In this document: positions 1 through 64,000 of the stretch, in pieces
Position numbering within the stretch: the first letter of the stretch is position 1
Layout: every line of letters begins with the position of its first letter
From: an uncultured Enterobacteriaceae bacterium
GTDB taxonomy: Bacteria > Desulfobacterota > Binatia > Bin18
Assembly: GCA_964441775.1 (NCBI GenBank)
Contig: CAYTVL010000005.1
Location: 63,348-127,347 of the forward strand
Direction: 5' to 3'
DNA: 64,000 nucleotides
Made by a program: the position numbers and the translations under genes
The notes under the pieces: model-generated
Told to the model about the DNA's origin: nothing
The model's database searches: none
What the model saw: the letters and a program-made list of their open reading frames with translations, nothing else

Positions 1-2
1 GA

Positions 3-3000
3 CTGCTGGTCTACTTTGGTTATCCCAGCGCCCACGAGGACGAGGCCCAACGCGCCGTGCGCACCGGTTTAGAGATTGTCGGCGCTATTGCGACATTGTC
101 GTTCCCACGACACATCCGTTTACCACAGCCACTCCAAGTGCGCATTGGCGTACACACGGGCCCCGTGGTGGTGAGTGAGATCGGCAGTAGCGAGCGCCGG
201 GAGATGCTCGCTTTGGGAGAGACGCCGAACCTAGCAGCACGGGTGCAGGGAGAAGCGGCCCCCAATACCGTGGTGGTCAGCGCGGCCACCTCGCGATTGG
301 TGCAGGGCTTATTCGAGTGGCAAGACCTAGGGGCGCGGACCCTGAAGGGCATCTCCACCCCGCTGCCGCTTTATCGTGTGGTGGACGAGAGTGGCGTGCA
401 GAGTCGCTTTGAGGCAGCGGTGCGCACGGGGCTCACGCCACTCGTGGGGAGAGAAGAAGAGCTGGGGTTGTTACGCCGGCATTGGGAGAGGGCCAAAGCA
501 GGCGAGGGACAAGTGGTACTGCTCAGTGGCGAAGCGGGCATTGGCAAGTCCCGCTTACTGCAAGAGCTGAAGAACCAAGTAGTGCAAGAGGGCGCAACCC
601 GGATCGAGTTCCGCTGCTCGCCTTATCACCAGAACAGCGCCCTGTATCCGGTGTTGGAGCACTTACAGCGCCTGCTGCAGTTCCAGAGAGAAGATACTCC
701 CCAGGCCAAGCTCGACAAACTCGCAACCTCCCTGGCCCGTTATCGCTTTCCTCAAATTGATACGCTACCTCTGTTGGCCGCGTTACTCTCATTGCCCCAT
801 CCCGACGGCTCTCCGCCGCTCAGTCTTACTCCCGAGCGGCAGAAGCAGAAGACACAGGAAGCTTTAGTGGGATGGTTGATCGAGGAAGCCGAGCAGACGG
901 CAGTCTATAGCGCCTGGGAAGACCTGCATTGGGCCGATCCCTCGACGCTAGAGCTGCTCTCTCTTTTCCTCGACCAGGTTCCAACTACACGGCTCTTTAC
1001 TCTGCTGACGTTTCGCCCGGAGTTTACGCCACCCTGGGGTGCTCGTGCCTATCTCAGCCAACTTACGCTCAGCCGCTTAGCGAGCGCCCAAGTGGGGGAG
1101 ATGGTGACTAAAGTGACCGGCGGTCAAGCGTTGTCGGCAGAGGTCGTGCAGCAAGTTATTGCCAAGACCGATGGGGTGCCGCTGTTTGTGGAAGAGCTGA
1201 CCAAGAGTGTGGTCGAATCTGTCGGGGCATTGCGCGAGGCGCCTCTCCAACCACTAGCGATCCCCACGACGTTACAAGACGCACTCATGGCGCGGCTGGA
1301 TCGCTTGTCCACCGTGCGCGACGTGGCCCAACTCGGGGCCGCGATCGGGCGCGAGTTTTCCTACGATATGATCCATGCGGTCTCGCCGCTCGATGAGACA
1401 AGCTTGCAGCAGGCCCTGGCCAAGTTGGTGGAAGCGGAGCTGCTATATCGACATGGACTACCACCGCAGGTGCGCTATGTGTTCAAGCATGCCCTGGTGC
1501 AGGACACGGCCTATCAATCGCTGCTCAAGAGTCGGCGGCAACAAGTGCACCAGCAGATTGCCCGAGCGATGGAAGGACATTTTCTTGACATCGTAGCAAC
1601 CCAACCCGAGCTGATCGCCCATCATTACACGGAAGCGGGACTGAGCGAGCACGCACTTCCCTACTGGCAGCGGGCCGGAGAGCGAGCGGTGCAACTGCCA
1701 GCCTATGCCGAGGCAATGAAGTTCTACCACCTCGCGCTGCAGGCCTTGGAACAGCAAGAAGCTGTAGACGAGACACAGCGTTGCACGCTGTTGTTGGCCC
1801 TGGGGGAAGCGCAACTGAAGGCGGGCGAACCCCTTGCGGCCCAGAACACGTTCCTGCGCGCTGCCGACATTGCTCGGGCGCTAGGAGCAACAGAGAGCTT
1901 CGTCCGTGCTGCACTGGGGCTCGAAAGACTGACCCACACGCTCGGTCTTGCCGCAGCTCCGGCAATGCGCCTGCTCGAGGAAGCGCTCCAGAGACTCGGG
2001 ATGGAAGACAGTCCGCTCACGGCGAAAACCTTGGGTGGTTTAGCCCTAGTACTACAGCTTACAGGGGTGCAGGAACAAGCGCTGGTCTACGCCCAGCAGG
2101 CGGTGACCATGGCCCGACGCCTTGCCGACCCGGAGCTACTCAGCGCCAACCTCATGGGGCTACTTCACACTCTCCAGGGGCCAGAATACGCGCAGCAGCG
2201 CCTGGCCTACGCCACCGAGATGCTGCACCTCACCAAGACAGCGAACGATAAACAACCTGTGCTCGACGCACTCTACTGGCGTGTACTATGCTTGCTCGAA
2301 TTGGGTGATATGCTAGCTACCAACGAAGAGATCAATACGTATGTCCCCTTGGCGGAAGAGTCGCAGCAACCTTTCGACCTTTGCCTCGCCGCAGGGTTTC
2401 GAGTTATGCGTGCCCTTATGGAAGGCCGCTTTGAGGACGGGGAGCGTCTAGCTCAGCAAGCCCTCGCCATCGGCCAGCGTCTGCAAACAGAAAACGCCGC
2501 CGGCATCTTTGGCCTACAGATGTTTACCCTGCGCCGCGAGCAAGGCCGCCTCAGGGAATTGGAGCCCGTCGTACGCTACTTCGTCCAGCAACACACCACA
2601 GCCGGCACCTGGCGCCCGGGCCTCGCGTTGATCTACAGCGAACTGAGGCGCACAGAGGAAGCGAGAGCAGAGTTTGAGCACCTGGCGCAGCAGGACTTCG
2701 CCGATATTCCTCGCGATGCCCTGTGGATAGCTTGCATAACGTATCTTGCCGACGTTTGCACCTTCCTCAGAGACAAGACCCGTGCGGCCACCTTGTACCA
2801 ATTCCTCCTACCCTATGCTGGGCGTACAGTCGTCATTGGTAGTGCTGCGGTCTGTTACGGTGCTATGTCACGCTATCTGGGGGCGTTAGCAACTACCCTG
2901 GGGCGCTGGGACGAAGCCGCGCAGCACTTCGAGGACGCTCTGGCCATGAACACCCGCATGGAAGCCTGGCCCTGGCTGGCGCATACCCAGTATCAGTACG

Positions 3001-3140
3001 CGACCATGCTACTGTCACGCGATCAGCCTGGTGATGGCGAGAAAGCTCGGGCGCTGCTCCAGGCCGCGCTGGCCACGGCTCGGGAACTCGGCATGCGGGC
3101 CCTGGAGGAGCGGATCACGGCGCCAGTGGATACGACCTAG
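3..3140 (+). CDS. Class III adenylate/guanylate cyclase + AAA ATPase + TPR (STAND-like) protein, 5'-truncated by the window edge
   Basis: The frame is open from base 3 (LLVYFGYPSAHEDEAQRAV). It contains the cyclase motif GETPNLAAR, Walker A GEAGIGKS, EDLHWAD and a TPR-like C-terminus. Close paralogue of 4586..8176. Confidence 0.92.
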   Translation: MLVYFGYPSAHEDEAQRAVRTGLEIVGAIATLSFPRHIRLPQPLQVRIGVHTGPVVVSEIGSSERREMLALGETPNLAARVQGEAAPNTVVVSAATSRLVQGLFEWQDLGARTLKGISTPLPLYRVVDESGVQSRFEAAVRTGLTPLVGREEELGLLRRHWERAKAGEGQVVLLSGEAGIGKSRLLQELKNQVVQEGATRIEFRCSPYHQNSALYPVLEHLQRLLQFQREDTPQAKLDKLATSLARYRFPQIDTLPLLAALLSLPHPDGSPPLSLTPERQKQKTQEALVGWLIEEAEQTAVYSAWEDLHWADPSTLELLSLFLDQVPTTRLFTLLTFRPEFTPPWGARAYLSQLTLSRLASAQVGEMVTKVTGGQALSAEVVQQVIAKTDGVPLFVEELTKSVVESVGALREAPLQPLAIPTTLQDALMARLDRLSTVRDVAQLGAAIGREFSYDMIHAVSPLDETSLQQALAKLVEAELLYRHGLPPQVRYVFKHALVQDTAYQSLLKSRRQQVHQQIARAMEGHFLDIVATQPELIAHHYTEAGLSEHALPYWQRAGERAVQLPAYAEAMKFYHLALQALEQQEAVDETQRCTLLLALGEAQLKAGEPLAAQNTFLRAADIARALGATESFVRAALGLERLTHTLGLAAAPAMRLLEEALQRLGMEDSPLTAKTLGGLALVLQLTGVQEQALVYAQQAVTMARRLADPELLSANLMGLLHTLQGPEYAQQRLAYATEMLHLTKTANDKQPVLDALYWRVLCLLELGDMLATNEEINTYVPLAEESQQPFDLCLAAGFRVMRALMEGRFEDGERLAQQALAIGQRLQTENAAGIFGLQMFTLRREQGRLRELEPVVRYFVQQHTTAGTWRPGLALIYSELRRTEEARAEFEHLAQQDFADIPRDALWIACITYLADVCTFLRDKTRAATLYQFLLPYAGRTVVIGSAAVCYGAMSRYLGALATTLGRWDEAAQHFEDALAMNTRMEAWPWLAHTQYQYATMLLSRDQPGDGEKARALLQAALATARELGMRALEERITAPVDTT

Positions 3141-3167
3141 ATACTGGTTGGCAAGGGGAAGGAAACT

Positions 3168-3238
3168 GTCATTGTGAGGAACCCTAGCGACGAAGCAATC
3201 CCCCCGGCAGGCAGATTGCCTCGCTGCGCTCGAATGAC
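3168..3238. repeat. REP-like palindromic repeat, family 1 (GTCATTGCGAG...GCAATC...GATTGC...GCAATGAC)
   Basis: Terminal GTCATT/AATGAC and internal GCAATC/GATTGC inverted arms. Further copies at 3581-3817. Confidence 0.85.
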
Positions 3239-3283
3239 ATTAATGGCGCTTTGTTCCCAATGACAGAGATGTGAAACAGATAG

Positions 3284-3570
3284 ATGAGCAGGAACTATTG
3301 CGTCTACATCATGACCAATAGTACAATACCGTGTTGTATACCGGTGTCACCGGAAATTTGCAGAAGAGAGTCTACGAGCACAAAGAGCACTTTGTTGAGG
3401 GATTCACCAAGAAGTATAACATCACCAAGCTGGTCTATTATGAAGTGTATGGCGACGCTTATAGCGCCATTATGAGAGAAAAACAGATAAAGGCCGGATC
3501 CAGACAGAAGAAGATTGCGCTGATTGACAGCATGAACAAAGAGTGGAGGGACTTATCCAAGGAACTATGA
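3284..3570 (+). pseudogene. GIY-YIG (YhbQ-like) endonuclease with a 1-nt frameshift
   Basis: MSRNYCVYIMTN is in one frame and YNTVLYTGVTGNLQKRVYEHK...YYE...AIMREKQIK in another. One base is missing at about 3320-3321. Confidence 0.85.
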
Positions 3571-3580
3571 AAGGCAGAGG

Positions 3581-3817
3581 GTCATTGCGAGGAGCCTTAG
3601 GACTTTGAGACAAAACCCTTAAACGGAGATCGAGCAGTCTGTCATTGCGAGGAGCAAGAAGCGACGAAGCAATCTCTGTTTGCGGGCCAAGATTGCTTCG
3701 CTCCGCTCGCAATGACCCCGTGATCTCATGCCAAACGGTCGAGGTTTTGTCCCATAATCCTTAGCGACGAAGCAATCTCCCAGGAAGCAAAGATTGCTTC
3801 GCGGCGCTCGCAATGAC
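3581..3817. repeat. Family 1 REP (3581-3599 + 3761-3817) interrupted by an insert that contains a second intact REP (3641-3716)
   Basis: Removing 3600-3760 and one TTA restores GTCATTGCGAGGAGCCTTAGCGACGAAGCAATC, matching the copy at 3168. Confidence 0.8.
3600..3760. mobile_element. 161-bp MITE-like element with 18-bp imperfect TIRs and a TTA target duplication
   Basis: Left end GGACTTTGAGACAAAACC versus reverse-complemented right end GGATTATGGGACAAAACC (15/18). TTA at 3597-3599 and 3761-3763. Confidence 0.72.
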
Positions 3818-3865
3818 TTGACGCCCTGAGTTTGCAGACGCCCTCGAAGCTGTGGCTCCCGCTCA

Positions 3866-4126
3866 TTACGCGAATGCTTCCGGTCGTAGCTCACTATCGA
3901 CCTCGATAATCACATCTGCTGGGATGTTCAGTCGCCGGGCCGCCTCACGAATCGCTTCGGCGTTCGGGGCTTCGTAGAGACAGTAGGTCTTCTTCTTGTC
4001 GGCGCTGAGAAACGAGAACAGCCACTGCACGCCGACGTCCGTATTGACTTGCTTGACTGCGGCGGCGGCATCACGATTGAATTCGAGTTGCTCGGCAAAA
4101 TTTCGCTCGATGATAAAGCGCGCCAT
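3866..4126 (-). CDS. DUF4242 family small protein
   Basis: MARFIIER...SFLSADKKKTYCLYEAPNAEAIREAARRLNIPADVI pattern. RBS GGGAGG lies before the ATG at 4126. Confidence 0.8.
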   Translation of the reverse strand: MARFIIERNFAEQLEFNRDAAAAVKQVNTDVGVQWLFSFLSADKKKTYCLYEAPNAEAIREAARRLNIPADVIIEVDSELRPEAFA

Positions 4127-4239
4127 ACATGCCTCCCTTTTTGTCAGTCCGATTATATCTGCGGAATGTAGCACAACAGGCGGGTAGTGTCTGTAGTTCG
4201 TAGGTGTGGCAACCCTTCTTCTCTCTGAATCATCGTACG

Positions 4240-4273
4240 TTGACAGCAACGAGCTAAGATTTTAGTCTAAATT
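4240..4273 (+). promoter_or_regulatory. sigma70-type promoter of the antitoxin gene with an overlapping palindrome
   Basis: TTGACA (4240-4245), 17 bp spacer, TAGTCT (4263-4268). TTTAG-T-CTAAA inverted repeat covers the -10. Confidence 0.55.
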
Positions 4274-4296
4274 TCGGTCTATGAAAGGAAGACAAA

Positions 4297-4569
4297 ATGG
4301 CGAAGACTCTCCCTCTGTCCGAGGCAAAGGCGCGCTTGAGCCAACTCGTTGCCGATCTAGAAATAAACGAAGAGGAGTTGATTATCACCCGCAATGGCCG
4401 ACCCGCCGCCGTCCTCATAAGTACCGATGAATTTGCAAGTTGGCAAGAGACACGCGAAATCCAACGAGACCCAGCGTTAATGCGTGAAATCAAGCAGGGG
4501 CTCAGGCAACTAGAAAAAGGCAAACGATTTACTTTTGAAGAAGTCTTTGGCGAACCCTCTGGACAATGA
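4297..4569 (+). CDS. Phd/YefM family type II antitoxin
   Basis: LSEAKARLSQLV...IITRNGRPAAVLIS signature. Confidence 0.9.
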   Translation: MAKTLPLSEAKARLSQLVADLEINEEELIITRNGRPAAVLISTDEFASWQETREIQRDPALMREIKQGLRQLEKGKRFTFEEVFGEPSGQ

Positions 4570-4585
4570 AAGAAAGGAACCGTCG

Positions 4586-7500
4586 ATGACCTTTGATGAA
4601 GTGCTCACGCAAGTACGTGAGCTATTAGAACGCGAAGGGCGGGTGGCCTACCGCATGCTCAAGCGACGGTTTGCACTGAGCGATGACGACCTGGAAGATC
4701 TCAAGGCGGATCTTATTGACGCCAAACGTCTCGCAGCCGATGAAGAAGGAAAGGTGCTGGTGTGGACAGGCCACGCCAGCCTAGCGTCTAGTATCCCGAG
4801 TCCAGTGTCTCAACAGGCGCCGCTTCCTGACCCTAGACCGCAGACGCTAGACTCTAAACGCGCTGAAGGTGAGCGTCGCCAGCTCACCGTGATGTTCTGT
4901 GACCTGGTGGGCTCCACCACCCTCTCGGAACAGCTTGATCCCGAAGAGTATGGGGAAGTCGTGCGCGCCTATCAAGCGGCCAGCGCCGCCGTGGTCCGGC
5001 GCTATGAGGGCCATATCGCCCAACATCTGGGCGATGGCTTACTGGTCTACTTCGGCTATCCCAGCGCTCATGAAGATGAGGCCCAGCGCGCCATCAGGAC
5101 TGGCCTGGAGATTGTCGGCGCCATTTCTACTCTTTCGTTCCCGCACCACATACGCTTGCCGCGCCCACTCCAAGTGCGCATTGGCGTACACACGGGCCCC
5201 GTGGTGGTGAGTGAGATCGGCAGTAGTGAACGGCGCGAGATGCTCGCCTTAGGAGAGACGCCGAATCTCGCCGCCCGAGTGCAGGGCGAAGCGGAGCCCA
5301 ATACCGTGGTGGTCAGCGCGGCCACTTCACACTTGGTGCAGGGCTTATTTGAGTGGCAAGACCTGGGGGCACGGACCCTGAAGGGGATTTCGACGCCGTT
5401 GCCTCTGTATCGGGTGGTGGGGGAGAGCGAGATGCGGAGTCGCTTTGAGGCGGCGGTGCGCACGGGGCTCACGCCATTGGTGGGCAGAGAGGAAGAGCTG
5501 GGGCTACTCCGTCGCCATTGGGAACAGGCCAAAGCAGGAGAAGGGCAAGTAGTGTTGCTCAGTGGTGAGGCGGGCATTGGCAAGTCTCGGCTGTTGCAAG
5601 AGCTGAAAGAACAAGTGATGCAAGAGGGCGCGACCCGCATCGAGTTCCGCTGTTCGCCCTACCATCAGAATAGCGCCTTGTATCCAGTGATTGAGCATCT
5701 CCAGCGCATGCTCCAGTTTCAGCGGGACGATACTCCTCAAGCTAAGCTGGAGAAGCTGACAAGCTGCCTCGCTCGGTACCGTTTTCCTCAGGCCGACACC
5801 CTATCGCTACTTGCCGCCTTGCTCTCGCTGCCGCATCCTGTTGGTGCTCTGCCGCTGAGTCTCACCCCTGAGCGCCAGAAGCAGAAGACGCAGGAAGCCT
5901 TGGTAGCGTGGCTCACCGCAGAGGCCGAGCAGACAGCGGTGTACAGCGCCTGGGAAGACCTGCACTGGGCTGATCCCTCGACCTTAGAGTTGCTGACCCT
6001 TTTCCTCGATCAGGCGCCAACTACACGAATGTTGACATTGCTGACCTTTCGTCCGGAGTTTACGCCGCCCTGGGGCAGTCGGGCCTATCTCAGCCAGCTC
6101 ACGCTCAGCCGCTTAGATCGCACCCAAGTCAGCGAGATGGTGGAGCGCGTAGCAGGCGGCAAAGGATTGTCCGCAGAGATGATCCAACAGGTCATCGCCA
6201 AGACCGATGGGGTGCCGCTGTTTGTGGAAGAGTTGACCAAAAGCGTGGTGGAATCCGTCGGGGCACAGGGCCGGACACCCCTTCACACGCTGGCGATTCC
6301 CACAACGTTACAAGACGCACTGATGGCGCGGCTGGATCGTTTGTCCACCGTGCGCGACGTGGCCCAACTCGGGGCGGCAATTGGGCGGGAGTTCGCATAT
6401 GACCTGATACGTGCAGTCTCACCGCTCGATGAAGCCAGCTTGCAGCAGGCCCTGGCCAAGCTGGTGGAAGCCGAATTACTCTATCGACATGGACTACCAC
6501 CGCAGGTGCGCTATGTGTTCAAACATGCCTTGGTGCAGGACACGGCCTATCAATCGCTGCTCAAGAGTCGACGCCAACAGGTGCACCAACAGATTGCCCG
6601 GGCACTGGAGGAACATTTCTTTGACACCGTAGAAACTCAACCAGAGCTAGTAGCCCACCATTACACGGAGGCGGGACTGAGCGAGCAGGCGATTCCCTAC
6701 TGGCAGCGGGCCGGCGAGCGCGCGGTGCAACTGCCGGCCTATGCCGAGGCGGTCCGGTTCTACCAGTTGGCCCTGCAGGCCCTGGAGCGGCAGGAAACTG
6801 TCAACGAGGCCCAGCGCTGCGCGCTTTTGTTGGCCTTGGGAGAAGCGCAACGCAAGGCAGGAGAACATCTCGCGGCCCAAGAGACTTTCCTGTATGCTGC
6901 CGACATTGCTCGGGCTCTAGGAGAAAAAGAGAACTTCGTCCATGCTGGGCTAGAGATCGAAAGGTTAACACATGAGGTTGGTCTTCCTGCAGCTCAGGCG
7001 GTCAGCCTGCTTGAAGAAGCGCTGCAGGGACTTGGAGTGGAAGATAGTCTGCTCACCGCGAAAACCTTGGGTGGCTTAGCCCGAGCACTGTGGTACACAG
7101 GCGTGCAGGAACACGCGGTGGTATACGCCGAGCAGGCGGTTGCCATGGCCCGACGCTTGAACGACCCGGAGTTGCTCGCCGCCAACCTCGATGTGATGAT
7201 CTTTGCCCTCCAGGGGCCAGAACACACGCAGCGGCGCCTGGCCTGCGCCAGCGAAATACTGCAACTAACTGAGGCAGCAAACGCGAAAGAACTTCTGCTC
7301 GACGCACAGTGGTGGCGTGCGGACTGCCTGCTCGAGTTGGGAGATATGCAGGCCTCCGACACCGCGATCGCCGTGTACGCTCGCGTAGCGGAAGAGTCGC
7401 AGCAACCCATGCATCTTTGCATCAACCTAGGGTTTCGGGCCATGCGGGCTTTGATGCAGGGCCGCTTCGCCGACAGTGAGCGCCTGGCCCAAGAAGCCCT

Positions 7501-8176
7501 CGCCATCGGCCAGCGCCTGCAAACGGAGAACGCCACAGGCATTTTTGGTTTACAGATGTTTACTCTGCGCCGTGAGCAGGGTCGTCTCAAGGAACTCGAA
7601 CCGGTCGTCCGTTATTTTGTTCAGCAGCACACCGTGGCTGGCGCTTGGCGCCCCGCCCTGGCACTGATCTACAGCGAACTTGGACTTACGCAGGAGACGC
7701 AGGCGGAGTTTGAATATCTGGCGCAGCACGACTTCACCGACTTTCCTGTCGATGCGTTGTGGATGGCGAGCATCACGTACTTGGTGGATGTGTGTATCTT
7801 CCTCGAAGATAAGAACCGCGCAGCTATCTTGTACCAGCTCCTGTCGCCCTACGCTGGCCGCACGGTCGTCATTGGCGGTGCTGCGGCCTGTTACGGCGCC
7901 GTCTCCCGCTATTTAGGAGCGTTAGCAACCACGCTGGAACGGTGGGACGAAGCCGCACAGCATTTCGAGAACGCCCTGGCCATGAACACCCGCATGGAAG
8001 CCTGGCCCTGGTTAGCCCACACGCAGTATCAGTACGCCACCATGCTGCTGACGCGCGACCAGCCTGGTGATAGCGAGAAAGCCCGGGAGCTGCTCCAGGC
8101 CGCGCTGGCCACGGCTCGTCAACTCGACATGCGGGCGTTGGAGGAACGGATTACGACAGAAGGAGAAACGAGATAG
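4586..8176 (+). CDS. Class III adenylate/guanylate cyclase + AAA ATPase + TPR protein
   Basis: VMFCDLVGST, LGDGLLVYFG, GETPNLAAR, Walker A GEAGIGKS and a TPR-like tail. Start placed at MTFDEVL after an AGGA RBS. Confidence 0.93.
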   Translation: MTFDEVLTQVRELLEREGRVAYRMLKRRFALSDDDLEDLKADLIDAKRLAADEEGKVLVWTGHASLASSIPSPVSQQAPLPDPRPQTLDSKRAEGERRQLTVMFCDLVGSTTLSEQLDPEEYGEVVRAYQAASAAVVRRYEGHIAQHLGDGLLVYFGYPSAHEDEAQRAIRTGLEIVGAISTLSFPHHIRLPRPLQVRIGVHTGPVVVSEIGSSERREMLALGETPNLAARVQGEAEPNTVVVSAATSHLVQGLFEWQDLGARTLKGISTPLPLYRVVGESEMRSRFEAAVRTGLTPLVGREEELGLLRRHWEQAKAGEGQVVLLSGEAGIGKSRLLQELKEQVMQEGATRIEFRCSPYHQNSALYPVIEHLQRMLQFQRDDTPQAKLEKLTSCLARYRFPQADTLSLLAALLSLPHPVGALPLSLTPERQKQKTQEALVAWLTAEAEQTAVYSAWEDLHWADPSTLELLTLFLDQAPTTRMLTLLTFRPEFTPPWGSRAYLSQLTLSRLDRTQVSEMVERVAGGKGLSAEMIQQVIAKTDGVPLFVEELTKSVVESVGAQGRTPLHTLAIPTTLQDALMARLDRLSTVRDVAQLGAAIGREFAYDLIRAVSPLDEASLQQALAKLVEAELLYRHGLPPQVRYVFKHALVQDTAYQSLLKSRRQQVHQQIARALEEHFFDTVETQPELVAHHYTEAGLSEQAIPYWQRAGERAVQLPAYAEAVRFYQLALQALERQETVNEAQRCALLLALGEAQRKAGEHLAAQETFLYAADIARALGEKENFVHAGLEIERLTHEVGLPAAQAVSLLEEALQGLGVEDSLLTAKTLGGLARALWYTGVQEHAVVYAEQAVAMARRLNDPELLAANLDVMIFALQGPEHTQRRLACASEILQLTEAANAKELLLDAQWWRADCLLELGDMQASDTAIAVYARVAEESQQPMHLCINLGFRAMRALMQGRFADSERLAQEALAIGQRLQTENATGIFGLQMFTLRREQGRLKELEPVVRYFVQQHTVAGAWRPALALIYSELGLTQETQAEFEYLAQHDFTDFPVDALWMASITYLVDVCIFLEDKNRAAILYQLLSPYAGRTVVIGGAAACYGAVSRYLGALATTLERWDEAAQHFENALAMNTRMEAWPWLAHTQYQYATMLLTRDQPGDSEKARELLQAALATARQLDMRALEERITTEGETR

Positions 8177-8203
8177 AGACGTATGTCTTACCTGTAGAAG
8201 CCC

Positions 8204-8323
8204 GTCATTCCGGGCAAGCGAAGCGAGACCCGGAATCCAGGGGCCAGAGCCGAGAGCCAGTGTTAAATCTTCCTGGATGCCAGCTCCCGGATCGGAGTCC
8301 GGGACAAGCTTCGCTGGCATGAC
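8204..8323. repeat. REP-like palindromic repeat, family 2 (CGTCATTCCGGGC...CCGGAATCCAG / CTGGAT...GGCATGAC)
   Basis: Inverted arms between convergent genes. Same family at 9341-9425 and 18061-18143. Confidence 0.8.
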
Positions 8324-8370
8324 GGCGCTGAACCTATCACAATCAGTGCGATGAATAGTAATAGGCGCCC

Positions 8371-9225
8371 TTACCGACCAGGGAATTTCGGGGTGCGCTT
8401 CTCCAGGAAATGCGCCACGCCTTCGCGAAAATCCTCACTGGATAAACTTTCCACCACATCTTCAATCGACGCATACAAGGCCGAACCAAAATCCAGATTT
8501 TGCGCACGAAAGAGTTGCTGTTTCATCACCCGCATTGAACGTGGTGAGACCATCTTCGCCAGTTCCAGGGCATAGGCGCGCACATCTTGCACGAACGACT
8601 CTTGGGCGAACACTTTGTTCACCAACCCCATCTGGAGGGCTTCCTCCGCCGAGATTTTGCGAGCGGACAAGAGCAGGTCGATCGCATTCGGTAGACCTAC
8701 AAGCCGGGGTAGAATCCAATCAATGCCATGTTCTGCTACCAGCCCGCGCCGCGCAAAGGCAGTAGTAAAAGAGGCTGTCTGAGAAGCAAAGCGGAGGTCC
8801 GCATACAGGGACACCACCAAGCCCACCCCGGCGGTCGGCCCGTTCAGCGCCGCAATAATGGGCTTGGGGACGGTTGGGAAATAAGCATGACGATACGAAA
8901 AGGCTTGAGGCAGATCTAGTCCGCCCTTGATGGGCCCCGATCCATACCCTTCCGCTCGTGTTGCGGCGATGCGCTCGGGAAGGGAACCGCTTCTCGTCGG
9001 GCTTTGGCTGGCTTGATTGAGCCCCGACATATCCGCGCCGGCGCAAAAGCCGCGCCCCGCCCCGGTCAGAATAATCACGCGCACGTCTTCATCAGCCGTC
9101 GCCTCGGTCATCGCCGCGCGGACTTCGCGCTCCATCACCGGCGTCCACGCATTTAAGCGCTCGGGTCGATTCAGCGTCACCATAGCGATCCGTTCTTGCA
9201 CCTCATACAGAATGTGTTCGTACAT
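8371..9225 (-). CDS. Enoyl-CoA hydratase/isomerase family protein
   Basis: VTLNRPERLNA, GAGRGFCAGADM, PKPIIAALNG, EDFREGVAHFLEKRTPKF. Confidence 0.93.
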   Translation of the reverse strand: MYEHILYEVQERIAMVTLNRPERLNAWTPVMEREVRAAMTEATADEDVRVIILTGAGRGFCAGADMSGLNQASQSPTRSGSLPERIAATRAEGYGSGPIKGGLDLPQAFSYRHAYFPTVPKPIIAALNGPTAGVGLVVSLYADLRFASQTASFTTAFARRGLVAEHGIDWILPRLVGLPNAIDLLLSARKISAEEALQMGLVNKVFAQESFVQDVRAYALELAKMVSPRSMRVMKQQLFRAQNLDFGSALYASIEDVVESLSSEDFREGVAHFLEKRTPKFPGR

Positions 9226-9340
9226 CAGCGTCACTCCTTTGCTTCTGATTCATATACAGGTTGCCATGAGCGCCACAAGCCACCGCGAGGACACCGTGCC
9301 GTATGCATAACAATTTCTTGGTAATGTCTGCTCAATTTTC

Positions 9341-9425
9341 CCTGGATTCCAGCTTTCGCTGGAATGACGTCCCTGACGCGCTCGTCATTCCGGGCAAGGC
9401 CGCAGGCCGCGACCCGGAATCCAGG
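9341..9425. repeat. REP-like family 2 pair
   Basis: CCTGGATTCCAGCTTTCGCTGGAATGACG followed by CGTCATTCCGGGCAAGG...CCCGGAATCCAGG. Confidence 0.8.
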
Positions 9426-9517
9426 ATTTTGCTGTGTACCCCGCCGTGGTGCGCCTTTTCTCTTTGTTAAAGTCTCTGGTACAGTAACTCCCACAAATCG
9501 AAAGGAGGCTCACACAC

Positions 9518-9997
9518 ATGGATGCCGGGGAACTCGCGAGACAAATCACCATCCTGCAAGATATCGAGGCGATCAAGCAGCTCAAAGCGGAATACTGCGA
9601 CATTTGCGACGACGAGCACAACCAGGACCGGATTGTGACGATCTTCGCCGAAGACGGTGTCTGGGAAGGAAAAGGCGTTGGCTATGCGAAAGGGCATGCA
9701 GAGCTTCGTAAACTGTTCAAAAATTTTGCCGAGCGGATCAGCTTCTCTCAGCACAATGTCTTCAATCCGCGCATCACAGTGAATGGCGCCGAAGCGCACG
9801 CGAGCTGGTATTTTCTAGGGCCGTTCACCTTCCGCAAAGACAATCGCCAACTGTGGCTCGCTGCTCGGTATGAAGATGACTATGTCAAGATCAACGGCCA
9901 ATGGAAATTCAAACACCTGCGCGCGTTCGGTCGGATGGCCGCGCCGTATGAAGAGGGCTGGGCCCCGCGAACAAAAGTAGACGTGTTCACGAATTAG
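9518..9997 (+). CDS. SnoaL-like / NTF2-family protein
   Basis: DIEAIKQLKAEYC...D, FAEDGVW, HNVFNPRI, RYEDDYVKINGQWKF. Confidence 0.88.
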   Translation: MDAGELARQITILQDIEAIKQLKAEYCDICDDEHNQDRIVTIFAEDGVWEGKGVGYAKGHAELRKLFKNFAERISFSQHNVFNPRITVNGAEAHASWYFLGPFTFRKDNRQLWLAARYEDDYVKINGQWKFKHLRAFGRMAAPYEEGWAPRTKVDVFTN

Positions 9998-10007
9998 TGT
10001 GGCAGCG

Positions 10008-11003
10008 CTACGAAAACAGATCCCGCATCTCCGGAATGATCCACAAAGGCGCTTGGCCGCGAGCCACGCGCTCGATATTCGCGTAGCCATTGTGAAACCG
10101 TTTATAAAAGCTGTCCACCGTGGGTCCGGCGCTATGCGGGGTCAACGTTACGTTGGGCAGCTTCAACAGCGGATTCTGCGGGTCCGCTGGCTCCTTGGCT
10201 TGCGTATCAAGGCCCGCGCCGAGGAAGCGCCCCTGTTGCAGTGCAGCAATCAAGGCTTGTTCCTCGATAACTTCTCCCCGGCACGTATTAATCACCATGC
10301 TAGTTGGTTTCATGCGGCTGAGGGCGCGGGCGTCGAGCAGGTGACGCGTGCTCTCATTCAGAGGCACGTGCAGGCTTACGATATCGGCGCTCTCAAGCAA
10401 GGTGTCAAAAGACACGTACTGCACCCCCAGTCGCTGTTCCTCTTGCGGGTCGAGGCGGAAGATGTCGTAGTAGATCACCCGCGCATCAAACGCCTGCACG
10501 CGTCGGGCTACTTGCCGACCGATATTGCCGAGCCCTACGAGTCCTACCGTCTTGCCTTCTAATTCAAAGATGTTGACCGTGCGCGGAATCCCTTGGTGCC
10601 AGCGGCCTCCGGCCACGTTCTGATGAAACGCCACCAGTTTCCGATAGACCGCCAACATCAGCAGCACTGCATGCTCGGCGACCGCCACCGAATTCGCTCC
10701 CCCATTGGAGCAGATAGGAATCCGCGCCTTGCGCGCTCCTTCGATGTTGACAAAATCATAACCAGCGCTCAGGACTTGGAGTAGCTTGAGGCGCTTGGCG
10801 TTCGCGTAGGCCTCGTTCGGTAAGAATCGGGGAAAGCCTGTTAAGTATTCAGCATCTTTAATCGCGTCAGCAATATCAGCAGCGCTCGCGTTCGGCGGCA
10901 GCATGTGCAGTGTAAAGCCCGCCGGTTTCATGCGTTGTCCCTGTTCGAGAATGTCGGGCGGCAGCTCGATCCCTTGCGCAAAGACAATAGTCTCCTCAGC
11001 CAT
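10008..11003 (-). CDS. D-isomer specific 2-hydroxyacid dehydrogenase
   Basis: GLVGLGNIG NAD motif, VAEHA, INTCRGEVI, TPHSAG. Confidence 0.92.
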   Translation of the reverse strand: MAEETIVFAQGIELPPDILEQGQRMKPAGFTLHMLPPNASAADIADAIKDAEYLTGFPRFLPNEAYANAKRLKLLQVLSAGYDFVNIEGARKARIPICSNGGANSVAVAEHAVLLMLAVYRKLVAFHQNVAGGRWHQGIPRTVNIFELEGKTVGLVGLGNIGRQVARRVQAFDARVIYYDIFRLDPQEEQRLGVQYVSFDTLLESADIVSLHVPLNESTRHLLDARALSRMKPTSMVINTCRGEVIEEQALIAALQQGRFLGAGLDTQAKEPADPQNPLLKLPNVTLTPHSAGPTVDSFYKRFHNGYANIERVARGQAPLWIIPEMRDLFS

Positions 11004-11422
11004 GATGCGTTCCCCCTTTTCGTGGTGATCCGCGGTTGTTTCGTTCTTGCTTCACCCTCTGGCTGAGAACTTTGCATTGTTTTCCACATTGAGCAAGGTT
11101 AGGCGCCTCGCGAGGAATCATTTCCACAATTGCTACACCATTCGCTACGTTTTTCTTTCTCGCTCGTAGCGTCATTTGTAGAAACGTAGCTCCTTTCTCA
11201 TAAGAACGTTCAGAAAGGAAAGGAGTACAGTCATGAACCTGTAGGAACCGGTGGAGTTTCGGCTAATGGCGCTTGTGGAGCAGAGCATCGCTTTTCAAGA
11301 CATTGACAACACAACCCCCAATTTCCTGTCGAAAACTTGAAGAAAAGGAGCTCTTTGTGACAAAACGATCACTTATCCATACCACCTCCTCCCTCCGCCG
11401 AAGTAAGAAGGGAGAGTCTACG

Positions 11423-12823
11423 ATGCAGAAATCACTGCTTGTTCTGCTGACCCTCGGAGCCCTTGGCGGAGAGGCGGCCATGCCCGTACACGCGCAGGAC
11501 GCCAGTGAGATGACGCCTGGTTCAGAGCTTTCCATGGATATAGAGCCGCAAGCGGTTGCGCCGTACGCCGCCCCGGGGAATGTATTCGTGCCCGCGAGCA
11601 GCAGAGCCCTGCCCGCCGACGCCGGGGTCCGCGCCCACACCAACTACGCGATCCGTAAGCCCAACGGAATTCAACCTAGGTCCCTGACGGATCTCAGCCA
11701 ACCCGAACCCGCCGCCGATCCCACCCCAAACGCCACGTTTGCGGAATATCCAGCCTCCTTGTCCTGTCTCTACAAAATGGGGCCAACCTATGCAGGCTGC
11801 GCACCGACGAATAATTCTGCCTATAACGCTACGGGCGGGAGCCGCGCCATCGCCATCGTCGATGCCTTTGACAACCCCACCGCTTTAGCCGACTTGCAGT
11901 ATTTCAGCTCCTTCTTCGGACTACCCGCACCCAATTTTATAAAGGTCTTTGCCAACGGTAACGGCTCTTGTTCCACCCCGCCGTACAATTCCGGCTGGGC
12001 GCTGGAATCCGCATTGGATATCGAATGGGCGCACGCCATGGCGCCGAGCGCGACGATTATCTTGGTCGAAGCTTGCTCCAACAGCTATAAGGATCTCATG
12101 TATGCCGAACAGATCGCGGCCCAACAACTGTTGCCTTATGGCGGCGGCCAAGTCTCCAATAGCTGGGGCAGTGGAGAGTTCTCAACTGAGTCGTCGGACT
12201 GGGACTGGGTGTTCCGCGCCAATTGGGTGGCAGGGAAACCCATCAGTTACTTCTTCTCGGCGGGGGACTCGGGCTTAGGAGCGGAATATCCGAGCTCTTC
12301 CCCGTGGGTGATCTCGGCCGGCGGCACCACCATCAACCGCGACCCGACCACGCAAGCTTTCCAGAGTGAGAGTTGCTGGGCCGGTTCGGGCGGGGGGACA
12401 AGCGCCTACGAAACCTACAGCAGCACGTTCGGTACCGGCACAGGCCCATGGACGGACTATCAGTATCCCCTGTTCGGGCAGTCGAACCGTCGCACGCCAG
12501 ACGTCTCCTTCGACGCTGATCCGGCCAGTGGGGCGTACGTGCGGCTCGCGGGGAGCTGGTATGTGGTGGGCGGCACCAGTCTGTCGGCGCCAGCATTGGC
12601 CGGGATCGTCAACAACTCGAACAATCGGCTGGGCGTGGCGCCCTCACCTGGCGGCTTCTACACTAACGCTGAAGACAATCTGTTGTACGCCGAATTGTTG
12701 ACTTACAAGGAGTACAAGTCGAACTTCTACGATGTCACGACCGGGAACAATGGTGCTCCAGCGGCAGTAGGTTGGGATTCTTGCACTGGCGTGGGAAGCC
12801 CGCGCGGCAAGAATGGGAAGTAA
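11423..12823 (+). CDS. Secreted S53 (sedolisin-like) serine peptidase
   Basis: N-terminal signal peptide, ESALDIEW (Glu/Asp), FSAGDSG, GGTSLSAP (Ser), GWDSCTGVGSP. Confidence 0.88.
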   Translation: MQKSLLVLLTLGALGGEAAMPVHAQDASEMTPGSELSMDIEPQAVAPYAAPGNVFVPASSRALPADAGVRAHTNYAIRKPNGIQPRSLTDLSQPEPAADPTPNATFAEYPASLSCLYKMGPTYAGCAPTNNSAYNATGGSRAIAIVDAFDNPTALADLQYFSSFFGLPAPNFIKVFANGNGSCSTPPYNSGWALESALDIEWAHAMAPSATIILVEACSNSYKDLMYAEQIAAQQLLPYGGGQVSNSWGSGEFSTESSDWDWVFRANWVAGKPISYFFSAGDSGLGAEYPSSSPWVISAGGTTINRDPTTQAFQSESCWAGSGGGTSAYETYSSTFGTGTGPWTDYQYPLFGQSNRRTPDVSFDADPASGAYVRLAGSWYVVGGTSLSAPALAGIVNNSNNRLGVAPSPGGFYTNAEDNLLYAELLTYKEYKSNFYDVTTGNNGAPAAVGWDSCTGVGSPRGKNGK

Positions 12824-12869
12824 CACCCAATCGAGAGAGCTGACGTCGTCGCAGGGACGCGACAGAGAG

Positions 12870-12897
12870 AGGCCCGGCCAAGCCGGGCCTTTTTTTT
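12870..12897 (+). terminator. Rho-independent terminator
   Basis: AGGCCCGGC-CAA-GCCGGGCCT followed by a T run, between convergent genes. Confidence 0.85.
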
Positions 12898-14068
12898 ACA
12901 TCCCTTCGATTACTTTCTGTTTCCGCATCGCGCCACTGACCATTTTAAATTCAAAGAGCCGACATTCGAGCGAACCATTGAAGAGGGGCGTACGACGACT
13001 CGCCGCTAGACCAATCAACTTCGGGAGACGCAGATCGGCTGTGAAGAAATAGGTGTCCCAGCCAACGAAGCGTTGCTTCAAAATGTCGCCAAGTCGCGGG
13101 TAGAACGCGGCCAGCCGCTCCTGATCACTCAGGCGGACCCCATACGGCGGGTTTGTCAGCAGTATGCCTGCCCCAGCCGGCGGTTTGACGTGAAACAGGT
13201 CCGCTTGCTTGAGCACCACGGTCTCAACTAAGCTGGCGTTTTTGAGATTGGTTTGGGCTGCATGGAGCGCGTCTTTATCAATATCACTCCCATAAATGGC
13301 GCAGGCCGCGTTCGACGTTTGCTGTTTCTTGCCAGTTTCGTTGAGGCTCTTCCACTGACGAACATCGAAGTTGCCGAGCTTCTCAAAAGCAAAGCGTCGC
13401 CCCAGCCCAGGTGGAATGTTACGAGCGATCAAGGCCGCTTCCAACAAGAACGTACCGCTTCCGCACATCGGGTCGAGTAACGGCTGCGCCGCCGTCCAGC
13501 CCACGAGTCGCAGAATGCCCGCTGCAAGATTTTCCCGCACGGGAGCCTCAGTCGTAGCCATGCGCAGCCCACGCTTGAAGAGCGCTTCGCCTGAGGTATC
13601 AAGGTAGAGCGTTAGGTACTGCTGATCCAGAAACGCGTCGATACGGATATCAGGGCGACGCGTGGCCACATTGGGACGCGCACCGGTGGTCATGCGGAAG
13701 CGATCGCAGATCGCGTCTTTGATTCGCAAAGTGACAAAATCTAAGCTGCGTAGCGGCGCCCGCTGCGCGCTGACCTTTACCTTGATGGTGTGGCGAACGG
13801 AAAACCAGGTCGGCCACGGTAGCGCATGCGTGGCCTGAAAAATATCGTGCTCGTCATGGTAGGTTCCGTGAAAAACACGCCACAACACCCGGCTGGCGAT
13901 ACGACTATGGAGATTGACGGCGTAGCAAAGAGCAAATGGTCCAGTGAACGAGACCCCGCCAGGGACGACTGTCACCGTTTGTGCGCCGAGTTGCTCGAGT
14001 TCAACACCCAACACCCCTTCTAGTCCACGTGGGCACGGGGCGAAGAAGATCTCAATTGGTGTCTGCAT
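12896..14068 (-). CDS. THUMP-domain class I SAM-dependent RNA methyltransferase (RlmL-like)
   Basis: APVRENLAAGIL, LDPMCGSGT, GSDID, LTNPPYG. Confidence 0.9.
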   Translation of the reverse strand: MQTPIEIFFAPCPRGLEGVLGVELEQLGAQTVTVVPGGVSFTGPFALCYAVNLHSRIASRVLWRVFHGTYHDEHDIFQATHALPWPTWFSVRHTIKVKVSAQRAPLRSLDFVTLRIKDAICDRFRMTTGARPNVATRRPDIRIDAFLDQQYLTLYLDTSGEALFKRGLRMATTEAPVRENLAAGILRLVGWTAAQPLLDPMCGSGTFLLEAALIARNIPPGLGRRFAFEKLGNFDVRQWKSLNETGKKQQTSNAACAIYGSDIDKDALHAAQTNLKNASLVETVVLKQADLFHVKPPAGAGILLTNPPYGVRLSDQERLAAFYPRLGDILKQRFVGWDTYFFTADLRLPKLIGLAASRRTPLFNGSLECRLFEFKMVSGAMRKQKVIEGM

Positions 14069-14082
14069 TCCGATTGACGTTG

Positions 14083-14352
14083 TCAGAGAAGAAAGAACGG
14101 GTCGCTCCCCCCAGCCAGCGGCGGGAAAATGTTGAGCTGGAGTCCGTCAGTCACGACCGTGCTCTTTTCCACGTACGTATCTCCCGCAACCAGCATGGTT
14201 GCCTGCTCATGCGGTATCTTCAAGGCATTGATGACGTCCAATACGGTCGAGCCTGCAGGCATGGTGACAGAAGTACCTTCCGCATTTCCTGGAGGAAGAT
14301 ACTTCTTCAAGGTCGCAAACAGTTTGACGTGAATGGTAACGGTCTCCGCCAT
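14083..14352 (-). CDS. MoaD/ThiS family sulfur carrier
   Basis: IHVKLFATL...IFPPLAGG, with a short extension after the di-Gly. Confidence 0.85.
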   Translation of the reverse strand: MAETVTIHVKLFATLKKYLPPGNAEGTSVTMPAGSTVLDVINALKIPHEQATMLVAGDTYVEKSTVVTDGLQLNIFPPLAGGSDPFFLL

Positions 14353-14354
14353 AC

Positions 14355-15611
14355 CTAGTACCGTGGCACGCTGTGCATCACCGCGCCGTATGAGAACTGG
14401 GGCGGACGACCGTCTTTGAAGCCCTGCCACTTCTCACGCCGTTTGATGGCGCTGTGAATGACGCCCATCTCCGCAACGCCAGTCTCATTGCCAATATAGA
14501 CGGCGCCGACTAGAGCGCCATCTTTGTCGACGACAATTTTCCGGTACGACGCTTCGTCTCCTTGGGGAGATAACATCTTCACACTGTCTCCAGGATCTTC
14601 ACGGAAACGGCCAAGCTGGGCGAGGGTGACATTAAACAATTCAACAACGTTCATACCCAAGCCACCGGGATAGGCCTGGTTCTTCCCGGCCATATTGGCT
14701 CCCGCCGCCCGTCCTTGTTCAATCGCCGTCGGCCAGATGGCGTAGATCGAGCGACCATCCGACAAGAAGTCCTTGGTCTCAGCCACATCACCAGCCGCAT
14801 AGACGTCTGGATGATTGGTCTGCAAGTGCTCGTTGACCAACACCCCTTTGTTGAGCGAGATCGCGCCATTTCGCAAAAAGTCGACGCACGGACGCACGCC
14901 CGTCGCGACGACCGCCATATCAACCGTGCAGGTGTCTCCGCCCTTCAGCGTGACTTCGATCCCGCCGTTTTTCTGTGCAACGGCGGATACGAGCGAGTCG
15001 GTACGCACCGTCACCCCGTCATCACGCACGGCTTTGAGAAAGAGCTTTCCAGCTCCTTCATCCAGCAACTGCGGGAGCAGAATCGGCGCCATTTCGACGA
15101 TCGTGAGTTTAATTTTCAACTTCCGCAAGGCTTCGGCAGCGAGCATACCGATGAAGCCGCCGCCGATGACCACCGCGCTCTTGGCTTTTTCCGCCGCCTG
15201 CTTCATGCCAATCGCATCTTCGAGCGTCCACAAGTAGTGATGTGGAATCTGCGCCAGCCCTTGAATCGGGGGCACGATGGTCTCTGACCCGGTGGCGATC
15301 AACAGCTTATCGTAACTGACCTTCTTCCCGCTGGCTAATTCGACCTCTTTTGCCGACGGATTGATGGCTTTGACATTCTCATTTTCCACCAACGAGACCC
15401 CAATCTTTTGGTAATCGGGGGCCTGCCGGATCAAGAGGTCATCAAGCGTCATCTCTCCTGCCACATAATAAGGCAGCGCTACGCGAGAGTAGGCAGGGCC
15501 AGCCTCGCGATTGATGATCGTGATTTCGCCCTGCTTGTCGAACTTGCGGATGCCGTCGACCGCCGCTAACGACGCAGCGCTGTTACCAATCAGCACATAT
15601 TTCGTTGCCAT
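14355..15611 (-). CDS. FAD/NAD-dependent oxidoreductase (AOR flavin subunit-like)
   Basis: IIGNS-type N-terminus (LIGNSAA), YDKLLIATGS, VVIGGGFIG, VYAAGDVAE. Confidence 0.88.
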   Translation of the reverse strand: MATKYVLIGNSAASLAAVDGIRKFDKQGEITIINREAGPAYSRVALPYYVAGEMTLDDLLIRQAPDYQKIGVSLVENENVKAINPSAKEVELASGKKVSYDKLLIATGSETIVPPIQGLAQIPHHYLWTLEDAIGMKQAAEKAKSAVVIGGGFIGMLAAEALRKLKIKLTIVEMAPILLPQLLDEGAGKLFLKAVRDDGVTVRTDSLVSAVAQKNGGIEVTLKGGDTCTVDMAVVATGVRPCVDFLRNGAISLNKGVLVNEHLQTNHPDVYAAGDVAETKDFLSDGRSIYAIWPTAIEQGRAAGANMAGKNQAYPGGLGMNVVELFNVTLAQLGRFREDPGDSVKMLSPQGDEASYRKIVVDKDGALVGAVYIGNETGVAEMGVIHSAIKRREKWQGFKDGRPPQFSYGAVMHSVPRY

Positions 15612-15646
15612 AGTTTCCCCCGGTTCACTCTCAGGACGCACCTCAT

Positions 15647-16111
15647 TTACGCCTGCGGCAAGCCCAGTGCGGCTGCGGCCTTTTGTTTCGCCAGGGCAGA
15701 CACAGCAACGACATCGGCATATTCCAAAGCCCCAGGAGTACAGAACTGTACACATTGGGGATTCCCGTCACAGAAGTCGCAATTTTGCGCTACCTCTTTT
15801 TCTGGCGAGAAGTTCATCACGCCAAAAGGACAGGCGAGGAGACACATCTTGCAACCAATACAGCGATCCTCGATCACCTTGACCTGACCGTCAGCTTGTC
15901 GTTGGATCGCCACGGTGGGGCACACCGCCGCGCAGGGTGCGTCGGCGCAGTGCACACAGACCATCGGTTGATAGAACTGTTCCTCATAGAAGTCGGCTAC
16001 GCGAATACGCGAGAGGACGGGAACGAAAGCGCCCTCATGAGAAAACGAGCACGCTAATTCACATTCACGACAGGCCGTACATTTCTCTTGATGAACGACA
16101 ATCTGTTTCAT
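15647..16111 (-). CDS. 4Fe-4S dicluster protein (AOR Fe-S subunit-like)
   Basis: CTACRECELAC, CVHCADAPCAAVCP, CIGCKMCLLACP, CDFCDGNPQCVQFC. Confidence 0.93.
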   Translation of the reverse strand: MKQIVVHQEKCTACRECELACSFSHEGAFVPVLSRIRVADFYEEQFYQPMVCVHCADAPCAAVCPTVAIQRQADGQVKVIEDRCIGCKMCLLACPFGVMNFSPEKEVAQNCDFCDGNPQCVQFCTPGALEYADVVAVSALAKQKAAAALGLPQA

Positions 16112-16124
16112 ACGCCCTCCCCGC

Positions 16125-17930
16125 TTATGCTAAGCCTAGTTCACGCAACTTGTCGGCAGTCGGACGCCCCTGCGTATCCCAACCCCGCAGTTGGTAGTAC
16201 TCGGTCAACATCGGCTCCAGGTCAACTACATGTCCCTTGCTCGGTCCTTCGGTTAACGGCTCGCTGGTGATGCGTGGAGGCAAGCTGTCATCCGCACGGG
16301 TGAGGCCCGCCGCATTATTAAACAAGCGCTCCAGGGTCCAAATCCGTTCGCCGATTTTGAGCATGTCCTCGGGTCCGCCGACATTGTATCCAAGCGACTC
16401 ACTAACCATCGCGGTCACATCTTCACCAGGATTCATGTCGAAGGTGGAGAACAGGCAGATCCCCGAGGCGTCGACGAAGGACGTGGTGTTTTGCAGAATC
16501 GTCAGCCAGTAGGGTTTCTCTTTTGGCGTGAAGGGGTCGAGCTTGATCGGATTGCCGAAGTGCTCAAGAGAAATCGTGTAGCCGCGCAGATGGCACGCAC
16601 CGCGATTCGAGGTAGCGTAGGCTAGCCCCATACCGATCGATCCGCGCGGATCATAGGCTGCGAACCCTTGTTTCTTCGAGCCCATGAACAGTTCTGGATG
16701 ACCGTAGTGTTCCGCGAGACGGTAACCGCCTTCCGCCAGCCAGTGTCCAATCGGTCCTTTGCGGAATGCCTGCGCTTCGAGCAGCTTCACCATTGCTTCA
16801 GCATCGCCGAACTTCAACGGGAAACCGATGTCACTTTCTGGGATGTAGCCTTTCTCAGCCAACTCAATCGCCGTGCCGATAGCGATCCCCGCTTCAAGCG
16901 TGTCTAAGCCATATTCGTTGCACAGATAGTTGGCTTTGATGACGGCGGCGAGGTTATCGACCCCGCAGATCGTACCCACGCCGTAAATGGTTTCGTATTC
17001 CGGCCCTTCACCTCGGCCATCGAACTGTCCGTGCCCGGTGATCTTGGTCACGCGACCACAATGGATCATGCAGCTATGGCAGCCCCGATTGCGGGTCATG
17101 AAATCTTTCTTCACGACCGTGCCATCAACTGCCGCTGCCCCACTGAAAACGCCCATTTGAAAGTTGTTAGTCGGCAACATCCCCACCATGTTCATGTAGG
17201 ACACGGTTCCCGCCGTTCCTAACATGGTGAGTCCACCAGTGGTCGGTCCCTTCACCAGCTTGTCTCGCCCTTTGAGTACTGCTTCAGTAAAAGCAGTAGG
17301 GTTCGCGATCTTCAAGCCTTTGGTGCCGCGCACGGCAATCGCTTTGAGGTTCTTCGAGCCCATGACAGCGCCGACGCCGGAACGACCAGCCGCGCGCCCT
17401 TTATCGTTCATCACACAGGCGGTGCGGGCAAGGTTCTCACCACCTTGACCGATCGAGGCGACACGCACTTCTGGATGTGTCTCTTCACGAATCATATTCT
17501 CGGTGTCGTCGACAATCTTGCCCCAGAGATGCTCGGCGCTGCGAATTTCCACTTTGTCATCATGAATGTAGAGATATGAAGGCTCTTTCGCCTTCCCCTC
17601 AAGGAGAAGATATTCATAGCCCGCGTAACGTAAGGCCGGGCCCCAGTAGCCGCCGGAGTTCGAGCAGGCAATCGCGCCAGTCAGCGGGGATTTGGTGATG
17701 ACCATGTAGCGTCCGCCAGTCGGCGCATACGTCCCCGTCACTGGGCCAGTTGCAAAAATCAAAGGGTTCCGTGGGTCGAGCGCATCGACCTTGGGGTCCA
17801 TGTTATCCATCAGCAGCTTACTGCCCACTCCACGACCACCGATAAAATTTTTGATGAGTTGCTCCGGCACGGCCTCCTTGCGGATCTGGCCAGTACTCAA
17901 ATTGACACGCAGCACAGTGGCGCTTTGCAT
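16125..17930 (-). CDS. aor: Aldehyde:ferredoxin oxidoreductase catalytic subunit (W/Mo-bis-pterin)
   Basis: FIGGRG, KSPLTG, AAGRSGVGAVMGSKNLKAI, GPEYET, GLDT, SNRGACH. Confidence 0.93.
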   Translation of the reverse strand: MQSATVLRVNLSTGQIRKEAVPEQLIKNFIGGRGVGSKLLMDNMDPKVDALDPRNPLIFATGPVTGTYAPTGGRYMVITKSPLTGAIACSNSGGYWGPALRYAGYEYLLLEGKAKEPSYLYIHDDKVEIRSAEHLWGKIVDDTENMIREETHPEVRVASIGQGGENLARTACVMNDKGRAAGRSGVGAVMGSKNLKAIAVRGTKGLKIANPTAFTEAVLKGRDKLVKGPTTGGLTMLGTAGTVSYMNMVGMLPTNNFQMGVFSGAAAVDGTVVKKDFMTRNRGCHSCMIHCGRVTKITGHGQFDGRGEGPEYETIYGVGTICGVDNLAAVIKANYLCNEYGLDTLEAGIAIGTAIELAEKGYIPESDIGFPLKFGDAEAMVKLLEAQAFRKGPIGHWLAEGGYRLAEHYGHPELFMGSKKQGFAAYDPRGSIGMGLAYATSNRGACHLRGYTISLEHFGNPIKLDPFTPKEKPYWLTILQNTTSFVDASGICLFSTFDMNPGEDVTAMVSESLGYNVGGPEDMLKIGERIWTLERLFNNAAGLTRADDSLPPRITSEPLTEGPSKGHVVDLEPMLTEYYQLRGWDTQGRPTADKLRELGLA

Positions 17931-18060
17931 AACGTCCTCCGAGATCAGCAACGTTGCGAAGTAAGAATTCGTCTGAATTCGTGCAAATTTTCTTTTCCGT
18001 CTTTATCACGCACGACAAAAGCGAACAAGGACTGAGAGGAACTCAGGTGCATAACGAAAT

Positions 18061-18143
18061 CCTGGATTGCTGGTCGCAGCCTGCGGCCTTGCCCGGAATG
18101 ACGGACGAGGCAGAGCCGTCATTTCGGCGAAAACCGGAATCCT
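18061..18143. repeat. REP-like family 2 pair, inverted relative to 9341-9425
   Basis: CCTGGATT...CCTTGCCCGGAATGACG then CCGTCATTTCGGCGAAAACCGGAATCC. Confidence 0.75.
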
Positions 18144-18283
18144 GGGGGAGCGAAGAATGGTTTGGCCAAGAAATTGTTCTGCACCCGGGGAAGTCTGCTT
18201 ACTTGATCTCTTGCCGAGTCTCCCGTAAGAAGCAAGCGGTAACCTTTCCAGTTGGCGGCGCTACATGACGCCGCAAAGGCGTC

Positions 18284-19453
18284 TTGGTGACACGTATCGT
18301 TCTGGCACTTTTGGCTTTATCGCTCATCTTTGGCGGCCTCTATTTCACGAAGCGTTACCGGGATGCGCAAGCAGGGGCGCATTTTGCGGCGTCAGCGCCG
18401 CCGCCCGCGCGAGTGGCCGTGGCTTCTGCAACGACCGGAATGCTGGCGCGCATCCTGGAGGCCATTGGTTCGCTGGAGGCGGTGCGGCAAGTTGTGGTTG
18501 CGCCAGAAGTCGGCGGTCGCGTCGTGACTATTCATTTTGAGCCTGGCTCTTCGGTCCACGCCGGCGATCGACTCATACAGCTCAATGACGCACCGGAGCG
18601 CGGAGAACTTGAGCGCCTGCGAGCAGCAGCTAAACTAGCTGAACGTGAACTGACTCGGTTGCAATCAGTGACCGATAGCCGCGCGGTCTCTCGGCTCGAC
18701 GTGGATACGGCGGAAAGTCGCCTCGAACAAGCGCGTGGGGACATGACTCGCATCGAGGCGCTGATCGCCCAGAAATTGGTGCTGGCGCCATTCACCGGCG
18801 TGCTGGGCCTCCGCAAAGTTCATCTCGGCCAATATCTCCAACCGGGGCAGTCGATCGTCTCCCTGACGGATCTCGATGTGCTGTACCTCAACTTCACCCT
18901 ACCGGAACAGACGTTTCACCAGCTCTTAATCGGGCAGTACGTGGAGCTGCACATTGACGCGTTTCCTGACCGTGTGTTCCAAGGAAAGATCACCACGATA
19001 GAACCTCAGGTTCTTGTCGAAACGCGCACGATCACGGTTCAGGCCACGCTCGCGAACACTGAGCATCTCTTACGCCCTGGCATGTTCGCGACTGTTCACG
19101 TGCTTCTCCCGCCTGAACAGAACATCGTGACCGTGCCGGAGACAGCGGTGGACAAGACCATGTATGGCGACTCGCTTTTTGTTGTGCGTCAGCGCAGCGC
19201 GAACGCCACAACTCAGCAGCCCCAGTATGCGGCGGAACGTCTGTTCGTGAAGACTGGCCGCCGAGCCAATGGGCGCATCGCGGTCCTTGACGGCGTGACG
19301 CCGGGGGATCTGGTGGTCACTTCCGGTCAAGTGAATCTAACAAGTGGGGCCCCCGTGACCATTGCCCAGGCCGATACGCTCGCGGACAATAACGCGAGTT
19401 CGCAGGCTGAGCCCAACCCTACGCGCGAGGAAAAAAGTCATGAGCTTCACTGA
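18284..19453 (+). CDS. RND efflux periplasmic adaptor subunit
   Basis: N-terminal membrane anchor, GSLEAVRQVVVAPEVGG, APFTGVLG, LRPGMFA. Confidence 0.92.
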   Translation: MVTRIVLALLALSLIFGGLYFTKRYRDAQAGAHFAASAPPPARVAVASATTGMLARILEAIGSLEAVRQVVVAPEVGGRVVTIHFEPGSSVHAGDRLIQLNDAPERGELERLRAAAKLAERELTRLQSVTDSRAVSRLDVDTAESRLEQARGDMTRIEALIAQKLVLAPFTGVLGLRKVHLGQYLQPGQSIVSLTDLDVLYLNFTLPEQTFHQLLIGQYVELHIDAFPDRVFQGKITTIEPQVLVETRTITVQATLANTEHLLRPGMFATVHVLLPPEQNIVTVPETAVDKTMYGDSLFVVRQRSANATTQQPQYAAERLFVKTGRRANGRIAVLDGVTPGDLVVTSGQVNLTSGAPVTIAQADTLADNNASSQAEPNPTREEKSHELH

Positions 19454-22400
19454 CCTCTTCATCCGTCGACCAGTGCTGTCGCTCGTCGTGAGCCTGTTGA
19501 TCTTCCTCATCGGCTTGCGCTCACTCTTGAGCTTGCCGATCCGGCAGTACCCGCAGCTCGAAACCGCCACCATCACCGTGACCACGCTTTACCCAGGCGC
19601 TTCCTCAGACCTGGTGCAAGGCTTCATTACCACCCCTATCGCTCAATCCATCGCAACCGCGAATGGCGTGGAATATCTCACCTCTGCTTCGACGCAAGGG
19701 CACAGCCGAATCTCGGCGCGGCTGCGACTGAACGCCAACTCGGACCGGGCCATGACGGAAATCATCGCTAAGGTCAACGAAGTCAAGTATCGCGTTCCGA
19801 AAGAAGCCTATGATCCCGTCATTACTAAAGCTACGGGAGAGACCACGGCGGTGATGTACATCGGCTTCGCCAGCGACCGGCTTTCTATTCCCGCCATTAC
19901 GGACTACCTCGTCCGGGTCGCGCAGCCTTTGATCGCGACCATTCCCGGCGTGGCTTCGGCGGATGTGTCGGGCGGCCAGCAGTTGGCGATGCGGATTTGG
20001 ATGGACCCGGCTCGGCTAGCGGCCTACGGCATCACCGCGAGTGACATTGCCGACGCCCTGCGTCGCAATAACGTCCAAGCCGCGCCCGGACAAACAAAGG
20101 GCGCGTATACGATCGCCAACATCACGGCAGATACCGATTTAACTGATGTTGACGCGTTTCGGAGAATGGTGGTGAAAGCCGAGAGCGGCGGACTGGTCCG
20201 TCTTGAGGATGTCGCGATTGTGGAGCTGGGCGGGCAGAACTACGAACAGAGCGCTCTGATGGACGGCAAACCTACGGTCTTTATCGCGGTCAATGCGACC
20301 CCGACAGGAAACCCGTTAACAATCGTCCGCGACGTGAAAGCCTTGCTTCCGCGTATCGAACGCAGCCTACCCCCGGGGCTCACCTTGGCGGTCGATTTCG
20401 ATGTGGCCAAGTTTATCTCCGCCTCGATAGACGAAGTCATCAAAACGTTGCTTGAGGCCATTGGCATTGTCGTGCTCATCATCTTTATCTTCCTTGGTTC
20501 TCTACGGGCGGTCCTCATTCCGATTGTCACCATTCCGCTCTCTCTGATCGGCGCGGGCACCCTCATGCTGGCGTTCGGGTTCAGCTTGAACTTACTGACC
20601 CTGTTGGCGATGGTCCTCGCCATTGGCTTAGTGGTAGATGACGCCATTGTGGTCGTCGAAAACGTGCATCGTCACATAGAACAAGGCAAGTCTCCGGTGA
20701 CGGCGGCGCTGATCGGGGCGCGGGAAATCGCCGGACCCATCATTGCCATGACGATCACGCTCGCCGCCGTCTACGCGCCTATTGGGTTCATGGGCGGGCT
20801 TACAGGCTCACTGTTTCGCGAGTTTGCCTTTACCCTGGCGGGCGCTGTGCTTGTGTCCGGGGTGGTGGCGCTGTCCCTCTCACCGATGATGGCGTCCTTC
20901 TTGTTGACGGACTCGATGACGGAAGGCCGATTCGCCCGCAAGGTCGAGCACTCCTTCGCTCGACTTACTGCTGTCTATTCTGCTCTTCTTCATCGTAGTC
21001 TGAACAATCGCGCAGCGGTGCTCGTGTTCGGCCTGGGTATTATTGGCGGCATCGTTCTTTTGTTTTCCGGGGCCAAGCATGAACTCGCTCCCTCTGAAGA
21101 TCAAGGATATGTGCTGGCTGCTATGAAGGGACCGCAGTACGCCAATCTCGATTACACCGAGGTGTTTGCACGCCGACTGGATAAACTCTTCCACTCATTG
21201 CCGGAAGCGGACTCCACGTTCATTCTCAATGGGAGCGACGGACCGAATAACGGGTTCGGCGGCGTGAACCTGACCGAGTGGGGCAAGCGCTCGCGGCGCG
21301 CTCAAGAGTTATTGTACGTGGTGCAAGGTGGAGCTGGACAAATCGAGGGGCAAAGTATTTTCACGTTCCTCTCCCCGGCGCTGCCCGGCTCCACTGGCGG
21401 GTTGCCGGTACAAATGGTGATCCGCAGCACCGAGAGTTTTGAATCGGTATACACGGCCATGGACCGGCTCAAAGAAGCCGCGCGAGCAAGCGGGCTCTTT
21501 CTAGTGGTGGACAGCGATCTTGCATTTGACAAACCACTTGTGCGTCTTCACGTCAATCGAGCAAAAGCAAACGAGTTGGGCGTGACGATGGACGCCATTG
21601 CTGACACGCTGGCGGTGATGGTCGGGGAAAATTATGTCAACCGTTTCAACCTCCGTGGCCGTTCCTACGATGTAATTCCTCAAGTCCCACGGACGGAGCG
21701 TCTTTCCCCTGAGCGTCTCGGCGCTTACTACATCAAGACAGCAAGCGGTCAGCTCATTCCGCTTTCGACGGTGGTCGATATCTCCACAGGTGTGGAACCA
21801 AATAAGCGGACACAGTTCAATCAGCTCAATTCCGCTATCTTCCAGGCCATTCCCACGCCTGGCGTCATCCTCGGGGACGCCGTCGCTTTTCTTGAGGCGC
21901 AAGCTCGCGAGCTGCCGCCCACGTTTTCGTATGATTGGCTTGGGGACACGCGGCAGTACATCCAGGAAGGCAATCAGCTCACGATTACGTTTGTGTTTGC
22001 ACTGATTGTGATTTTTCTTGTCTTGGCGGCGCAATTCGAGAGTTTACGCGATCCTCCGGTGATCCTCGTGAGCGTCCCGCTCTCGATTTGTGGGGCGTTG
22101 ATGCCGCTCTATCTGGGCTTCGCAACGCTGAACATCTATACCCAGATCGGCCTCGTGACGTTGATCGGTTTGATCTCGAAGCACGGGATTTTGATGGTCG
22201 AGTTCGCCAATGAACTGCAACGGACGGAAAATCTCGATCGTCGCAACGCGATTGAGCAAGCGGCAGCCGTGCGCTTGAGGCCGATTCTCATGACCACCGC
22301 CGCTATGGTCATGGGGCTCATTCCTCTCATGTTTGCCAACGGGGCCGGTGCGGCGAGTCGCTACGCCATCGGCATTGTGGTGATTCTGGGGATGTTAGTG

Positions 22401-22529
22401 GGCACTTTGTTTACGCTCTTCGTGCTGCCGACTGTGTACAGCTTTCTTGCGAAAGATCATCACGCCTCACTCCGCTCTGAACGTGCACGGCAACTGACGG
22501 TCACAACGGAAAATGAATCAGCCGCATAG
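19440..22529 (+). CDS. RND efflux permease (MexW/MexI-like)
   Basis: FTDLFIRRPV, GLVVDDAIVVVEN, RLRPILMTT. Overlaps the end of the adaptor gene. Confidence 0.95.
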   Translation: MSFTDLFIRRPVLSLVVSLLIFLIGLRSLLSLPIRQYPQLETATITVTTLYPGASSDLVQGFITTPIAQSIATANGVEYLTSASTQGHSRISARLRLNANSDRAMTEIIAKVNEVKYRVPKEAYDPVITKATGETTAVMYIGFASDRLSIPAITDYLVRVAQPLIATIPGVASADVSGGQQLAMRIWMDPARLAAYGITASDIADALRRNNVQAAPGQTKGAYTIANITADTDLTDVDAFRRMVVKAESGGLVRLEDVAIVELGGQNYEQSALMDGKPTVFIAVNATPTGNPLTIVRDVKALLPRIERSLPPGLTLAVDFDVAKFISASIDEVIKTLLEAIGIVVLIIFIFLGSLRAVLIPIVTIPLSLIGAGTLMLAFGFSLNLLTLLAMVLAIGLVVDDAIVVVENVHRHIEQGKSPVTAALIGAREIAGPIIAMTITLAAVYAPIGFMGGLTGSLFREFAFTLAGAVLVSGVVALSLSPMMASFLLTDSMTEGRFARKVEHSFARLTAVYSALLHRSLNNRAAVLVFGLGIIGGIVLLFSGAKHELAPSEDQGYVLAAMKGPQYANLDYTEVFARRLDKLFHSLPEADSTFILNGSDGPNNGFGGVNLTEWGKRSRRAQELLYVVQGGAGQIEGQSIFTFLSPALPGSTGGLPVQMVIRSTESFESVYTAMDRLKEAARASGLFLVVDSDLAFDKPLVRLHVNRAKANELGVTMDAIADTLAVMVGENYVNRFNLRGRSYDVIPQVPRTERLSPERLGAYYIKTASGQLIPLSTVVDISTGVEPNKRTQFNQLNSAIFQAIPTPGVILGDAVAFLEAQARELPPTFSYDWLGDTRQYIQEGNQLTITFVFALIVIFLVLAAQFESLRDPPVILVSVPLSICGALMPLYLGFATLNIYTQIGLVTLIGLISKHGILMVEFANELQRTENLDRRNAIEQAAAVRLRPILMTTAAMVMGLIPLMFANGAGAASRYAIGIVVILGMLVGTLFTLFVLPTVYSFLAKDHHASLRSERARQLTVTTENESAA

Positions 22530-22546
22530 CAACAGGAGAGTTTTGC

Positions 22547-23452
22547 ATGTCGACAAGCCTGCGCCGCCCAACGACGATCGCTGAACTGCGCGAACGTCAG
22601 CAACACATGCTGACCGAGGAAGGGCTGCGGCGCGCTCTTGCCTTTCAGCCGCAACCGACGGATGTCATCATCACCCCGTACGCCAAGTCGGGGACCACTT
22701 GGGTGCAGCAAATCGTGCACGGTCTCCGCACGCGCGGCGATACGCAATTTGACGAAATCACCTCCGTGATCCCGTGGATCGAAATGGCGCATGATCTGGG
22801 CATGGACCTGGATCAGCCCCAAGTCGGATACCCCCGTGCATTCAAGAGCCACTTCAGGTGGGAGCTTGTACCGAAAGGGGCGCGCTATATCTATGTGATC
22901 CGCGATCCCAAAGATGTCGTGGTGTCCATGTATCATTTTATGGAAGGCTGGTGGTTCGAGTCCGGCTCCATCCCGCTTGCCGTCTTTACCCGTGAACAGT
23001 TCTTGCAGAATAATCGTAGAGTTTCTTATTGGGCGCACATCCGCTCGTGGTGGCCGCATCGTCACGACCCCGAGGTGTTGTTCTTGTGCTATGAGGACAT
23101 GAAGCAGGATTTACCGGGCACAGTCCGACGCATTGCGGCGTTCATAGGTTGTACATTGGAGGATAAATTATTGGACATCGTGGTGCGGCAATCCTCGCTG
23201 GAGTTTATGCGCACCCACAAGCGGCAGTTTGACGATCACTTGATCCGAGCATCGCGCGACGCCCTCTGCGGACTACCGCCTGGAGGCGATACTTCCAAAG
23301 TCAGGACGGGAAACGTGGGCGATCACGCGCAGGAATTATCCCCCGAGCTGAGCGCGGAATTGGACAAGCGTTGGCAGGAAGAAATTGAAGCAACCTTGGG
23401 GTTCTCGTCCTATGCAGCGCTGCGCACCGCGTTGGCGTCGCACGTCAAGTAG
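22547..23452 (+). CDS. Sulfotransferase domain protein
   Basis: PAPS-binding YAKSGTTW, RDPKDVVVSMYHF, YEDMKQD. Confidence 0.88.
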   Translation: MSTSLRRPTTIAELRERQQHMLTEEGLRRALAFQPQPTDVIITPYAKSGTTWVQQIVHGLRTRGDTQFDEITSVIPWIEMAHDLGMDLDQPQVGYPRAFKSHFRWELVPKGARYIYVIRDPKDVVVSMYHFMEGWWFESGSIPLAVFTREQFLQNNRRVSYWAHIRSWWPHRHDPEVLFLCYEDMKQDLPGTVRRIAAFIGCTLEDKLLDIVVRQSSLEFMRTHKRQFDDHLIRASRDALCGLPPGGDTSKVRTGNVGDHAQELSPELSAELDKRWQEEIEATLGFSSYAALRTALASHVK

Positions 23453-23456
23453 TCCC

Positions 23457-24512
23457 TCAACGCAAAGCCTTCCGCACAAACTCTTGCTGAATCGGAGTGA
23501 GCTTGGTAAGGGCCTCTTCGCCGATGCGAGTGGTCTGGTCCAGCAACGCCGGGCCCCACGATTCCGAGTCGTCTTCTGGACAGAAAGTGACACCGAAGAG
23601 TGAGGCTGAGGTAAAATCCGCTCCACGCAGATCAGCCCCGCGAAAATTCGCACCTTCAACATCAGCATTGTTTCCGCGCCAGCTCCGAAAAGACGCCGCC
23701 CGCAGGTTGGCTCCTTCGAAATGCGCGTTGGACAGATTGGCGCCGTCGAAGCAGGCCCCAGCCAAGTGCGCCCCGACAAAATGTGCGTCGCGCAGCAATG
23801 CTCCACGCGCTTGTAAACCGCTGAGTTTCAGCCCTTCCGCCCACAGCCCCAGGATATTACGGCCCGAAACGTCGCGCTGCTGTAAAAGGGCGCGGCTTTC
23901 AGCGTGGCTCAACGCAGGCACGATATACCGTTGCTCTCGCCAGGGGTCAGCTTCGTTATGATACCCAGCCTCGCCTTCCCAATAACCGAGCTGATCGTGT
24001 TCCAGCACGCGAATCTCTTCCAGCCACTTGATGCTTTTGTATAAATAACGTCCCGGCACAATCACCCGAACCGGGCCGCCATGTTCGGGAGGCAATGGTT
24101 GCTCTTGGTAGTGGAGCGCTACTAGCGGGTCCAGCTCAACAGCCACCCCGATGGGAAGTGAGGTACTGTGGCCCCGAGCGCTGCGTGCAACGAAGGACAG
24201 ATAGCGCGCTGTTGGCAAAGGTTGACAGGTTTCAAGTAAGACGCGAAGCGGCGCCCCGACAAAGGGCATGGCGACCTGGGACCAGCGTGTCACACAGTGA
24301 AGATCAAGTTGACGAGAAACCTGCGGCAAAGCGTGCAGCTCCGCAAGCGTCCAGGTGCACGAACGGGCGACCAACCCAGAGACCCGCACCTGCCACGGTT
24401 CCCGCTGTCGTTGCGGGTCAGCCGTCGCTTCGCCGACCATTGGCCATTTCCCTGGAGCAGCTAATTGTTGATGCGGAGGAAGAGTGGCGGATTTCGTCAT
24501 CGGGGCACACAC
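23457..24512 (-). CDS. Molybdopterin-dependent oxidoreductase (sulfite-oxidase family) fused to pentapeptide repeats
   Basis: LHCVTRWS, HGGPVRVIVPGRYLYKSIKW, GYWE, then repeats such as AHLAG/ANLSN/ANLRA/ADLRG/ADFTS. Confidence 0.85.
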   Translation of the reverse strand: MCAPMTKSATLPPHQQLAAPGKWPMVGEATADPQRQREPWQVRVSGLVARSCTWTLAELHALPQVSRQLDLHCVTRWSQVAMPFVGAPLRVLLETCQPLPTARYLSFVARSARGHSTSLPIGVAVELDPLVALHYQEQPLPPEHGGPVRVIVPGRYLYKSIKWLEEIRVLEHDQLGYWEGEAGYHNEADPWREQRYIVPALSHAESRALLQQRDVSGRNILGLWAEGLKLSGLQARGALLRDAHFVGAHLAGACFDGANLSNAHFEGANLRAASFRSWRGNNADVEGANFRGADLRGADFTSASLFGVTFCPEDDSESWGPALLDQTTRIGEEALTKLTPIQQEFVRKALR

Positions 24513-25072
24513 GTTCGCATCTCCCTCAAGGGAGCAGTCGCGACAGAGTCAAAGCCAATGGATATCGACGGCATTCTGCGTTGGTCCATGATATCTCAAG
24601 TCCACTAACTGCTCAGCTCACTCTCCAGTCTTTGCTTTCGCTCGCTCGCGAGTTGATGAGGTATTTGTCATGTTGGTAGCTTACATCCGCATCACTTTTC
24701 TGTCTTGCCCCTCCCTGACTCCTTAGTAGTCTGCAAACTGCAAACAGAAGTCGTCAATGTCACCGAACAGCGCGGCTAGGATCTCCATACGAGAACCTCC
24801 TCGGGCGGATGGTGTCGGTTGCACTCATTCCCCTCCTGAAGAGGTCTCTCGTTTCCTCCTCCTTCCGTCGAACTCAGGTCTATAGATATTTGGTGCACGG
24901 TAGGGTAGAGTCTGGGGGGTCCTCGCCGTAGAGATCCTGGGAACCAGCGGTTCGAAGGATATAAGAGAGACGCCTATCGAAGCGAGGCAGCTCCTTACCA
25001 ACCAGGGTCCTCCCGTACGAACTATTAAGGTAATTTGCATTATAGAGGTATTCGCATAGAGGAGAGCAGACG

Positions 25073-26935
25073 ATGTCGATTAGGATTGACCCCAATACTG
25101 GACTGAAGATCTTCAACACCCGTGCCGCGAGCACGATGGACAATGTGGTAGGGAGAGGCTACTCGGTCACCCAAGATGAGTCGCTCAAGACACTTCCGCC
25201 GCAGCCGCCGGGTGCGGTGTTCAATGCCGAGGAACAGGCGAAGTATCGCGCTTTCAAGGAGGAGCGCCGGGGGGCGGCGGATTACATGGCGATGGAAGGC
25301 GAGTTTAGCAAGTACCTTGAGGACGTGTACTCCGCTGCTCCGGTCCCTCGCGACGCCCTAACCGACGAGTGTGAAATCCTGGTGGTAGGCGCCGGCTTTG
25401 CCGGTCTGTTGTTGTGGCACAAGCTGAGCCAGGCGGGGTTTAGCGACGTGCGGTTCTGTGAGAAGGGCGGTGATGTCGGCGGCACTTGGTACTGGAACCG
25501 GTATCCGGGTATTGCCTGTGATGTGGAGTCGTACAGTTATTTCCCGTTACTGGAGGAGATGGGCTATTTCCCGACGATGAAATTTGCGTCGGGGTTTGAG
25601 ATCTTCGAGTACTGCCAAAAAATGGCCGAAAAGTTCGGCTTCTATGATCACTGTTTGTTCCACACCACGGTGGAAAAGACCGAGTGGGACGAAGGCGCTG
25701 GGCGTTGGATCGTGCACACCAACCGCGGCGACGCCATGCGAGCACGATATCTGGTCTACGCGAACGGGATCCTTACCACACCGAAGCTGGCCCGTATCGA
25801 GGGTATGGAGACATTCCAGGGCGAGTCGTTCCACACCTCGCGTTGGAAGTACAACGTCGCCTTGGACGGGAAGCGGGTCGGGATTATCGGGACGGGGGCG
25901 ACTGCGGTGCAGGTCATTCCGGAACTGGCAAAGATCGTTGATGAGCTGTACGTATTCCAGCGCACGCCGTCAACGATCGATGTGCGTGACCAGCGCGAAA
26001 CGAAGCCGGAGGAGATCGACGAGTGGTCACGTGAGCCGAGCTGGGCGAGAGCCCGCCGGGCGCGATTCGCCCGTATCTCTGAGGGCCGCACGGCGATCCA
26101 GGCCAACGACGACTACCTCGCCGGCCGGGTCGCTGATTTCAGAGAGCGCAAGCAGCACGAAACCAGGTTGGCGCCCGAGGAGCTGGTGAAGAAGCAGTTG
26201 AACACGAACTTCCGGATTATGGAGCAGATCCGGGCTCGGGTAGATGCGATCGTACAGGACCCCAAAACCGCTGCGGCCCTTAGGCCGTACTACCCGTACG
26301 GGTGCAAGCGGCCCACCTTCCACGATGAATACCTCCCGTCATTCAACATGCCGCATGTTCATCTGGTGGACACCGCGCCGCTTGGCGTGTGCAAGATCAA
26401 CGTAAACGGGGTCGTGCACGACGGAGTTGAGTACCCGCTCGATGTGTTGATCTATGCGACTGGGTTCCAATGGATGGCGAGTGGTTTATTCGAAAAGACG
26501 GCAGGCCGCGACGGCCGCACTATCAAGGAGACGTGGGATGCAGAGGGCACCAAGACCTTTCTCGGTATCCACACGAAAGGCTTCCCGAACCTCTTCATCA
26601 TGACTGGCCCCCAGGGTGGCGGCGGCAGCTTCAACTTCACCGACGCCATCGACGCCCATGGCGACTACCTCGTGTGGATGCTGTCGACCCTGCGTGACCG
26701 AGGCGAGAACCTCATTGACGTTCACCGCCAGCCGCAAGAGGAATACGCCGAACACTGCCGCCAGGTAGACATCATGAGTGCGCCGCTGCGCGACTGTCTA
26801 TCGTACTACAACGGGCATGGCGACGCTGAACCCGGAAGCCTGGCCTATTACGGCGGTGGCCGCTGGCACAAGTACCGTAGAGCCGCGCAGGACACGCTCG
26901 AGCCCTACCGCTTTGGTCGGGTAACGTCTGATTGA
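25073..26935 (+). CDS. Baeyer-Villiger-type flavin monooxygenase
   Basis: [23 protein letters not shown] fingerprint FQGESFHTSRW, IGTGATAVQ. Confidence 0.92.
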   Translation: MSIRIDPNTGLKIFNTRAASTMDNVVGRGYSVTQDESLKTLPPQPPGAVFNAEEQAKYRAFKEERRGAADYMAMEGEFSKYLEDVYSAAPVPRDALTDECEILVVGAGFAGLLLWHKLSQAGFSDVRFCEKGGDVGGTWYWNRYPGIACDVESYSYFPLLEEMGYFPTMKFASGFEIFEYCQKMAEKFGFYDHCLFHTTVEKTEWDEGAGRWIVHTNRGDAMRARYLVYANGILTTPKLARIEGMETFQGESFHTSRWKYNVALDGKRVGIIGTGATAVQVIPELAKIVDELYVFQRTPSTIDVRDQRETKPEEIDEWSREPSWARARRARFARISEGRTAIQANDDYLAGRVADFRERKQHETRLAPEELVKKQLNTNFRIMEQIRARVDAIVQDPKTAAALRPYYPYGCKRPTFHDEYLPSFNMPHVHLVDTAPLGVCKINVNGVVHDGVEYPLDVLIYATGFQWMASGLFEKTAGRDGRTIKETWDAEGTKTFLGIHTKGFPNLFIMTGPQGGGGSFNFTDAIDAHGDYLVWMLSTLRDRGENLIDVHRQPQEEYAEHCRQVDIMSAPLRDCLSYYNGHGDAEPGSLAYYGGGRWHKYRRAAQDTLEPYRFGRVTSD

Positions 26936-27426
26936 TTGGGGCGGGCGCAGTTTCTTCCGCTTCTTGTCGAAGCTTATAGCCAAGTTGGACAGGTACAAGA
27001 GAGACTCACGTTGCTGACTGAAGCGTTGACCGCGATACAGAAGACCGGAGAACGGAACTACGAAGCGGAGTTATTGCGGTTTCAGGGAGAACTCCTGCTG
27101 GTGCAGGAAAGCACGGGGCAGCAAGCGCAAAGCCGAAAGCCAAAAGTCAAAGGGCTAAAGTCCAGAGTCGAACGTCCGCCAACGCCAATCCCCAATCGGA
27201 AGCGGAAGGGTGCTTCCTCAACGCCATTGAGATCGCCCGACGGCAACACGCCAAATCATTGGAACTGCGCGCGGTGATGAGTCTTGCTCGAGTCTGGCAG
27301 CAGCGAGGCAAAAAAGCTGAAGCCCAGCAAATGCTTGTTGATGTATACAACTGGTTCACCGAAGGGTTTGATACCAAGGACTTGCAAGAGGCGAAAGTGC
27401 TGCTCGACCAGTTATCCTCTTCTTGA
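26936..27426 (+). pseudogene. C-terminal TPR remnant of a STAND/cyclase-type protein, frameshifted
   Basis: LLVEAY...GERNYEAELLRFQGELLL is in frame 2 and EAEGCFLNAIEIARRQHAKSLELRA...WFTEGFDTKDLQEAK in frame 1. There is no upstream domain or good start. Confidence 0.85.
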
Positions 27427-27533
27427 GTCAGCGCTAGAGACCAATGAGACATACAAGATTATCACTTCATGTGATCCTGTCCTTCGCGAGAGGAAGGCTG
27501 CACTTCTCCTGGTGAAGGATCCACCGCTACACC

Positions 27534-28457
27534 TTACCGCCGAAAGCCGCCATGGAAATGCCCTCCACCCAGGTGCATAGCTCCGAGCCCACCCCTGAAA
27601 CCGAAGACCGGGGGAGAGGACAATCGTGGCGTCATAGGTACTACTCGGACGGGAGGATTCATCCGCGCCGGGGCAAAGACGCGTGGTCGAACCACAGAAC
27701 CAACAAAAGGCGCGATTCTTGGACGACACCGCCATGCAGGGCACGGTATGAACATGTGATGATGCAGAAATGGGGAAAACACAGGACGGGGCGCGATCAC
27801 AACGGTTGGCCCAGAACGAAATTCACTTTGCCACTGGTATGGCCAAACAGGGGCTTGCTCATAGAGGAGCGCTGGCGCTTCACTGGCCACAGCTGGTCGG
27901 TCCTCTGGAGTGACGAATGGGAGTTGTTCAGTTGCCTCTTCCTCCAGAGGAGCAAAAAACGGAGTCATCACGGCGCGGACAATTGCTTCAGCCCCATCCG
28001 CCGACACCGACAGGTGGCCAGCGCTCGCTGCCCGGCGGGCAGCCGCGAGCACGTCGTAGAAAATCTCTGGGGTTAGCTCGGCATTACGGGACCAACCGCC
28101 CTGCGGTGAGATCTCGACGCGCTCCAGCGCGCTCCACGCATCCTCCTCCGGCTGGTGAATCAACCCGAGGTCGAGTGCGAGTTTCCTAGTGATGCGCATA
28201 AGCGCCGTATCCGCTGCCCTCTGGCTGCCGGATCGTATGGTCGATTGCGGAAGGCGCATCATCGACACTAAGGGGACATCCTGTTGCTGCTGGACCTTCG
28301 GCACCGCCTGGCTTGCACGTTCGTCGGCTCCCTGAGTCACTTCCATTCTCTCCATTCCATGGGCTTGTTCTGCGGAGGCAGGAGGAATCTGAAGCGAACA
28401 GAGAGTGAGGATCAAAACGAGGAAAACGATCGCGGAGATCACCTCATAAGAACGCAT
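27534..28457 (-). CDS. Hypothetical exported protein with a low-complexity Pro/Arg/Gly tail
   Basis: 307-aa ORF with a hydrophobic N-terminal signal ending in ASA. GGAGG RBS. Confidence 0.6.
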   Translation of the reverse strand: MRSYEVISAIVFLVLILTLCSLQIPPASAEQAHGMERMEVTQGADERASQAVPKVQQQQDVPLVSMMRLPQSTIRSGSQRAADTALMRITRKLALDLGLIHQPEEDAWSALERVEISPQGGWSRNAELTPEIFYDVLAAARRAASAGHLSVSADGAEAIVRAVMTPFFAPLEEEATEQLPFVTPEDRPAVASEAPALLYEQAPVWPYQWQSEFRSGPTVVIAPRPVFSPFLHHHMFIPCPAWRCRPRIAPFVGSVVRPRVFAPARMNPPVRVVPMTPRLSSPPVFGFRGGLGAMHLGGGHFHGGFRR

Positions 28458-28992
28458 AGGTTACCTCCATCTCTCTGGGTGCGGATGTCATGTTGCGCCG
28501 GTAAGGCCAGAGGAAAAGCGACACAACGTTATCATCAAGGATAGGCCTCGTTGGCTGGACCGTCAATCTCAGCGGGAGTAACCTCGCACAAGGGTGCTAG
28601 CAAGACCACCAAGAAGTCGGATCTCCCGCAACGTTGATGGTCTCCGAGGCGTCGCCTTCACTTCTGACTTCCAAGACGAAGTGAGGACCTGCGTCACGAC
28701 TTCCCTCGAGTTTTCACAAACCAGAGAGGTGGATGAGCAGAAATATCATTTTCTGTTATTCATGCAGACGTCGACAAGTTGATGAAGGATGCGACATCGC
28801 GCTCCATCGCCGGCGCAGGCTTCGCTGAGTAGAGAGACAAGGAATCCCTTCCAAAATGGGGATACGTGCTAATCATGAACGACCAATCATCCGCGTGTTT
28901 TCGATACCCTGTCAAGCAAGGAATCCCCCCATAGATAGGTTGCCCCCGGTTTGGAACGCTCTCCTACAAAGAGTCCCGCAGACGCCATGCGC

Positions 28993-29793
28993 TCATTCCC
29001 GGTGCGCTGAGGCCAACTGCGTATTGCGGCGGAGCGCACCATCCCTCCGGTTGCTCCCTGCTCCTGGTTGCATGCCCATCGCGTTCCGCGCCGGTGTCCC
29101 CCGTCGCGCCGAGGACTGCGATTTCACTGCTGGCCCAGGCAAGCCGAGGAGCATGGTGACGTGGGCCGCGACAAAGTCGCGCCACGCCGGGTCGCCCACC
29201 AAGTCTGGGTGCAGCGTGTCCATGTGATTCAGTCCCATGAGGAATACGATTAAGGCGCGCGCGGTGAACTCTGGCGACCGCCGCGCCGCGCGGACTCCGG
29301 CCCGCGGCTGCGCTTCCAGGAGAGCGCGGATTTTCCCCAGCGCCATCTCGTTGTAGGCAGCAAGCAGTTTGCGCACCTCCGGGTCGCGCCGCGCGACCGC
29401 GTGCACTTCTACAGAGAGCTGGCGCAGCAGCGTCAGGGTGGGGTCAGTAAAGCGGGCCGCCACTTCGGGCAGCAGCGCGGCGTCCTCTTCGTCGCTGCTC
29501 CGCTCAAACGAGAGCGGCAGCGCCTCCAGCGCGCGCTTCACCACCTCAAGTAATAGTTCGGCCTTGCTCGTGAAATGTCGATAGATGGCGCCAGCGGTAA
29601 TGCCGCTCCGCTCGGCGATCACCGGCATTGAGGTACTGGCAAAGCCGTGTTCGGCGAAGAGCTGCGCCGCTGCGGTCAAGATGCGCTCGCGCGTGGGTGT
29701 CATCGCGCGCGCGGCGCCAGCGGTCGTTTGGCGCCGCGGTGGTGTGGCCGCCTCGATTGCCTCATTCTGCGTGACTACTGGAAAAGAACTCAT
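28993..29793 (-). CDS. TetR/AcrR family regulator
   Basis: TRERILTAAAQLFAEHGF...IAERSGITAGAIYRHFTSK. Confidence 0.92.
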   Translation of the reverse strand: MSSFPVVTQNEAIEAATPPRRQTTAGAARAMTPTRERILTAAAQLFAEHGFASTSMPVIAERSGITAGAIYRHFTSKAELLLEVVKRALEALPLSFERSSDEEDAALLPEVAARFTDPTLTLLRQLSVEVHAVARRDPEVRKLLAAYNEMALGKIRALLEAQPRAGVRAARRSPEFTARALIVFLMGLNHMDTLHPDLVGDPAWRDFVAAHVTMLLGLPGPAVKSQSSARRGTPARNAMGMQPGAGSNRRDGALRRNTQLASAHRE

Positions 29794-29818
29794 GGCTCCA
29801 CACCATATCCATCCGCAC

Positions 29819-29870
29819 TTGACAAGTAAATAGCCATTTACTAGTGTACGTAAATAAATGTTCATTTACT
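29819..29870 (+). promoter_or_regulatory. sigma70 promoter with two palindromic operator sites
   Basis: TTGACA 29819-29824 and TAGTGT 29842-29847. AGTAAATAGCCATTTACT (29825-29842) and AATAAATGTTCATTTACT (29853-29870). Confidence 0.75.
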
Positions 29871-29912
29871 TCGTTCTGGTACGGAACGATCTACCCTATA
29901 AAGGAGGGAACC

Positions 29913-31655
29913 ATGCCACAGTTTGACACTATTATTCGCGGCGGCACCGTCGTCGATGGTACGCGCGTGCCCCGCTACAAAGCCGACCTGGGGATTAAGA
30001 ATGGTAAGATCGCCGCGATTGGCCGGCTCAATCCCAGTGATGCCAGTAAGGTTATTGACGCCAACGGACTGATTGTCGCCCCTGGGTTCATCGACCTCCA
30101 TACCCACTACGACGCCCAACTCCACTGGGACCCATACTGCTCGATCGGTAGTTGGCATGGCGTCACCTCAGTGACGATCGGCAACTGTGGCTTTGGCTTT
30201 GCCCCCTTGCGCCCACAGGACGCCGACCGGGCCATGCTCGCCCTCTCCCGTACGGAAGCGATCCCGCTGGAACCCATGCGGGTGTCGATGAAAGTTGATT
30301 GGGAAACCTTCCCCCAATACATGGACCGGCTGTCGCACATGCCGCTAGGCATCAACGTCTCGCATCTCTTCCCCATCGCGCCGGCGGTGGCGTATGTGAT
30401 GGGCGGCTTTGATGACGCCAAGAAGCGCTTCCCCAACGACAAAGAGATGGCCACCATTATCCGCCATTATAAAGAAGCCGTGGTGGCGGGCGCGGCGGGC
30501 TGGTCAGCGCAACGCTTGGTGCCTGAGAGTCGTGTCTCCGTGCAGCGTGACTACGACGGCACGCCGATGATCACCGATATTTTGCCTGACGAATTTTATC
30601 TCAGCATGGCGAAAGCGATGGCGGAGACCGGCGATGGGTGTATTCAGTTCACCCAATCGGGCGCGAGCGAAAGCACATTTGGTATTGAAGATGACTTCCG
30701 TTTCCTGGAGAAGATGGCGGAGACCAGCGGGCGGCCGTTGTTGTACAACGCCATCCTGATCAGCGATCGTCATCCCGAATCGCATAAGCAGCAATTGAAT
30801 TGGGTCGAAGCCGCCAATGCGCGTGGCGTGCGGGTGTTCGGGCAAGCCGTCACCGCTCGGGCCCCGGTGCGCATGACGCTGGAAGACTGGAACCTGTTCG
30901 ATAGCATTCCGGCGTGGAAAGACGCCACGTTGGGCACGATCGAAGAACGCAAAGCCAAAATGTCACGACCGGAATTACGGGCGGCTATGCGCGCCGACTA
31001 CGATGGCGGCGGCATGGAAACGCTGAACATTGTCTTCGGCGAATTTGATAAGTTCATTGCCCGCAAAGTGCGCAATCCGGAACTGAAGCTGCAATACGAA
31101 GGCATGTCCGTGCAGCAGATCGCCGACAAGGAAGGCAAGCATGTCATTGACGCCATGCTGGACCTCTCCGTAGCCGACGACCTGCGCACCGAATGGGCCG
31201 GGCCAGTGGAAAACGCCAATATTGCTGGGTACAAAGACTTGATGAATTCACCGTACATTATGCCAGGCGTCTCCGATGGCGGGGCGCATGTGAAGTTCAT
31301 CACCCCGGCGATCTATCCCACCGAGGTGCTGTCTTGGCTGGTGCGCGAGTCCGGCACGCTGAGCCTGGAAGAAGCGCATTTCCGCCTCAGCGGCTTGATG
31401 GCGTGGGCGGCGGGCTTCAAAGATCGCGGGACGCTGCGGGAAGGACAAGCGGCGGATATCGTGATTTACGATATCAACACTGTGCAGGCCCTGCCGAGCG
31501 AGATCGCCTATGATCTGCCAGCTAATGAGTGGCGGCGGGTGCAGAAGGCCGAAGGGTACAAACACATTCTAGTCAACGGCGTCGAGACGTTCCAGGATGG
31601 CAAGTGCACGGGCGCAACCCCCGGCGCACTGCTACGCAACGGCGCGGCCCAGTAG
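29913..31655 (+). CDS. Amidohydrolase (N-acyl-D-amino-acid deacylase family)
   Basis: IIRGGTVVDG, PGFIDLHTHYD, GNCGFG, SDGGAH, ADIVIYD. Confidence 0.92.
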   Translation: MPQFDTIIRGGTVVDGTRVPRYKADLGIKNGKIAAIGRLNPSDASKVIDANGLIVAPGFIDLHTHYDAQLHWDPYCSIGSWHGVTSVTIGNCGFGFAPLRPQDADRAMLALSRTEAIPLEPMRVSMKVDWETFPQYMDRLSHMPLGINVSHLFPIAPAVAYVMGGFDDAKKRFPNDKEMATIIRHYKEAVVAGAAGWSAQRLVPESRVSVQRDYDGTPMITDILPDEFYLSMAKAMAETGDGCIQFTQSGASESTFGIEDDFRFLEKMAETSGRPLLYNAILISDRHPESHKQQLNWVEAANARGVRVFGQAVTARAPVRMTLEDWNLFDSIPAWKDATLGTIEERKAKMSRPELRAAMRADYDGGGMETLNIVFGEFDKFIARKVRNPELKLQYEGMSVQQIADKEGKHVIDAMLDLSVADDLRTEWAGPVENANIAGYKDLMNSPYIMPGVSDGGAHVKFITPAIYPTEVLSWLVRESGTLSLEEAHFRLSGLMAWAAGFKDRGTLREGQAADIVIYDINTVQALPSEIAYDLPANEWRRVQKAEGYKHILVNGVETFQDGKCTGATPGALLRNGAAQ

Positions 31656-31755
31656 GAAACCAACGTGGAAGGGAGGGGTCATTCCTCTCCCTCTTCCCCA
31701 ACTTTTTGTACTCCATGCTTAAGGAAAGCATTCTAAGAAAAGGAGAACTGACACT

Positions 31756-33582
31756 ATGAGTGCAGCCGTAACACCATCCGTCCCGACAGGAATTCCCACG
31801 TCCGCTGAGCTGGGCTTCGATCCCACCGATCTGCGCAAGAAGTATACTGAGGAGCGCACCAAACGTCTCCGCGTGGACGCCAACAACCAATACCAGGAAA
31901 TTTCCGGGAAATATGCCCACTATAACGAGGATCCCTATGTGGAGCCGGGCTTTACGCGCCCTGCCCTACAGGAAGAGCTTGACGCAGTGATCATCGGCGG
32001 CGGCTTTGGCGGCCTCTTGGCGGCGGCGCGGCTGCAAAAGGTTGGGATCACCAACATTCGCATCATCGAAAAGGCTGGCGATTTCGGCGGCACTTGGTAC
32101 TGGAACCGCTATCCCGGCGCGCAGTGCGACATCGAGTCGTATGTCTATCTGCCGCTGCTTGAAGAGACCGGATACATGCCCAAGGAAAAGTATTCCTTCG
32201 CACCGGAGATTTTTGCCCACGCGCAACGGATTGGGAAGCATTTCAATCTCTATGAAAAGACCTGCTTCCAGACGCAGATCAGAGAAGCCCGCTGGCACGA
32301 GGACACGGGACGCTGGACGATCACCACGGACCGCGACGATGTCTTCAAGGCGCGCTTTGTGATCATGTCGAGTGGACCGCTGAACCGGCCCAAACTGCCC
32401 GCGATCCCTGGCATCGACAAGTTCAAAGGCCATACCTTCCACACCAGTCGCTGGGATTACCACTACACTGGTGGTGACACCACCGGCGGCATGACCAAAC
32501 TAGGCGACAAGCGCGTCGCAATCATCGGCACTGGGGCGACCGCGATTCAATCCGTCCCTCGTGTCGCCAAATATGCCAAGCAGCTCTACGTGTTTCAACG
32601 GACGCCGTCTTCGGTGGATGAACGCGGCAACATGCCCACCGATCCGGAATGGGTGAAGACCCTCAAGCCGGGCTGGCAGGATTACCGGAACCATAACTTT
32701 AACTCCATCTTGTCCGGCATTCCTGTCGAGGAAGATCTGGTCAACGATAAGTGGACGAGTCTGTTTAAGCTGCTCGCCAATCTGTTGTCAGGCAAAGAAC
32801 ACTCAGATCTGTCCAACGAAGCGATGGCGGCCCTGTCGGAAATCGCTGATTTCCAGAAGATGAATGAGATTCGCGCGCGCGCGGCCTCGATTGTGAAAGA
32901 CTCACAAACGGCGGAAGCGCTCAAACCGTGGTACGCTCAATGGTGCAAACGCCCGACCTTTAACGATGAGTATCTCCCCTGCTTCAACCAGTCCAACGTC
33001 AAGTTGGTGGACACGAAGGGCAAAGGCGTTGATCGCGTGACGGAGACCGCAGTGGTCGTGGACGGTGTGGAGTACGAAGTCGACTGCATCATCTACGCCA
33101 CCGGCTTCGAGGTCGGGACAGCGTATACACGGCGCTCGGAGTGTGAAGTGTACGGGCGCAATGGCATGACGCTCTCTGAAGCCTGGGCCAAGGGCATGCG
33201 GACCTATCATGGGTTCCTAAGCTGTGACTTCCCGAACCTCTTCCACATGGGGCTCACCCAGACTGGTCTCGCGCCGAACTTCACTTATATGCTCAACGGG
33301 CAGGCGAACCACATCGCCTATATCGTGACCCAAGTGCAGGAACGTGGAGCGAAGGGAGCGGAGCCCACCCCAGAAGTTGAGGACGCGTGGGTGAAGTTAG
33401 TGACCGGGCCGACCTTTATGTCCGCGTACCAGGATGTCTGCACGCCGGGGTACTACAATGGCGAAGGCAAAAATGAAGGCCAGGGGTTCCTCGCGCAGTA
33501 CCCTGACGGCGCGGTGAAGTTCTACGACATGCTCGCCAAATGGCGCGAAGAGGGCAAGCTCGAAGGGCTCATTGTAAAGTAA
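31756..33582 (+). CDS. Baeyer-Villiger-type flavin monooxygenase
   Basis: [40 protein letters not shown]. Confidence 0.93.
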
Positions 33583-33799
33583 GTCTTAAAACCAAAGCAA
33601 CACCAGACCAGGAGTGACGCTATGCCTGCACCCTGGTCTGAAGCCTCCGCTCCGGAAGCCAGGAGGAATTCCGCGCCTGTGCTCTTCATCTTCACAAGAA
33701 ACCTCAGGGGTGTATTCACTAATTGTGAAATCGACCGGCGTCGCGCATGCTCCCGCTCTTCGTGGGGCGTAGCACATCTGCGGTGAGAGAGGGCGAGCG

Positions 33800-34492
33800 T
33801 TAATCTCCCGTGGGAGAGAGATGAAACTCCCGCACCTGGTCGAGCTTGCGCAATACCTCCGCTAGCCTGGCGGTATTGATTGGGTCCGTCGTGCGCAGGA
33901 CCATGCGATACTCAAAAAACTGGCCGCCGTCGCCAACCCGGTAGGCCATATCGGCAATGGAAAAGCCGTGCTGAGTGAGCAGGCTGCGCAATTCGGCCTC
34001 CGGCATGGCGGTGTCTCGATGAAACTGAATGTGATGACGCGCATATACTTGTGCCGGCATTCGGGCTTCAAACCAGCGGAACACGGAGAGAATACCCAAG
34101 GCCAACGCCGTGGCCATCAGAGCAGGAAGATAGAAGCCAATCCCAAAGAGAATACCGATCGCGGCGGTCAGCCAAATAGAGGCCGCCGTCGTGAGACCTC
34201 GGACCGTTGCCCCTTCTTTATAGATGACGCCCGCGCCAAGAAAGCCGATGCCGGTCATGATGCCCTGCGCCATGCGCGTAGGGTCGGTTCGTATGGTGTT
34301 AGGTGGGAGGCCAGGTAACCAGAGCGACTGATACAAAGGGACAAGCATGAGAAGACTGGAGGTGACGCACACGAGCGTGTGGGTGCGGAAGCCAGCGGGC
34401 CGACCATGAAAGTTTCTCTCGAACCCAATGAGTCCGCCGGCGACCAGTGCGCCAAGTAGATGAAGGATGATCGCGGGATACGCATGCTCCAT
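33800..34492 (-). CDS. MgtC/SapB family membrane protein
   Basis: IGFERNFHGRPAGFRTH, RMAQGIMTGIGFLGAG, GLTTAASIW, C-terminal ACT-like domain. Confidence 0.93.
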   Translation of the reverse strand: MEHAYPAIILHLLGALVAGGLIGFERNFHGRPAGFRTHTLVCVTSSLLMLVPLYQSLWLPGLPPNTIRTDPTRMAQGIMTGIGFLGAGVIYKEGATVRGLTTAASIWLTAAIGILFGIGFYLPALMATALALGILSVFRWFEARMPAQVYARHHIQFHRDTAMPEAELRSLLTQHGFSIADMAYRVGDGGQFFEYRMVLRTTDPINTARLAEVLRKLDQVREFHLSPTGD

Positions 34493-34669
34493 TGGAGCTC
34501 CTTGTGTCAGCGCAGTGACACCGTCGTGCTCCCGGCTAGCTCCCCCTTTGGCTCGGTTTGGAGGCGTTTCTTCCGCCACGCGAACAGCCGGGAAGCGTGT
34601 CTATTAGTAATCCCTGGGGACGAATCCGCCAACGCCTCAACCTTGCCAAGCTTAGCGGAAACATTACTC

Positions 34670-34720
34670 CTAGGTCGAGGGAGTGCTCGGTCTAGGAGGA
34701 GTAGCCACGCTTAAGGCCAT
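34670..34720 (-). other. Candidate Pro-rich leader peptide ORF (MALSVATPPRPSTPST) upstream of mgtC
   Basis: AGGAGG lies 9 nt before the ATG. 4 Pro in 16 codons. A hairpin at 34667-34698 overlaps the ORF's 3' half. Confidence 0.35.
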
Positions 34721-35000
34721 CCACGCTCACCTCCTAATCGGTGACGGTCCATCCCTTTCCAAACCCCGGTGCAGGTCGGCTGCCTTCTCCGGAGTCATAG
34801 CAATTATGTCTCTGGCCTTCGTCGTAGAATGCTCAGTAACTGAAGCTGCTTAGCGGGTTCATCGCGGCGCCGCCGGTTCAGCGCTGTCATAGGAATTATG
34901 ACAACGCCGTCTCGTGCGGCCTTCACCGCTCTTGAGAGAAAGATACTAACAACTTGTTTTGTCAGACATTCTCTCTTCACAAGAGCGTCGCGGCAGACGC

Positions 35001-35014
35001 GGCACGCTTCTTGA
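35001..35014 (+). promoter_or_regulatory. Possible sigma54 (-24/-12) promoter of the cluster
   Basis: GGCACG-CTTC-TTGA has the consensus spacing, with A in place of the -12 C. Confidence 0.35.
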
Positions 35015-35038
35015 TCTCTGTAGTTTCCAAGGCAGAAC

Positions 35039-35590
35039 GTGACTATCAGGAATCGTGAGTTGATGTACCTCCGTCCACAATCTCAGTCACCAAAGATTTA
35101 TTGGGGACAGCTTCCCAAAGGATATGCCGGAACCAGAAAAACTATTGGCTACATCGTCAACTTAGTGAAAGAAGGCGCCAAGGATTTCGGCGTGCGGCAG
35201 ACGGCCATCGATATTCTGTTTCAACTCGGGGTCCGGCCCAAGGATTACCTCGGAGAGATTAGAGCCCTGTTTGAATGGGTGAAAAACAACGTGCGGTATA
35301 CCCGCGATATTCATCGGGTGGAATTGCTGCACACCGCACGGCGGATGCTGGAACTGCGCGCAGGGGACTGTGATGACATGACTATTCTGCTCGGGGCCAT
35401 GCTCAAAGCGATCGGCCACCCAGTGCGGTTGGCGTTGGTCGGGTTCAACCCACGTAAGAAAGCACTGTTCACGCATATCTATCTTGAAGCGTTTTGCAAG
35501 GGAGCGTGGATTCCGCTGGATGCGACAATGAGCAAGCCAATGGGCTGGGCTCCACGCGCTGACCATAAACAGTATTTCCCGGTCGATTAG
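35039..35590 (+). CDS. Transglutaminase-like (papain-fold) Cys-His-Asp enzyme
   Basis: VRYTRD...GDCDDMTILL...FTHIYLEA...WIPLDAT. Confidence 0.85.
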   Translation: MTIRNRELMYLRPQSQSPKIYWGQLPKGYAGTRKTIGYIVNLVKEGAKDFGVRQTAIDILFQLGVRPKDYLGEIRALFEWVKNNVRYTRDIHRVELLHTARRMLELRAGDCDDMTILLGAMLKAIGHPVRLALVGFNPRKKALFTHIYLEAFCKGAWIPLDATMSKPMGWAPRADHKQYFPVD

Positions 35591-35600
35591 GAGGATCACT

Positions 35601-36197
35601 ATGCGTTATGGACCACAGGATGCAACAGACATGATGGGCATCGGGAGTTACGTCGGCGAGGTGCGACGCGGACCCGACGGGCAAGCTTACCAGTGGGTGG
35701 AAGGGGTTGATGGTCTGGGGAACCCTATAGGCTTTTGGAAAGGATTACGAAGCCTTGTGAGCAAGGCTCTCCCCTTAGCCAAAATGATCCCTGGAATCGG
35801 CCCAATCCTCGGCGCCGTGAAACCGTTCTGCCAGTCCCTGCCCCAATTGCAACCAGTGATGGACCAGGCTCCAGGCATTCAGCCCGTCTACCAGTTGGGA
35901 ACGAAAATCTGCAAGGTGCTGGGTAAAGTCGGAATTGCTGGTGCGGAAGGCGAGATCATGGAGGCTCCCGACGGGCAGCTCTACGAAGTTGTCGAAGGCA
36001 TCGGGGAGCCAGGCCAGGCGCGACCATTTCGTCGTCGCGTATGGATCTCGATTCCAGCAGTGATACACCGAGGTCGCGGCCATCGGGGCATGGGTAGACC
36101 AGTGGTGACATCAGCAACACCGGGTCTGGCGCCGGCAGGACCAAGTGTAAGCCCGATGATGACCACGCCAGCCGGTGTGGTCCGCCGCTTCCGCTAG
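35601..36197 (+). CDS. Hypothetical protein with an amphipathic helix and GLG/GIG motifs
   Basis: AGGAGG RBS and tight operon spacing. Internal repeat GPDGQAYQWVEGVDGLG / APDGQLYEVVEGIG. Helix FWKGLRSLVSKAL. Confidence 0.75.
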   Translation: MRYGPQDATDMMGIGSYVGEVRRGPDGQAYQWVEGVDGLGNPIGFWKGLRSLVSKALPLAKMIPGIGPILGAVKPFCQSLPQLQPVMDQAPGIQPVYQLGTKICKVLGKVGIAGAEGEIMEAPDGQLYEVVEGIGEPGQARPFRRRVWISIPAVIHRGRGHRGMGRPVVTSATPGLAPAGPSVSPMMTTPAGVVRRFR

Positions 36198-36206
36198 GAG
36201 CCAAAT

Positions 36207-36500
36207 ATGGCGTGCGCGTGTTCGCAACAACAACACTTCGGTCTAGCGTGCGCGTGTGGCTCGCCCTGCAGATGTGAGAGGACACAGGTGCACATTACCC
36301 ACGTCCAGTCTCTACCGCTGGCGCCGTTGGGCGAGTTACGCGGCGTGATCTACCGCAAACCTGGTCGCCCCGGTGAACCGCCGAAAAATTATGTGCACTT
36401 CTTCGAACGAGCGCCACTGCTAGCAGCCGATTCGATGGGTCGGAGGCTCTTCATTCTTGGCGGCCGCTACCGAGTTACCAAGCGCGGGATTGAAGGATAA
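36207..36500 (+). CDS. Small hypothetical protein (Cys-rich N-terminus; YVHFF...LFILGGRYRVTKRGIEG)
   Basis: AGGAG RBS, tight operon spacing. Confidence 0.75.
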   Translation: MACACSQQQHFGLACACGSPCRCERTQVHITHVQSLPLAPLGELRGVIYRKPGRPGEPPKNYVHFFERAPLLAADSMGRRLFILGGRYRVTKRGIEG

Positions 36501-36511
36501 GGAGACGCCAC

Positions 36512-37201
36512 ATGGCAGGCCATTTCGATGAAATCATGATTGTCAACCCGATTGGCGATAGAGGAGGAAAATATATGCGGTTCTATCGAATCCATTCCCC
36601 ACGCGCTGTCTACTTTGCAGAAGCGCCCGAGCAAATGGGTTATGTGTATGAAGCCCCGGAGATGATGGGCTATTACGGCGAAACGCCCGAGACGGTGGGG
36701 TATGTCTACGAAGCCCCAGAGTCGCTGGGCTACTGCGCCCCACACGGGGTTGGGTATATCGCTGACCCACCGCCTGGCTTCGTTGAAGGCTACGGCTACT
36801 ATGACGAAGCGCCTGAAGTCGGGTACGTCTACGAGGCCCCAGAAACCGTTGGGTACTATGCCGAAGCGCCCGAGTTCGCTGAGGCCCCACAAGACATGGG
36901 CTACTACGCTGAGGCGCCTGAGTTTGCCGAAGCTCCGCAGGACATGGGCTACTATGCTGAGACGCCGGACACGATGGGCTACGGCGAGGCCACGTCAGAC
37001 ATGGGCTATTTCGCCGACTCGGGTCCAGTCGAAGGCTACGTACGTGAGCACGACGACAACCCGCGTGTCGTGCCATTCGAAAACGTCGGTGAAGTAGAAG
37101 GCTATTATCGTCCACGCTCGATCAATCCATCCGTGGATTCGTTTCGTCCAGCAGACGACTCACCCAGACCCGGCAGTAGCTGGTTCAAATCACCCTGGTA
37201 A
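36512..37201 (+). CDS. Acidic Gly-Tyr repeat protein
   Basis: About 14 [MVL]GY/EGY units, including a 16-aa repeat GYYAEAPEFAEAPQDM at 36851, 36899 and 36947 (partial). AAGGAG RBS. Confidence 0.8.
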   Translation: MAGHFDEIMIVNPIGDRGGKYMRFYRIHSPRAVYFAEAPEQMGYVYEAPEMMGYYGETPETVGYVYEAPESLGYCAPHGVGYIADPPPGFVEGYGYYDEAPEVGYVYEAPETVGYYAEAPEFAEAPQDMGYYAEAPEFAEAPQDMGYYAETPDTMGYGEATSDMGYFADSGPVEGYVREHDDNPRVVPFENVGEVEGYYRPRSINPSVDSFRPADDSPRPGSSWFKSPW

Positions 37202-37218
37202 GGAGCAAGGAGGAAATC

Positions 37219-38106
37219 ATGGCCGCCGTCAAAGGTATGAAAGAGTTCGTCCATCTGCCGCAGTATGATTCCATCTCCATCAAACCAAAAGAACAACTCG
37301 GCAAGATTCTCAGCTCGAACGTCCTACGGTTCTTCGTCGACGTGACGGGGAAAACCAAACTGCAAACCAACATGCAAGCCTCGTCGTTGCTGCCGCACTG
37401 GAATACCTACGAAGCGCGAGCGATGCGCATAGTGATCTCGGATCTGTCGCCGCAATTCGCTGACAACACGATCCGGCTCAAAGTGGGTGTCGTCGATAAA
37501 AACGGAGTCCCGGTCCTCACAGGTAGTGAGCAAAAGACTGTGGAGCTGGAGAAATTTAAACTGACAAATTTTGTGGACTTCAAACGTGAGGTTGATCCAC
37601 CTTTGGGTAAGACCGTGAGGCTCTCCCAGGACCAGTTAAGTAATCTTGATCTCACTGACAATCAGGAGCTGCTGGGCGCCTGCGAATTTGCCGAGATCAG
37701 TCGTACGACACTGGCGCGCGCTGCCGAACAGTTCGGTAGGAGTGTGATTCCCCCGAATGAGCAACTTCTCGCCAATGGCGATTTCGGTGGGGTGATCGGC
37801 AAATTGATCTATAACACCGTCACTACCTTCTTCGTCGGGGAAAAGAATATGATGCAGGCGCCGACCTGGTTCTTCCCCGCTGGCGCTGGGCCGTTTTCTG
37901 AGGACAGCAGGGTCACAACCCACGGCTATCCGAGCCCACAAGCCACCTTCCAGTTTGCCGAGGCGGTCAAGATTGATGCGCAGCAGAATTTTCGTGTGGA
38001 GATCGAAGTGCCCGAGAGCGACGTGCTCAGCGAACTGCAACGATTGTATGGCCCGCTGTTCATCTGGGTCGTCCTCGATGGCTACATGACGCGCGACGTG
38101 CAGTAG
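37219..38106 (+). CDS. Putative jelly-roll capsid-like protein, family A, copy 1
   Basis: HLPQYDS..FF..GKTKLQTNM..LLP..C-terminal WVVLDGYMTRDVQ. Beta-strand-type periodicity. The CDS is secure; the fold is inference. Confidence 0.6.
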   Translation: MAAVKGMKEFVHLPQYDSISIKPKEQLGKILSSNVLRFFVDVTGKTKLQTNMQASSLLPHWNTYEARAMRIVISDLSPQFADNTIRLKVGVVDKNGVPVLTGSEQKTVELEKFKLTNFVDFKREVDPPLGKTVRLSQDQLSNLDLTDNQELLGACEFAEISRTTLARAAEQFGRSVIPPNEQLLANGDFGGVIGKLIYNTVTTFFVGEKNMMQAPTWFFPAGAGPFSEDSRVTTHGYPSPQATFQFAEAVKIDAQQNFRVEIEVPESDVLSELQRLYGPLFIWVVLDGYMTRDVQ

Positions 38107-38129
38107 CGTAACCAACTTGCTTCCGTGGT

Positions 38130-38153
38130 GAGGGTGGGGCGTGCCCCGCCCTC
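38130..38153 (+). promoter_or_regulatory. Intergenic GC-rich stem-loop without a U-tail
   Basis: GAGGGTGGGGC-GT-GCCCCGCCCTC immediately after 37219..38106. Confidence 0.55.
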
Positions 38154-38194
38154 CGCTTACACATCATTGCCCTGCTCGCAGCGAGGATCGTTGT

Positions 38195-39490
38195 ATGGCG
38201 GTTGTCAAAGGGATCAGAGAGAACGTCCACCTTCCTTTGTACGACTCACTCTTTGTGCGCCCGCAGCAACAACTGCGAGAAGTGAACGGCACGAGCGTCT
38301 TCAAATTCTTCGTACAAGTGCAGGGAAAAACAAAACTGGAAACCAATATGCAGGCCGCCGCACTCCTTCCGCATTGGAACACCTTTGAAGCACGAGCCCT
38401 GCGTGTGGTCATCTCAGATTTGCCGGTCCGCTTTCCGCAGGCAGTGACGCAATGCGTTCTCGAACCACATGGGGGCGGAACCAATACGCCATTCAATACC
38501 CTTACGCACTGCCTTGATGAGCTCGCGCAGGTCATCGCTGGAGAAAAGCATCAGGTTGCTGAACACTTGTTTGCCGCCACGCATCAGTGCGTGACCGAAC
38601 ACCGGGACCTAGTGGAACAAGCGAGGGAGATCACCGAAGACCTTGACGCCTGCCTCGCGGTCTTTACCGCTCTCTGCGACCGGCGCCGCATGGGACAGAT
38701 CCTGCAACTCCATAACGAACTGCGAGCGGCTGCCGGAGACCTGGTCAAGGTCCTCAGCCGCACGCACATTACGATGACGGACCCGCCAGCGGTGAATCGC
38801 TTTCTCAGCACGATTACGGTGCTGGATTGCGCAGAAAACAACGAGCGCCTCTTTGCAAAACTGGAGAAGGCCCAGGCGTGTTTGTACGCATTTCGGCAAC
38901 TGATTGAACTTTTCAAACAGATTTCTCACACCAGTCTTCCAGGAGCCCAGAGTTGTGTCGAGAGTATCGAACAGCTCATTCAGATGGAGGCGAAGCGCGT
39001 TATTTGTCTTGAGCGCGTGCGCGAGTGTTTCCAGAAAGTTCAGACGCAGCTCTCACAGTTGGCGCGGGACGCGCGACACGTCAGCAGCGAAGCCATTCGC
39101 CGCTGCTTGCGGGAGCGTTTACGTAACGAGCTGCTCATTCCTCTTGACGAGCAATTGTTTCCCGGTAGCGTCCAGATTCTCTCGAAACTTATCTATCAGT
39201 CAGTGACGAGCTTGGTGGTCGGCGAAAAGACGATGATGCAGATGCCGACCTGGTTCTTTCCATCCGGGGCTGGTCCGCATGCGGAAGGCAACCAGACGGT
39301 GACGCACGGCTTTCCAATACCGGACGCCACGTTTCATTTCGCCGAGCCGGTCCTCATCGACGCTCAACAGCACTTTCGAGTGGAGATCGAGGTTCCGGAT
39401 GCCACGGCCCTGAGTGAATTACAACGTCTCTATGGCCCGTTATTCATTTGGGTCGTGCTCGACGGTTACCTGCAAAGAGACGTGCAGTAG
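38195..39490 (+). CDS. Putative jelly-roll capsid-like protein, family A, copy 2, with a helical insert of about 235 aa
   Basis: The first 80 aa and last about 117 aa align by eye with 37219..38106 (…WVVLDGYLQRDVQ). Confidence 0.6.
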   Translation: MAVVKGIRENVHLPLYDSLFVRPQQQLREVNGTSVFKFFVQVQGKTKLETNMQAAALLPHWNTFEARALRVVISDLPVRFPQAVTQCVLEPHGGGTNTPFNTLTHCLDELAQVIAGEKHQVAEHLFAATHQCVTEHRDLVEQAREITEDLDACLAVFTALCDRRRMGQILQLHNELRAAAGDLVKVLSRTHITMTDPPAVNRFLSTITVLDCAENNERLFAKLEKAQACLYAFRQLIELFKQISHTSLPGAQSCVESIEQLIQMEAKRVICLERVRECFQKVQTQLSQLARDARHVSSEAIRRCLRERLRNELLIPLDEQLFPGSVQILSKLIYQSVTSLVVGEKTMMQMPTWFFPSGAGPHAEGNQTVTHGFPIPDATFHFAEPVLIDAQQHFRVEIEVPDATALSELQRLYGPLFIWVVLDGYLQRDVQ

Positions 39491-39500
39491 AGGAGACAGT

Positions 39501-40871
39501 ATGAATCGCATCATTCAGGCGAGAGTACCCGAACGTCCCTTGGGGCGCGAACAGCTCCGGGATCTCCCAGCCGTGAGGATCATTCCCTACGATTATGTGG
39601 CGGACTTCAACCTCAGAGGAGAGCCGGGCAATCTCGTGCAAGATGTGATTAACATCAGCGTCGAAGGCGTGTTTGTGGCGGTTTCGATCGGCTATGGCCT
39701 CAATGAAGAGCGCGGGGAGAAGTTAAATTTGCTCTCGCGCAGCCCGACTCCCGCCACTCTGGGCGACATCACGCTCGACCACATTCCTGGGGATGTGTTG
39801 ATCGAAGGTTTTCGCATCAACCCTGAGTTTGATGCACTGGCGATAAAAGACGGCCAATTGAATAGAGAGCTTCCCTTTACGGTCGCAAAAGATATTTTTC
39901 AGCGGCTGAAACAAACTGAGAATTTTAGTTTCCTGCTCAGTATCGTCGATACCGCCAGCGGGCGAGAGCTGCAAAATGAACCGGTGCATAGCGTGGCAAC
40001 GTTGGGGCGCGCGGATGGACAGCGACCCTTCAAGATGCTGCCGCAACCGATGGTGTTCATGCCCCGCTCCACTATTCGTTTACAAATCGAAGAGCGGACC
40101 GCAGGAGTCTCAGGCCACCTCACGATTACCTTGCACGGGTACAAAATCTTGGGCGTTGCCGGACAGCTTGAAGATGCGGTTCGCACGCTTGGTGAGTTTG
40201 ATCCATTCAAGAAGATTCCCGTCTATGACCACGAGACAGGCGACTATCGCCCGATGGGTGAAGCTCTGCAGCGGGACATTCCCACAAGCAAGCTCGTGCC
40301 CTTTGATTATGTCTCCACGTTGGATCTCTTGGGCAAACCCGACACCGTGGTCGATGATGAGGTGCCGATCAATGTAGACGGCGGCTATGTGGCGACAGCA
40401 CTCGGTTATAGCCTCGATGTCGGCGATACGCGGCTGCAAATTGGACTCGCAAACGCAACACAGCCGGAAGTAGATCTGCGAGCCATCACCTTGAAAGACA
40501 TCGCCCCCGCGCAGGCGCTGCTCGACGGCGTTCGGATTCACCCGCTGCGGGTGCGCTTTGCCTTCGCTAGCGATGGTCGCCTGACGCGCGTACCACAAGA
40601 AATGCTGGGTCGCCTGTTTCAAAGTATGAATCTTCCCGAGTCGGTGCGGTTCACTTATGCAATCGCTGACGCCGGCACGGGGCGCGATTTGCAGAATCGA
40701 CCGATCTTCAACGTTGCCGGGTTGGGGATTGCCGATGGCGACCGTCCGTTCCGAATCCTGCATAAGCCGATGATGTTTCTGCCTCGTTCCACCATTCGCG
40801 TGCAGGTGCGCGAGGTGTTTGGCCGTGGGCGACTCTTTGTCGTCTTTCAAGGCTATAAGATTTTGCGATGA
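39501..40871 (+). CDS. Putative jelly-roll protein, family B, with two tandem domains
   Basis: Both halves carry P[YF]DYV...GR[ED]LQN.P...LG.ADG.RPF...PM.F.PRSTIR.Q...GYKIL. Confidence 0.6.
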   Translation: MNRIIQARVPERPLGREQLRDLPAVRIIPYDYVADFNLRGEPGNLVQDVINISVEGVFVAVSIGYGLNEERGEKLNLLSRSPTPATLGDITLDHIPGDVLIEGFRINPEFDALAIKDGQLNRELPFTVAKDIFQRLKQTENFSFLLSIVDTASGRELQNEPVHSVATLGRADGQRPFKMLPQPMVFMPRSTIRLQIEERTAGVSGHLTITLHGYKILGVAGQLEDAVRTLGEFDPFKKIPVYDHETGDYRPMGEALQRDIPTSKLVPFDYVSTLDLLGKPDTVVDDEVPINVDGGYVATALGYSLDVGDTRLQIGLANATQPEVDLRAITLKDIAPAQALLDGVRIHPLRVRFAFASDGRLTRVPQEMLGRLFQSMNLPESVRFTYAIADAGTGRDLQNRPIFNVAGLGIADGDRPFRILHKPMMFLPRSTIRVQVREVFGRGRLFVVFQGYKILR

Positions 40872-40901
40872 CAGCACAGCCTGTGAGGAAATGGTGAAAT
40901 C

Positions 40902-42242
40902 ATGAGTAGCGTCATGTACCCGAAGACGGTGAGCTATCAAACGCCCCGCCCTGCGCCACGGCCGCCGCTTCCGCAAACCAAAACCATACCATTTGATTAT
41001 GTTTTCCAGTTTTCGTTGAAAGGCGAGCGTAACAATCAAGTGCAGGACGTTGTGCAGATCAGTATGGAAGGCGTCTTCGTCGCGTTGTCGGTAGGCTATA
41101 GCGTCGCACTCGATGAGCAAACGCAATCGCGGACGTTCCAGCCAGTGATTGACCAACGAACGACGCCGCCAAATCCGGTCCTTGTTCCCTTCTTTCCTTC
41201 AACTTTCCCAACCGATCAATTTAACGGTTTTCTTGTGGCTGGGATGCCAGAGACCGAGATTGCCATCTTGGACCCTACTCAAGCCCCGTCTGATATTATC
41301 CTCCGTACTAAAGCTCCCTCCGGCACAGTCCAGAGCACGAGTAGGATCGGATCCGACGGGACCGTAGAGATCAATCTCGAAAAGTCCGTCGGCTTAGGAA
41401 GTCTCCTCCGTATTTGGGATAGGAGCAACAATCTTCTCAGCCAAGTGTTTGAAGTGAATTTTCCCCTGACGACTCCAGGGATTGGACCTGATCATGTGAC
41501 GAAAAGATTACCTTTAGCAGGTACGACCACTGTCGATGTCTATGGTCTTCCGGGCAACACGGTCAGCATCTTTCTCTTGAAGAGCACAGCCGACAGCGTC
41601 AGTCGAGTAAAGAGGAAAGTGAAGAACCCGGATGGCAGCGTCACCGAGTTTGACGATTTCATTCTTGAAGAAGATACGACCTCGTTCGGTCGGCGGACAG
41701 GCAGAGCACCTGTGACGCTAGATCAGCCGCTTGCTCCCGGGGACGTGCTCCTGGTACGGACGGAACAGGAGGGCACGGATCCCTTCAGTATGTTCACGGT
41801 CCCGCGTCCGCGCCTATCCTCGCTTTCGCTCGGCGCGGTGACGGCGGGGCTCGAACAAATTGGCGCGGATTTAACCAGTGGATTTCGCCTCAATCCCAAC
41901 TTCGCAGCCCGCGCCACGGCTGATCTACCACTGGATCAACAAACGGCAGGACTCGACGGCGCATTTGAAACCGGAACGGTCGCCGCCGAAGAAGTAAGTT
42001 TTCTCTACAGCATTGATGTGGTGAGCACGGGCCGCGAATTACAGAACAAAGCTATTCACAATATCGCGGGGCTTGGCATTGCCAATGGCGATCGGCCATT
42101 CCGTCCGTTCGCCAAACCGATGTTGTTTGAGCCACGCTCGTCTATTCGTATCCAAATCACTGAACTCTCCGGCCCGCCGGGTACATTATTCATCGTGCTC
42201 CAGGGCTACAAAATACTTGGCACCGGACGACTTCCTGGGTAG
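40902..42242 (+). CDS. Putative jelly-roll protein, family B, single domain split by an insert of about 220 aa (two Ig-like repeats)
   Basis: IPFDYVFQF...GVFVALSVGY at the N-terminus and GRELQN...GDRPF...PRSSIRIQ...GYKILG at the C-terminus. Confidence 0.58.
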   Translation: MSSVMYPKTVSYQTPRPAPRPPLPQTKTIPFDYVFQFSLKGERNNQVQDVVQISMEGVFVALSVGYSVALDEQTQSRTFQPVIDQRTTPPNPVLVPFFPSTFPTDQFNGFLVAGMPETEIAILDPTQAPSDIILRTKAPSGTVQSTSRIGSDGTVEINLEKSVGLGSLLRIWDRSNNLLSQVFEVNFPLTTPGIGPDHVTKRLPLAGTTTVDVYGLPGNTVSIFLLKSTADSVSRVKRKVKNPDGSVTEFDDFILEEDTTSFGRRTGRAPVTLDQPLAPGDVLLVRTEQEGTDPFSMFTVPRPRLSSLSLGAVTAGLEQIGADLTSGFRLNPNFAARATADLPLDQQTAGLDGAFETGTVAAEEVSFLYSIDVVSTGRELQNKAIHNIAGLGIANGDRPFRPFAKPMLFEPRSSIRIQITELSGPPGTLFIVLQGYKILGTGRLPG

Positions 42243-42248
42243 GTGGTT

Positions 42249-42776
42249 ATGACCAAAGCGCTCACCGACAATTGTTGTAAAATCTGCGGCATTCCGCTTG
42301 ACGCCGAATACTTTGACGTCAGTGGGTTCGTAGGAGGCGGCGTGGCTGTAGATCAATTTAGGAATTTTGATCTGCAATTTCCTCCTCCACTCCCACGCCG
42401 AGGCGAACAAGTGGTGCTCGCAAGTTTTCAACTCCATGCACAATATTGCGGCGTCCTCACCTACTTCTCGCAGTACACGGACCTCTACGTGCGGGACAAC
42501 ACATTGATTCTCACTCCAGGTTTTGAATGGAGCATCCTGCAAAACGGCAAGCCAATGTTTCCCTACACACGCTTGGAAACGATCGTAAACCCCTGGGGCT
42601 ACAACTGCTTGCCAGTCCTCGTGCGACTCGACGAGAACGCGCGCGTTGAATTCGTCTTGAGAAATCGCACTGTCAGTGATTCTCAACTGAACGACTATCC
42701 GATCCGTGCTTTTGCCGGGCGGATCATGGGTCGCTACTGGTACAACGACAGCTTTGGAGGACGAGTGAGGTCATGA
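42249..42776 (+). CDS. Small beta-rich protein, possibly penton/minor capsid-like
   Basis: Alternating hydrophobic strands ending FAGRIMGRYW. Coupled to the neighbouring genes. Confidence 0.45.
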   Translation: MTKALTDNCCKICGIPLDAEYFDVSGFVGGGVAVDQFRNFDLQFPPPLPRRGEQVVLASFQLHAQYCGVLTYFSQYTDLYVRDNTLILTPGFEWSILQNGKPMFPYTRLETIVNPWGYNCLPVLVRLDENARVEFVLRNRTVSDSQLNDYPIRAFAGRIMGRYWYNDSFGGRVRS

Positions 42777-43471
42777 AGCGAATGATCAGAACAGGAGCTG
42801 GACGTCTCTTGCGGGTGCGCCCTGTGCGAGTGTATCCAGTACTCCAATCATACGTGATACAGTCTCCTTTCCCTTCTTATGCGGACATGGCGCCGCCGCG
42901 CACAGGAGACGAGTCCAATGCTTCAAGCAAACCCGCATCCGCGAACACGGAGGAGCCCCCGCCTCAGTCGCAACCGCAGCCAATTCCCAATGGCCAAGCC
43001 TATCGCGTTACTTCACCGTCGGAAGTCAGTCTGGTCACTCCGCAACTCTCACAGACTGTGAGTCAGATTCTAGAGCAGTTTGCCCGGGCGAACGGATTCA
43101 ACGCTAAGCGACCACTGGAGGTCGCCTTCGGTCGCGGCACACTCGGATTGCATCGTTTCCAGCGTGCGGTGGACATCTACGCTGTCGGCGACAAAGGGAT
43201 CGGCGAGTGGGCGCAGACATGGAATGCCGCCATGCGTCAAGCGAACAATGCACCCAATCCGCAGGAGCGCGCCGGCATAGTGACCGGGGAGAAAGCGCGT
43301 AATCTTGGCTACAAACTCTACATCGCTTTACAGAGGTCCGGCGGCTGGGCGCAGCCGCAAGGATATCCCGTGCAGTTGTTCGGGCCGTGGACACGCAGTG
43401 AGGGGCCACACAAGGCCATCTCAGACCGATTGTTACAGGCACATCGCGACCATATTCACGTCGCCAAGTAG
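42773..43471 (+). CDS. Putative peptidase M15-like (LAS) metallopeptidase domain protein
   Basis: H-x6-D (LHRFQRAVDI) and C-terminal HRDHIHV. Pro-rich N-terminus, no signal peptide. Confidence 0.6.
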   Translation: MKRMIRTGAGRLLRVRPVRVYPVLQSYVIQSPFPSYADMAPPRTGDESNASSKPASANTEEPPPQSQPQPIPNGQAYRVTSPSEVSLVTPQLSQTVSQILEQFARANGFNAKRPLEVAFGRGTLGLHRFQRAVDIYAVGDKGIGEWAQTWNAAMRQANNAPNPQERAGIVTGEKARNLGYKLYIALQRSGGWAQPQGYPVQLFGPWTRSEGPHKAISDRLLQAHRDHIHVAK

Positions 43472-43489
43472 GCGGCAAAGGAGACGACC

Positions 43490-44131
43490 ATGCGCAACCT
43501 GTACTCGTCTACACTGTATCGCTTCCCATTGTTCGTGAGAGGGAGCACGCAAGGACGGCTTGGGCAATCCGAGCTGACGCCTCGATTCCGTCAACATGGT
43601 GATTTCGTGATTAGAGAATACGAGTGGTGTCCTGAACTACGCAAGATTCGCAGTGATACCTGTGTGGCGTACCAACCAGGAGAGATTGCCACCTCGCGCA
43701 CGGCGGCGGGGCACGTCGCACCCGACGTTGTCTTAGTACCGCCCGGGCCGCTTGGGCCAGCCGTCAAGACCTTATGCCAATACTTAATCATCCGTGATTT
43801 CGGCGTGGATTGGCGTCATGTCAAGCTCGCTACCAAAAGTGAGCCGTTTTTCAAGACTATGTTGACGCAATTCGAAACGAACACGTCGCTGCTCTTCCGG
43901 ATTGTGGGCTACAGTGATTGTGTGGGTTTTGAAAAAAACAATCTTCCGTTGCGGAAAGGCAGGGCCCGCAACGTCTTTCGCCTTCTCGGACCAAGCGCAC
44001 GCTCTCGTGTGATGGCCGTGACCGCGGCCCCACCGAACACGTTTTTGACCGACAATTCGACGATTGCCGCACGGGCCAATAACCGCGCGGTTGTGATCGA
44101 ATTCTTCATGAATCCGCCTCAGACGACGTAG
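43490..44131 (+). CDS. OmpA-like C-terminal (peptidoglycan-binding) domain protein
   Basis: IVGYSDCVG..NN..L...RARNV...DNST...RANNRAVVI. Confidence 0.8.
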   Translation: MRNLYSSTLYRFPLFVRGSTQGRLGQSELTPRFRQHGDFVIREYEWCPELRKIRSDTCVAYQPGEIATSRTAAGHVAPDVVLVPPGPLGPAVKTLCQYLIIRDFGVDWRHVKLATKSEPFFKTMLTQFETNTSLLFRIVGYSDCVGFEKNNLPLRKGRARNVFRLLGPSARSRVMAVTAAPPNTFLTDNSTIAARANNRAVVIEFFMNPPQTT

Positions 44132-44160
44132 GAAGTCAGGAGGCTAGGAGGAGAACCCAC

Positions 44161-45120
44161 ATGTATATCCAGGAAAGCGAAGAGTCAGGGCAACACACGA
44201 CAGCGAGGAACGGAAAGGAACGTGAGAGGTGGCCCTTGGGTGAGCCGTCTCTCACACCTCGAACGTGTAACAACCGCCGCATCCCTCCAAGAGACACCAT
44301 CAGGCCATTCACCTCGAACAAGGTCTTTGGACAATGCGTCAAACGCGGCGTTTTTGGCGTGACCAATCCCGCTGACGTCATTTCAAGAGCGGTCGCCCGC
44401 GCCCTAGAGATGCTCGATAACACGATCGATGAACTGGTGAAGGCGAGGACAGCGGTCTGCGCAGGGAACGCACCGGCGTGGCCCCTCCTCGGTGATATTA
44501 CCGCGGACTGGCTGAAGAACCGGTTGGGGGTCTGTATCGATGACATCCGCGTATGGACGGCTGGGACTTTCGTGAATAGGTCAGTAGCGGAAGTCATCCG
44601 CAGATTGATGCGAGTTCGCAATCTGATCGCGAGCAACGGCATCACGTATGTTTGTCACGGTCCCCTCTGCACTTCCGGCGACTGGGCCTATGTGCTCATC
44701 GATCCTGCCTGCCAGAGCAATGATCCACCGATTATCCGTCTTTGTCGAGATTTTTGGATTCCCGCTGTGCGCGCCGACGGAACACCCGTCCCTTCAGCGG
44801 ACCACGCGGAGTTTCAAGCCCAGACTATTATTCATGAAGCCTCACACCTCTACCACTGTACGAGTGACGCGCGGGGCTCAACCATCGGCGTGGCCGAATG
44901 CTTGGCCCAGTTCGTCGCCGCAACGAACGGGAGTCCGATCGACCCCAATTTTGCTACGAGATGCGCCGTGACCACCCGGTGCGCTCCCGCAGCCGGAGCT
45001 GGACCGGCGGGGGTTTCTGGCTTCGCTCTTGCAAGCCTTGGCGCCACCCGTATCCTCAGAACGCGCTTCCGTCCGCAGGATGCGATCCGGCTCAAAGGAC
45101 GACCAGCCATGCGTGGTTGA
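44161..45120 (+). CDS. M35-like (Lys-specific/aspzincin) HExxH metallopeptidase
   Basis: WAYV...IRLCRDFW...TIIHEASHL...D. Confidence 0.72.
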   Translation: MYIQESEESGQHTTARNGKERERWPLGEPSLTPRTCNNRRIPPRDTIRPFTSNKVFGQCVKRGVFGVTNPADVISRAVARALEMLDNTIDELVKARTAVCAGNAPAWPLLGDITADWLKNRLGVCIDDIRVWTAGTFVNRSVAEVIRRLMRVRNLIASNGITYVCHGPLCTSGDWAYVLIDPACQSNDPPIIRLCRDFWIPAVRADGTPVPSADHAEFQAQTIIHEASHLYHCTSDARGSTIGVAECLAQFVAATNGSPIDPNFATRCAVTTRCAPAAGAGPAGVSGFALASLGATRILRTRFRPQDAIRLKGRPAMRG

Positions 45121-45171
45121 AGAGGAGGGTCTCAACGAGTGACATTTTTCCTCAGCAGGAGGAGGGCCGAC

Positions 45172-46008
45172 ATGTACGTGCGTCTACACGAAGAACTTGG
45201 ACTGGGGTTTGGGAAGCCTCCAGGTCCGAGGTCGCAACTACCGGCGTTACGAAAAAAATTTATTAGCAGTGTTGTTACCTACAAGGATAGTGACGGCCAA
45301 TGTCGATCGACCGATTGCGCGATCTATGTTCCAGAGGTGCTGCGCAACCAGTCGAAGATCAATGTCGTGATCTTCTTCCACGGCCTTGATACCTGCAAAC
45401 CGAAGCACAATTTTGACTCGGTACAAGTCATGAAGAACTTTCGGCTGGACGACCAAGTGGACGCGGCCCCACGCAAAGCAGCGTTGGCTGTGCCGGTTAT
45501 CCTTTGGAAGAAAGAAGATAGAAGCTCCGGCATTATTCGAGCAGCCTGGTCGGCTGCTTATGTGAACGCTTTTGTGGAAGAGGTGCTGCAGCAAATCGGC
45601 CAGTCGTCCCGTGTGCGCCCCAGCCTCGGGCGTCTCATCTTAGCGGGACATTCAGCCGCTTACGACGTTTTGACCCCCCTGGCTGAGCAGTTTGATTGCG
45701 GCGTCGAAGAAACCAGGAAGGGGGCTCTGGCCAAGCTCGATCGAGTGCTGGCCCTGGACACCACCTATCGTCTCCAAGATGCAAAGGCCCTCGAACAATG
45801 GGCGCGCAAACTCGAATCGACCAGACCAGACGTGCAGTTCTGGCTGACGCTGAGTAAGTCGGGCGATCCGCCTAACGTGTGGAAATATTGGGAAAATACG
45901 AGGAAAAAGACGATGGGCAAGGTGGAGCTTCCTGGGAATCTCATGATTAACAACATGCCGGAGGAACATTGTGACCTCCCTGGGAAATATGTCGGCCCCT
46001 ACATTTGA
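45172..46008 (+). CDS. Alpha/beta-hydrolase-like protein
   Basis: VVIFFHG, nucleophile elbow LAGHSAA, ALDTTY, late His (EEHCDLP). Confidence 0.55.
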   Translation: MYVRLHEELGLGFGKPPGPRSQLPALRKKFISSVVTYKDSDGQCRSTDCAIYVPEVLRNQSKINVVIFFHGLDTCKPKHNFDSVQVMKNFRLDDQVDAAPRKAALAVPVILWKKEDRSSGIIRAAWSAAYVNAFVEEVLQQIGQSSRVRPSLGRLILAGHSAAYDVLTPLAEQFDCGVEETRKGALAKLDRVLALDTTYRLQDAKALEQWARKLESTRPDVQFWLTLSKSGDPPNVWKYWENTRKKTMGKVELPGNLMINNMPEEHCDLPGKYVGPYI

Positions 46009-46143
46009 AGCAAAAGCGAATGGAGTCGGAGGAAAGGCGCGCTGAAGCCTCACGGGGGATGATGGAGGATAGAAACATATTCACCTTGAACAAAACAAGT
46101 TGTTTTACGCAACAATAATACGCTGCGTTACGAGAGGAATACT

Positions 46144-46635
46144 ATGGCTACCATTTCTATCACCTCAAACGACGGCGCCCTTAATTCTGCATCTGCTGTC
46201 CTAGAAGTCGCCGCGACAAACCCCGAATACAATCAACCCGCGTTGCGCATCAAACAAGCAGGGAAACACGGGGGCGCAGCCTCGATCAGGATCGATGACC
46301 CGAATCCCGACATCGAGTTGATCGAGACCGATCAAGTGGCTCCGGCAGGAAAGTATGAGATCGCCGTGCAGTCAGACAAGCTCCAAATTAATGGCCGCAA
46401 CGCCACTGATACCGCCTTTGAAACTCTTGTTGTGTTTCAGCGGCGAGCAGCAGGCGGCAATATCGGAATCCGCACGACGAGCCAGTTTGGAGGAGGTCAG
46501 GGAGTGATCGCGATTGCCAATGCTACTGTTGCGCCATCGGTGAATCCCTCTGGCGGTGGGATTTTGTACGTTGAGGATGGAGCGCTCAAGTACCGAGGAG
46601 CAAATGGCACGGTGACAGTGATTGCGCCAGCCTAG
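46144..46635 (+). CDS. Hypothetical beta-rich protein resembling phage fibre/spike modules
   Basis: GNIGIRTTSQFGGGQGVIAIAN...PSGGGILYVEDGALKYRGANGTVTVIAPA. GAGG RBS. Confidence 0.5.
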   Translation: MATISITSNDGALNSASAVLEVAATNPEYNQPALRIKQAGKHGGAASIRIDDPNPDIELIETDQVAPAGKYEIAVQSDKLQINGRNATDTAFETLVVFQRRAAGGNIGIRTTSQFGGGQGVIAIANATVAPSVNPSGGGILYVEDGALKYRGANGTVTVIAPA

Positions 46636-46666
46636 ACCGAAGTCTGCATGAGGGAGGAAACAAATA

Positions 46667-48250
46667 ATGAGCAAAGAAACACAACCCTCTCGTCAAAATG
46701 TCGCTTCTTGTGAACCAGAGAACCTTCCCTTTCTCTGGCCGCTCGGCAAGACCTCAACACCAGATGAGATGAATACGTCCTACGGTCCGCGTATCGACGC
46801 AGATCGCTGGGACTTTCATGACGGCATCGATCTGCCTGCTGCCGTCGGCACGCCGGTCCATGCTATGGCGACGGGCACGGTGCATCGGGCTGGGCCAGCG
46901 GATAAAACCAGGCAGGGGCAAGGTTTCGGTTCAACACACATCCTGCTCCAGATCGTCGATCCAACCGATGGTAAGGATGACTTGTTTCTCGTTTATATCC
47001 ATCTCGACAGCATCGCCGAAGGTGTGATTCCCGGCGCCCATGTAGAGCAGGGTGACGTGCTCGGCGCTGTGGGGCAGGAAGACGCGGAGTATCCGCATCT
47101 CCATTTCGAGTTCAGAAAAGGCAGTCCGAAAGAAGAGAACAGTGTGCACCCGCTGCACTATCTACCCTACATCAACACTGCGAACATCGCGCAGCTCCGT
47201 TTGGATCGCTGTAATTTCTCTGGTGCGCATGGCGAGAAACGCGCAGTAAGGCTTCGCTATGATGTTGCGAATCGGAGAGAAGGCGATGTCCAAGGCGTTG
47301 ATGTAGAGTTGAAGGGCAACGGCGTCGCGCCCCGGCAGCTTCATGTCAACTTTGATGACCGGAAGACCATTGTGAGCGACAAAGGAGACGAACACGAATT
47401 TAACGAGAGCGGAGTTGCCGTGGAAGGTTACCAAAAATCCAATCTCAAGGGTGACGGTTTGTCTGATCTCCACTATGGCGCGATCATCAAGGATATTACG
47501 CCGGAGTTCACGCGCGCGCGGCTCCAGGTCCTGGATGCGAGCAATGGACAGCCGACCATCGCTGAGTTCCCGCTGCCGACACTTGCCGCTAACAAACAGC
47601 CGGTGAACAGTCGCGTAGGTTTTGAGGGTTCCACATTTCCACCAACAGGCTGGGCCTTGCGTCTTCTGTCAGGTAATGTGTGCCAACCAGCTGAAGTTGC
47701 CGCGCTTGCCGGTGTACGCGGCCTGCTCTGTCAGGATCTGCAGAGTCCGCAAGGAGCACTGATCCGTGCCGGGCTCCGCTTCGCTCTGCCTGTTGATCGC
47801 TTGCCTGTCCTCCCTATGTCATGGCGACTGAGGGCAGAGATCCAGCCCGTGGAATTACAGATGAGCAAAGGCCAAGTGATTCATCCGTTAGCGTTCTTGA
47901 ACGGTGACGAGGTGGTGGCCGCCGCTTGCCTGCGGAAAACCAGAGACGACGAGTACATCGCCGGCGTCTTGATTCGCAGCGCAGATGGATTGTTCAGAGA
48001 AAGAATCGATGTGGACGAAGGGGAAATTTTCAGGGACGCCCCGGTCAAGTGGGAACTGGAGTTGCTCAGAATCGGGACCAGGCAAACGACTGCCGTGGTG
48101 CGACTGAACGACAACGTGATCGCTCGCATCAATGGCGACACCACCAGCGTCGAGCCCGACGCCGCGTGCGTAGGCATTTTGCATCGACAGAGCGGGTTAC
48201 AGATCACGCTGCACGTGGATCAATTATTCTTGACGGAAGCGCTGCGATAA
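46667..48250 (+). CDS. M23 family peptidase with C-terminal beta-sandwich domains
   Basis: FHDGIDL (HxxxD), HPHL-type YPHLHFE (HxH), GTPVHAMATGTV. No signal peptide. Confidence 0.85.
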   Translation: MSKETQPSRQNVASCEPENLPFLWPLGKTSTPDEMNTSYGPRIDADRWDFHDGIDLPAAVGTPVHAMATGTVHRAGPADKTRQGQGFGSTHILLQIVDPTDGKDDLFLVYIHLDSIAEGVIPGAHVEQGDVLGAVGQEDAEYPHLHFEFRKGSPKEENSVHPLHYLPYINTANIAQLRLDRCNFSGAHGEKRAVRLRYDVANRREGDVQGVDVELKGNGVAPRQLHVNFDDRKTIVSDKGDEHEFNESGVAVEGYQKSNLKGDGLSDLHYGAIIKDITPEFTRARLQVLDASNGQPTIAEFPLPTLAANKQPVNSRVGFEGSTFPPTGWALRLLSGNVCQPAEVAALAGVRGLLCQDLQSPQGALIRAGLRFALPVDRLPVLPMSWRLRAEIQPVELQMSKGQVIHPLAFLNGDEVVAAACLRKTRDDEYIAGVLIRSADGLFRERIDVDEGEIFRDAPVKWELELLRIGTRQTTAVVRLNDNVIARINGDTTSVEPDAACVGILHRQSGLQITLHVDQLFLTEALR

Positions 48251-48336
48251 ATGGGGCCGACGGCGGATGAAGTGCAAGACAAAGAGACAAGAGTAGAGAG
48301 AAAGCCTATTGGCGCCAACTTGCGGAGGTTGACAGG

Positions 48337-48765
48337 ATGTATCTTTTTGAAACCAGCATCGGAGAAGTGTTCAGACCCCGACCAAGACCACCAGCCAGAC
48401 CCCAGCCGCCGCCGAAAGAGGGATGGGTGACAAAAGACGGGCATCGACGTTTTTGTGGCAGCCCCAGCGGGCGCGCCGTGCAGTGCGATCTGGAATTGAA
48501 GATTCGATTTCGCCGTTCTTTCGAAGAGTTTCTCCAGGAGGTGGAAAATGCCTACGGAAGATGGGTGTCGAGAAGCACGGCGCGGATGTTAGTGAAAAAA
48601 TTGCAGAAGGATCTCAAACAGTGGCACGAGGAGATGCTGTACTTCACTGTCCTAGAGAATGACCCGCTGGTGCTTGTCGTTGGTCTATACTATCACAAGT
48701 CGAATGGCTCTTGGCTGGGGAATGATAGTTCCTTACGGCAGTGGCGGCGGCTCATTGATATTTAA
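48337..48765 (+). CDS. Hypothetical protein, last gene of the cluster
   Basis: 142-aa ORF after an AGGA RBS, with a Pro-rich N-terminal linker. Confidence 0.6.
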   Translation: MYLFETSIGEVFRPRPRPPARPQPPPKEGWVTKDGHRRFCGSPSGRAVQCDLELKIRFRRSFEEFLQEVENAYGRWVSRSTARMLVKKLQKDLKQWHEEMLYFTVLENDPLVLVVGLYYHKSNGSWLGNDSSLRQWRRLIDI

Positions 48766-48822
48766 AAAATAGACGGATTCGTTTGTACGAAGACGAGAGC
48801 AAAGGGGGATGCAGAGTGAACG

Positions 48823-51606
48823 CTACTTTTTATATTTTTGTAACGTCAGCTCGCCTTTGAGCCGATACAGCTCCGCTGCGAAGAAGCGCCCGCCGGTGCG
48901 CTGTTCCTCAACGAGACATTCTTCGAGCACGGCGAGACCATCTTCAGGATGTCCTGCTCGTCCATACGCCTCTGCCAGGAGTGCGAGATACGAAGGCTGG
49001 GGAGACACAGCGCCTGTTGCTCGCCAAGCAGCGAGACTCTGTCGCATGTGGACGATCCCCGCCGCAGGATCGTGGTGTTCGGCGGACAGCGCCCCGCCAG
49101 ACACTTTCGCCAGGGCTAAGTAGGACGCAAAATTATTCTCCTCTGCGATCGCCTGGAGTTCTTGTTGATGTTGTTGAACCGTGGTCCATTCCTCCAGAAG
49201 CCAATTGGTGACCAACGCTAAATCGAGAGCGTAGACCAAGTTATACGGCTGCCCGAGCTCGCGGGCGCGCCTCAATGCTTCTTGACTTCGTTGTCGCGCC
49301 TGTTCAGGATATCCGAGCAACCACAAAACCGGACCCAGGTGGGCGCAACTCAACACTCCGGCGTCATATTGGAGGCTCATGGAAGGTTGGGACTCATAGT
49401 AGGCTAGGCTTTGCTCCAAATGCTCACGGGCTGCGCCCTGGCGCCCCTGGTAATACAAGGTTAACCCAAGCGCAAAATGGGCCCAGACGGCAAACCGCGG
49501 GGCTTGTAGGGTTGGTGCTAATCGCAGGAGCTGTGTCGCGAGCTCGTGAGCCGTCGTTAACTCTGCTCGTTCTACGGCATGCGCCCAAAGCCCTATCAAT
49601 GTTCTGAAGATCTGCGGCGTCTCTCCCAACTGGCGACACAGCTCGCGACCGCGCGCAAACGCACGCGCCACCTCCAGCGTGCCGAAGCCATGCACCACGG
49701 TCAGCACCTCTCCTAAGGTCAGTTGCAAAGTAAGTTCCTGTTGGCTCTGCTCAGGAGAAGCAGGAAGAAGGGCTAGCAGGGCTAGCCCTTTCGTAGCATG
49801 ATACACGGCCTCGGCATGGGCTGATTGCTGACGGGCATTCTTCGTTGCGTGCTGATAGTACTGCAACGCTTTTGCATAGTCTCGGCCCAGTTCAAAGTGC
49901 ACGGCAAGTTCGGCAGCAATGGCGCTCGCTTGCACGCCATACGCAGCTTCTTTCCGCTCGCCAATCCGCCGATGCAGGTGAATGCGGCGGGCGTCACTAA
50001 GCCGCTCATAGAGCACCTCGGGGTACAACGCGTGCTGGAACATGTAGCATCCCGCCAGTGTTCCATCAGGCCATTCTTGAATGTCTGCAGACCGAATGAG
50101 CCGCTTCTCGCGCGCCAACTCTGCACATGTCGTCTCCACGTTTTCTATCGGTTGGTCTAATCCCGCCGCTACTGCCGCCACGGCGAATTCTTCCCCTACC
50201 ACACTGGCGACTTCCAAAAGGCCTCGCTCTATGGCTGACAGCCGTTCTATCTGCTGGGCAAGCCACTGTCGTAAACTCTCTGGCACCTGATTAGCCAGCA
50301 CACCTATTTCCCCACGGATCCGCCATGCGCCTTGAATCGCCTCGACGACGCCCTCGCTGACGAGATGCTCTACAAGCGTCACCATGAAGAGTGGATTGCC
50401 CTCCGTGCGCTGATGAATCACGCGCGCGAGGTGTTGGGGAGACGTGACGCCGGAAGGTGATGAGAATGTACTTCTCTTCCCATCTCCGCTGCCGTGCGGG
50501 GCTACCATAAAGGAGGCGCACGCCATCAGATACTCAGCCACTGCTTCCTCAGTCAACAATGGCAATGAGAGTTCTCCACACAACCCGTGCAGGTGCAGCT
50601 CGCGCTTGATCGTTAGCAGGGGATGCCCCTTCGCCACGACATCCATCGGGCGGTAGGAGCCGAGCACCAACAATCGCGCTTGCTCTTGTCGCCGTGCGAG
50701 CAAGGCAATGAGTTCTAGTGTCGAGCTATCGCTCCAGTGTAAATCCTCCAAGCGCAGAATAAGCGGTTGTTCAGCCGTCAGCGTACTAATGGCGTCTCCC
50801 ATCTCCCGTAGCATGCGCTCCCGGGTGGAGCCCTCTACTTTGCGTTGCAGAGCTTCCAGGTGCGCCACGCTGAGGAGGGTCGGCATCTGCACTAACCACG
50901 TCGGAGCGTGCTGGTCTAGGAGCAGGATAAGCCGTTCTCCTCCAGGGGCTCTACAGAGCTGCCCGAGCGCTTCCAGTATGGGCATGTAGGCTTCACCTTC
51001 TCCATATTGCTCAATGCAATGTCCATATCCGATCCAAAAATCTTGATCAGAGAGTTGGCGTAAAAACGCATCGAGCAAAGTCGTCTTGCCTATCCCTGGC
51101 TCACCGGTGACGAAGAGCACTTGCCGTTCTCCATTAAGCGCCTGAGCCAAGCGCTCGTGGAGGTGGGCCAGCTCCGCCTCGCGACCAACTAGAGAAGTGC
51201 CCCGTTCCCCGTTCCCCGTTCCACATTGTGGACTTGCCTCCCTTCCCTGCATCCTTTGAACTTGAAACCTGGAACTTGGAGCCGGTTGGGTGGAAATAGG
51301 AGGGAGGAAGCGATACCCTCGCCGATGCACGGTCGCTATGTAACGCGGCTGCCGTGCGTCGTCCCCAAGCACAGAGCGCAACTCGCGAATACAGCTCCGT
51401 AGTACGGTGTCCGTGACGATGGTTTTTGCCCAGACGGTCTCCAGCAGCTCCTCCTGCGTAACAAGCTGCCCGGTGTGCGTCGCCAAGTGACGTAACACCG
51501 CAAAGGTTTTTGGGCGCAGCGGGATCGGCTGATCCTCCCGCCAGAGCTGTTCGTGCGCTAATCCCAGACGAAAAGGACCGAAACACAACCCATCGGAACT
51601 TTCCAT
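48823..51606 (-). CDS. OmpR-type winged-helix + AAA ATPase + TPR regulator
   Basis: FGPFRL..LRPKTFAVL..LRSCIRELR..TVHRRGYRF, Walker A GEPGIGKT, EDLHWSD. Confidence 0.92.
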   Translation of the reverse strand: MESSDGLCFGPFRLGLAHEQLWREDQPIPLRPKTFAVLRHLATHTGQLVTQEELLETVWAKTIVTDTVLRSCIRELRSVLGDDARQPRYIATVHRRGYRFLPPISTQPAPSSRFQVQRMQGREASPQCGTGNGERGTSLVGREAELAHLHERLAQALNGERQVLFVTGEPGIGKTTLLDAFLRQLSDQDFWIGYGHCIEQYGEGEAYMPILEALGQLCRAPGGERLILLLDQHAPTWLVQMPTLLSVAHLEALQRKVEGSTRERMLREMGDAISTLTAEQPLILRLEDLHWSDSSTLELIALLARRQEQARLLVLGSYRPMDVVAKGHPLLTIKRELHLHGLCGELSLPLLTEEAVAEYLMACASFMVAPHGSGDGKRSTFSSPSGVTSPQHLARVIHQRTEGNPLFMVTLVEHLVSEGVVEAIQGAWRIRGEIGVLANQVPESLRQWLAQQIERLSAIERGLLEVASVVGEEFAVAAVAAGLDQPIENVETTCAELAREKRLIRSADIQEWPDGTLAGCYMFQHALYPEVLYERLSDARRIHLHRRIGERKEAAYGVQASAIAAELAVHFELGRDYAKALQYYQHATKNARQQSAHAEAVYHATKGLALLALLPASPEQSQQELTLQLTLGEVLTVVHGFGTLEVARAFARGRELCRQLGETPQIFRTLIGLWAHAVERAELTTAHELATQLLRLAPTLQAPRFAVWAHFALGLTLYYQGRQGAAREHLEQSLAYYESQPSMSLQYDAGVLSCAHLGPVLWLLGYPEQARQRSQEALRRARELGQPYNLVYALDLALVTNWLLEEWTTVQQHQQELQAIAEENNFASYLALAKVSGGALSAEHHDPAAGIVHMRQSLAAWRATGAVSPQPSYLALLAEAYGRAGHPEDGLAVLEECLVEEQRTGGRFFAAELYRLKGELTLQKYKK

Positions 51607-51926
51607 GCCTACTTTCTTAGCAGATGACCAGCCAAATACCACACAAATGCCACAGTTTTGTGACAACTTCTGCCCTTTTCTTTGTTATCTTTCGTGCGTG
51701 AGGCGATAACCTTGGGCGGACGGAATCGCGGGACACGTCTGTTTCTCATGGTGGATTTTCTCAGCTCACTCGGCGCCCTCGCTCGCTTGATGAAGCGATG
51801 CTGATGCGTGCTACGGTGTGGAGTCCCTGCGCCCCGCTTACGTTACAAGGTCTACAGAGCAAGAGAACTTCGGGAACTTGTCCCGATATTCACTTCATAT
51901 TGTTGGCGTCTGCAGGGGGGAAGCTC

Positions 51927-53339
51927 ATGAAAGCCGGAGCACGTTGTATCATCGCTGCAGGAGAAAGCTATACTCTTTTCAAAATCTTAATGGAGAGCGT
52001 TCGCGAGTCGGTCTTCGTCATAGAGCCGAGCACAGGGCGCTTGGTGGATGCGAATCAACAAGCGGCCAAAACGTTAGGGTACGCGCTTGATGAACTTCGA
52101 ACGGTGGAAGCAGATCGTATTTTCTCTCCTGGGGCGACGTTCCTTCAGGAGTTGACAACAACCACCAGTGTACCGTCTCTCTCCGCCGTGCAACTCCTCA
52201 CGAAACAGGGGCGCTGTCTTTCCTTCTCGCTAGAAGCGCAAGTCGTAGAACACTACCCGCAGAAGGTGGTGTTAGTAGTCGCTAGCGACGTGACGCCGAC
52301 CTTGGCGGTTATGTCTGCTCGTCAAATCTCTCCCCTCTCCACTTGCCAGGAAGAGCAATCGGAGGCGCTTGAAGCTCCCTTCGTCGTGCCAGGCATTATC
52401 GGGCAGAGTGAGCAAATCAGCGCCGTGTGTCGGCTGATCGGCTTAGTCGCGCAAGCCAACACCACTGTGCTGATTCAAGGCGAGAGCGGCACAGGAAAAG
52501 AATTAGTTGCCCAGGCTATCCATGCCCATAGCCGCCGCAATCACCACCCATCAATTACGGTGAATTGCGCCGCGCTGACCGAAACCTTGCTTGAGAGCGA
52601 ATTGTTCGGCCACAAGAAGGGCGCGTTCACCGGAGCGATCCAAGAGAGAAAAGGACGCTTCAAACTTGCCGATAGAGGTACGATTATTCTTGATGAAGTT
52701 GACAGCTTGTCACTCTCGGGCCAAGCAAAACTCTTGCGTGTTTTACAAGAGAAAGAATTCGAGCCAGTGGGGGACGCGACAACGGTGCGCGTGGACATAC
52801 GGATCGTTGCGATTACCAATGCTGACCTTGCGAAGAAAATTCAGGAAGGGAGCTTTCGAGAAGATTTGTACTATCGGCTCAACGCGTTTCCTATTCGCCT
52901 CCCAGCACTCCGAGAGCGAAGGGCGGACATCCCTCTGTTGGCGCGTCACTTTTTGCAGAAGTCCTCTGCTGCACTCAAAAAACCCGTCCTCGATATTGCG
53001 CCCGAAGCTCACGCCCTGCTGCTGGATTACGCTTGGCCTGGAAACGTGAGAGAACTAGAAAATGCGATCGAATACGCGGTGATTTTGGAGAAAGGTTCTT
53101 ATCTGACCGCTCCGAGTTTACCCGATAAACTCCAAGCCAGAACGCGCCGCCATCGTTCACTCAAAGAACGCCTTGAGAGTGCAGAAAAGCAAATCCTTAT
53201 TGAAGCTTTGAGCACAGCCAACGGGGTACAGGCTCGTACGGCTGAGTTCCTCGGAATTGATCGTCGAAATCTCGGGTATTTTCTCCAGAAACATGACCTC
53301 CATTTCCCGACGCCTCTATCCGAAGGTCCGGACTCATGA
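51927..53339 (+). CDS. PAS-domain sigma54-dependent (Fis-family) transcriptional activator
   Basis: GESGTGKE, ESELFGHKKGAFTGA, FREDLYYRL, WPGNVRELEN, C-terminal HTH. Confidence 0.93.
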   Translation: MKAGARCIIAAGESYTLFKILMESVRESVFVIEPSTGRLVDANQQAAKTLGYALDELRTVEADRIFSPGATFLQELTTTTSVPSLSAVQLLTKQGRCLSFSLEAQVVEHYPQKVVLVVASDVTPTLAVMSARQISPLSTCQEEQSEALEAPFVVPGIIGQSEQISAVCRLIGLVAQANTTVLIQGESGTGKELVAQAIHAHSRRNHHPSITVNCAALTETLLESELFGHKKGAFTGAIQERKGRFKLADRGTIILDEVDSLSLSGQAKLLRVLQEKEFEPVGDATTVRVDIRIVAITNADLAKKIQEGSFREDLYYRLNAFPIRLPALRERRADIPLLARHFLQKSSAALKKPVLDIAPEAHALLLDYAWPGNVRELENAIEYAVILEKGSYLTAPSLPDKLQARTRRHRSLKERLESAEKQILIEALSTANGVQARTAEFLGIDRRNLGYFLQKHDLHFPTPLSEGPDS

Positions 53340-53436
53340 AGAATGTTCGGCGTATCGCCGCACATGATTTTTTGATTAAATTGAGATGATTCTGGAGAGG
53401 GAATTGAGCTGAAGTGATAAACGTGGTTAATGATTC

Positions 53437-53520
53437 AACCTTGTGAAACTCCCATACCGATGTTCAAGCGTTGTCATTTTGATCAAGAGGTTATTATTCT
53501 ACGGGTGCGATGGCGCCTCA
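53437..53520 (+). mobile_element. IS6-family transposase 5' remnant
   Basis: From 53460 the sequence reads MFKRCHFDQEVIILRVRW, matching the IS6 N-terminal FKxRHF..IIL.VRWY pattern. Similarity then stops. Confidence 0.6.
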
Positions 53521-54020
53521 GTCAGGGATTCTTGACGCAGCTCCGCTCGCGTCCGGGAAACACGGCGCCGGGTCCGCTCACGCAGGCGAGTGCGCCTTGC
53601 GTGAGTCTGGTCGCAGAGCGCGGACGAGCTTCGGGCAAAATAGCGACGCGGATGCGCCTGCAGCGCTGCGGCGGCGTGCGGATGGACCTCTAACCAGTCC
53701 TGGAAGAGCTCCTGCTTGCGCACGAACCGGCTATCCCACAGCAGCTCCGGATCTTGACAAAACGACTGTGCAGTCTCGCGGTGCGCGTTGAGATACTGCG
53801 CAAGACTCTGTAACTCGCGGGCACTGATCTGCGCCTCGTATCGCCCCGACAGCGACCCAGAGTCCGGATCCGCGAACACGGGAAGAGTCAGACTGAAGAC
53901 GCTAACGAGCAGCAGGGCGGCAAAGACTGAAGCGGTGAACCGTACCGATATGAGAATTGTCTTTTTTGTTGAAATGCCATCCATAAAGAGGACAGCTTCC
54001 TTAAGAAGGTCAAGGTCCAC
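53499..54020 (-). CDS. Hypothetical exported protein
   Basis: Hydrophobic signal-like segment ending VFA. The 3' end runs into the IS6 relic. Confidence 0.5.
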   Translation of the reverse strand: MDLDLLKEAVLFMDGISTKKTILISVRFTASVFAALLLVSVFSLTLPVFADPDSGSLSGRYEAQISARELQSLAQYLNAHRETAQSFCQDPELLWDSRFVRKQELFQDWLEVHPHAAAALQAHPRRYFARSSSALCDQTHARRTRLRERTRRRVSRTRAELRQESLTEAPSHP

Positions 54021-54093
54021 TCTTTCTTCTCACCACCCTAGCGGAAGAGTCCGCTTTGAGAGGGGCCCCAATACCTCTCGGAGACCAGAGCGG

Positions 54094-54762
54094 TTAGGGA
54101 TTACACCGAATGGGGGTCGTGGATGTATCGGGGTTGGTACAGAGCGGGCCGAGGCCGGTAGCGGCGCTCGGGAGGCTGATCATGGCGAGCGGCCCTGCAT
54201 GATGCTCTCCGTTAAAGGGTGTCGGCTTGGTGACATCGAAGCCACACGCTGCCGCATCTTTTGGGTCGTTGAACCAGAAACCGACATGGAAGGTGTTGGT
54301 CGGAGGGAGTTTCACGTCCGGATCAAAACCGAAGATTTGGTCCAGCAAAATCGTTTTGATCGTCACCCTGGTGCGCCCTTGATCATTCACTTCAATGTCG
54401 GATTGATACCAGGCCAACCCGAAGCTTTTGTTGAATTTGTTGGCAAAGTCCGGATCGGGATGTCCATTGGCCAAGAGGTTACTGCGCTGGACCGTGAAAA
54501 GATCAAACGCCAGGCCGGGCTTGATGTTCCGCAGCCGCAACACGAGCACGTCGTTCACCTTCCCTCGTACGACCGTCACATCCGCGATTGGTGGGTGTTG
54601 CGGGTCGTTGGGGTGGGCAGCCAGGCAGGCAACGAACGGCGGGTTTGGCGTGAGAAAGAACTGCGTCGCGTCTGGTGCAGCGGCCACTAGCGGCCTGGCG
54701 CCGGACAGTAGGATTACACTGCAGACGCCAAGTATGGTCGAGAACGGAAAACGTCTCATCAT
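54094..54762 (-). CDS. Hypothetical secreted protein
   Basis: Signal peptide (…LVAA), 222 aa, GGAG RBS. Confidence 0.7.
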   Translation of the reverse strand: MMRRFPFSTILGVCSVILLSGARPLVAAAPDATQFFLTPNPPFVACLAAHPNDPQHPPIADVTVVRGKVNDVLVLRLRNIKPGLAFDLFTVQRSNLLANGHPDPDFANKFNKSFGLAWYQSDIEVNDQGRTRVTIKTILLDQIFGFDPDVKLPPTNTFHVGFWFNDPKDAAACGFDVTKPTPFNGEHHAGPLAMISLPSAATGLGPLCTNPDTSTTPIRCNP

Positions 54763-54927
54763 CTTTCTCTCCTTTCTGTCGTAGAGTTGTATGGTGGTTC
54801 GACAGACGATAGTATTGATGTCTTCTGGTTACTCATGCATGCCAGCGACACGCTGAAAGAGGCTCTTCACCAGCGCAGCCAGCAACCCGATAGGCTTCTC
54901 TGTCGGAATGCCGTTGGTCTCCCGTGT

Positions 54928-56193
54928 CTACACCTCCTTTCGTACAGACTTCCTCCGCTTGTGGTCGTATCGGCAAGAATACAAAGCTATGCCGACGATG
55001 TGCCGCCCCAGCTTCCGCCCGTATTTGGCGAGCAACCGCACCGCTCTCAGCACGTAGTAGCAGAGGTAAAGCGCCCTCGGCAGCCGCACGAGGGCGTATT
55101 CATGACGACTGGGGGTAAGAACATCCTGCGAGGCGGCCCTGATTCTCTCCCGTAGACCGTCTCGCAGGGCGACACAGAACCGCTCGTGATTCAGCAGTTT
55201 TGGGTAACTGTCGCCCTCGGCAGCGCCGGGGAAGAGGCAGGCTCTGATATACGTGATGAGAAAAGGCATCTGGGGCAGGGCGCGGCTCTGCTGCTGGAGC
55301 ACTTGGGGAAGGGCGAAGCCCAGGAGACCCGCGGCGCTGTGGAGGCCCAGCGCCAATATGCGCGCCGCCCCTATGCGCTGGGCCTCCTGGATCACCCACG
55401 GCCAGTCAAGATCCGGATGTCGCTGTAGGAGGGCCGCTACATCGCAGAGCTTGATCAAACGCAACCGTTGCGCAGCCGCGTCCTGCGCGGTCTGCGCACA
55501 GAGGAGCAGCAGGAGGTCGGCAGGAGCCAGCGTGCTGACCGGGGTGCCGGTTAGGGAGATGGTGACCCGTCGCTGCCAAGCGCGAGAGAAGTCGAGGCGA
55601 AACGGGAATTGAGGAGGCGCTACGCGCTGATGCACGTCTACTTGTATGCTTTCCTTCGCCGCCACAAAGGTCCGTTCGTACCCATAGTCCACATCCAGCC
55701 GCCAGCCATAAGCCGTGAGCAGGTCGGGAACACGGAACTCATAGTCCCACGGGTCAACCCAAAGATCTAAGTCCCCAGCCTGGCGGAGCAGCAGGGTCCC
55801 ATAGACGGCCGCAGCCAACGTGGGACCTTTATAAGGGAGGACGGGGATCCCATGCGCTGCGAAGAGCTGCACGAGGTTGAGCAGGGCCGTAGTGCGGAGG
55901 AGGGCGTACGAGGCGTTGGTCACGAACTGGCGGCGGAGGTGCTCCACGTGCATCGATGGTACTGTGTCCGGGCCGAGCCTTGTGAGCGTGCGATGCACGA
56001 GGGGTAACAGTCCATGCCGACCGGCGAGGGTGAACAGCCACTCCCAATTGAGCTCCGTGCAGAGCAGTCGCTTGAGAAGCTCGGTTCTGTCGTCATTGAG
56101 ATAAGTCCGTACGCAGCAGAGTAGCATCTCCGCTTCAGGGCACACCCCGTTAGTGAAGGGCTGTTCTCGTGTTGGCTCCATTTCCGCACGCAC
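54928..56193 (-). CDS. Nucleotidyltransferase family protein (RiPP-cluster type)
   Basis: LPYKGPTLA...RQAGDLDLWV...VDVH motif. Confidence 0.88.
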   Translation of the reverse strand: MRAEMEPTREQPFTNGVCPEAEMLLCCVRTYLNDDRTELLKRLLCTELNWEWLFTLAGRHGLLPLVHRTLTRLGPDTVPSMHVEHLRRQFVTNASYALLRTTALLNLVQLFAAHGIPVLPYKGPTLAAAVYGTLLLRQAGDLDLWVDPWDYEFRVPDLLTAYGWRLDVDYGYERTFVAAKESIQVDVHQRVAPPQFPFRLDFSRAWQRRVTISLTGTPVSTLAPADLLLLLCAQTAQDAAAQRLRLIKLCDVAALLQRHPDLDWPWVIQEAQRIGAARILALGLHSAAGLLGFALPQVLQQQSRALPQMPFLITYIRACLFPGAAEGDSYPKLLNHERFCVALRDGLRERIRAASQDVLTPSRHEYALVRLPRALYLCYYVLRAVRLLAKYGRKLGRHIVGIALYSCRYDHKRRKSVRKEV

Positions 56194-56319
56194 GACTCAC
56201 CAGCCAGTCTTCCGATGACAGGGGCCCCCCGCCGCACCGAGCGAGCCATTCGCCTCAGGAGACAGGGCGAAGTTCGGTGCAGGCACAGGATCTCCTTCAG
56301 ATCCCTTGCCTGCAGCGGC

Positions 56320-56604
56320 TCAGCCCTCCAACAGGTGGACAAGCTGGTGATGGGAGAGTGCTTCTAGGAGGGCCAGCATGCTCTGATCCGCCTGCTCTGA
56401 AGTCACATCAAACTCGGCTTGTAACTGCTGGCTAATGGCCCGCAATGATCGGTGTTGTTTGAGGCCCTGCCAGATCCGCGTCCCGGTGAGGTTAAGGCTA
56501 TAGTAGGTTTTATGCTCGAGATGTAGCAGCACGGTCTCTTGCCCCTCAAGCTCCGTATCGACGACCTCAGGGTGAGGACACAGGCGCTGATCGAAGGTCA
56601 CCAT
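56320..56604 (-). CDS. PqqD-family RiPP recognition element
   Basis: ETVLLHLEHKTYYSLNLTGTRIWQGL...LQAEFDV...LLEAL. Confidence 0.9.
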   Translation of the reverse strand: MVTFDQRLCPHPEVVDTELEGQETVLLHLEHKTYYSLNLTGTRIWQGLKQHRSLRAISQQLQAEFDVTSEQADQSMLALLEALSHHQLVHLLEG

Positions 56605-56605
56605 G

Positions 56606-57322
56606 TCACTTCCCTCCTCCAAGCTGGTCTTCTTCCTCCTCACAGTCGGGTGCAGCGTCCGGATCCGCTCTCCCCAAGACATCCACAGAGAAGGTGAAAG
56701 GACGGGTATCCTTTAAACACAGCGCAAACGGCAAATCGATAACAGGAAAACTGGGGAGGGTTTCCAGTGGACATAGGAGGCCGGGCGGGTCTCGCAGCAA
56801 ATCGTCCAGCGTCAAGATGGTCCCGACGCCTCCCGGTTCGTCGGAGAACACCTCCGTATCGCCGCCAAACAGCACGCGGTGGTCTGGGGGGAAGTTCGTG
56901 ACTTGAATCTGGAGGTCTGCCAGCGGGGGGTTGGAATCCTTGTTCACGAGAACGGCCCGAAAGAGAAAGATATCGGGAAATTCTTCTGGGCAGGACAGTC
57001 CTTCCAGGGCTCGCAGTTCCGCCGGGAGGAGAAAGTCTTGAAGCGGTTTCCCCTGATTGGAAGGGTTGATGCAGGTCTGGCTCCCATCGATCCCCTGTTG
57101 TGTGTCATTGAGGATGGTACAGAACGTACCAGGGAGCGCGGAAAGGCTCACCAGGTCGTTCACATTCGTGAGATCAGCAGAGGACGTCCCACACAGTACC
57201 GATCCCGCCATCACCAGGAGGAAGAGCAATGTGTGTACCTGTTGTGTAGCGATGGGTCGTAACGCGAGGCTGGGCCCACGCCAGTCCGGCCTTATCCTGT
57301 CTGTGTGCATCTTCGTGCTCAT
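56606..57322 (-). CDS. Hypothetical exported Cys-containing protein
   Basis: AAGGAGG RBS, hydrophobic segment LLFLLVMAGSVLCG. Confidence 0.55.
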   Translation of the reverse strand: MSTKMHTDRIRPDWRGPSLALRPIATQQVHTLLFLLVMAGSVLCGTSSADLTNVNDLVSLSALPGTFCTILNDTQQGIDGSQTCINPSNQGKPLQDFLLPAELRALEGLSCPEEFPDIFLFRAVLVNKDSNPPLADLQIQVTNFPPDHRVLFGGDTEVFSDEPGGVGTILTLDDLLRDPPGLLCPLETLPSFPVIDLPFALCLKDTRPFTFSVDVLGRADPDAAPDCEEEEDQLGGGK

Positions 57323-57584
57323 ACGATGTCCCTCCTTCGTCGGTCCCGCCTGTGCGCTACCACGCAGCGCACGGGGGGAGCGGTGGTTCCATACGACTGC
57401 ATTGCTGTGCAACCGCCTTCATTCACGTAATCGTCAGTGTGGCGCTCCAAGAGAGCAGTCCCCTCTCCTCCTCTGCTCGTACGGTCTCAACGAGTGCGAG
57501 GAAGAGGGGACCCGTGTATGTCTCGGTGATCAGTGCGTCTTGCTGCCCCGAGCGGGCAATAGCATGAAGTTAAGGAGTCCCGCG

Positions 57585-57754
57585 CTTCGACTGCGGCGCT
57601 GTGCGCCGCAGTTTATCCTGAGCGTCCTTCGACTCCGGGGCTTTGCCCCTACGCTCAGGATGAGCGGGAGCGAAGGGCTCAGCATGAGCGAGGCTTTTAC
57701 TTTCTTTTTCCTTTACCCGCTCGCCCTGAGCGTAGCGGAGCGAAGTCGAAGGGT
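57585..57754. repeat. REP-like family 3 (CTTCGAC...ACGCTCAGG..GAGCGG) cluster
   Basis: Several CTTCGAC/GTCGAAG and CCTGAGCGT/ACGCTCAGG inverted arms. Confidence 0.7.
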
Positions 57755-57757
57755 GTG

Positions 57758-58774
57758 CTAACTTTCCGCCATTGCTCCGAGCGGGCGGCCTCCTTGCGCC
57801 CATGGGTGCTGGGGCACGTGGCGAAGCCATGACGCCTTGTCGAGATACTGGACGCAGTACCAACATGGAAAATGGTTCACCTCACTCAATCCTCCACGCC
57901 TCACCCGCTCCTGCTTATCAGCTAAGTAGGTGGTGACCCGCCGATGAAACTGCTCCACTGCTTCAGCCACACTGTCCTCGTGGAGATTCCCCACCACATC
58001 GGTCCCCGAGGCAGCTCCAGCATACCCGGAGAGCTGACAACAGAGCGTAAGATTCCCTCGGTAATCCAGGTTGTACTCCTGGAGCGTCAGCGGGGCACAG
58101 GGAAAGAAGGGCGACACGCTGAAATAGCCTGGGGCCATGCCCACCGGCACCGCCGCGCTCTTTTGCACACGCCAGATTTCAGTTTCCACCTCCCGCCGCT
58201 CGTGCGGGGAGAGATCCAACAGGCTCTGCGCTGTCTCAGGCGTCGGCATTAAAAAGCCAAAGCGCACCCCCTGGCTCCCCAGTTGGCCCGCGAGCTGGAC
58301 CATCTCGCTGACTTCTTGCCGATTCTGCGCGGTGAGCACCATGTTGAGCATAAAGGGCAGGTCCTTGACCACACAAATACTAGCCGCTCGTAGCACCCGC
58401 CGGTACGAGCCTGTGCCCCGGAGCCGGTCATGTGTTTCCTCTCGGGCCCCATCCAGGCTGAACGTGACCCCCGTGAACCACTGCCGGTAGAGCATGAGCA
58501 AAGAGTAGATCTGGGGAAAATTCAAACCATTACTGACAAAGCTGAAGGTATAGCCCTCTGCACACACCCGACGAAGAATCTCGTCAAACTGCCGGTGCAG
58601 GGTGGGCTCTCCCCCAGTCAACGCGAGATGGTCAATGCCGCAGCTTTTTCCCTCCCGCAGGACTTTTTCGATGATCTCCAGCGGCAGCTCCCCAGTGGCG
58701 GCATGCCGCTCGGCAAAGCAGTGCTGACAGCGCAGGTTGCACCGGTTGGTGAGCTCGATCACCAGGCGGGCCAT
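57758..58774 (-). CDS. Radical SAM protein with C-terminal Cys-rich (SPASM/twitch-like) region
   Basis: CNLRCQHC, LTGGEP, C-x15-G-x4-CC and CWYC. Confidence 0.92.
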   Translation of the reverse strand: MARLVIELTNRCNLRCQHCFAERHAATGELPLEIIEKVLREGKSCGIDHLALTGGEPTLHRQFDEILRRVCAEGYTFSFVSNGLNFPQIYSLLMLYRQWFTGVTFSLDGAREETHDRLRGTGSYRRVLRAASICVVKDLPFMLNMVLTAQNRQEVSEMVQLAGQLGSQGVRFGFLMPTPETAQSLLDLSPHERREVETEIWRVQKSAAVPVGMAPGYFSVSPFFPCAPLTLQEYNLDYRGNLTLCCQLSGYAGAASGTDVVGNLHEDSVAEAVEQFHRRVTTYLADKQERVRRGGLSEVNHFPCWYCVQYLDKASWLRHVPQHPWAQGGRPLGAMAES

Positions 58775-59769
58775 CGCGCCCCTCCTTCCGCTTCGGCCAA
58801 GAGGCGCACCAGCGTCATGGAATCATGGAGCAGGTCGCGCCCCGCGTGCAGTTCGTAGACCGCGGTCTGCTGCAGCAGGCGCTTCAGGACGTCTAGCTGC
58901 TGCACCATCGTGGCGGACTCGAACAATTGCGGGGCGCTACTCGCGAGCAAGCGCTTCAAGGCGCTGACGCGGTCTAGGGGCCGCAAGCTGCTCTGTGTCT
59001 GCGAAACGATGTGGGAAAACACTACCACCCGGGGCAAACAGCTCATGAGCGCCCGCCCCGGGTAGGCGGCTTCGAGGATGACCCTACGCCGGCGCCCTCC
59101 CACGGTATCTGGCACGGCTTCTTCTTCTAATGGGAGATCAACATGCAAAGTAGCGGCGTTCGCGTCGATATAACACTGCTGGCGCACGGCCACAGAGGCG
59201 ACCTCTTCCACTTGCAGCCGGAGGAGCACGGCGTCATCGGAGAGGTACCCCCAGCCTTGGCGGATCAACCCCAAGGCCAAGGTTGTCTTGCCACTGCCAG
59301 ATGGACCGATAATAAGCAGGCCTAGACCGGTGGGGCTCACCACGCCGGCGGCGTGGAGGCTATAGAACCCCAGCGGGCGGAGAAGTTTGAGCAGGGTAAA
59401 GGTCCAGACGTTTGCCTGCACGAGCAAGGGCTTCACAGCAAAGGATGGGGCGAGGAATACGGTTCCCTGTCTCTGCTTCGCTTGCAGATGCACAAGAGAG
59501 GCGCCATCGGTGAGGTAAAACTCGTCTCCTTTGGCAAATCCGCAGAATTCATCGGCCCGGAACAGTGCTTGAGCTTGTGCAGGAACGAGCGCGGCTTGGC
59601 AAGCGCGGCGCACCTGCAACCGCAGCGACGGCGGCGTCCGGCTGGCCGCGACACGGACCCACGACAGGTCGTGGAGAAGCCCAGCCAACGCTACCTCGTT
59701 CTCCCCGAGTCCTTTCTGCTCCACAGCCAATGTCAGCTCCTGAAAGGCGTACCGGGCCATCGCGCTCAC
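58759..59769 (-). CDS. HPr-kinase-like kinase
   Basis: LHAAGV, GPSGSGKTT, YLSDDAVLL. Confidence 0.85.
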   Translation of the reverse strand: MSAMARYAFQELTLAVEQKGLGENEVALAGLLHDLSWVRVAASRTPPSLRLQVRRACQAALVPAQAQALFRADEFCGFAKGDEFYLTDGASLVHLQAKQRQGTVFLAPSFAVKPLLVQANVWTFTLLKLLRPLGFYSLHAAGVVSPTGLGLLIIGPSGSGKTTLALGLIRQGWGYLSDDAVLLRLQVEEVASVAVRQQCYIDANAATLHVDLPLEEEAVPDTVGGRRRRVILEAAYPGRALMSCLPRVVVFSHIVSQTQSSLRPLDRVSALKRLLASSAPQLFESATMVQQLDVLKRLLQQTAVYELHAGRDLLHDSMTLVRLLAEAEGGARWPAW

Positions 59770-59972
59770 CGTGGGCCCGAGGATTTCTGCTGCCCTGGAC
59801 TAAACCCGCCAAAAAAGCCCGTGACATCCTCGAGCGTGCCGTGACTGGTCAACATCGGCTCTACAAACGTCAGTTTGGGCTCCTGCCACGGCTGTTTCTC
59901 TGGTGTGGACGCGGGCGCTGATGCCGAGTCCTGTGGCTCCTGCGGCGAACGTTGATCGTGAGTCGTCTTCAT
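59766..59972 (-). CDS. Putative RiPP precursor peptide
   Basis: WQEPKL and FVEPMLTSHG...T-G leader motifs. AAGGAGG RBS. Overlaps both neighbours by 4 nt. Confidence 0.75.
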   Translation of the reverse strand: MKTTHDQRSPQEPQDSASAPASTPEKQPWQEPKLTFVEPMLTSHGTLEDVTGFFGGFSPGQQKSSGPR

Positions 59973-60466
59973 GGTGTCCTCCTTATGCCGTCCTGTTTTC
60001 TGTGAGTGCCCTCGCTCTCTCGCAGCGAAGGGGGAGCGAAAGGATACGCGTACACGCTAGTAAAGCGATCCGGGGACGTGCGCTCAGCCACCAGCTGTCC
60101 CTGCAGCGTCACCCAACTATGCCCTTGCAGCGTCTGTCCCTCCTTGTGGACGCCAAAGTGGATCTGGACCGGGTAGCCCATCTGCGTGAGGACGTGAGAG
60201 AGCGCGAGAGCTTGGCGTAGGCACGCCCGCGGAAACAGCGGGGAACGAAAGAAGCCGAGCTGGCAGAGGCGCACGGTGATCGCCACCGCGCGGTCCAACT
60301 CCAGAGCGTGGCGGCATAGTGGGGAACGGTGGATAGAGGTGAGACAGTGCAGAAGGGTAGGCAGTGTCTGCAGGCGTAATCGCACGGGCAGGAGACAGAG
60401 CCACACGCACAGGCGCGCAACAAACCATCCCTGGACGACCACCGCTGATAGGCGCCGTCGAATCAC
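59969..60466 (-). CDS. Lasso-type B2 leader peptidase (transglutaminase-like)
   Basis: ACLRQALAL...FGV...GHSWV. Confidence 0.88.
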   Translation of the reverse strand: MIRRRLSAVVVQGWFVARLCVWLCLLPVRLRLQTLPTLLHCLTSIHRSPLCRHALELDRAVAITVRLCQLGFFRSPLFPRACLRQALALSHVLTQMGYPVQIHFGVHKEGQTLQGHSWVTLQGQLVAERTSPDRFTSVYAYPFAPPSLRESEGTHRKQDGIRRTP

Positions 60467-60481
60467 CGGGCGTGCTCCTCA

Positions 60482-60958
60482 CTAATGCGAGGGATCAAAC
60501 TCAAAGTGCAAGGGTTCTGGGTGTGACGTTGGCTTGCGCTCTTCCGTCTTTACCCCCACTTGCCCGGGCTGGCTTGCCGGGACGGTGGTCTCCCGCTTGG
60601 GAAAAATCATAATTTTGTTGATCCGCTCCGGCGCGTTGACCGCTCGCGTGAGGTACACATAATTGGTGTAGCGCCCTAGCCGTCCAAGCGCTTCCTCCAG
60701 AGAGAGTTGCGCAAAGGTGAGCGTGATCTGCTCCTGTGCTGGTAGCTGCCCCACCACTTCGATATTCATCCGTCGCCCAATCTCCTCCAGAATCGCTTGG
60801 ACTGACGCATGCTCGGCCTCGAGCGAGAGGCGCTGGTTTTGGATGGTAAGGACAAACGCGGGCGGGGCTATTGCTGGAATCTCGGACTGCGGCAGACTTT
60901 CAGCTGCCATTAGGAGGGTGAGGAAGAGGAGGAAATATACCAGGACCTTTACGCGCAT
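60482..60958 (-). CDS. Exported protein with STN (secretin/TonB N-terminal)-like domain
   Basis: Signal peptide, LSLEAEHASVQAILEEIGRR..I...ITLTF..LSLEEAL.RL. Confidence 0.6.
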   Translation of the reverse strand: MRVKVLVYFLLFLTLLMAAESLPQSEIPAIAPPAFVLTIQNQRLSLEAEHASVQAILEEIGRRMNIEVVGQLPAQEQITLTFAQLSLEEALGRLGRYTNYVYLTRAVNAPERINKIMIFPKRETTVPASQPGQVGVKTEERKPTSHPEPLHFEFDPSH

Positions 60959-61703
60959 GGCTCCGCCCTTTCTGTATGGCAGGGACACCAGGCAGGAGCG
61001 GCGTGCCGGGCCTCATGGGGTCCTACCTTCTCGGGAAACCTCAGTCGCTTAGGGAGAGCAACCGAAAGGCTTGCAACTACATCCTGGTATCCCGACATTC
61101 CAATGGGAAAAGACAACCATGAACAAGAAAACATCAGAGATCTGTACTGTGCTCTCCTCCACGTGCTCCGCTATCACAAATAAAAGCGCCTTAGGACATC
61201 CGTACATGAGAACGGGACCGAACAAGAGCTAAAGAGCCAAACCGTCAGCTGCAAGAGAAGCGGGAGAGCAAGCGCGGCCTAGGAGAAGAGTGTGGAAAAG
61301 ATCAATTTGAGTGAGACACTGTCGCAGCCTGCACGATCCGCGCTCACCAGAAGGGCCAGAAGACACAACCCTCCTTTTTCTCTCGGCGGCTCAGAAGTTT
61401 TTTCCGCCGTCTGTTGTTTCTCTACCGCGTGTGCCATTCCTTTGGCAAGCTCTACAATGCTTCAATTTTTTAGTTTCCTATGGACGAATTTCTTCCAGGT
61501 GAGGCCATACCGCTCATTGTCGTGTTGCTTCATTTCCGTCCAAAACGACTACCCAAATCCCTATCTCCACTTGCATGTCGGAAGGTTGTCCTATTAACGA
61601 AAGGAATCCTCTTTGTCATGGACTCATGCTGGCCCCTCTGAAGCTGTTAAGAGAGACAGTCCATCTCAAAAGAACTTCTCATACTGCCAGAATGCCTGGG
61701 AGA

Positions 61704-62417
61704 TCAGGCAAAAAGTTTTGCGAAACCAAGAGCAAACGCAGCCCCGAGAGAGGGACCAGCAAGAGTGAGGAGCGGCTTGCCGTCGCGTCTGTGCAGCCGC
61801 CAGCGCACATCCCACTCTTGTCGCCACAGCCCCATTCCTTCAATACAGAAGCGCGCGTTTTCTTCTGCTTGGCGAAAGTCTGCATCTCGCATGAATGCGA
61901 GCTCGGGAACGGAGTAGCACTCTCTCCTCCCATCTCCAAGCAACTCTAAGGTCAGCGTGGCTCCAACTCCTTCGCTTCGAGCAGTGTCTACAAGGAAGAC
62001 TGCGAGTGAAAGGCTCTGTATTGCCGTCCGGAGCGGTTCCCCGACAAGCGCAAGCATAAGATCGCGGCAGAATCCAACTGGCATAGAGACAGCAACTAAT
62101 TCTGGCGCAGCAGCGAGCAGTTGCCGTGGGGCGTCCTCCTGCGCCCGGCAGACGGCGAGGCTACAGCGTAGATAAGTCCTCACAATTTGTGCGGTCTCTG
62201 CCTCAGCAAATTGTAGGATGTCCTGCATTAGTGAGTCACGCGCCTCTAGCCAGGTCTCTAACGTTGTTCGATCGTTTCTGTGCACTGCCTCGCGACACGC
62301 GGTAAGCCACCCGCCTCTCGCTAACATTCTCCACATTGCTCGCTTGTCAGATTCGCGCTCAGCTCTGCGCCATGCCGCTTCAATATCGTTGAACGTCTGG
62401 ATCTGGTCTAATGGCAT
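61704..62417 (-). CDS. Hypothetical protein ending in a truncated Lon-protease(S16)-like segment
   Basis: C-terminal LAGPSLGAAFALG followed shortly by a stop. Confidence 0.5.
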   Translation of the reverse strand: MPLDQIQTFNDIEAAWRRAERESDKRAMWRMLARGGWLTACREAVHRNDRTTLETWLEARDSLMQDILQFAEAETAQIVRTYLRCSLAVCRAQEDAPRQLLAAAPELVAVSMPVGFCRDLMLALVGEPLRTAIQSLSLAVFLVDTARSEGVGATLTLELLGDGRRECYSVPELAFMRDADFRQAEENARFCIEGMGLWRQEWDVRWRLHRRDGKPLLTLAGPSLGAAFALGFAKLFA

Positions 62418-62432
62418 ACGCGCCTCCGGCGC

Positions 62433-63170
62433 TCAGGTTGCCTTGCCCGGAGGCGCAACCTCGAATACGAGTTCATAAGCGCCTTGAAAATCTGTCTGAG
62501 AGCCGATGGAACACCACCCTTCCCACTTGCCTGGGGTCCTTGCCGGTTCCAGAGTGAGACGATGACTGTATTGCACGCGCTTGCTGTCCTGATCGACCAG
62601 GCTAAAGACGACGAGACATCCGGCAAAACGTTCCTCGCTGGTTTCGAAGGCAACCTGCACATCGCCTTCTTCTGTCGCCTCAATGGTCCAGAGAATGGCG
62701 CCTTCCTCGCCCTCTCCACGCCACAGTCGGCGTTCGTCCGGCTCCTCTTCGCCCTGCGCCGCCAAGCGTTCGTACGGGCGCAACAGAACAGGCTCAACCC
62801 GGATCGGTCTCAGACGAAGGGACAAAGAGTAGTCTCCTGGTGGGAGCCTAGGGATGAATGCCTGCCCACGTGCATCCAAGCGCGTAATGGCATGGACTCC
62901 CGGTCCTCCACTCTTCGGTAAGACATAGATTGGGAGGGCAGCCCAATCCGTACGGCGATGCCCGAATGGATAACAGGTAACGAGGACGCAGATAGTTTCG
63001 TGGTCAACGTTCCAGCGTGGGTCCACGCTCACGGCAGCATACCGGCCTTCTATGTATGCGCCATAGTCTTGCGAGAACTGCATCTGTTGCAAAAGTTGGG
63101 CGGCTTCTGCGATAACCTCGCGTCCTTTCTGCGACGGAGATGGTCTTTCACTTATTCTGTTTTTGGGCAT
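62433..63170 (-). CDS. Hypothetical protein (beta-sandwich-like middle, RLDARGQAFIPRLPPGDY)
   Basis: 245-aa ORF co-oriented with and tightly spaced to its neighbours. Confidence 0.65.
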   Translation of the reverse strand: MPKNRISERPSPSQKGREVIAEAAQLLQQMQFSQDYGAYIEGRYAAVSVDPRWNVDHETICVLVTCYPFGHRRTDWAALPIYVLPKSGGPGVHAITRLDARGQAFIPRLPPGDYSLSLRLRPIRVEPVLLRPYERLAAQGEEEPDERRLWRGEGEEGAILWTIEATEEGDVQVAFETSEERFAGCLVVFSLVDQDSKRVQYSHRLTLEPARTPGKWEGWCSIGSQTDFQGAYELVFEVAPPGKAT

Positions 63171-63188
63171 GGCGGGGTATCTCTTCTC

Positions 63189-63785
63189 TTACATTGCTGT
63201 TTCTGTCTCATCGAACATCGACTCTTCATCGGGTCCGTCTTGTTGTTGCCAGTCGCGGTCCTGGATTTCTTCCCACGATGCAGCGGACTGGAATGTACGA
63301 ACCCACACAACGATGGGATTTTGGGGTAAGCCGCCAGTGGCGCCAACCTGAAAGGAGGAGTCGTGCAAAGGGCACCAGCTCATGAGAGGCGTTGGATGTC
63401 CACAGTGAGGACAAGGGTGTCCGTGTTTCCGTGCTCGGTCGAGTCTTCTCGCTCTCTGCAAGAGTGTTTCCGCCGCCTTCCAGATTTCCTGCATCTGTAT
63501 TCTGCTGAATAACGGTTTCCCGCAGGCTCCGCATTTGGCCCGCTCCGCCACGTCGCGCTCAACAAGGTCAAAAAGATTTTTGCACTCAGTGCAGCGGCAG
63601 CGCTGCGCTGATTCGTACACAGGAGGGTCAACATCGACAAGAATCAGGCGGTCACGCAATGTTTTCCTCGTCATTTGAGGGGTGAACGGTTGCCGACACC
63701 GTGGACAGTGCAGCCCTTCGTACAAAGTGTCGCACTGCGCGGTGGCGCACTCTTTACATTCGACCGGGGCAAGCCGGAGTCTCAT
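63189..63785 (-). CDS. Multi zinc-ribbon protein
   Basis: CKEC, CPRC, CRCTEC, CGAC, CPHC, WCPLH. GGAGGA RBS before MRLRLAP. Confidence 0.7.
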   Translation of the reverse strand: MRLRLAPVECKECATAQCDTLYEGLHCPRCRQPFTPQMTRKTLRDRLILVDVDPPVYESAQRCRCTECKNLFDLVERDVAERAKCGACGKPLFSRIQMQEIWKAAETLLQRARRLDRARKHGHPCPHCGHPTPLMSWCPLHDSSFQVGATGGLPQNPIVVWVRTFQSAASWEEIQDRDWQQQDGPDEESMFDETETAM

Positions 63786-64000
63786 GGGGCGCAATCCTCC
63801 TGGGCCAACAAAGGGAAGTACAGGCCTTGGACAAAAGAGCCAGTCTGGATCTGCAGTTGCGGCCCTTTGACTGCTGAGGCGACAAAATCCCACAGGGTCA
63901 TTGACCTTTCCTCCTTTTGCTCATGGCTTTCTTCCGTAACGGTCTTTCGCACCAACTGCACAGGATTCCACCGGTGCAGACGATGACGCTCTGGACAATG
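63782..64000 (-). CDS. Open frame running off the window edge (or a 39-aa ORF from the ATG at 63901)
   Basis: No stop from 64000 to TGA 63782. AGGAGG lies before the ATG at 63901, and the stop overlaps the next start (ATGA). Confidence 0.35.
   Translation of the reverse strand, partial: HCPERHRLHRWNPVQLVRKTVTEESHEQKEERSMTLWDFVASAVKGPQLQIQTGSFVQGLYFPLLAQEDCAP

Follow-up and report, generated by a model that had tools for sequence, protein, structure and literature searches.

Two adjacent genes in the window (the whole 64,000-nucleotide stretch of DNA analysed here) encode proteins, A1 and A2, that agree closely at both ends and share no detectable similarity in the middle, which raises the question of what kind of core tolerates such a difference and what it might be for. 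The original prediction read them as a capsomer core displaying variable surface modules. The two genes, and the parts into which their products divide, are as follows.

37219..38106, + strand: A1, a family-A protein of 295 aa from the ORF list, with the usual alpha/beta middle domain of the family
37219..37458, + strand: A1 N-terminal core, aa 1-80, with strands 8-12, 15-21, 35-38 and 63-73 and a helix at 48-55 (AF2)
37459..37743, + strand: A1 middle domain, aa 81-175, alpha/beta, AF2 pLDDT mostly >90
37744..38103, + strand: A1 C-terminal core, aa 176-295, 65% identical to A2 314-431
38195..39490, + strand: A2, a family-A paralogue of 431 aa with a helical middle domain, its start chosen from homologues
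38435..39133, + strand: A2 middle domain, aa 81-313, a bundle or hairpin of helices, one of them ~94 residues long, with 8 conserved Cys

The A2 reading frame is open from a GTG at 38141, and the ATG at 38195 is the likely start because every 431-aa homologue begins MAVVKG. BLASTP of the pair aligns residues 1-80 of both proteins without a gap (49/80 identical, 61%; E 4e-33) and A1 176-295 with A2 314-431 across a single 2-residue gap (78/120 identical; E 3e-54), and finds no alignment between these two conserved blocks, where the middles, 95 aa in A1 and 233 aa in A2, are unrelated. The alignment thus agrees with what had been predicted of the pair, namely paralogues with unrelated inserts at the same position, a close match over the first 80 and last ~117 residues, and inserts of ~95 aa and ~235 aa. 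The two genes are adjacent and in identical order in all six places that have both (6/6), and are best explained, as part of the joint reading developed below, as tandem paralogues of long standing within a protein family that has no annotation. The A2 insert had also been described as helical and Cys/His-bearing. AF2 predicts it to be all-helical, and eight of its nine Cys are retained in 59-88% of 92 orthologues despite an insert identity of only 32%; its His residues, however, are not conserved in these orthologues, and that part of the description carries no weight. As to the identity of this insert, Foldseek gave generic coiled-coil/helical-bundle matches (Tc toxin A shell, SMC, chemoreceptors), all at E >3e-3, and a Pfam 'Goodbye' hit scored 18 bits against a threshold of 24.8, a helical resemblance only; we accept neither.

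How constrained the core is, and how free the inserts are, can be read from the homologues. A1 has 2030 of them, the best 120 being full-length at 58-85% identity, and no Pfam family. Its N-terminal core averages 82% pairwise identity (n=119 orthologues) and its C-terminal core holds, at aa 206-225 of A1, a VGEKxMxQxPTWFFPxGAGP stretch that is invariant in the homologue alignment; mean identity among orthologues is 35% in the middle domain. A2 orthologues measure 350-437 aa and are 40-80% identical over their full length; the 92 that are full-length have a core identity of 73-79%. Within each orthologue group the core stands at 73-86% mean pairwise identity against about 33% for the insert and, judged by these figures, the inserts change far more quickly than the core does. 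The family contains no fewer than three unrelated insert classes, with lengths of 40-228 aa, among them class 1, the A1 type (80-120 aa, n=123 sequences), and class 2, the A2 type (142-228 aa, n=77 sequences). Each class tracks its own core clade, with core identity of about 65% between classes and 72-82% within them, which suggests that replacements have been rare and old. Surveyed in this way, the inserts differ in length and sequence between lineages and are neither invariant nor freely exchanged, so that the 'swappable' loop domains of the original prediction were overstated. Nor is 'insert' the right word for the middle of A1, which is conserved over its full length in >100 homologues and is the usual domain of family A, the Cys-rich helical bundle of A2 being in all likelihood an old replacement. 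The A2 type was seen only beside an A1-type copy, in Blastocatellia/Pyrinomonadaceae-like genomes. Two further candidates were rejected: a demonstrable homology between classes 1 and 3 (hhalign E 0.016, spanning 15 columns), and 238-aa homologues as a third, insert-less variant, which the alignment shows to be N-terminally truncated A2-type fragments. By eye, classes 1 and 3 have a strand-helix-strand pattern in common, and class 3 may be a diverged class 1.

The AF2 monomer models (pLDDT 81.8 and pTM 0.76 for A1; pLDDT 77 and pTM 0.52 for A2) combine both conserved ends into one beta-sandwich with the same core strands in A1 and A2, and the insert lies in the chain between strand 63-73 and strand 201-206 (A1) or 337-342 (A2); loop 220-240 of A1 is modelled at low confidence (pLDDT about 42). 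In a jelly roll the E-F hairpin is central and the D-E loop shares its end with the B-C, F-G and H-I loops, and in vertical capsid proteins the end bearing the D-E loop points outward. The strand order of the A1 model fits B-I with a tight E-F hairpin, and because the hairpin 201-206/209-215 matches this central element we place the insert in the D-E loop. With the strand lettering taken from strand order, we infer from the models that the core is an eight-stranded jelly roll carrying its variable domain in the D-E loop. In Foldseek searches the top 50 PDB entries were nearly all viral jelly-roll capsid proteins (EhV-201 MCP, vaccinia D13, iridovirus, PBCV-1, HHIV-2, SH1, picornavirus VP1 and tymovirus), the non-capsid entries being PNGase F-II and two Cas8-HNH; TNF or C1q domains did not appear among these 50. 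Matches in BFVD were likewise mostly capsid proteins, mavirus penton among them, and no HK97 fold was matched, the models being beta-sandwiches. These scores are weak (best E 6e-4 in the PDB and 1e-4 in BFVD; range E 1e-4 to 0.1; TM 0.2-0.45), so that they argue for a jelly-roll-like sandwich and not for homology to capsids. A profile search of 1.84 billion proteins recovered family A itself only and no known capsid family.

A1 and A2 belong to an unnamed ten-gene module that occurs in bacteria from soils and sediments across many phyla (Acidobacteriota, KSB1, Calditrichaceae, Nitrospiraceae, Polyangiaceae, Phycisphaeraceae, proteobacterial MAGs and Rhodothermales). Its gene order is conserved across 37 loci, which represent at least eight phylum-level groups. 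Its other members in the window are these.

35039..35590, + strand: transglutaminase-core (papain-like) protein, first module gene (Pfam PF01841, E 8e-12)
35601..37201, + strand: three conserved small proteins, u198, u97 and an acidic repeat protein (synteny in the loci)
39501..40871, + strand: B1, 456 aa, a tandem duplication of a ~220-aa B unit (hhalign of the single unit against the halves)
40902..42242, + strand: B2, 446 aa, one B unit plus ~210 additional aa after ~residue 70 (alignment to a 255-aa orthologue)
42243..43471, + strand: u177 and u232, the last conserved module genes (synteny, 19 loci each)

The transglutaminase-core gene is present in 22 loci. Among the small proteins, u198 is Gly/Pro-rich with a basic tail, u97 has a Cys-rich N-terminus and the acidic repeat protein has (G)Y(Y/V)xEAPE repeats; a 48-bp tandem repeat lies at 36850-36966 in this stretch. 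Searches that included Pfam and PHROGs gave no family match for any of the three. The halves of B1 match the single B unit at hhalign E 9e-61 and 4e-50, and its 1073 homologues are in every case without annotation. B2 repeats the core-plus-insert pattern of family A: its residues 30-68 and 300-440 align to 25-63 and 85-240 of the 255-aa orthologue, and across loci the second B gene ranges from 147-478 aa as called, mostly 222-478 aa. The B2 and A2 inserts were compared and have no similarity, and hhalign lends no support to a homology of A with B (E 0.009, or 0.12 when larger alignments are used). A and B have in common a C-terminal pattern, F-R..P..I....R.E.E...G.LFI.V..GY, which is suggestive only. 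The protein u177 is beta-rich with a CxxCGIP N-terminus, and u232 has, by eye, an HxxxxxxD ... HxH pattern; neither has a Pfam match even at E 1, and we reject u232 as a LAS/M15-type peptidase on that ground. No sequence-level relative of A or B was found in Pfam, PHROGs, NCBIfam, PADLOC or PDB sequences, the defence-system models of PADLOC gave no match, and a literature search found no described jelly-roll module of this kind.

The module is accompanied by signals of its regulation and by a varying set of genes downstream.

35000..35015, + strand: sigma-54-type -24/-12 promoter-like site, cGGCACGcttcTTGAt, 24 nt upstream of the first module gene
43490..48250, + strand: variable downstream genes, encoding OmpA-like, aspzincin M35-like and esterase-like proteins, a 163-aa protein without assignment and an M23 peptidase
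51798..53339, + strand: sigma-54 enhancer-binding protein (PAS, AAA+, HTH_8; Pfam), linked to the module in 18 loci

The site in the window has A instead of C in the -12 GC and two mismatches to the consensus; in 10/22 loci a motif of the same class precedes the module, against a chance expectation of about 0.3 (an estimate from the regex). A strict consensus scan of the window, allowing <=1 mismatch, found one unrelated site only, fewer than the chance expectation. The two marks of a sigma-54-dependent operon are both found, a GG-N10-GC site in those 10/22 upstream regions and an adjacent activator in the 18 loci, and the module is apparently sigma-54-controlled with a dedicated activator. 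Across loci the downstream genes include many peptidoglycan-directed (wall-degrading) enzymes, and 19 downstream ORFs, all on the module strand, begin M(x)Y[LIV][RHQ][LTV]xE; an example is MYVRLHEELGLGFG, from 45172, the likely start of the esterase-like gene (MYVRLHEE...). Signal peptides were found neither in the module proteins nor in the downstream genes of the window.

We tentatively favour, at slightly less than an even chance, a reading in which family-A proteins contribute a jelly-roll core with D-E domains to a multi-protein assembly encoded by the module. The N-terminal ~80 and C-terminal ~120 residues would fold jointly into an eight-stranded jelly-roll-type sandwich, with the chain leaving the core after its fourth strand for a separately folded domain and returning at the fifth (D-E); A1 would retain the fast-evolving, usual alpha/beta domain, and in A2 it would have been replaced by a helical bundle of ~230 residues with conserved cysteines. 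The strongly constrained core would be the contact part inside an assembly built from the transglutaminase-like protease, the three small proteins, A, the double B, the single B, u177 and u232, and switched by sigma-54 and the dedicated activator. The D-E domain would jut from the distal end of the sandwich, so that in genomes with both copies one and the same assembly may carry projecting modules of two kinds. The data directly show the paralogy, the split core, where in the chain the insert lies, the insert classes with their rates, the synteny and the signals of regulation; outward orientation, co-assembly and a capsid-like nature are, like the strand assignment, what we infer. A viral precedent for a varying insertion is the adenovirus penton base, whose insertion domain is the part that varies between types (PMC3457955), although it belongs to a genome-bearing virus and has no sequence similarity to A. 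Of the capsomer with variable surface modules originally predicted, we retain the sandwich with its weak capsid fold matches, the separately folded loop domain, the lineage-varied inserts and the same pattern in B2; nothing, however, demonstrates a capsid, and neither a packaging ATPase nor a viral context was found, nor a relative in the two viral collections scanned.

The conservation of the core exceeds what viral capsid proteins usually show and includes many invariant polar residues, and an enzyme or ligand-binding protein could look alike. It is possible, if on balance unlikely, that A1 and A2 are soluble proteins of jelly-roll or beta-sandwich fold that act in binding or as enzymes (compare PNGase F, DUF2961 glycosidases, lectins and cupins) and form no lattice, with VGEK...PTWFFPxGAGP as an active or ligand site, the middle as a specificity or regulatory module, and the gene set serving sigma-54-controlled wall or envelope remodelling. 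Consistent with this are PNGase F-II among the Foldseek matches, the many peptidoglycan-directed enzymes nearby, the chromosomal and host-regulated state of the module, and the documented existence of cellular jelly-roll enzymes related to capsid folds (PMC8812541). DUF2961 and PNGase F are indeed non-viral bacterial proteins with a capsid-like jelly-roll architecture; they are, however, secreted or periplasmic, carbohydrate-active double-barrel enzymes, in contrast to A, which lacks a Pfam match and lies in a multi-paralogue module (PMC8812541). Moreover, no enzyme family is matched in Pfam, NCBIfam or PDB sequences, the Foldseek probability for PNGase F-II is <=0.07 against 0.5 for capsid proteins, and signal peptides are missing throughout even though the substrate is presumed to be extracytoplasmic. 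The three to four beta-rich paralogues, which keep a fixed order and include a tandem double, and the small proteins beside them (Cys-rich, acidic-repeat and basic-tail) suggest a structural role more than a metabolic one.

A capsid-like assembly that is free of a genome is plausible but unproven. Its boldest form, which we consider doubtful, is a jelly-roll virus-like particle that bacteria make for their own use, in which B1, B2, u177 and A1/A2 would form the shell or a vertex complex, the D-E domains of A would point outward as spikes, maturation or cross-linking of the particle would fall to the transglutaminase-like protease, the motif-bearing wall-degrading enzymes without signal peptides would be cargo and the sigma-54 activator the switch. 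The virus-derived encapsulins, chromosomal, host-regulated, genome-free shells with adjoining cargo genes that carry a short shared terminal motif, would offer a functional analogy if the module forms a shell and its N-terminal motif has a targeting role; they differ in their HK97 fold, single shell protein and cargo, which usually comprises redox or iron enzymes and not wall hydrolases (PMC8346489; PMC8987985). Similarly, tailocins and gene transfer agents are chromosomally fixed, host-regulated virus-like structural genes with lysis-type enzymes, but they come from tailed phages and are recognisable by sequence, whereas the module genes match no phage family (PMC8987985).

A virus is unlikely, and we think it very improbable that the module supplies the structural genes of a tailless virus, integrated or defective, from a family not yet known, with A1/A2 as capsid or vertex proteins. 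A close comparison is with the sphaerolipoviruses HCIV-1 and HHIV-2, in which the paralogous small beta-barrels VP7 and VP4 differ by an extra top domain that forms a 'tower', the common barrel making the lattice contacts (PMC6414509). A1 and A2 are adjacent paralogues too, set apart by their added domains, and the single jelly-roll chains of HHIV-2 and SH1 are among their capsid-type fold matches; wall hydrolases without signal peptides also resemble phage lysis enzymes. In VP4, by contrast, the tower consists of another jelly roll set on top of the first, whereas A1 and A2 both carry a loop-inserted domain (alpha/beta and helical bundle, respectively), and the module, which has no sequence similarity to sphaerolipoviruses, lacks their packaging ATPase, their internal membrane and the proteins that go with it. 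In or beside the module no packaging ATPase, integrase, replication gene or membrane protein was found in 37 loci, with no conserved Walker-A protein besides the sigma-54 activator; A and B have no relative in IMG/VR or in 50,697 INPHARED phage records, and PHROGs gave no match. A host-type activator and promoter travel with the module, its base composition equals that of the flanks and it has no tRNA gene. Finally, that A2 is a decaying or non-functional duplicate whose middle is junk that stays open, for which we can cite its confinement to one part of the family range and nothing further, is refuted for practical purposes by the conservation of its 92 full-length orthologues at the core identity given above, its conserved Cys positions and its confidently predicted helical fold.

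Known bacterial protein shells have the HK97 fold (encapsulins), consist of BMC domains or are small cages. A review from 2022, on genes that prokaryotes have recruited from mobile elements, deals with HK97-fold shells only and never mentions jelly rolls (PMC8987985), and capsids are thought to have arisen from cellular jelly-roll proteins (PMC8812541). The module may represent a virus-derived or virus-like assembly of a new kind, or it may preserve, in living cells, jelly-roll proteins of the sort ancestral to capsids; should the virus-like particle prove real, it would stand as the jelly-roll equivalent of encapsulins or tailocins, or else as what remains of those cellular ancestors. The ten-gene family set is wholly without annotation and can be tested by expression and electron microscopy, and the A1/A2 pair provides a natural experiment on which loop of the scaffold tolerates replacement of a whole domain.

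Family A is represented in the window by two adjacent paralogues:

A1: 37219..38106, + strand, ORF of 295 aa
A2: 38141..39490, + strand, ORF with likely start at ATG 38195, giving 431 aa

We favor this start for A2 because all 431-aa homologues begin at MAVVKG. When the pair was aligned by BLASTP, residues 1-80 of A1 matched residues 1-80 of A2 with 61% identity and zero gaps (E 4e-33), and residues 176-295 of A1 matched residues 314-431 of A2 with 65% identity (E 3e-54). No alignment was obtained between these two conserved blocks, which leaves unmatched middles of 95 aa in A1 and 233 aa in A2. The original prediction, which described conserved ends flanking unrelated middles, is correct in each measurable respect. 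Neither protein matched Pfam, PHROGs, NCBIfam or PADLOC models or PDB sequences.

Among the best 120 of 2030 matches, A1-type orthologues (~290-315 aa) are conserved over their full length with 58-85% identity; A2-type orthologues (350-437 aa) share 40-80% identity, and genes of the two types adjoin one another on the same contigs. Pairwise identity in the core is 82-86% among A1-type and 73-79% among A2-type orthologues, with 35% and 32%, respectively, in the middle: the inserts evolve fast. When the middles of 219 family members were clustered, they fell into four groups, and the inserts are not invariant across the family.

Insert groups among 219 family-A members
Class 1: A1-like, 80-120 aa, 123 sequences
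Class 2: A2-like, helical, 142-228 aa, 77 sequences
Class 3: from other phyla, 61-142 aa, 18 sequences
Unclassed: one 40-aa form at locus L026, 1 sequence

Profile comparison found no link between the classes. By eye, a strand-helix-strand pattern is common to classes 1 and 3, and these two may be one diverged domain. Core identity is ~65% between insert classes in each pairing versus 72-82% within a class, which argues that the classes are old and travel with their own cores. The inserts had been described as swappable; each class is instead bound to its own core, a history that does not fit shuffled cassettes. A2 was found only alongside a class-1 copy, at six two-copy places: the window and loci L004, L007, L008 and L010, all of Blastocatellia or Pyrinomonadaceae affinity as judged by record title or closest named homologue, and L038, a TARA scaffold. 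The proposed Cys/His-bearing helical character of the A2 insert holds for the helical model and for the cysteines, eight of which are retained in 59-88% of orthologues even though insert identity is 32%, but not for the histidines, which are not retained. Family A is a compact one: searching 1.84 billion representatives with its profile recovered 258 proteins, only about six of them full-length representatives (304-429 aa) and the others fragments, and no distant relatives. A lone homologue (334 aa, 44% identity) lies at 10001-10948 of locus L032, with the other module genes absent within 10 kb on both sides.

The AlphaFold2 model of A1, built from a 63-sequence alignment, is confident (pLDDT 81.8, pTM 0.76). 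It predicts N-terminal core strands at residues 8-12, 15-21, 35-38 and 63-73, then an alpha/beta domain that folds separately at about residues 84-183 (pLDDT mostly >90), and further core strands at 201-206, 209-215, 244-253, 257-263 and 280-293; the sole long low-confidence part is the loop at 220-240, after VGEKxMxQxPTWFFPxGAGP. A2 is modeled (pLDDT 77) with the same core and an all-helical middle at 82-334, including one helix of ~94 residues. Foldseek matches of the A1 model are weak throughout (best E 6e-4 in PDB and 1e-4 in BFVD; TM 0.2-0.45), and nearly all of the PDB top 50 are viral jelly-roll capsid proteins, among them the major capsid proteins of EhV-201 and other giant viruses, vaccinia D13, the single jelly-roll proteins of HHIV-2 and SH1, picornavirus VP1 and a tymovirus coat. 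The only non-capsid entries there are PNGase F-II and two Cas8-HNH structures (probability 0.07 or less), and no TNF or C1q domain appears. Capsid proteins, including the mavirus penton, also make up most BFVD matches. Also in BFVD, I1ZBH9 (probability 1.0, TM 0.45 on target) and I1ZBI0, viral proteins whose accessions are adjacent, both match. For the A2 model, all matches are to coiled coils or helical bundles of a generic kind. The predicted core of family A is thus a jelly-roll-like sandwich whose resemblance to the capsid type is one of shape, not of demonstrated homology. By strand order and textbook topology, the two-residue turn between strands 201-206 and 209-215 is what would be expected of the E-F hairpin at the centre of a jelly roll, and on that reading the variable domain would sit in the D-E loop. 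In a jelly roll, this loop shares its end with the B-C, F-G and H-I loops.

Scanning one genome per species yielded 37 loci, labelled in their record titles as several Acidobacteriota classes, KSB1, Calditrichaceae, Nitrospiraceae, Polyangiaceae, Phycisphaeraceae, proteobacterial MAGs and Rhodothermales. Analyses by tblastn, ORF clustering and an independent gene call all give one conserved order.

Conserved gene order, with window coordinates for some members
1: sigma-54 activator
2: small ORF, some loci only
3: transglutaminase-core protein
4: Gly/Pro-rich protein with basic tail
5: small Cys-rich protein
6: acidic repeat protein, 36512-37201
7: A, one or two copies
8: B double; B1, 39501-40871, two tandem copies of the ~220-aa B unit (E 9e-61 and 4e-50)
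9: B single; B2, 40902-42242, one B unit with ~210 extra residues past about residue 70
10: u177, 42243-42776
11: u232, 42773-43471
12: often the ORF cluster c4 protein; not in the window
13: variable gene set

The second B gene (called length 147-478 aa across loci, mostly 222-478 aa) shows a core-plus-insert pattern like that of family A; homology between A and B is not demonstrable. The acidic protein has 41 D+E in 229 aa and a conserved N-terminal FDE(I/V)MIVNP ahead of (G)Y(Y/V)xEAPE-type repeats, whose number and sequence differ between loci; its gene contains a 48-bp tandem repeat (36850-36966). The unannotated protein u177, found in 19 loci, joins a conserved CxxCGIPxDxxxFD N-terminus to a ~140-aa beta-rich domain and has no family match. 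Its neighbor u232 carries GLHRFQRAVDIY ... HRDHIHV in its conserved C-terminal half, a pattern that by eye looks like the zinc site (HxxxxxxD/HxH) of the LAS/M15 peptidases; Pfam gave u232 no match up to E 1. The c4 protein (~460-500 aa, 21 loci, no Pfam match) follows u232 in most of loci L002-L036, and the window has an OmpA-like gene in that slot.

The variable genes encode OmpA-like, VanY, extensin-C/M15-like, trypsin-like, aspzincin, M23 and esterase-like proteins. Hydropathy and N-terminal inspection revealed no signal peptide or membrane segment in the module proteins or the window's variable set. An N-terminal motif, M(x)Y[LIV][RHQ][LTV]xE, followed in several cases by FGCGxxCxCxxCR, is present in 19 ORFs, every one downstream of the module and on its strand, and may function in targeting or as a leader peptide. 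It occurs at 45172, 44161 and 48337 in the window and in loci L003-L036; among its bearers are wall hydrolases and OmpA-like proteins that lack signal peptides.

Upstream of the module, a sigma-54-type -24/-12 motif is found in 10 of 22 loci (chance expectation ~0.3, estimated from regex specificity). At 35000-35015 the window has a sigma-54-like site, cGGCACGcttcTTGAt, whose -12 position departs from the consensus. Upstream of it are GTCATAGSAATTATGWC at 34793-34811 and a second copy, 92 nt away, at 34885-34903, the latter within a perfect 7+7 inverted repeat, TGTCATA-N5-TATGACA. The activator encoded at 51798-53339 may bind these two copies. Between module and activator lies a large regulator (48823-51666, - strand) with winged-helix Trans_reg_C, an AAA_16 ATPase domain and TPR repeats, an adjacency not conserved in other loci.

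The best-supported interpretation is that A1 and A2 are subunits within a multi-protein assembly. Contacts would be made by the shared, heavily constrained sandwich, leaving the D-E domain as the free, fast-evolving and probably exposed part, and A2 would be an old duplicate in which a Cys-rich helical projection took the place of that domain. Two known capsid systems use such a design, one being the sphaerolipoviruses, whose capsid is built from heterodimers of VP7 and the taller VP4 (PMC6414509). The main rival holds that A1 and A2 belong to a wall-remodelling pathway as soluble enzymes or binding proteins; it draws on a core conserved to an unusual degree and on VGEKxMxQxPTWFFPxGAGP, the invariant E-F/F-G stretch. 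A genome-free jelly-roll particle carrying wall hydrolases is a plausible reading, but one to which we give a low probability. The module is unlikely to be a provirus because viral features are absent: the conserved set has the activator as its sole P-loop ATPase and lacks an integrase and a replication gene, the window shows neither a tRNA gene nor a base-composition shift, and A and B have no relatives in IMG/VR or INPHARED phages. The earlier suggestion of a capsomer displaying variable surface modules is partly supported: it agrees with fold type, position of the insert in the chain, insert diversity and paralogue set, but its outward orientation and its assembly are putative and the viral context is missing.

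No published family, domain or system with these genes came to light, and our literature searches gave nothing on a module of this kind; a 2022 review of genes that prokaryotes have recruited from mobile elements treats HK97-fold shells only (PMC8987985). Viruses already use the design principle of a variable domain in a jelly-roll loop; the gene family appears to be new, as does the non-viral setting under sigma-54 regulation in which it is found.
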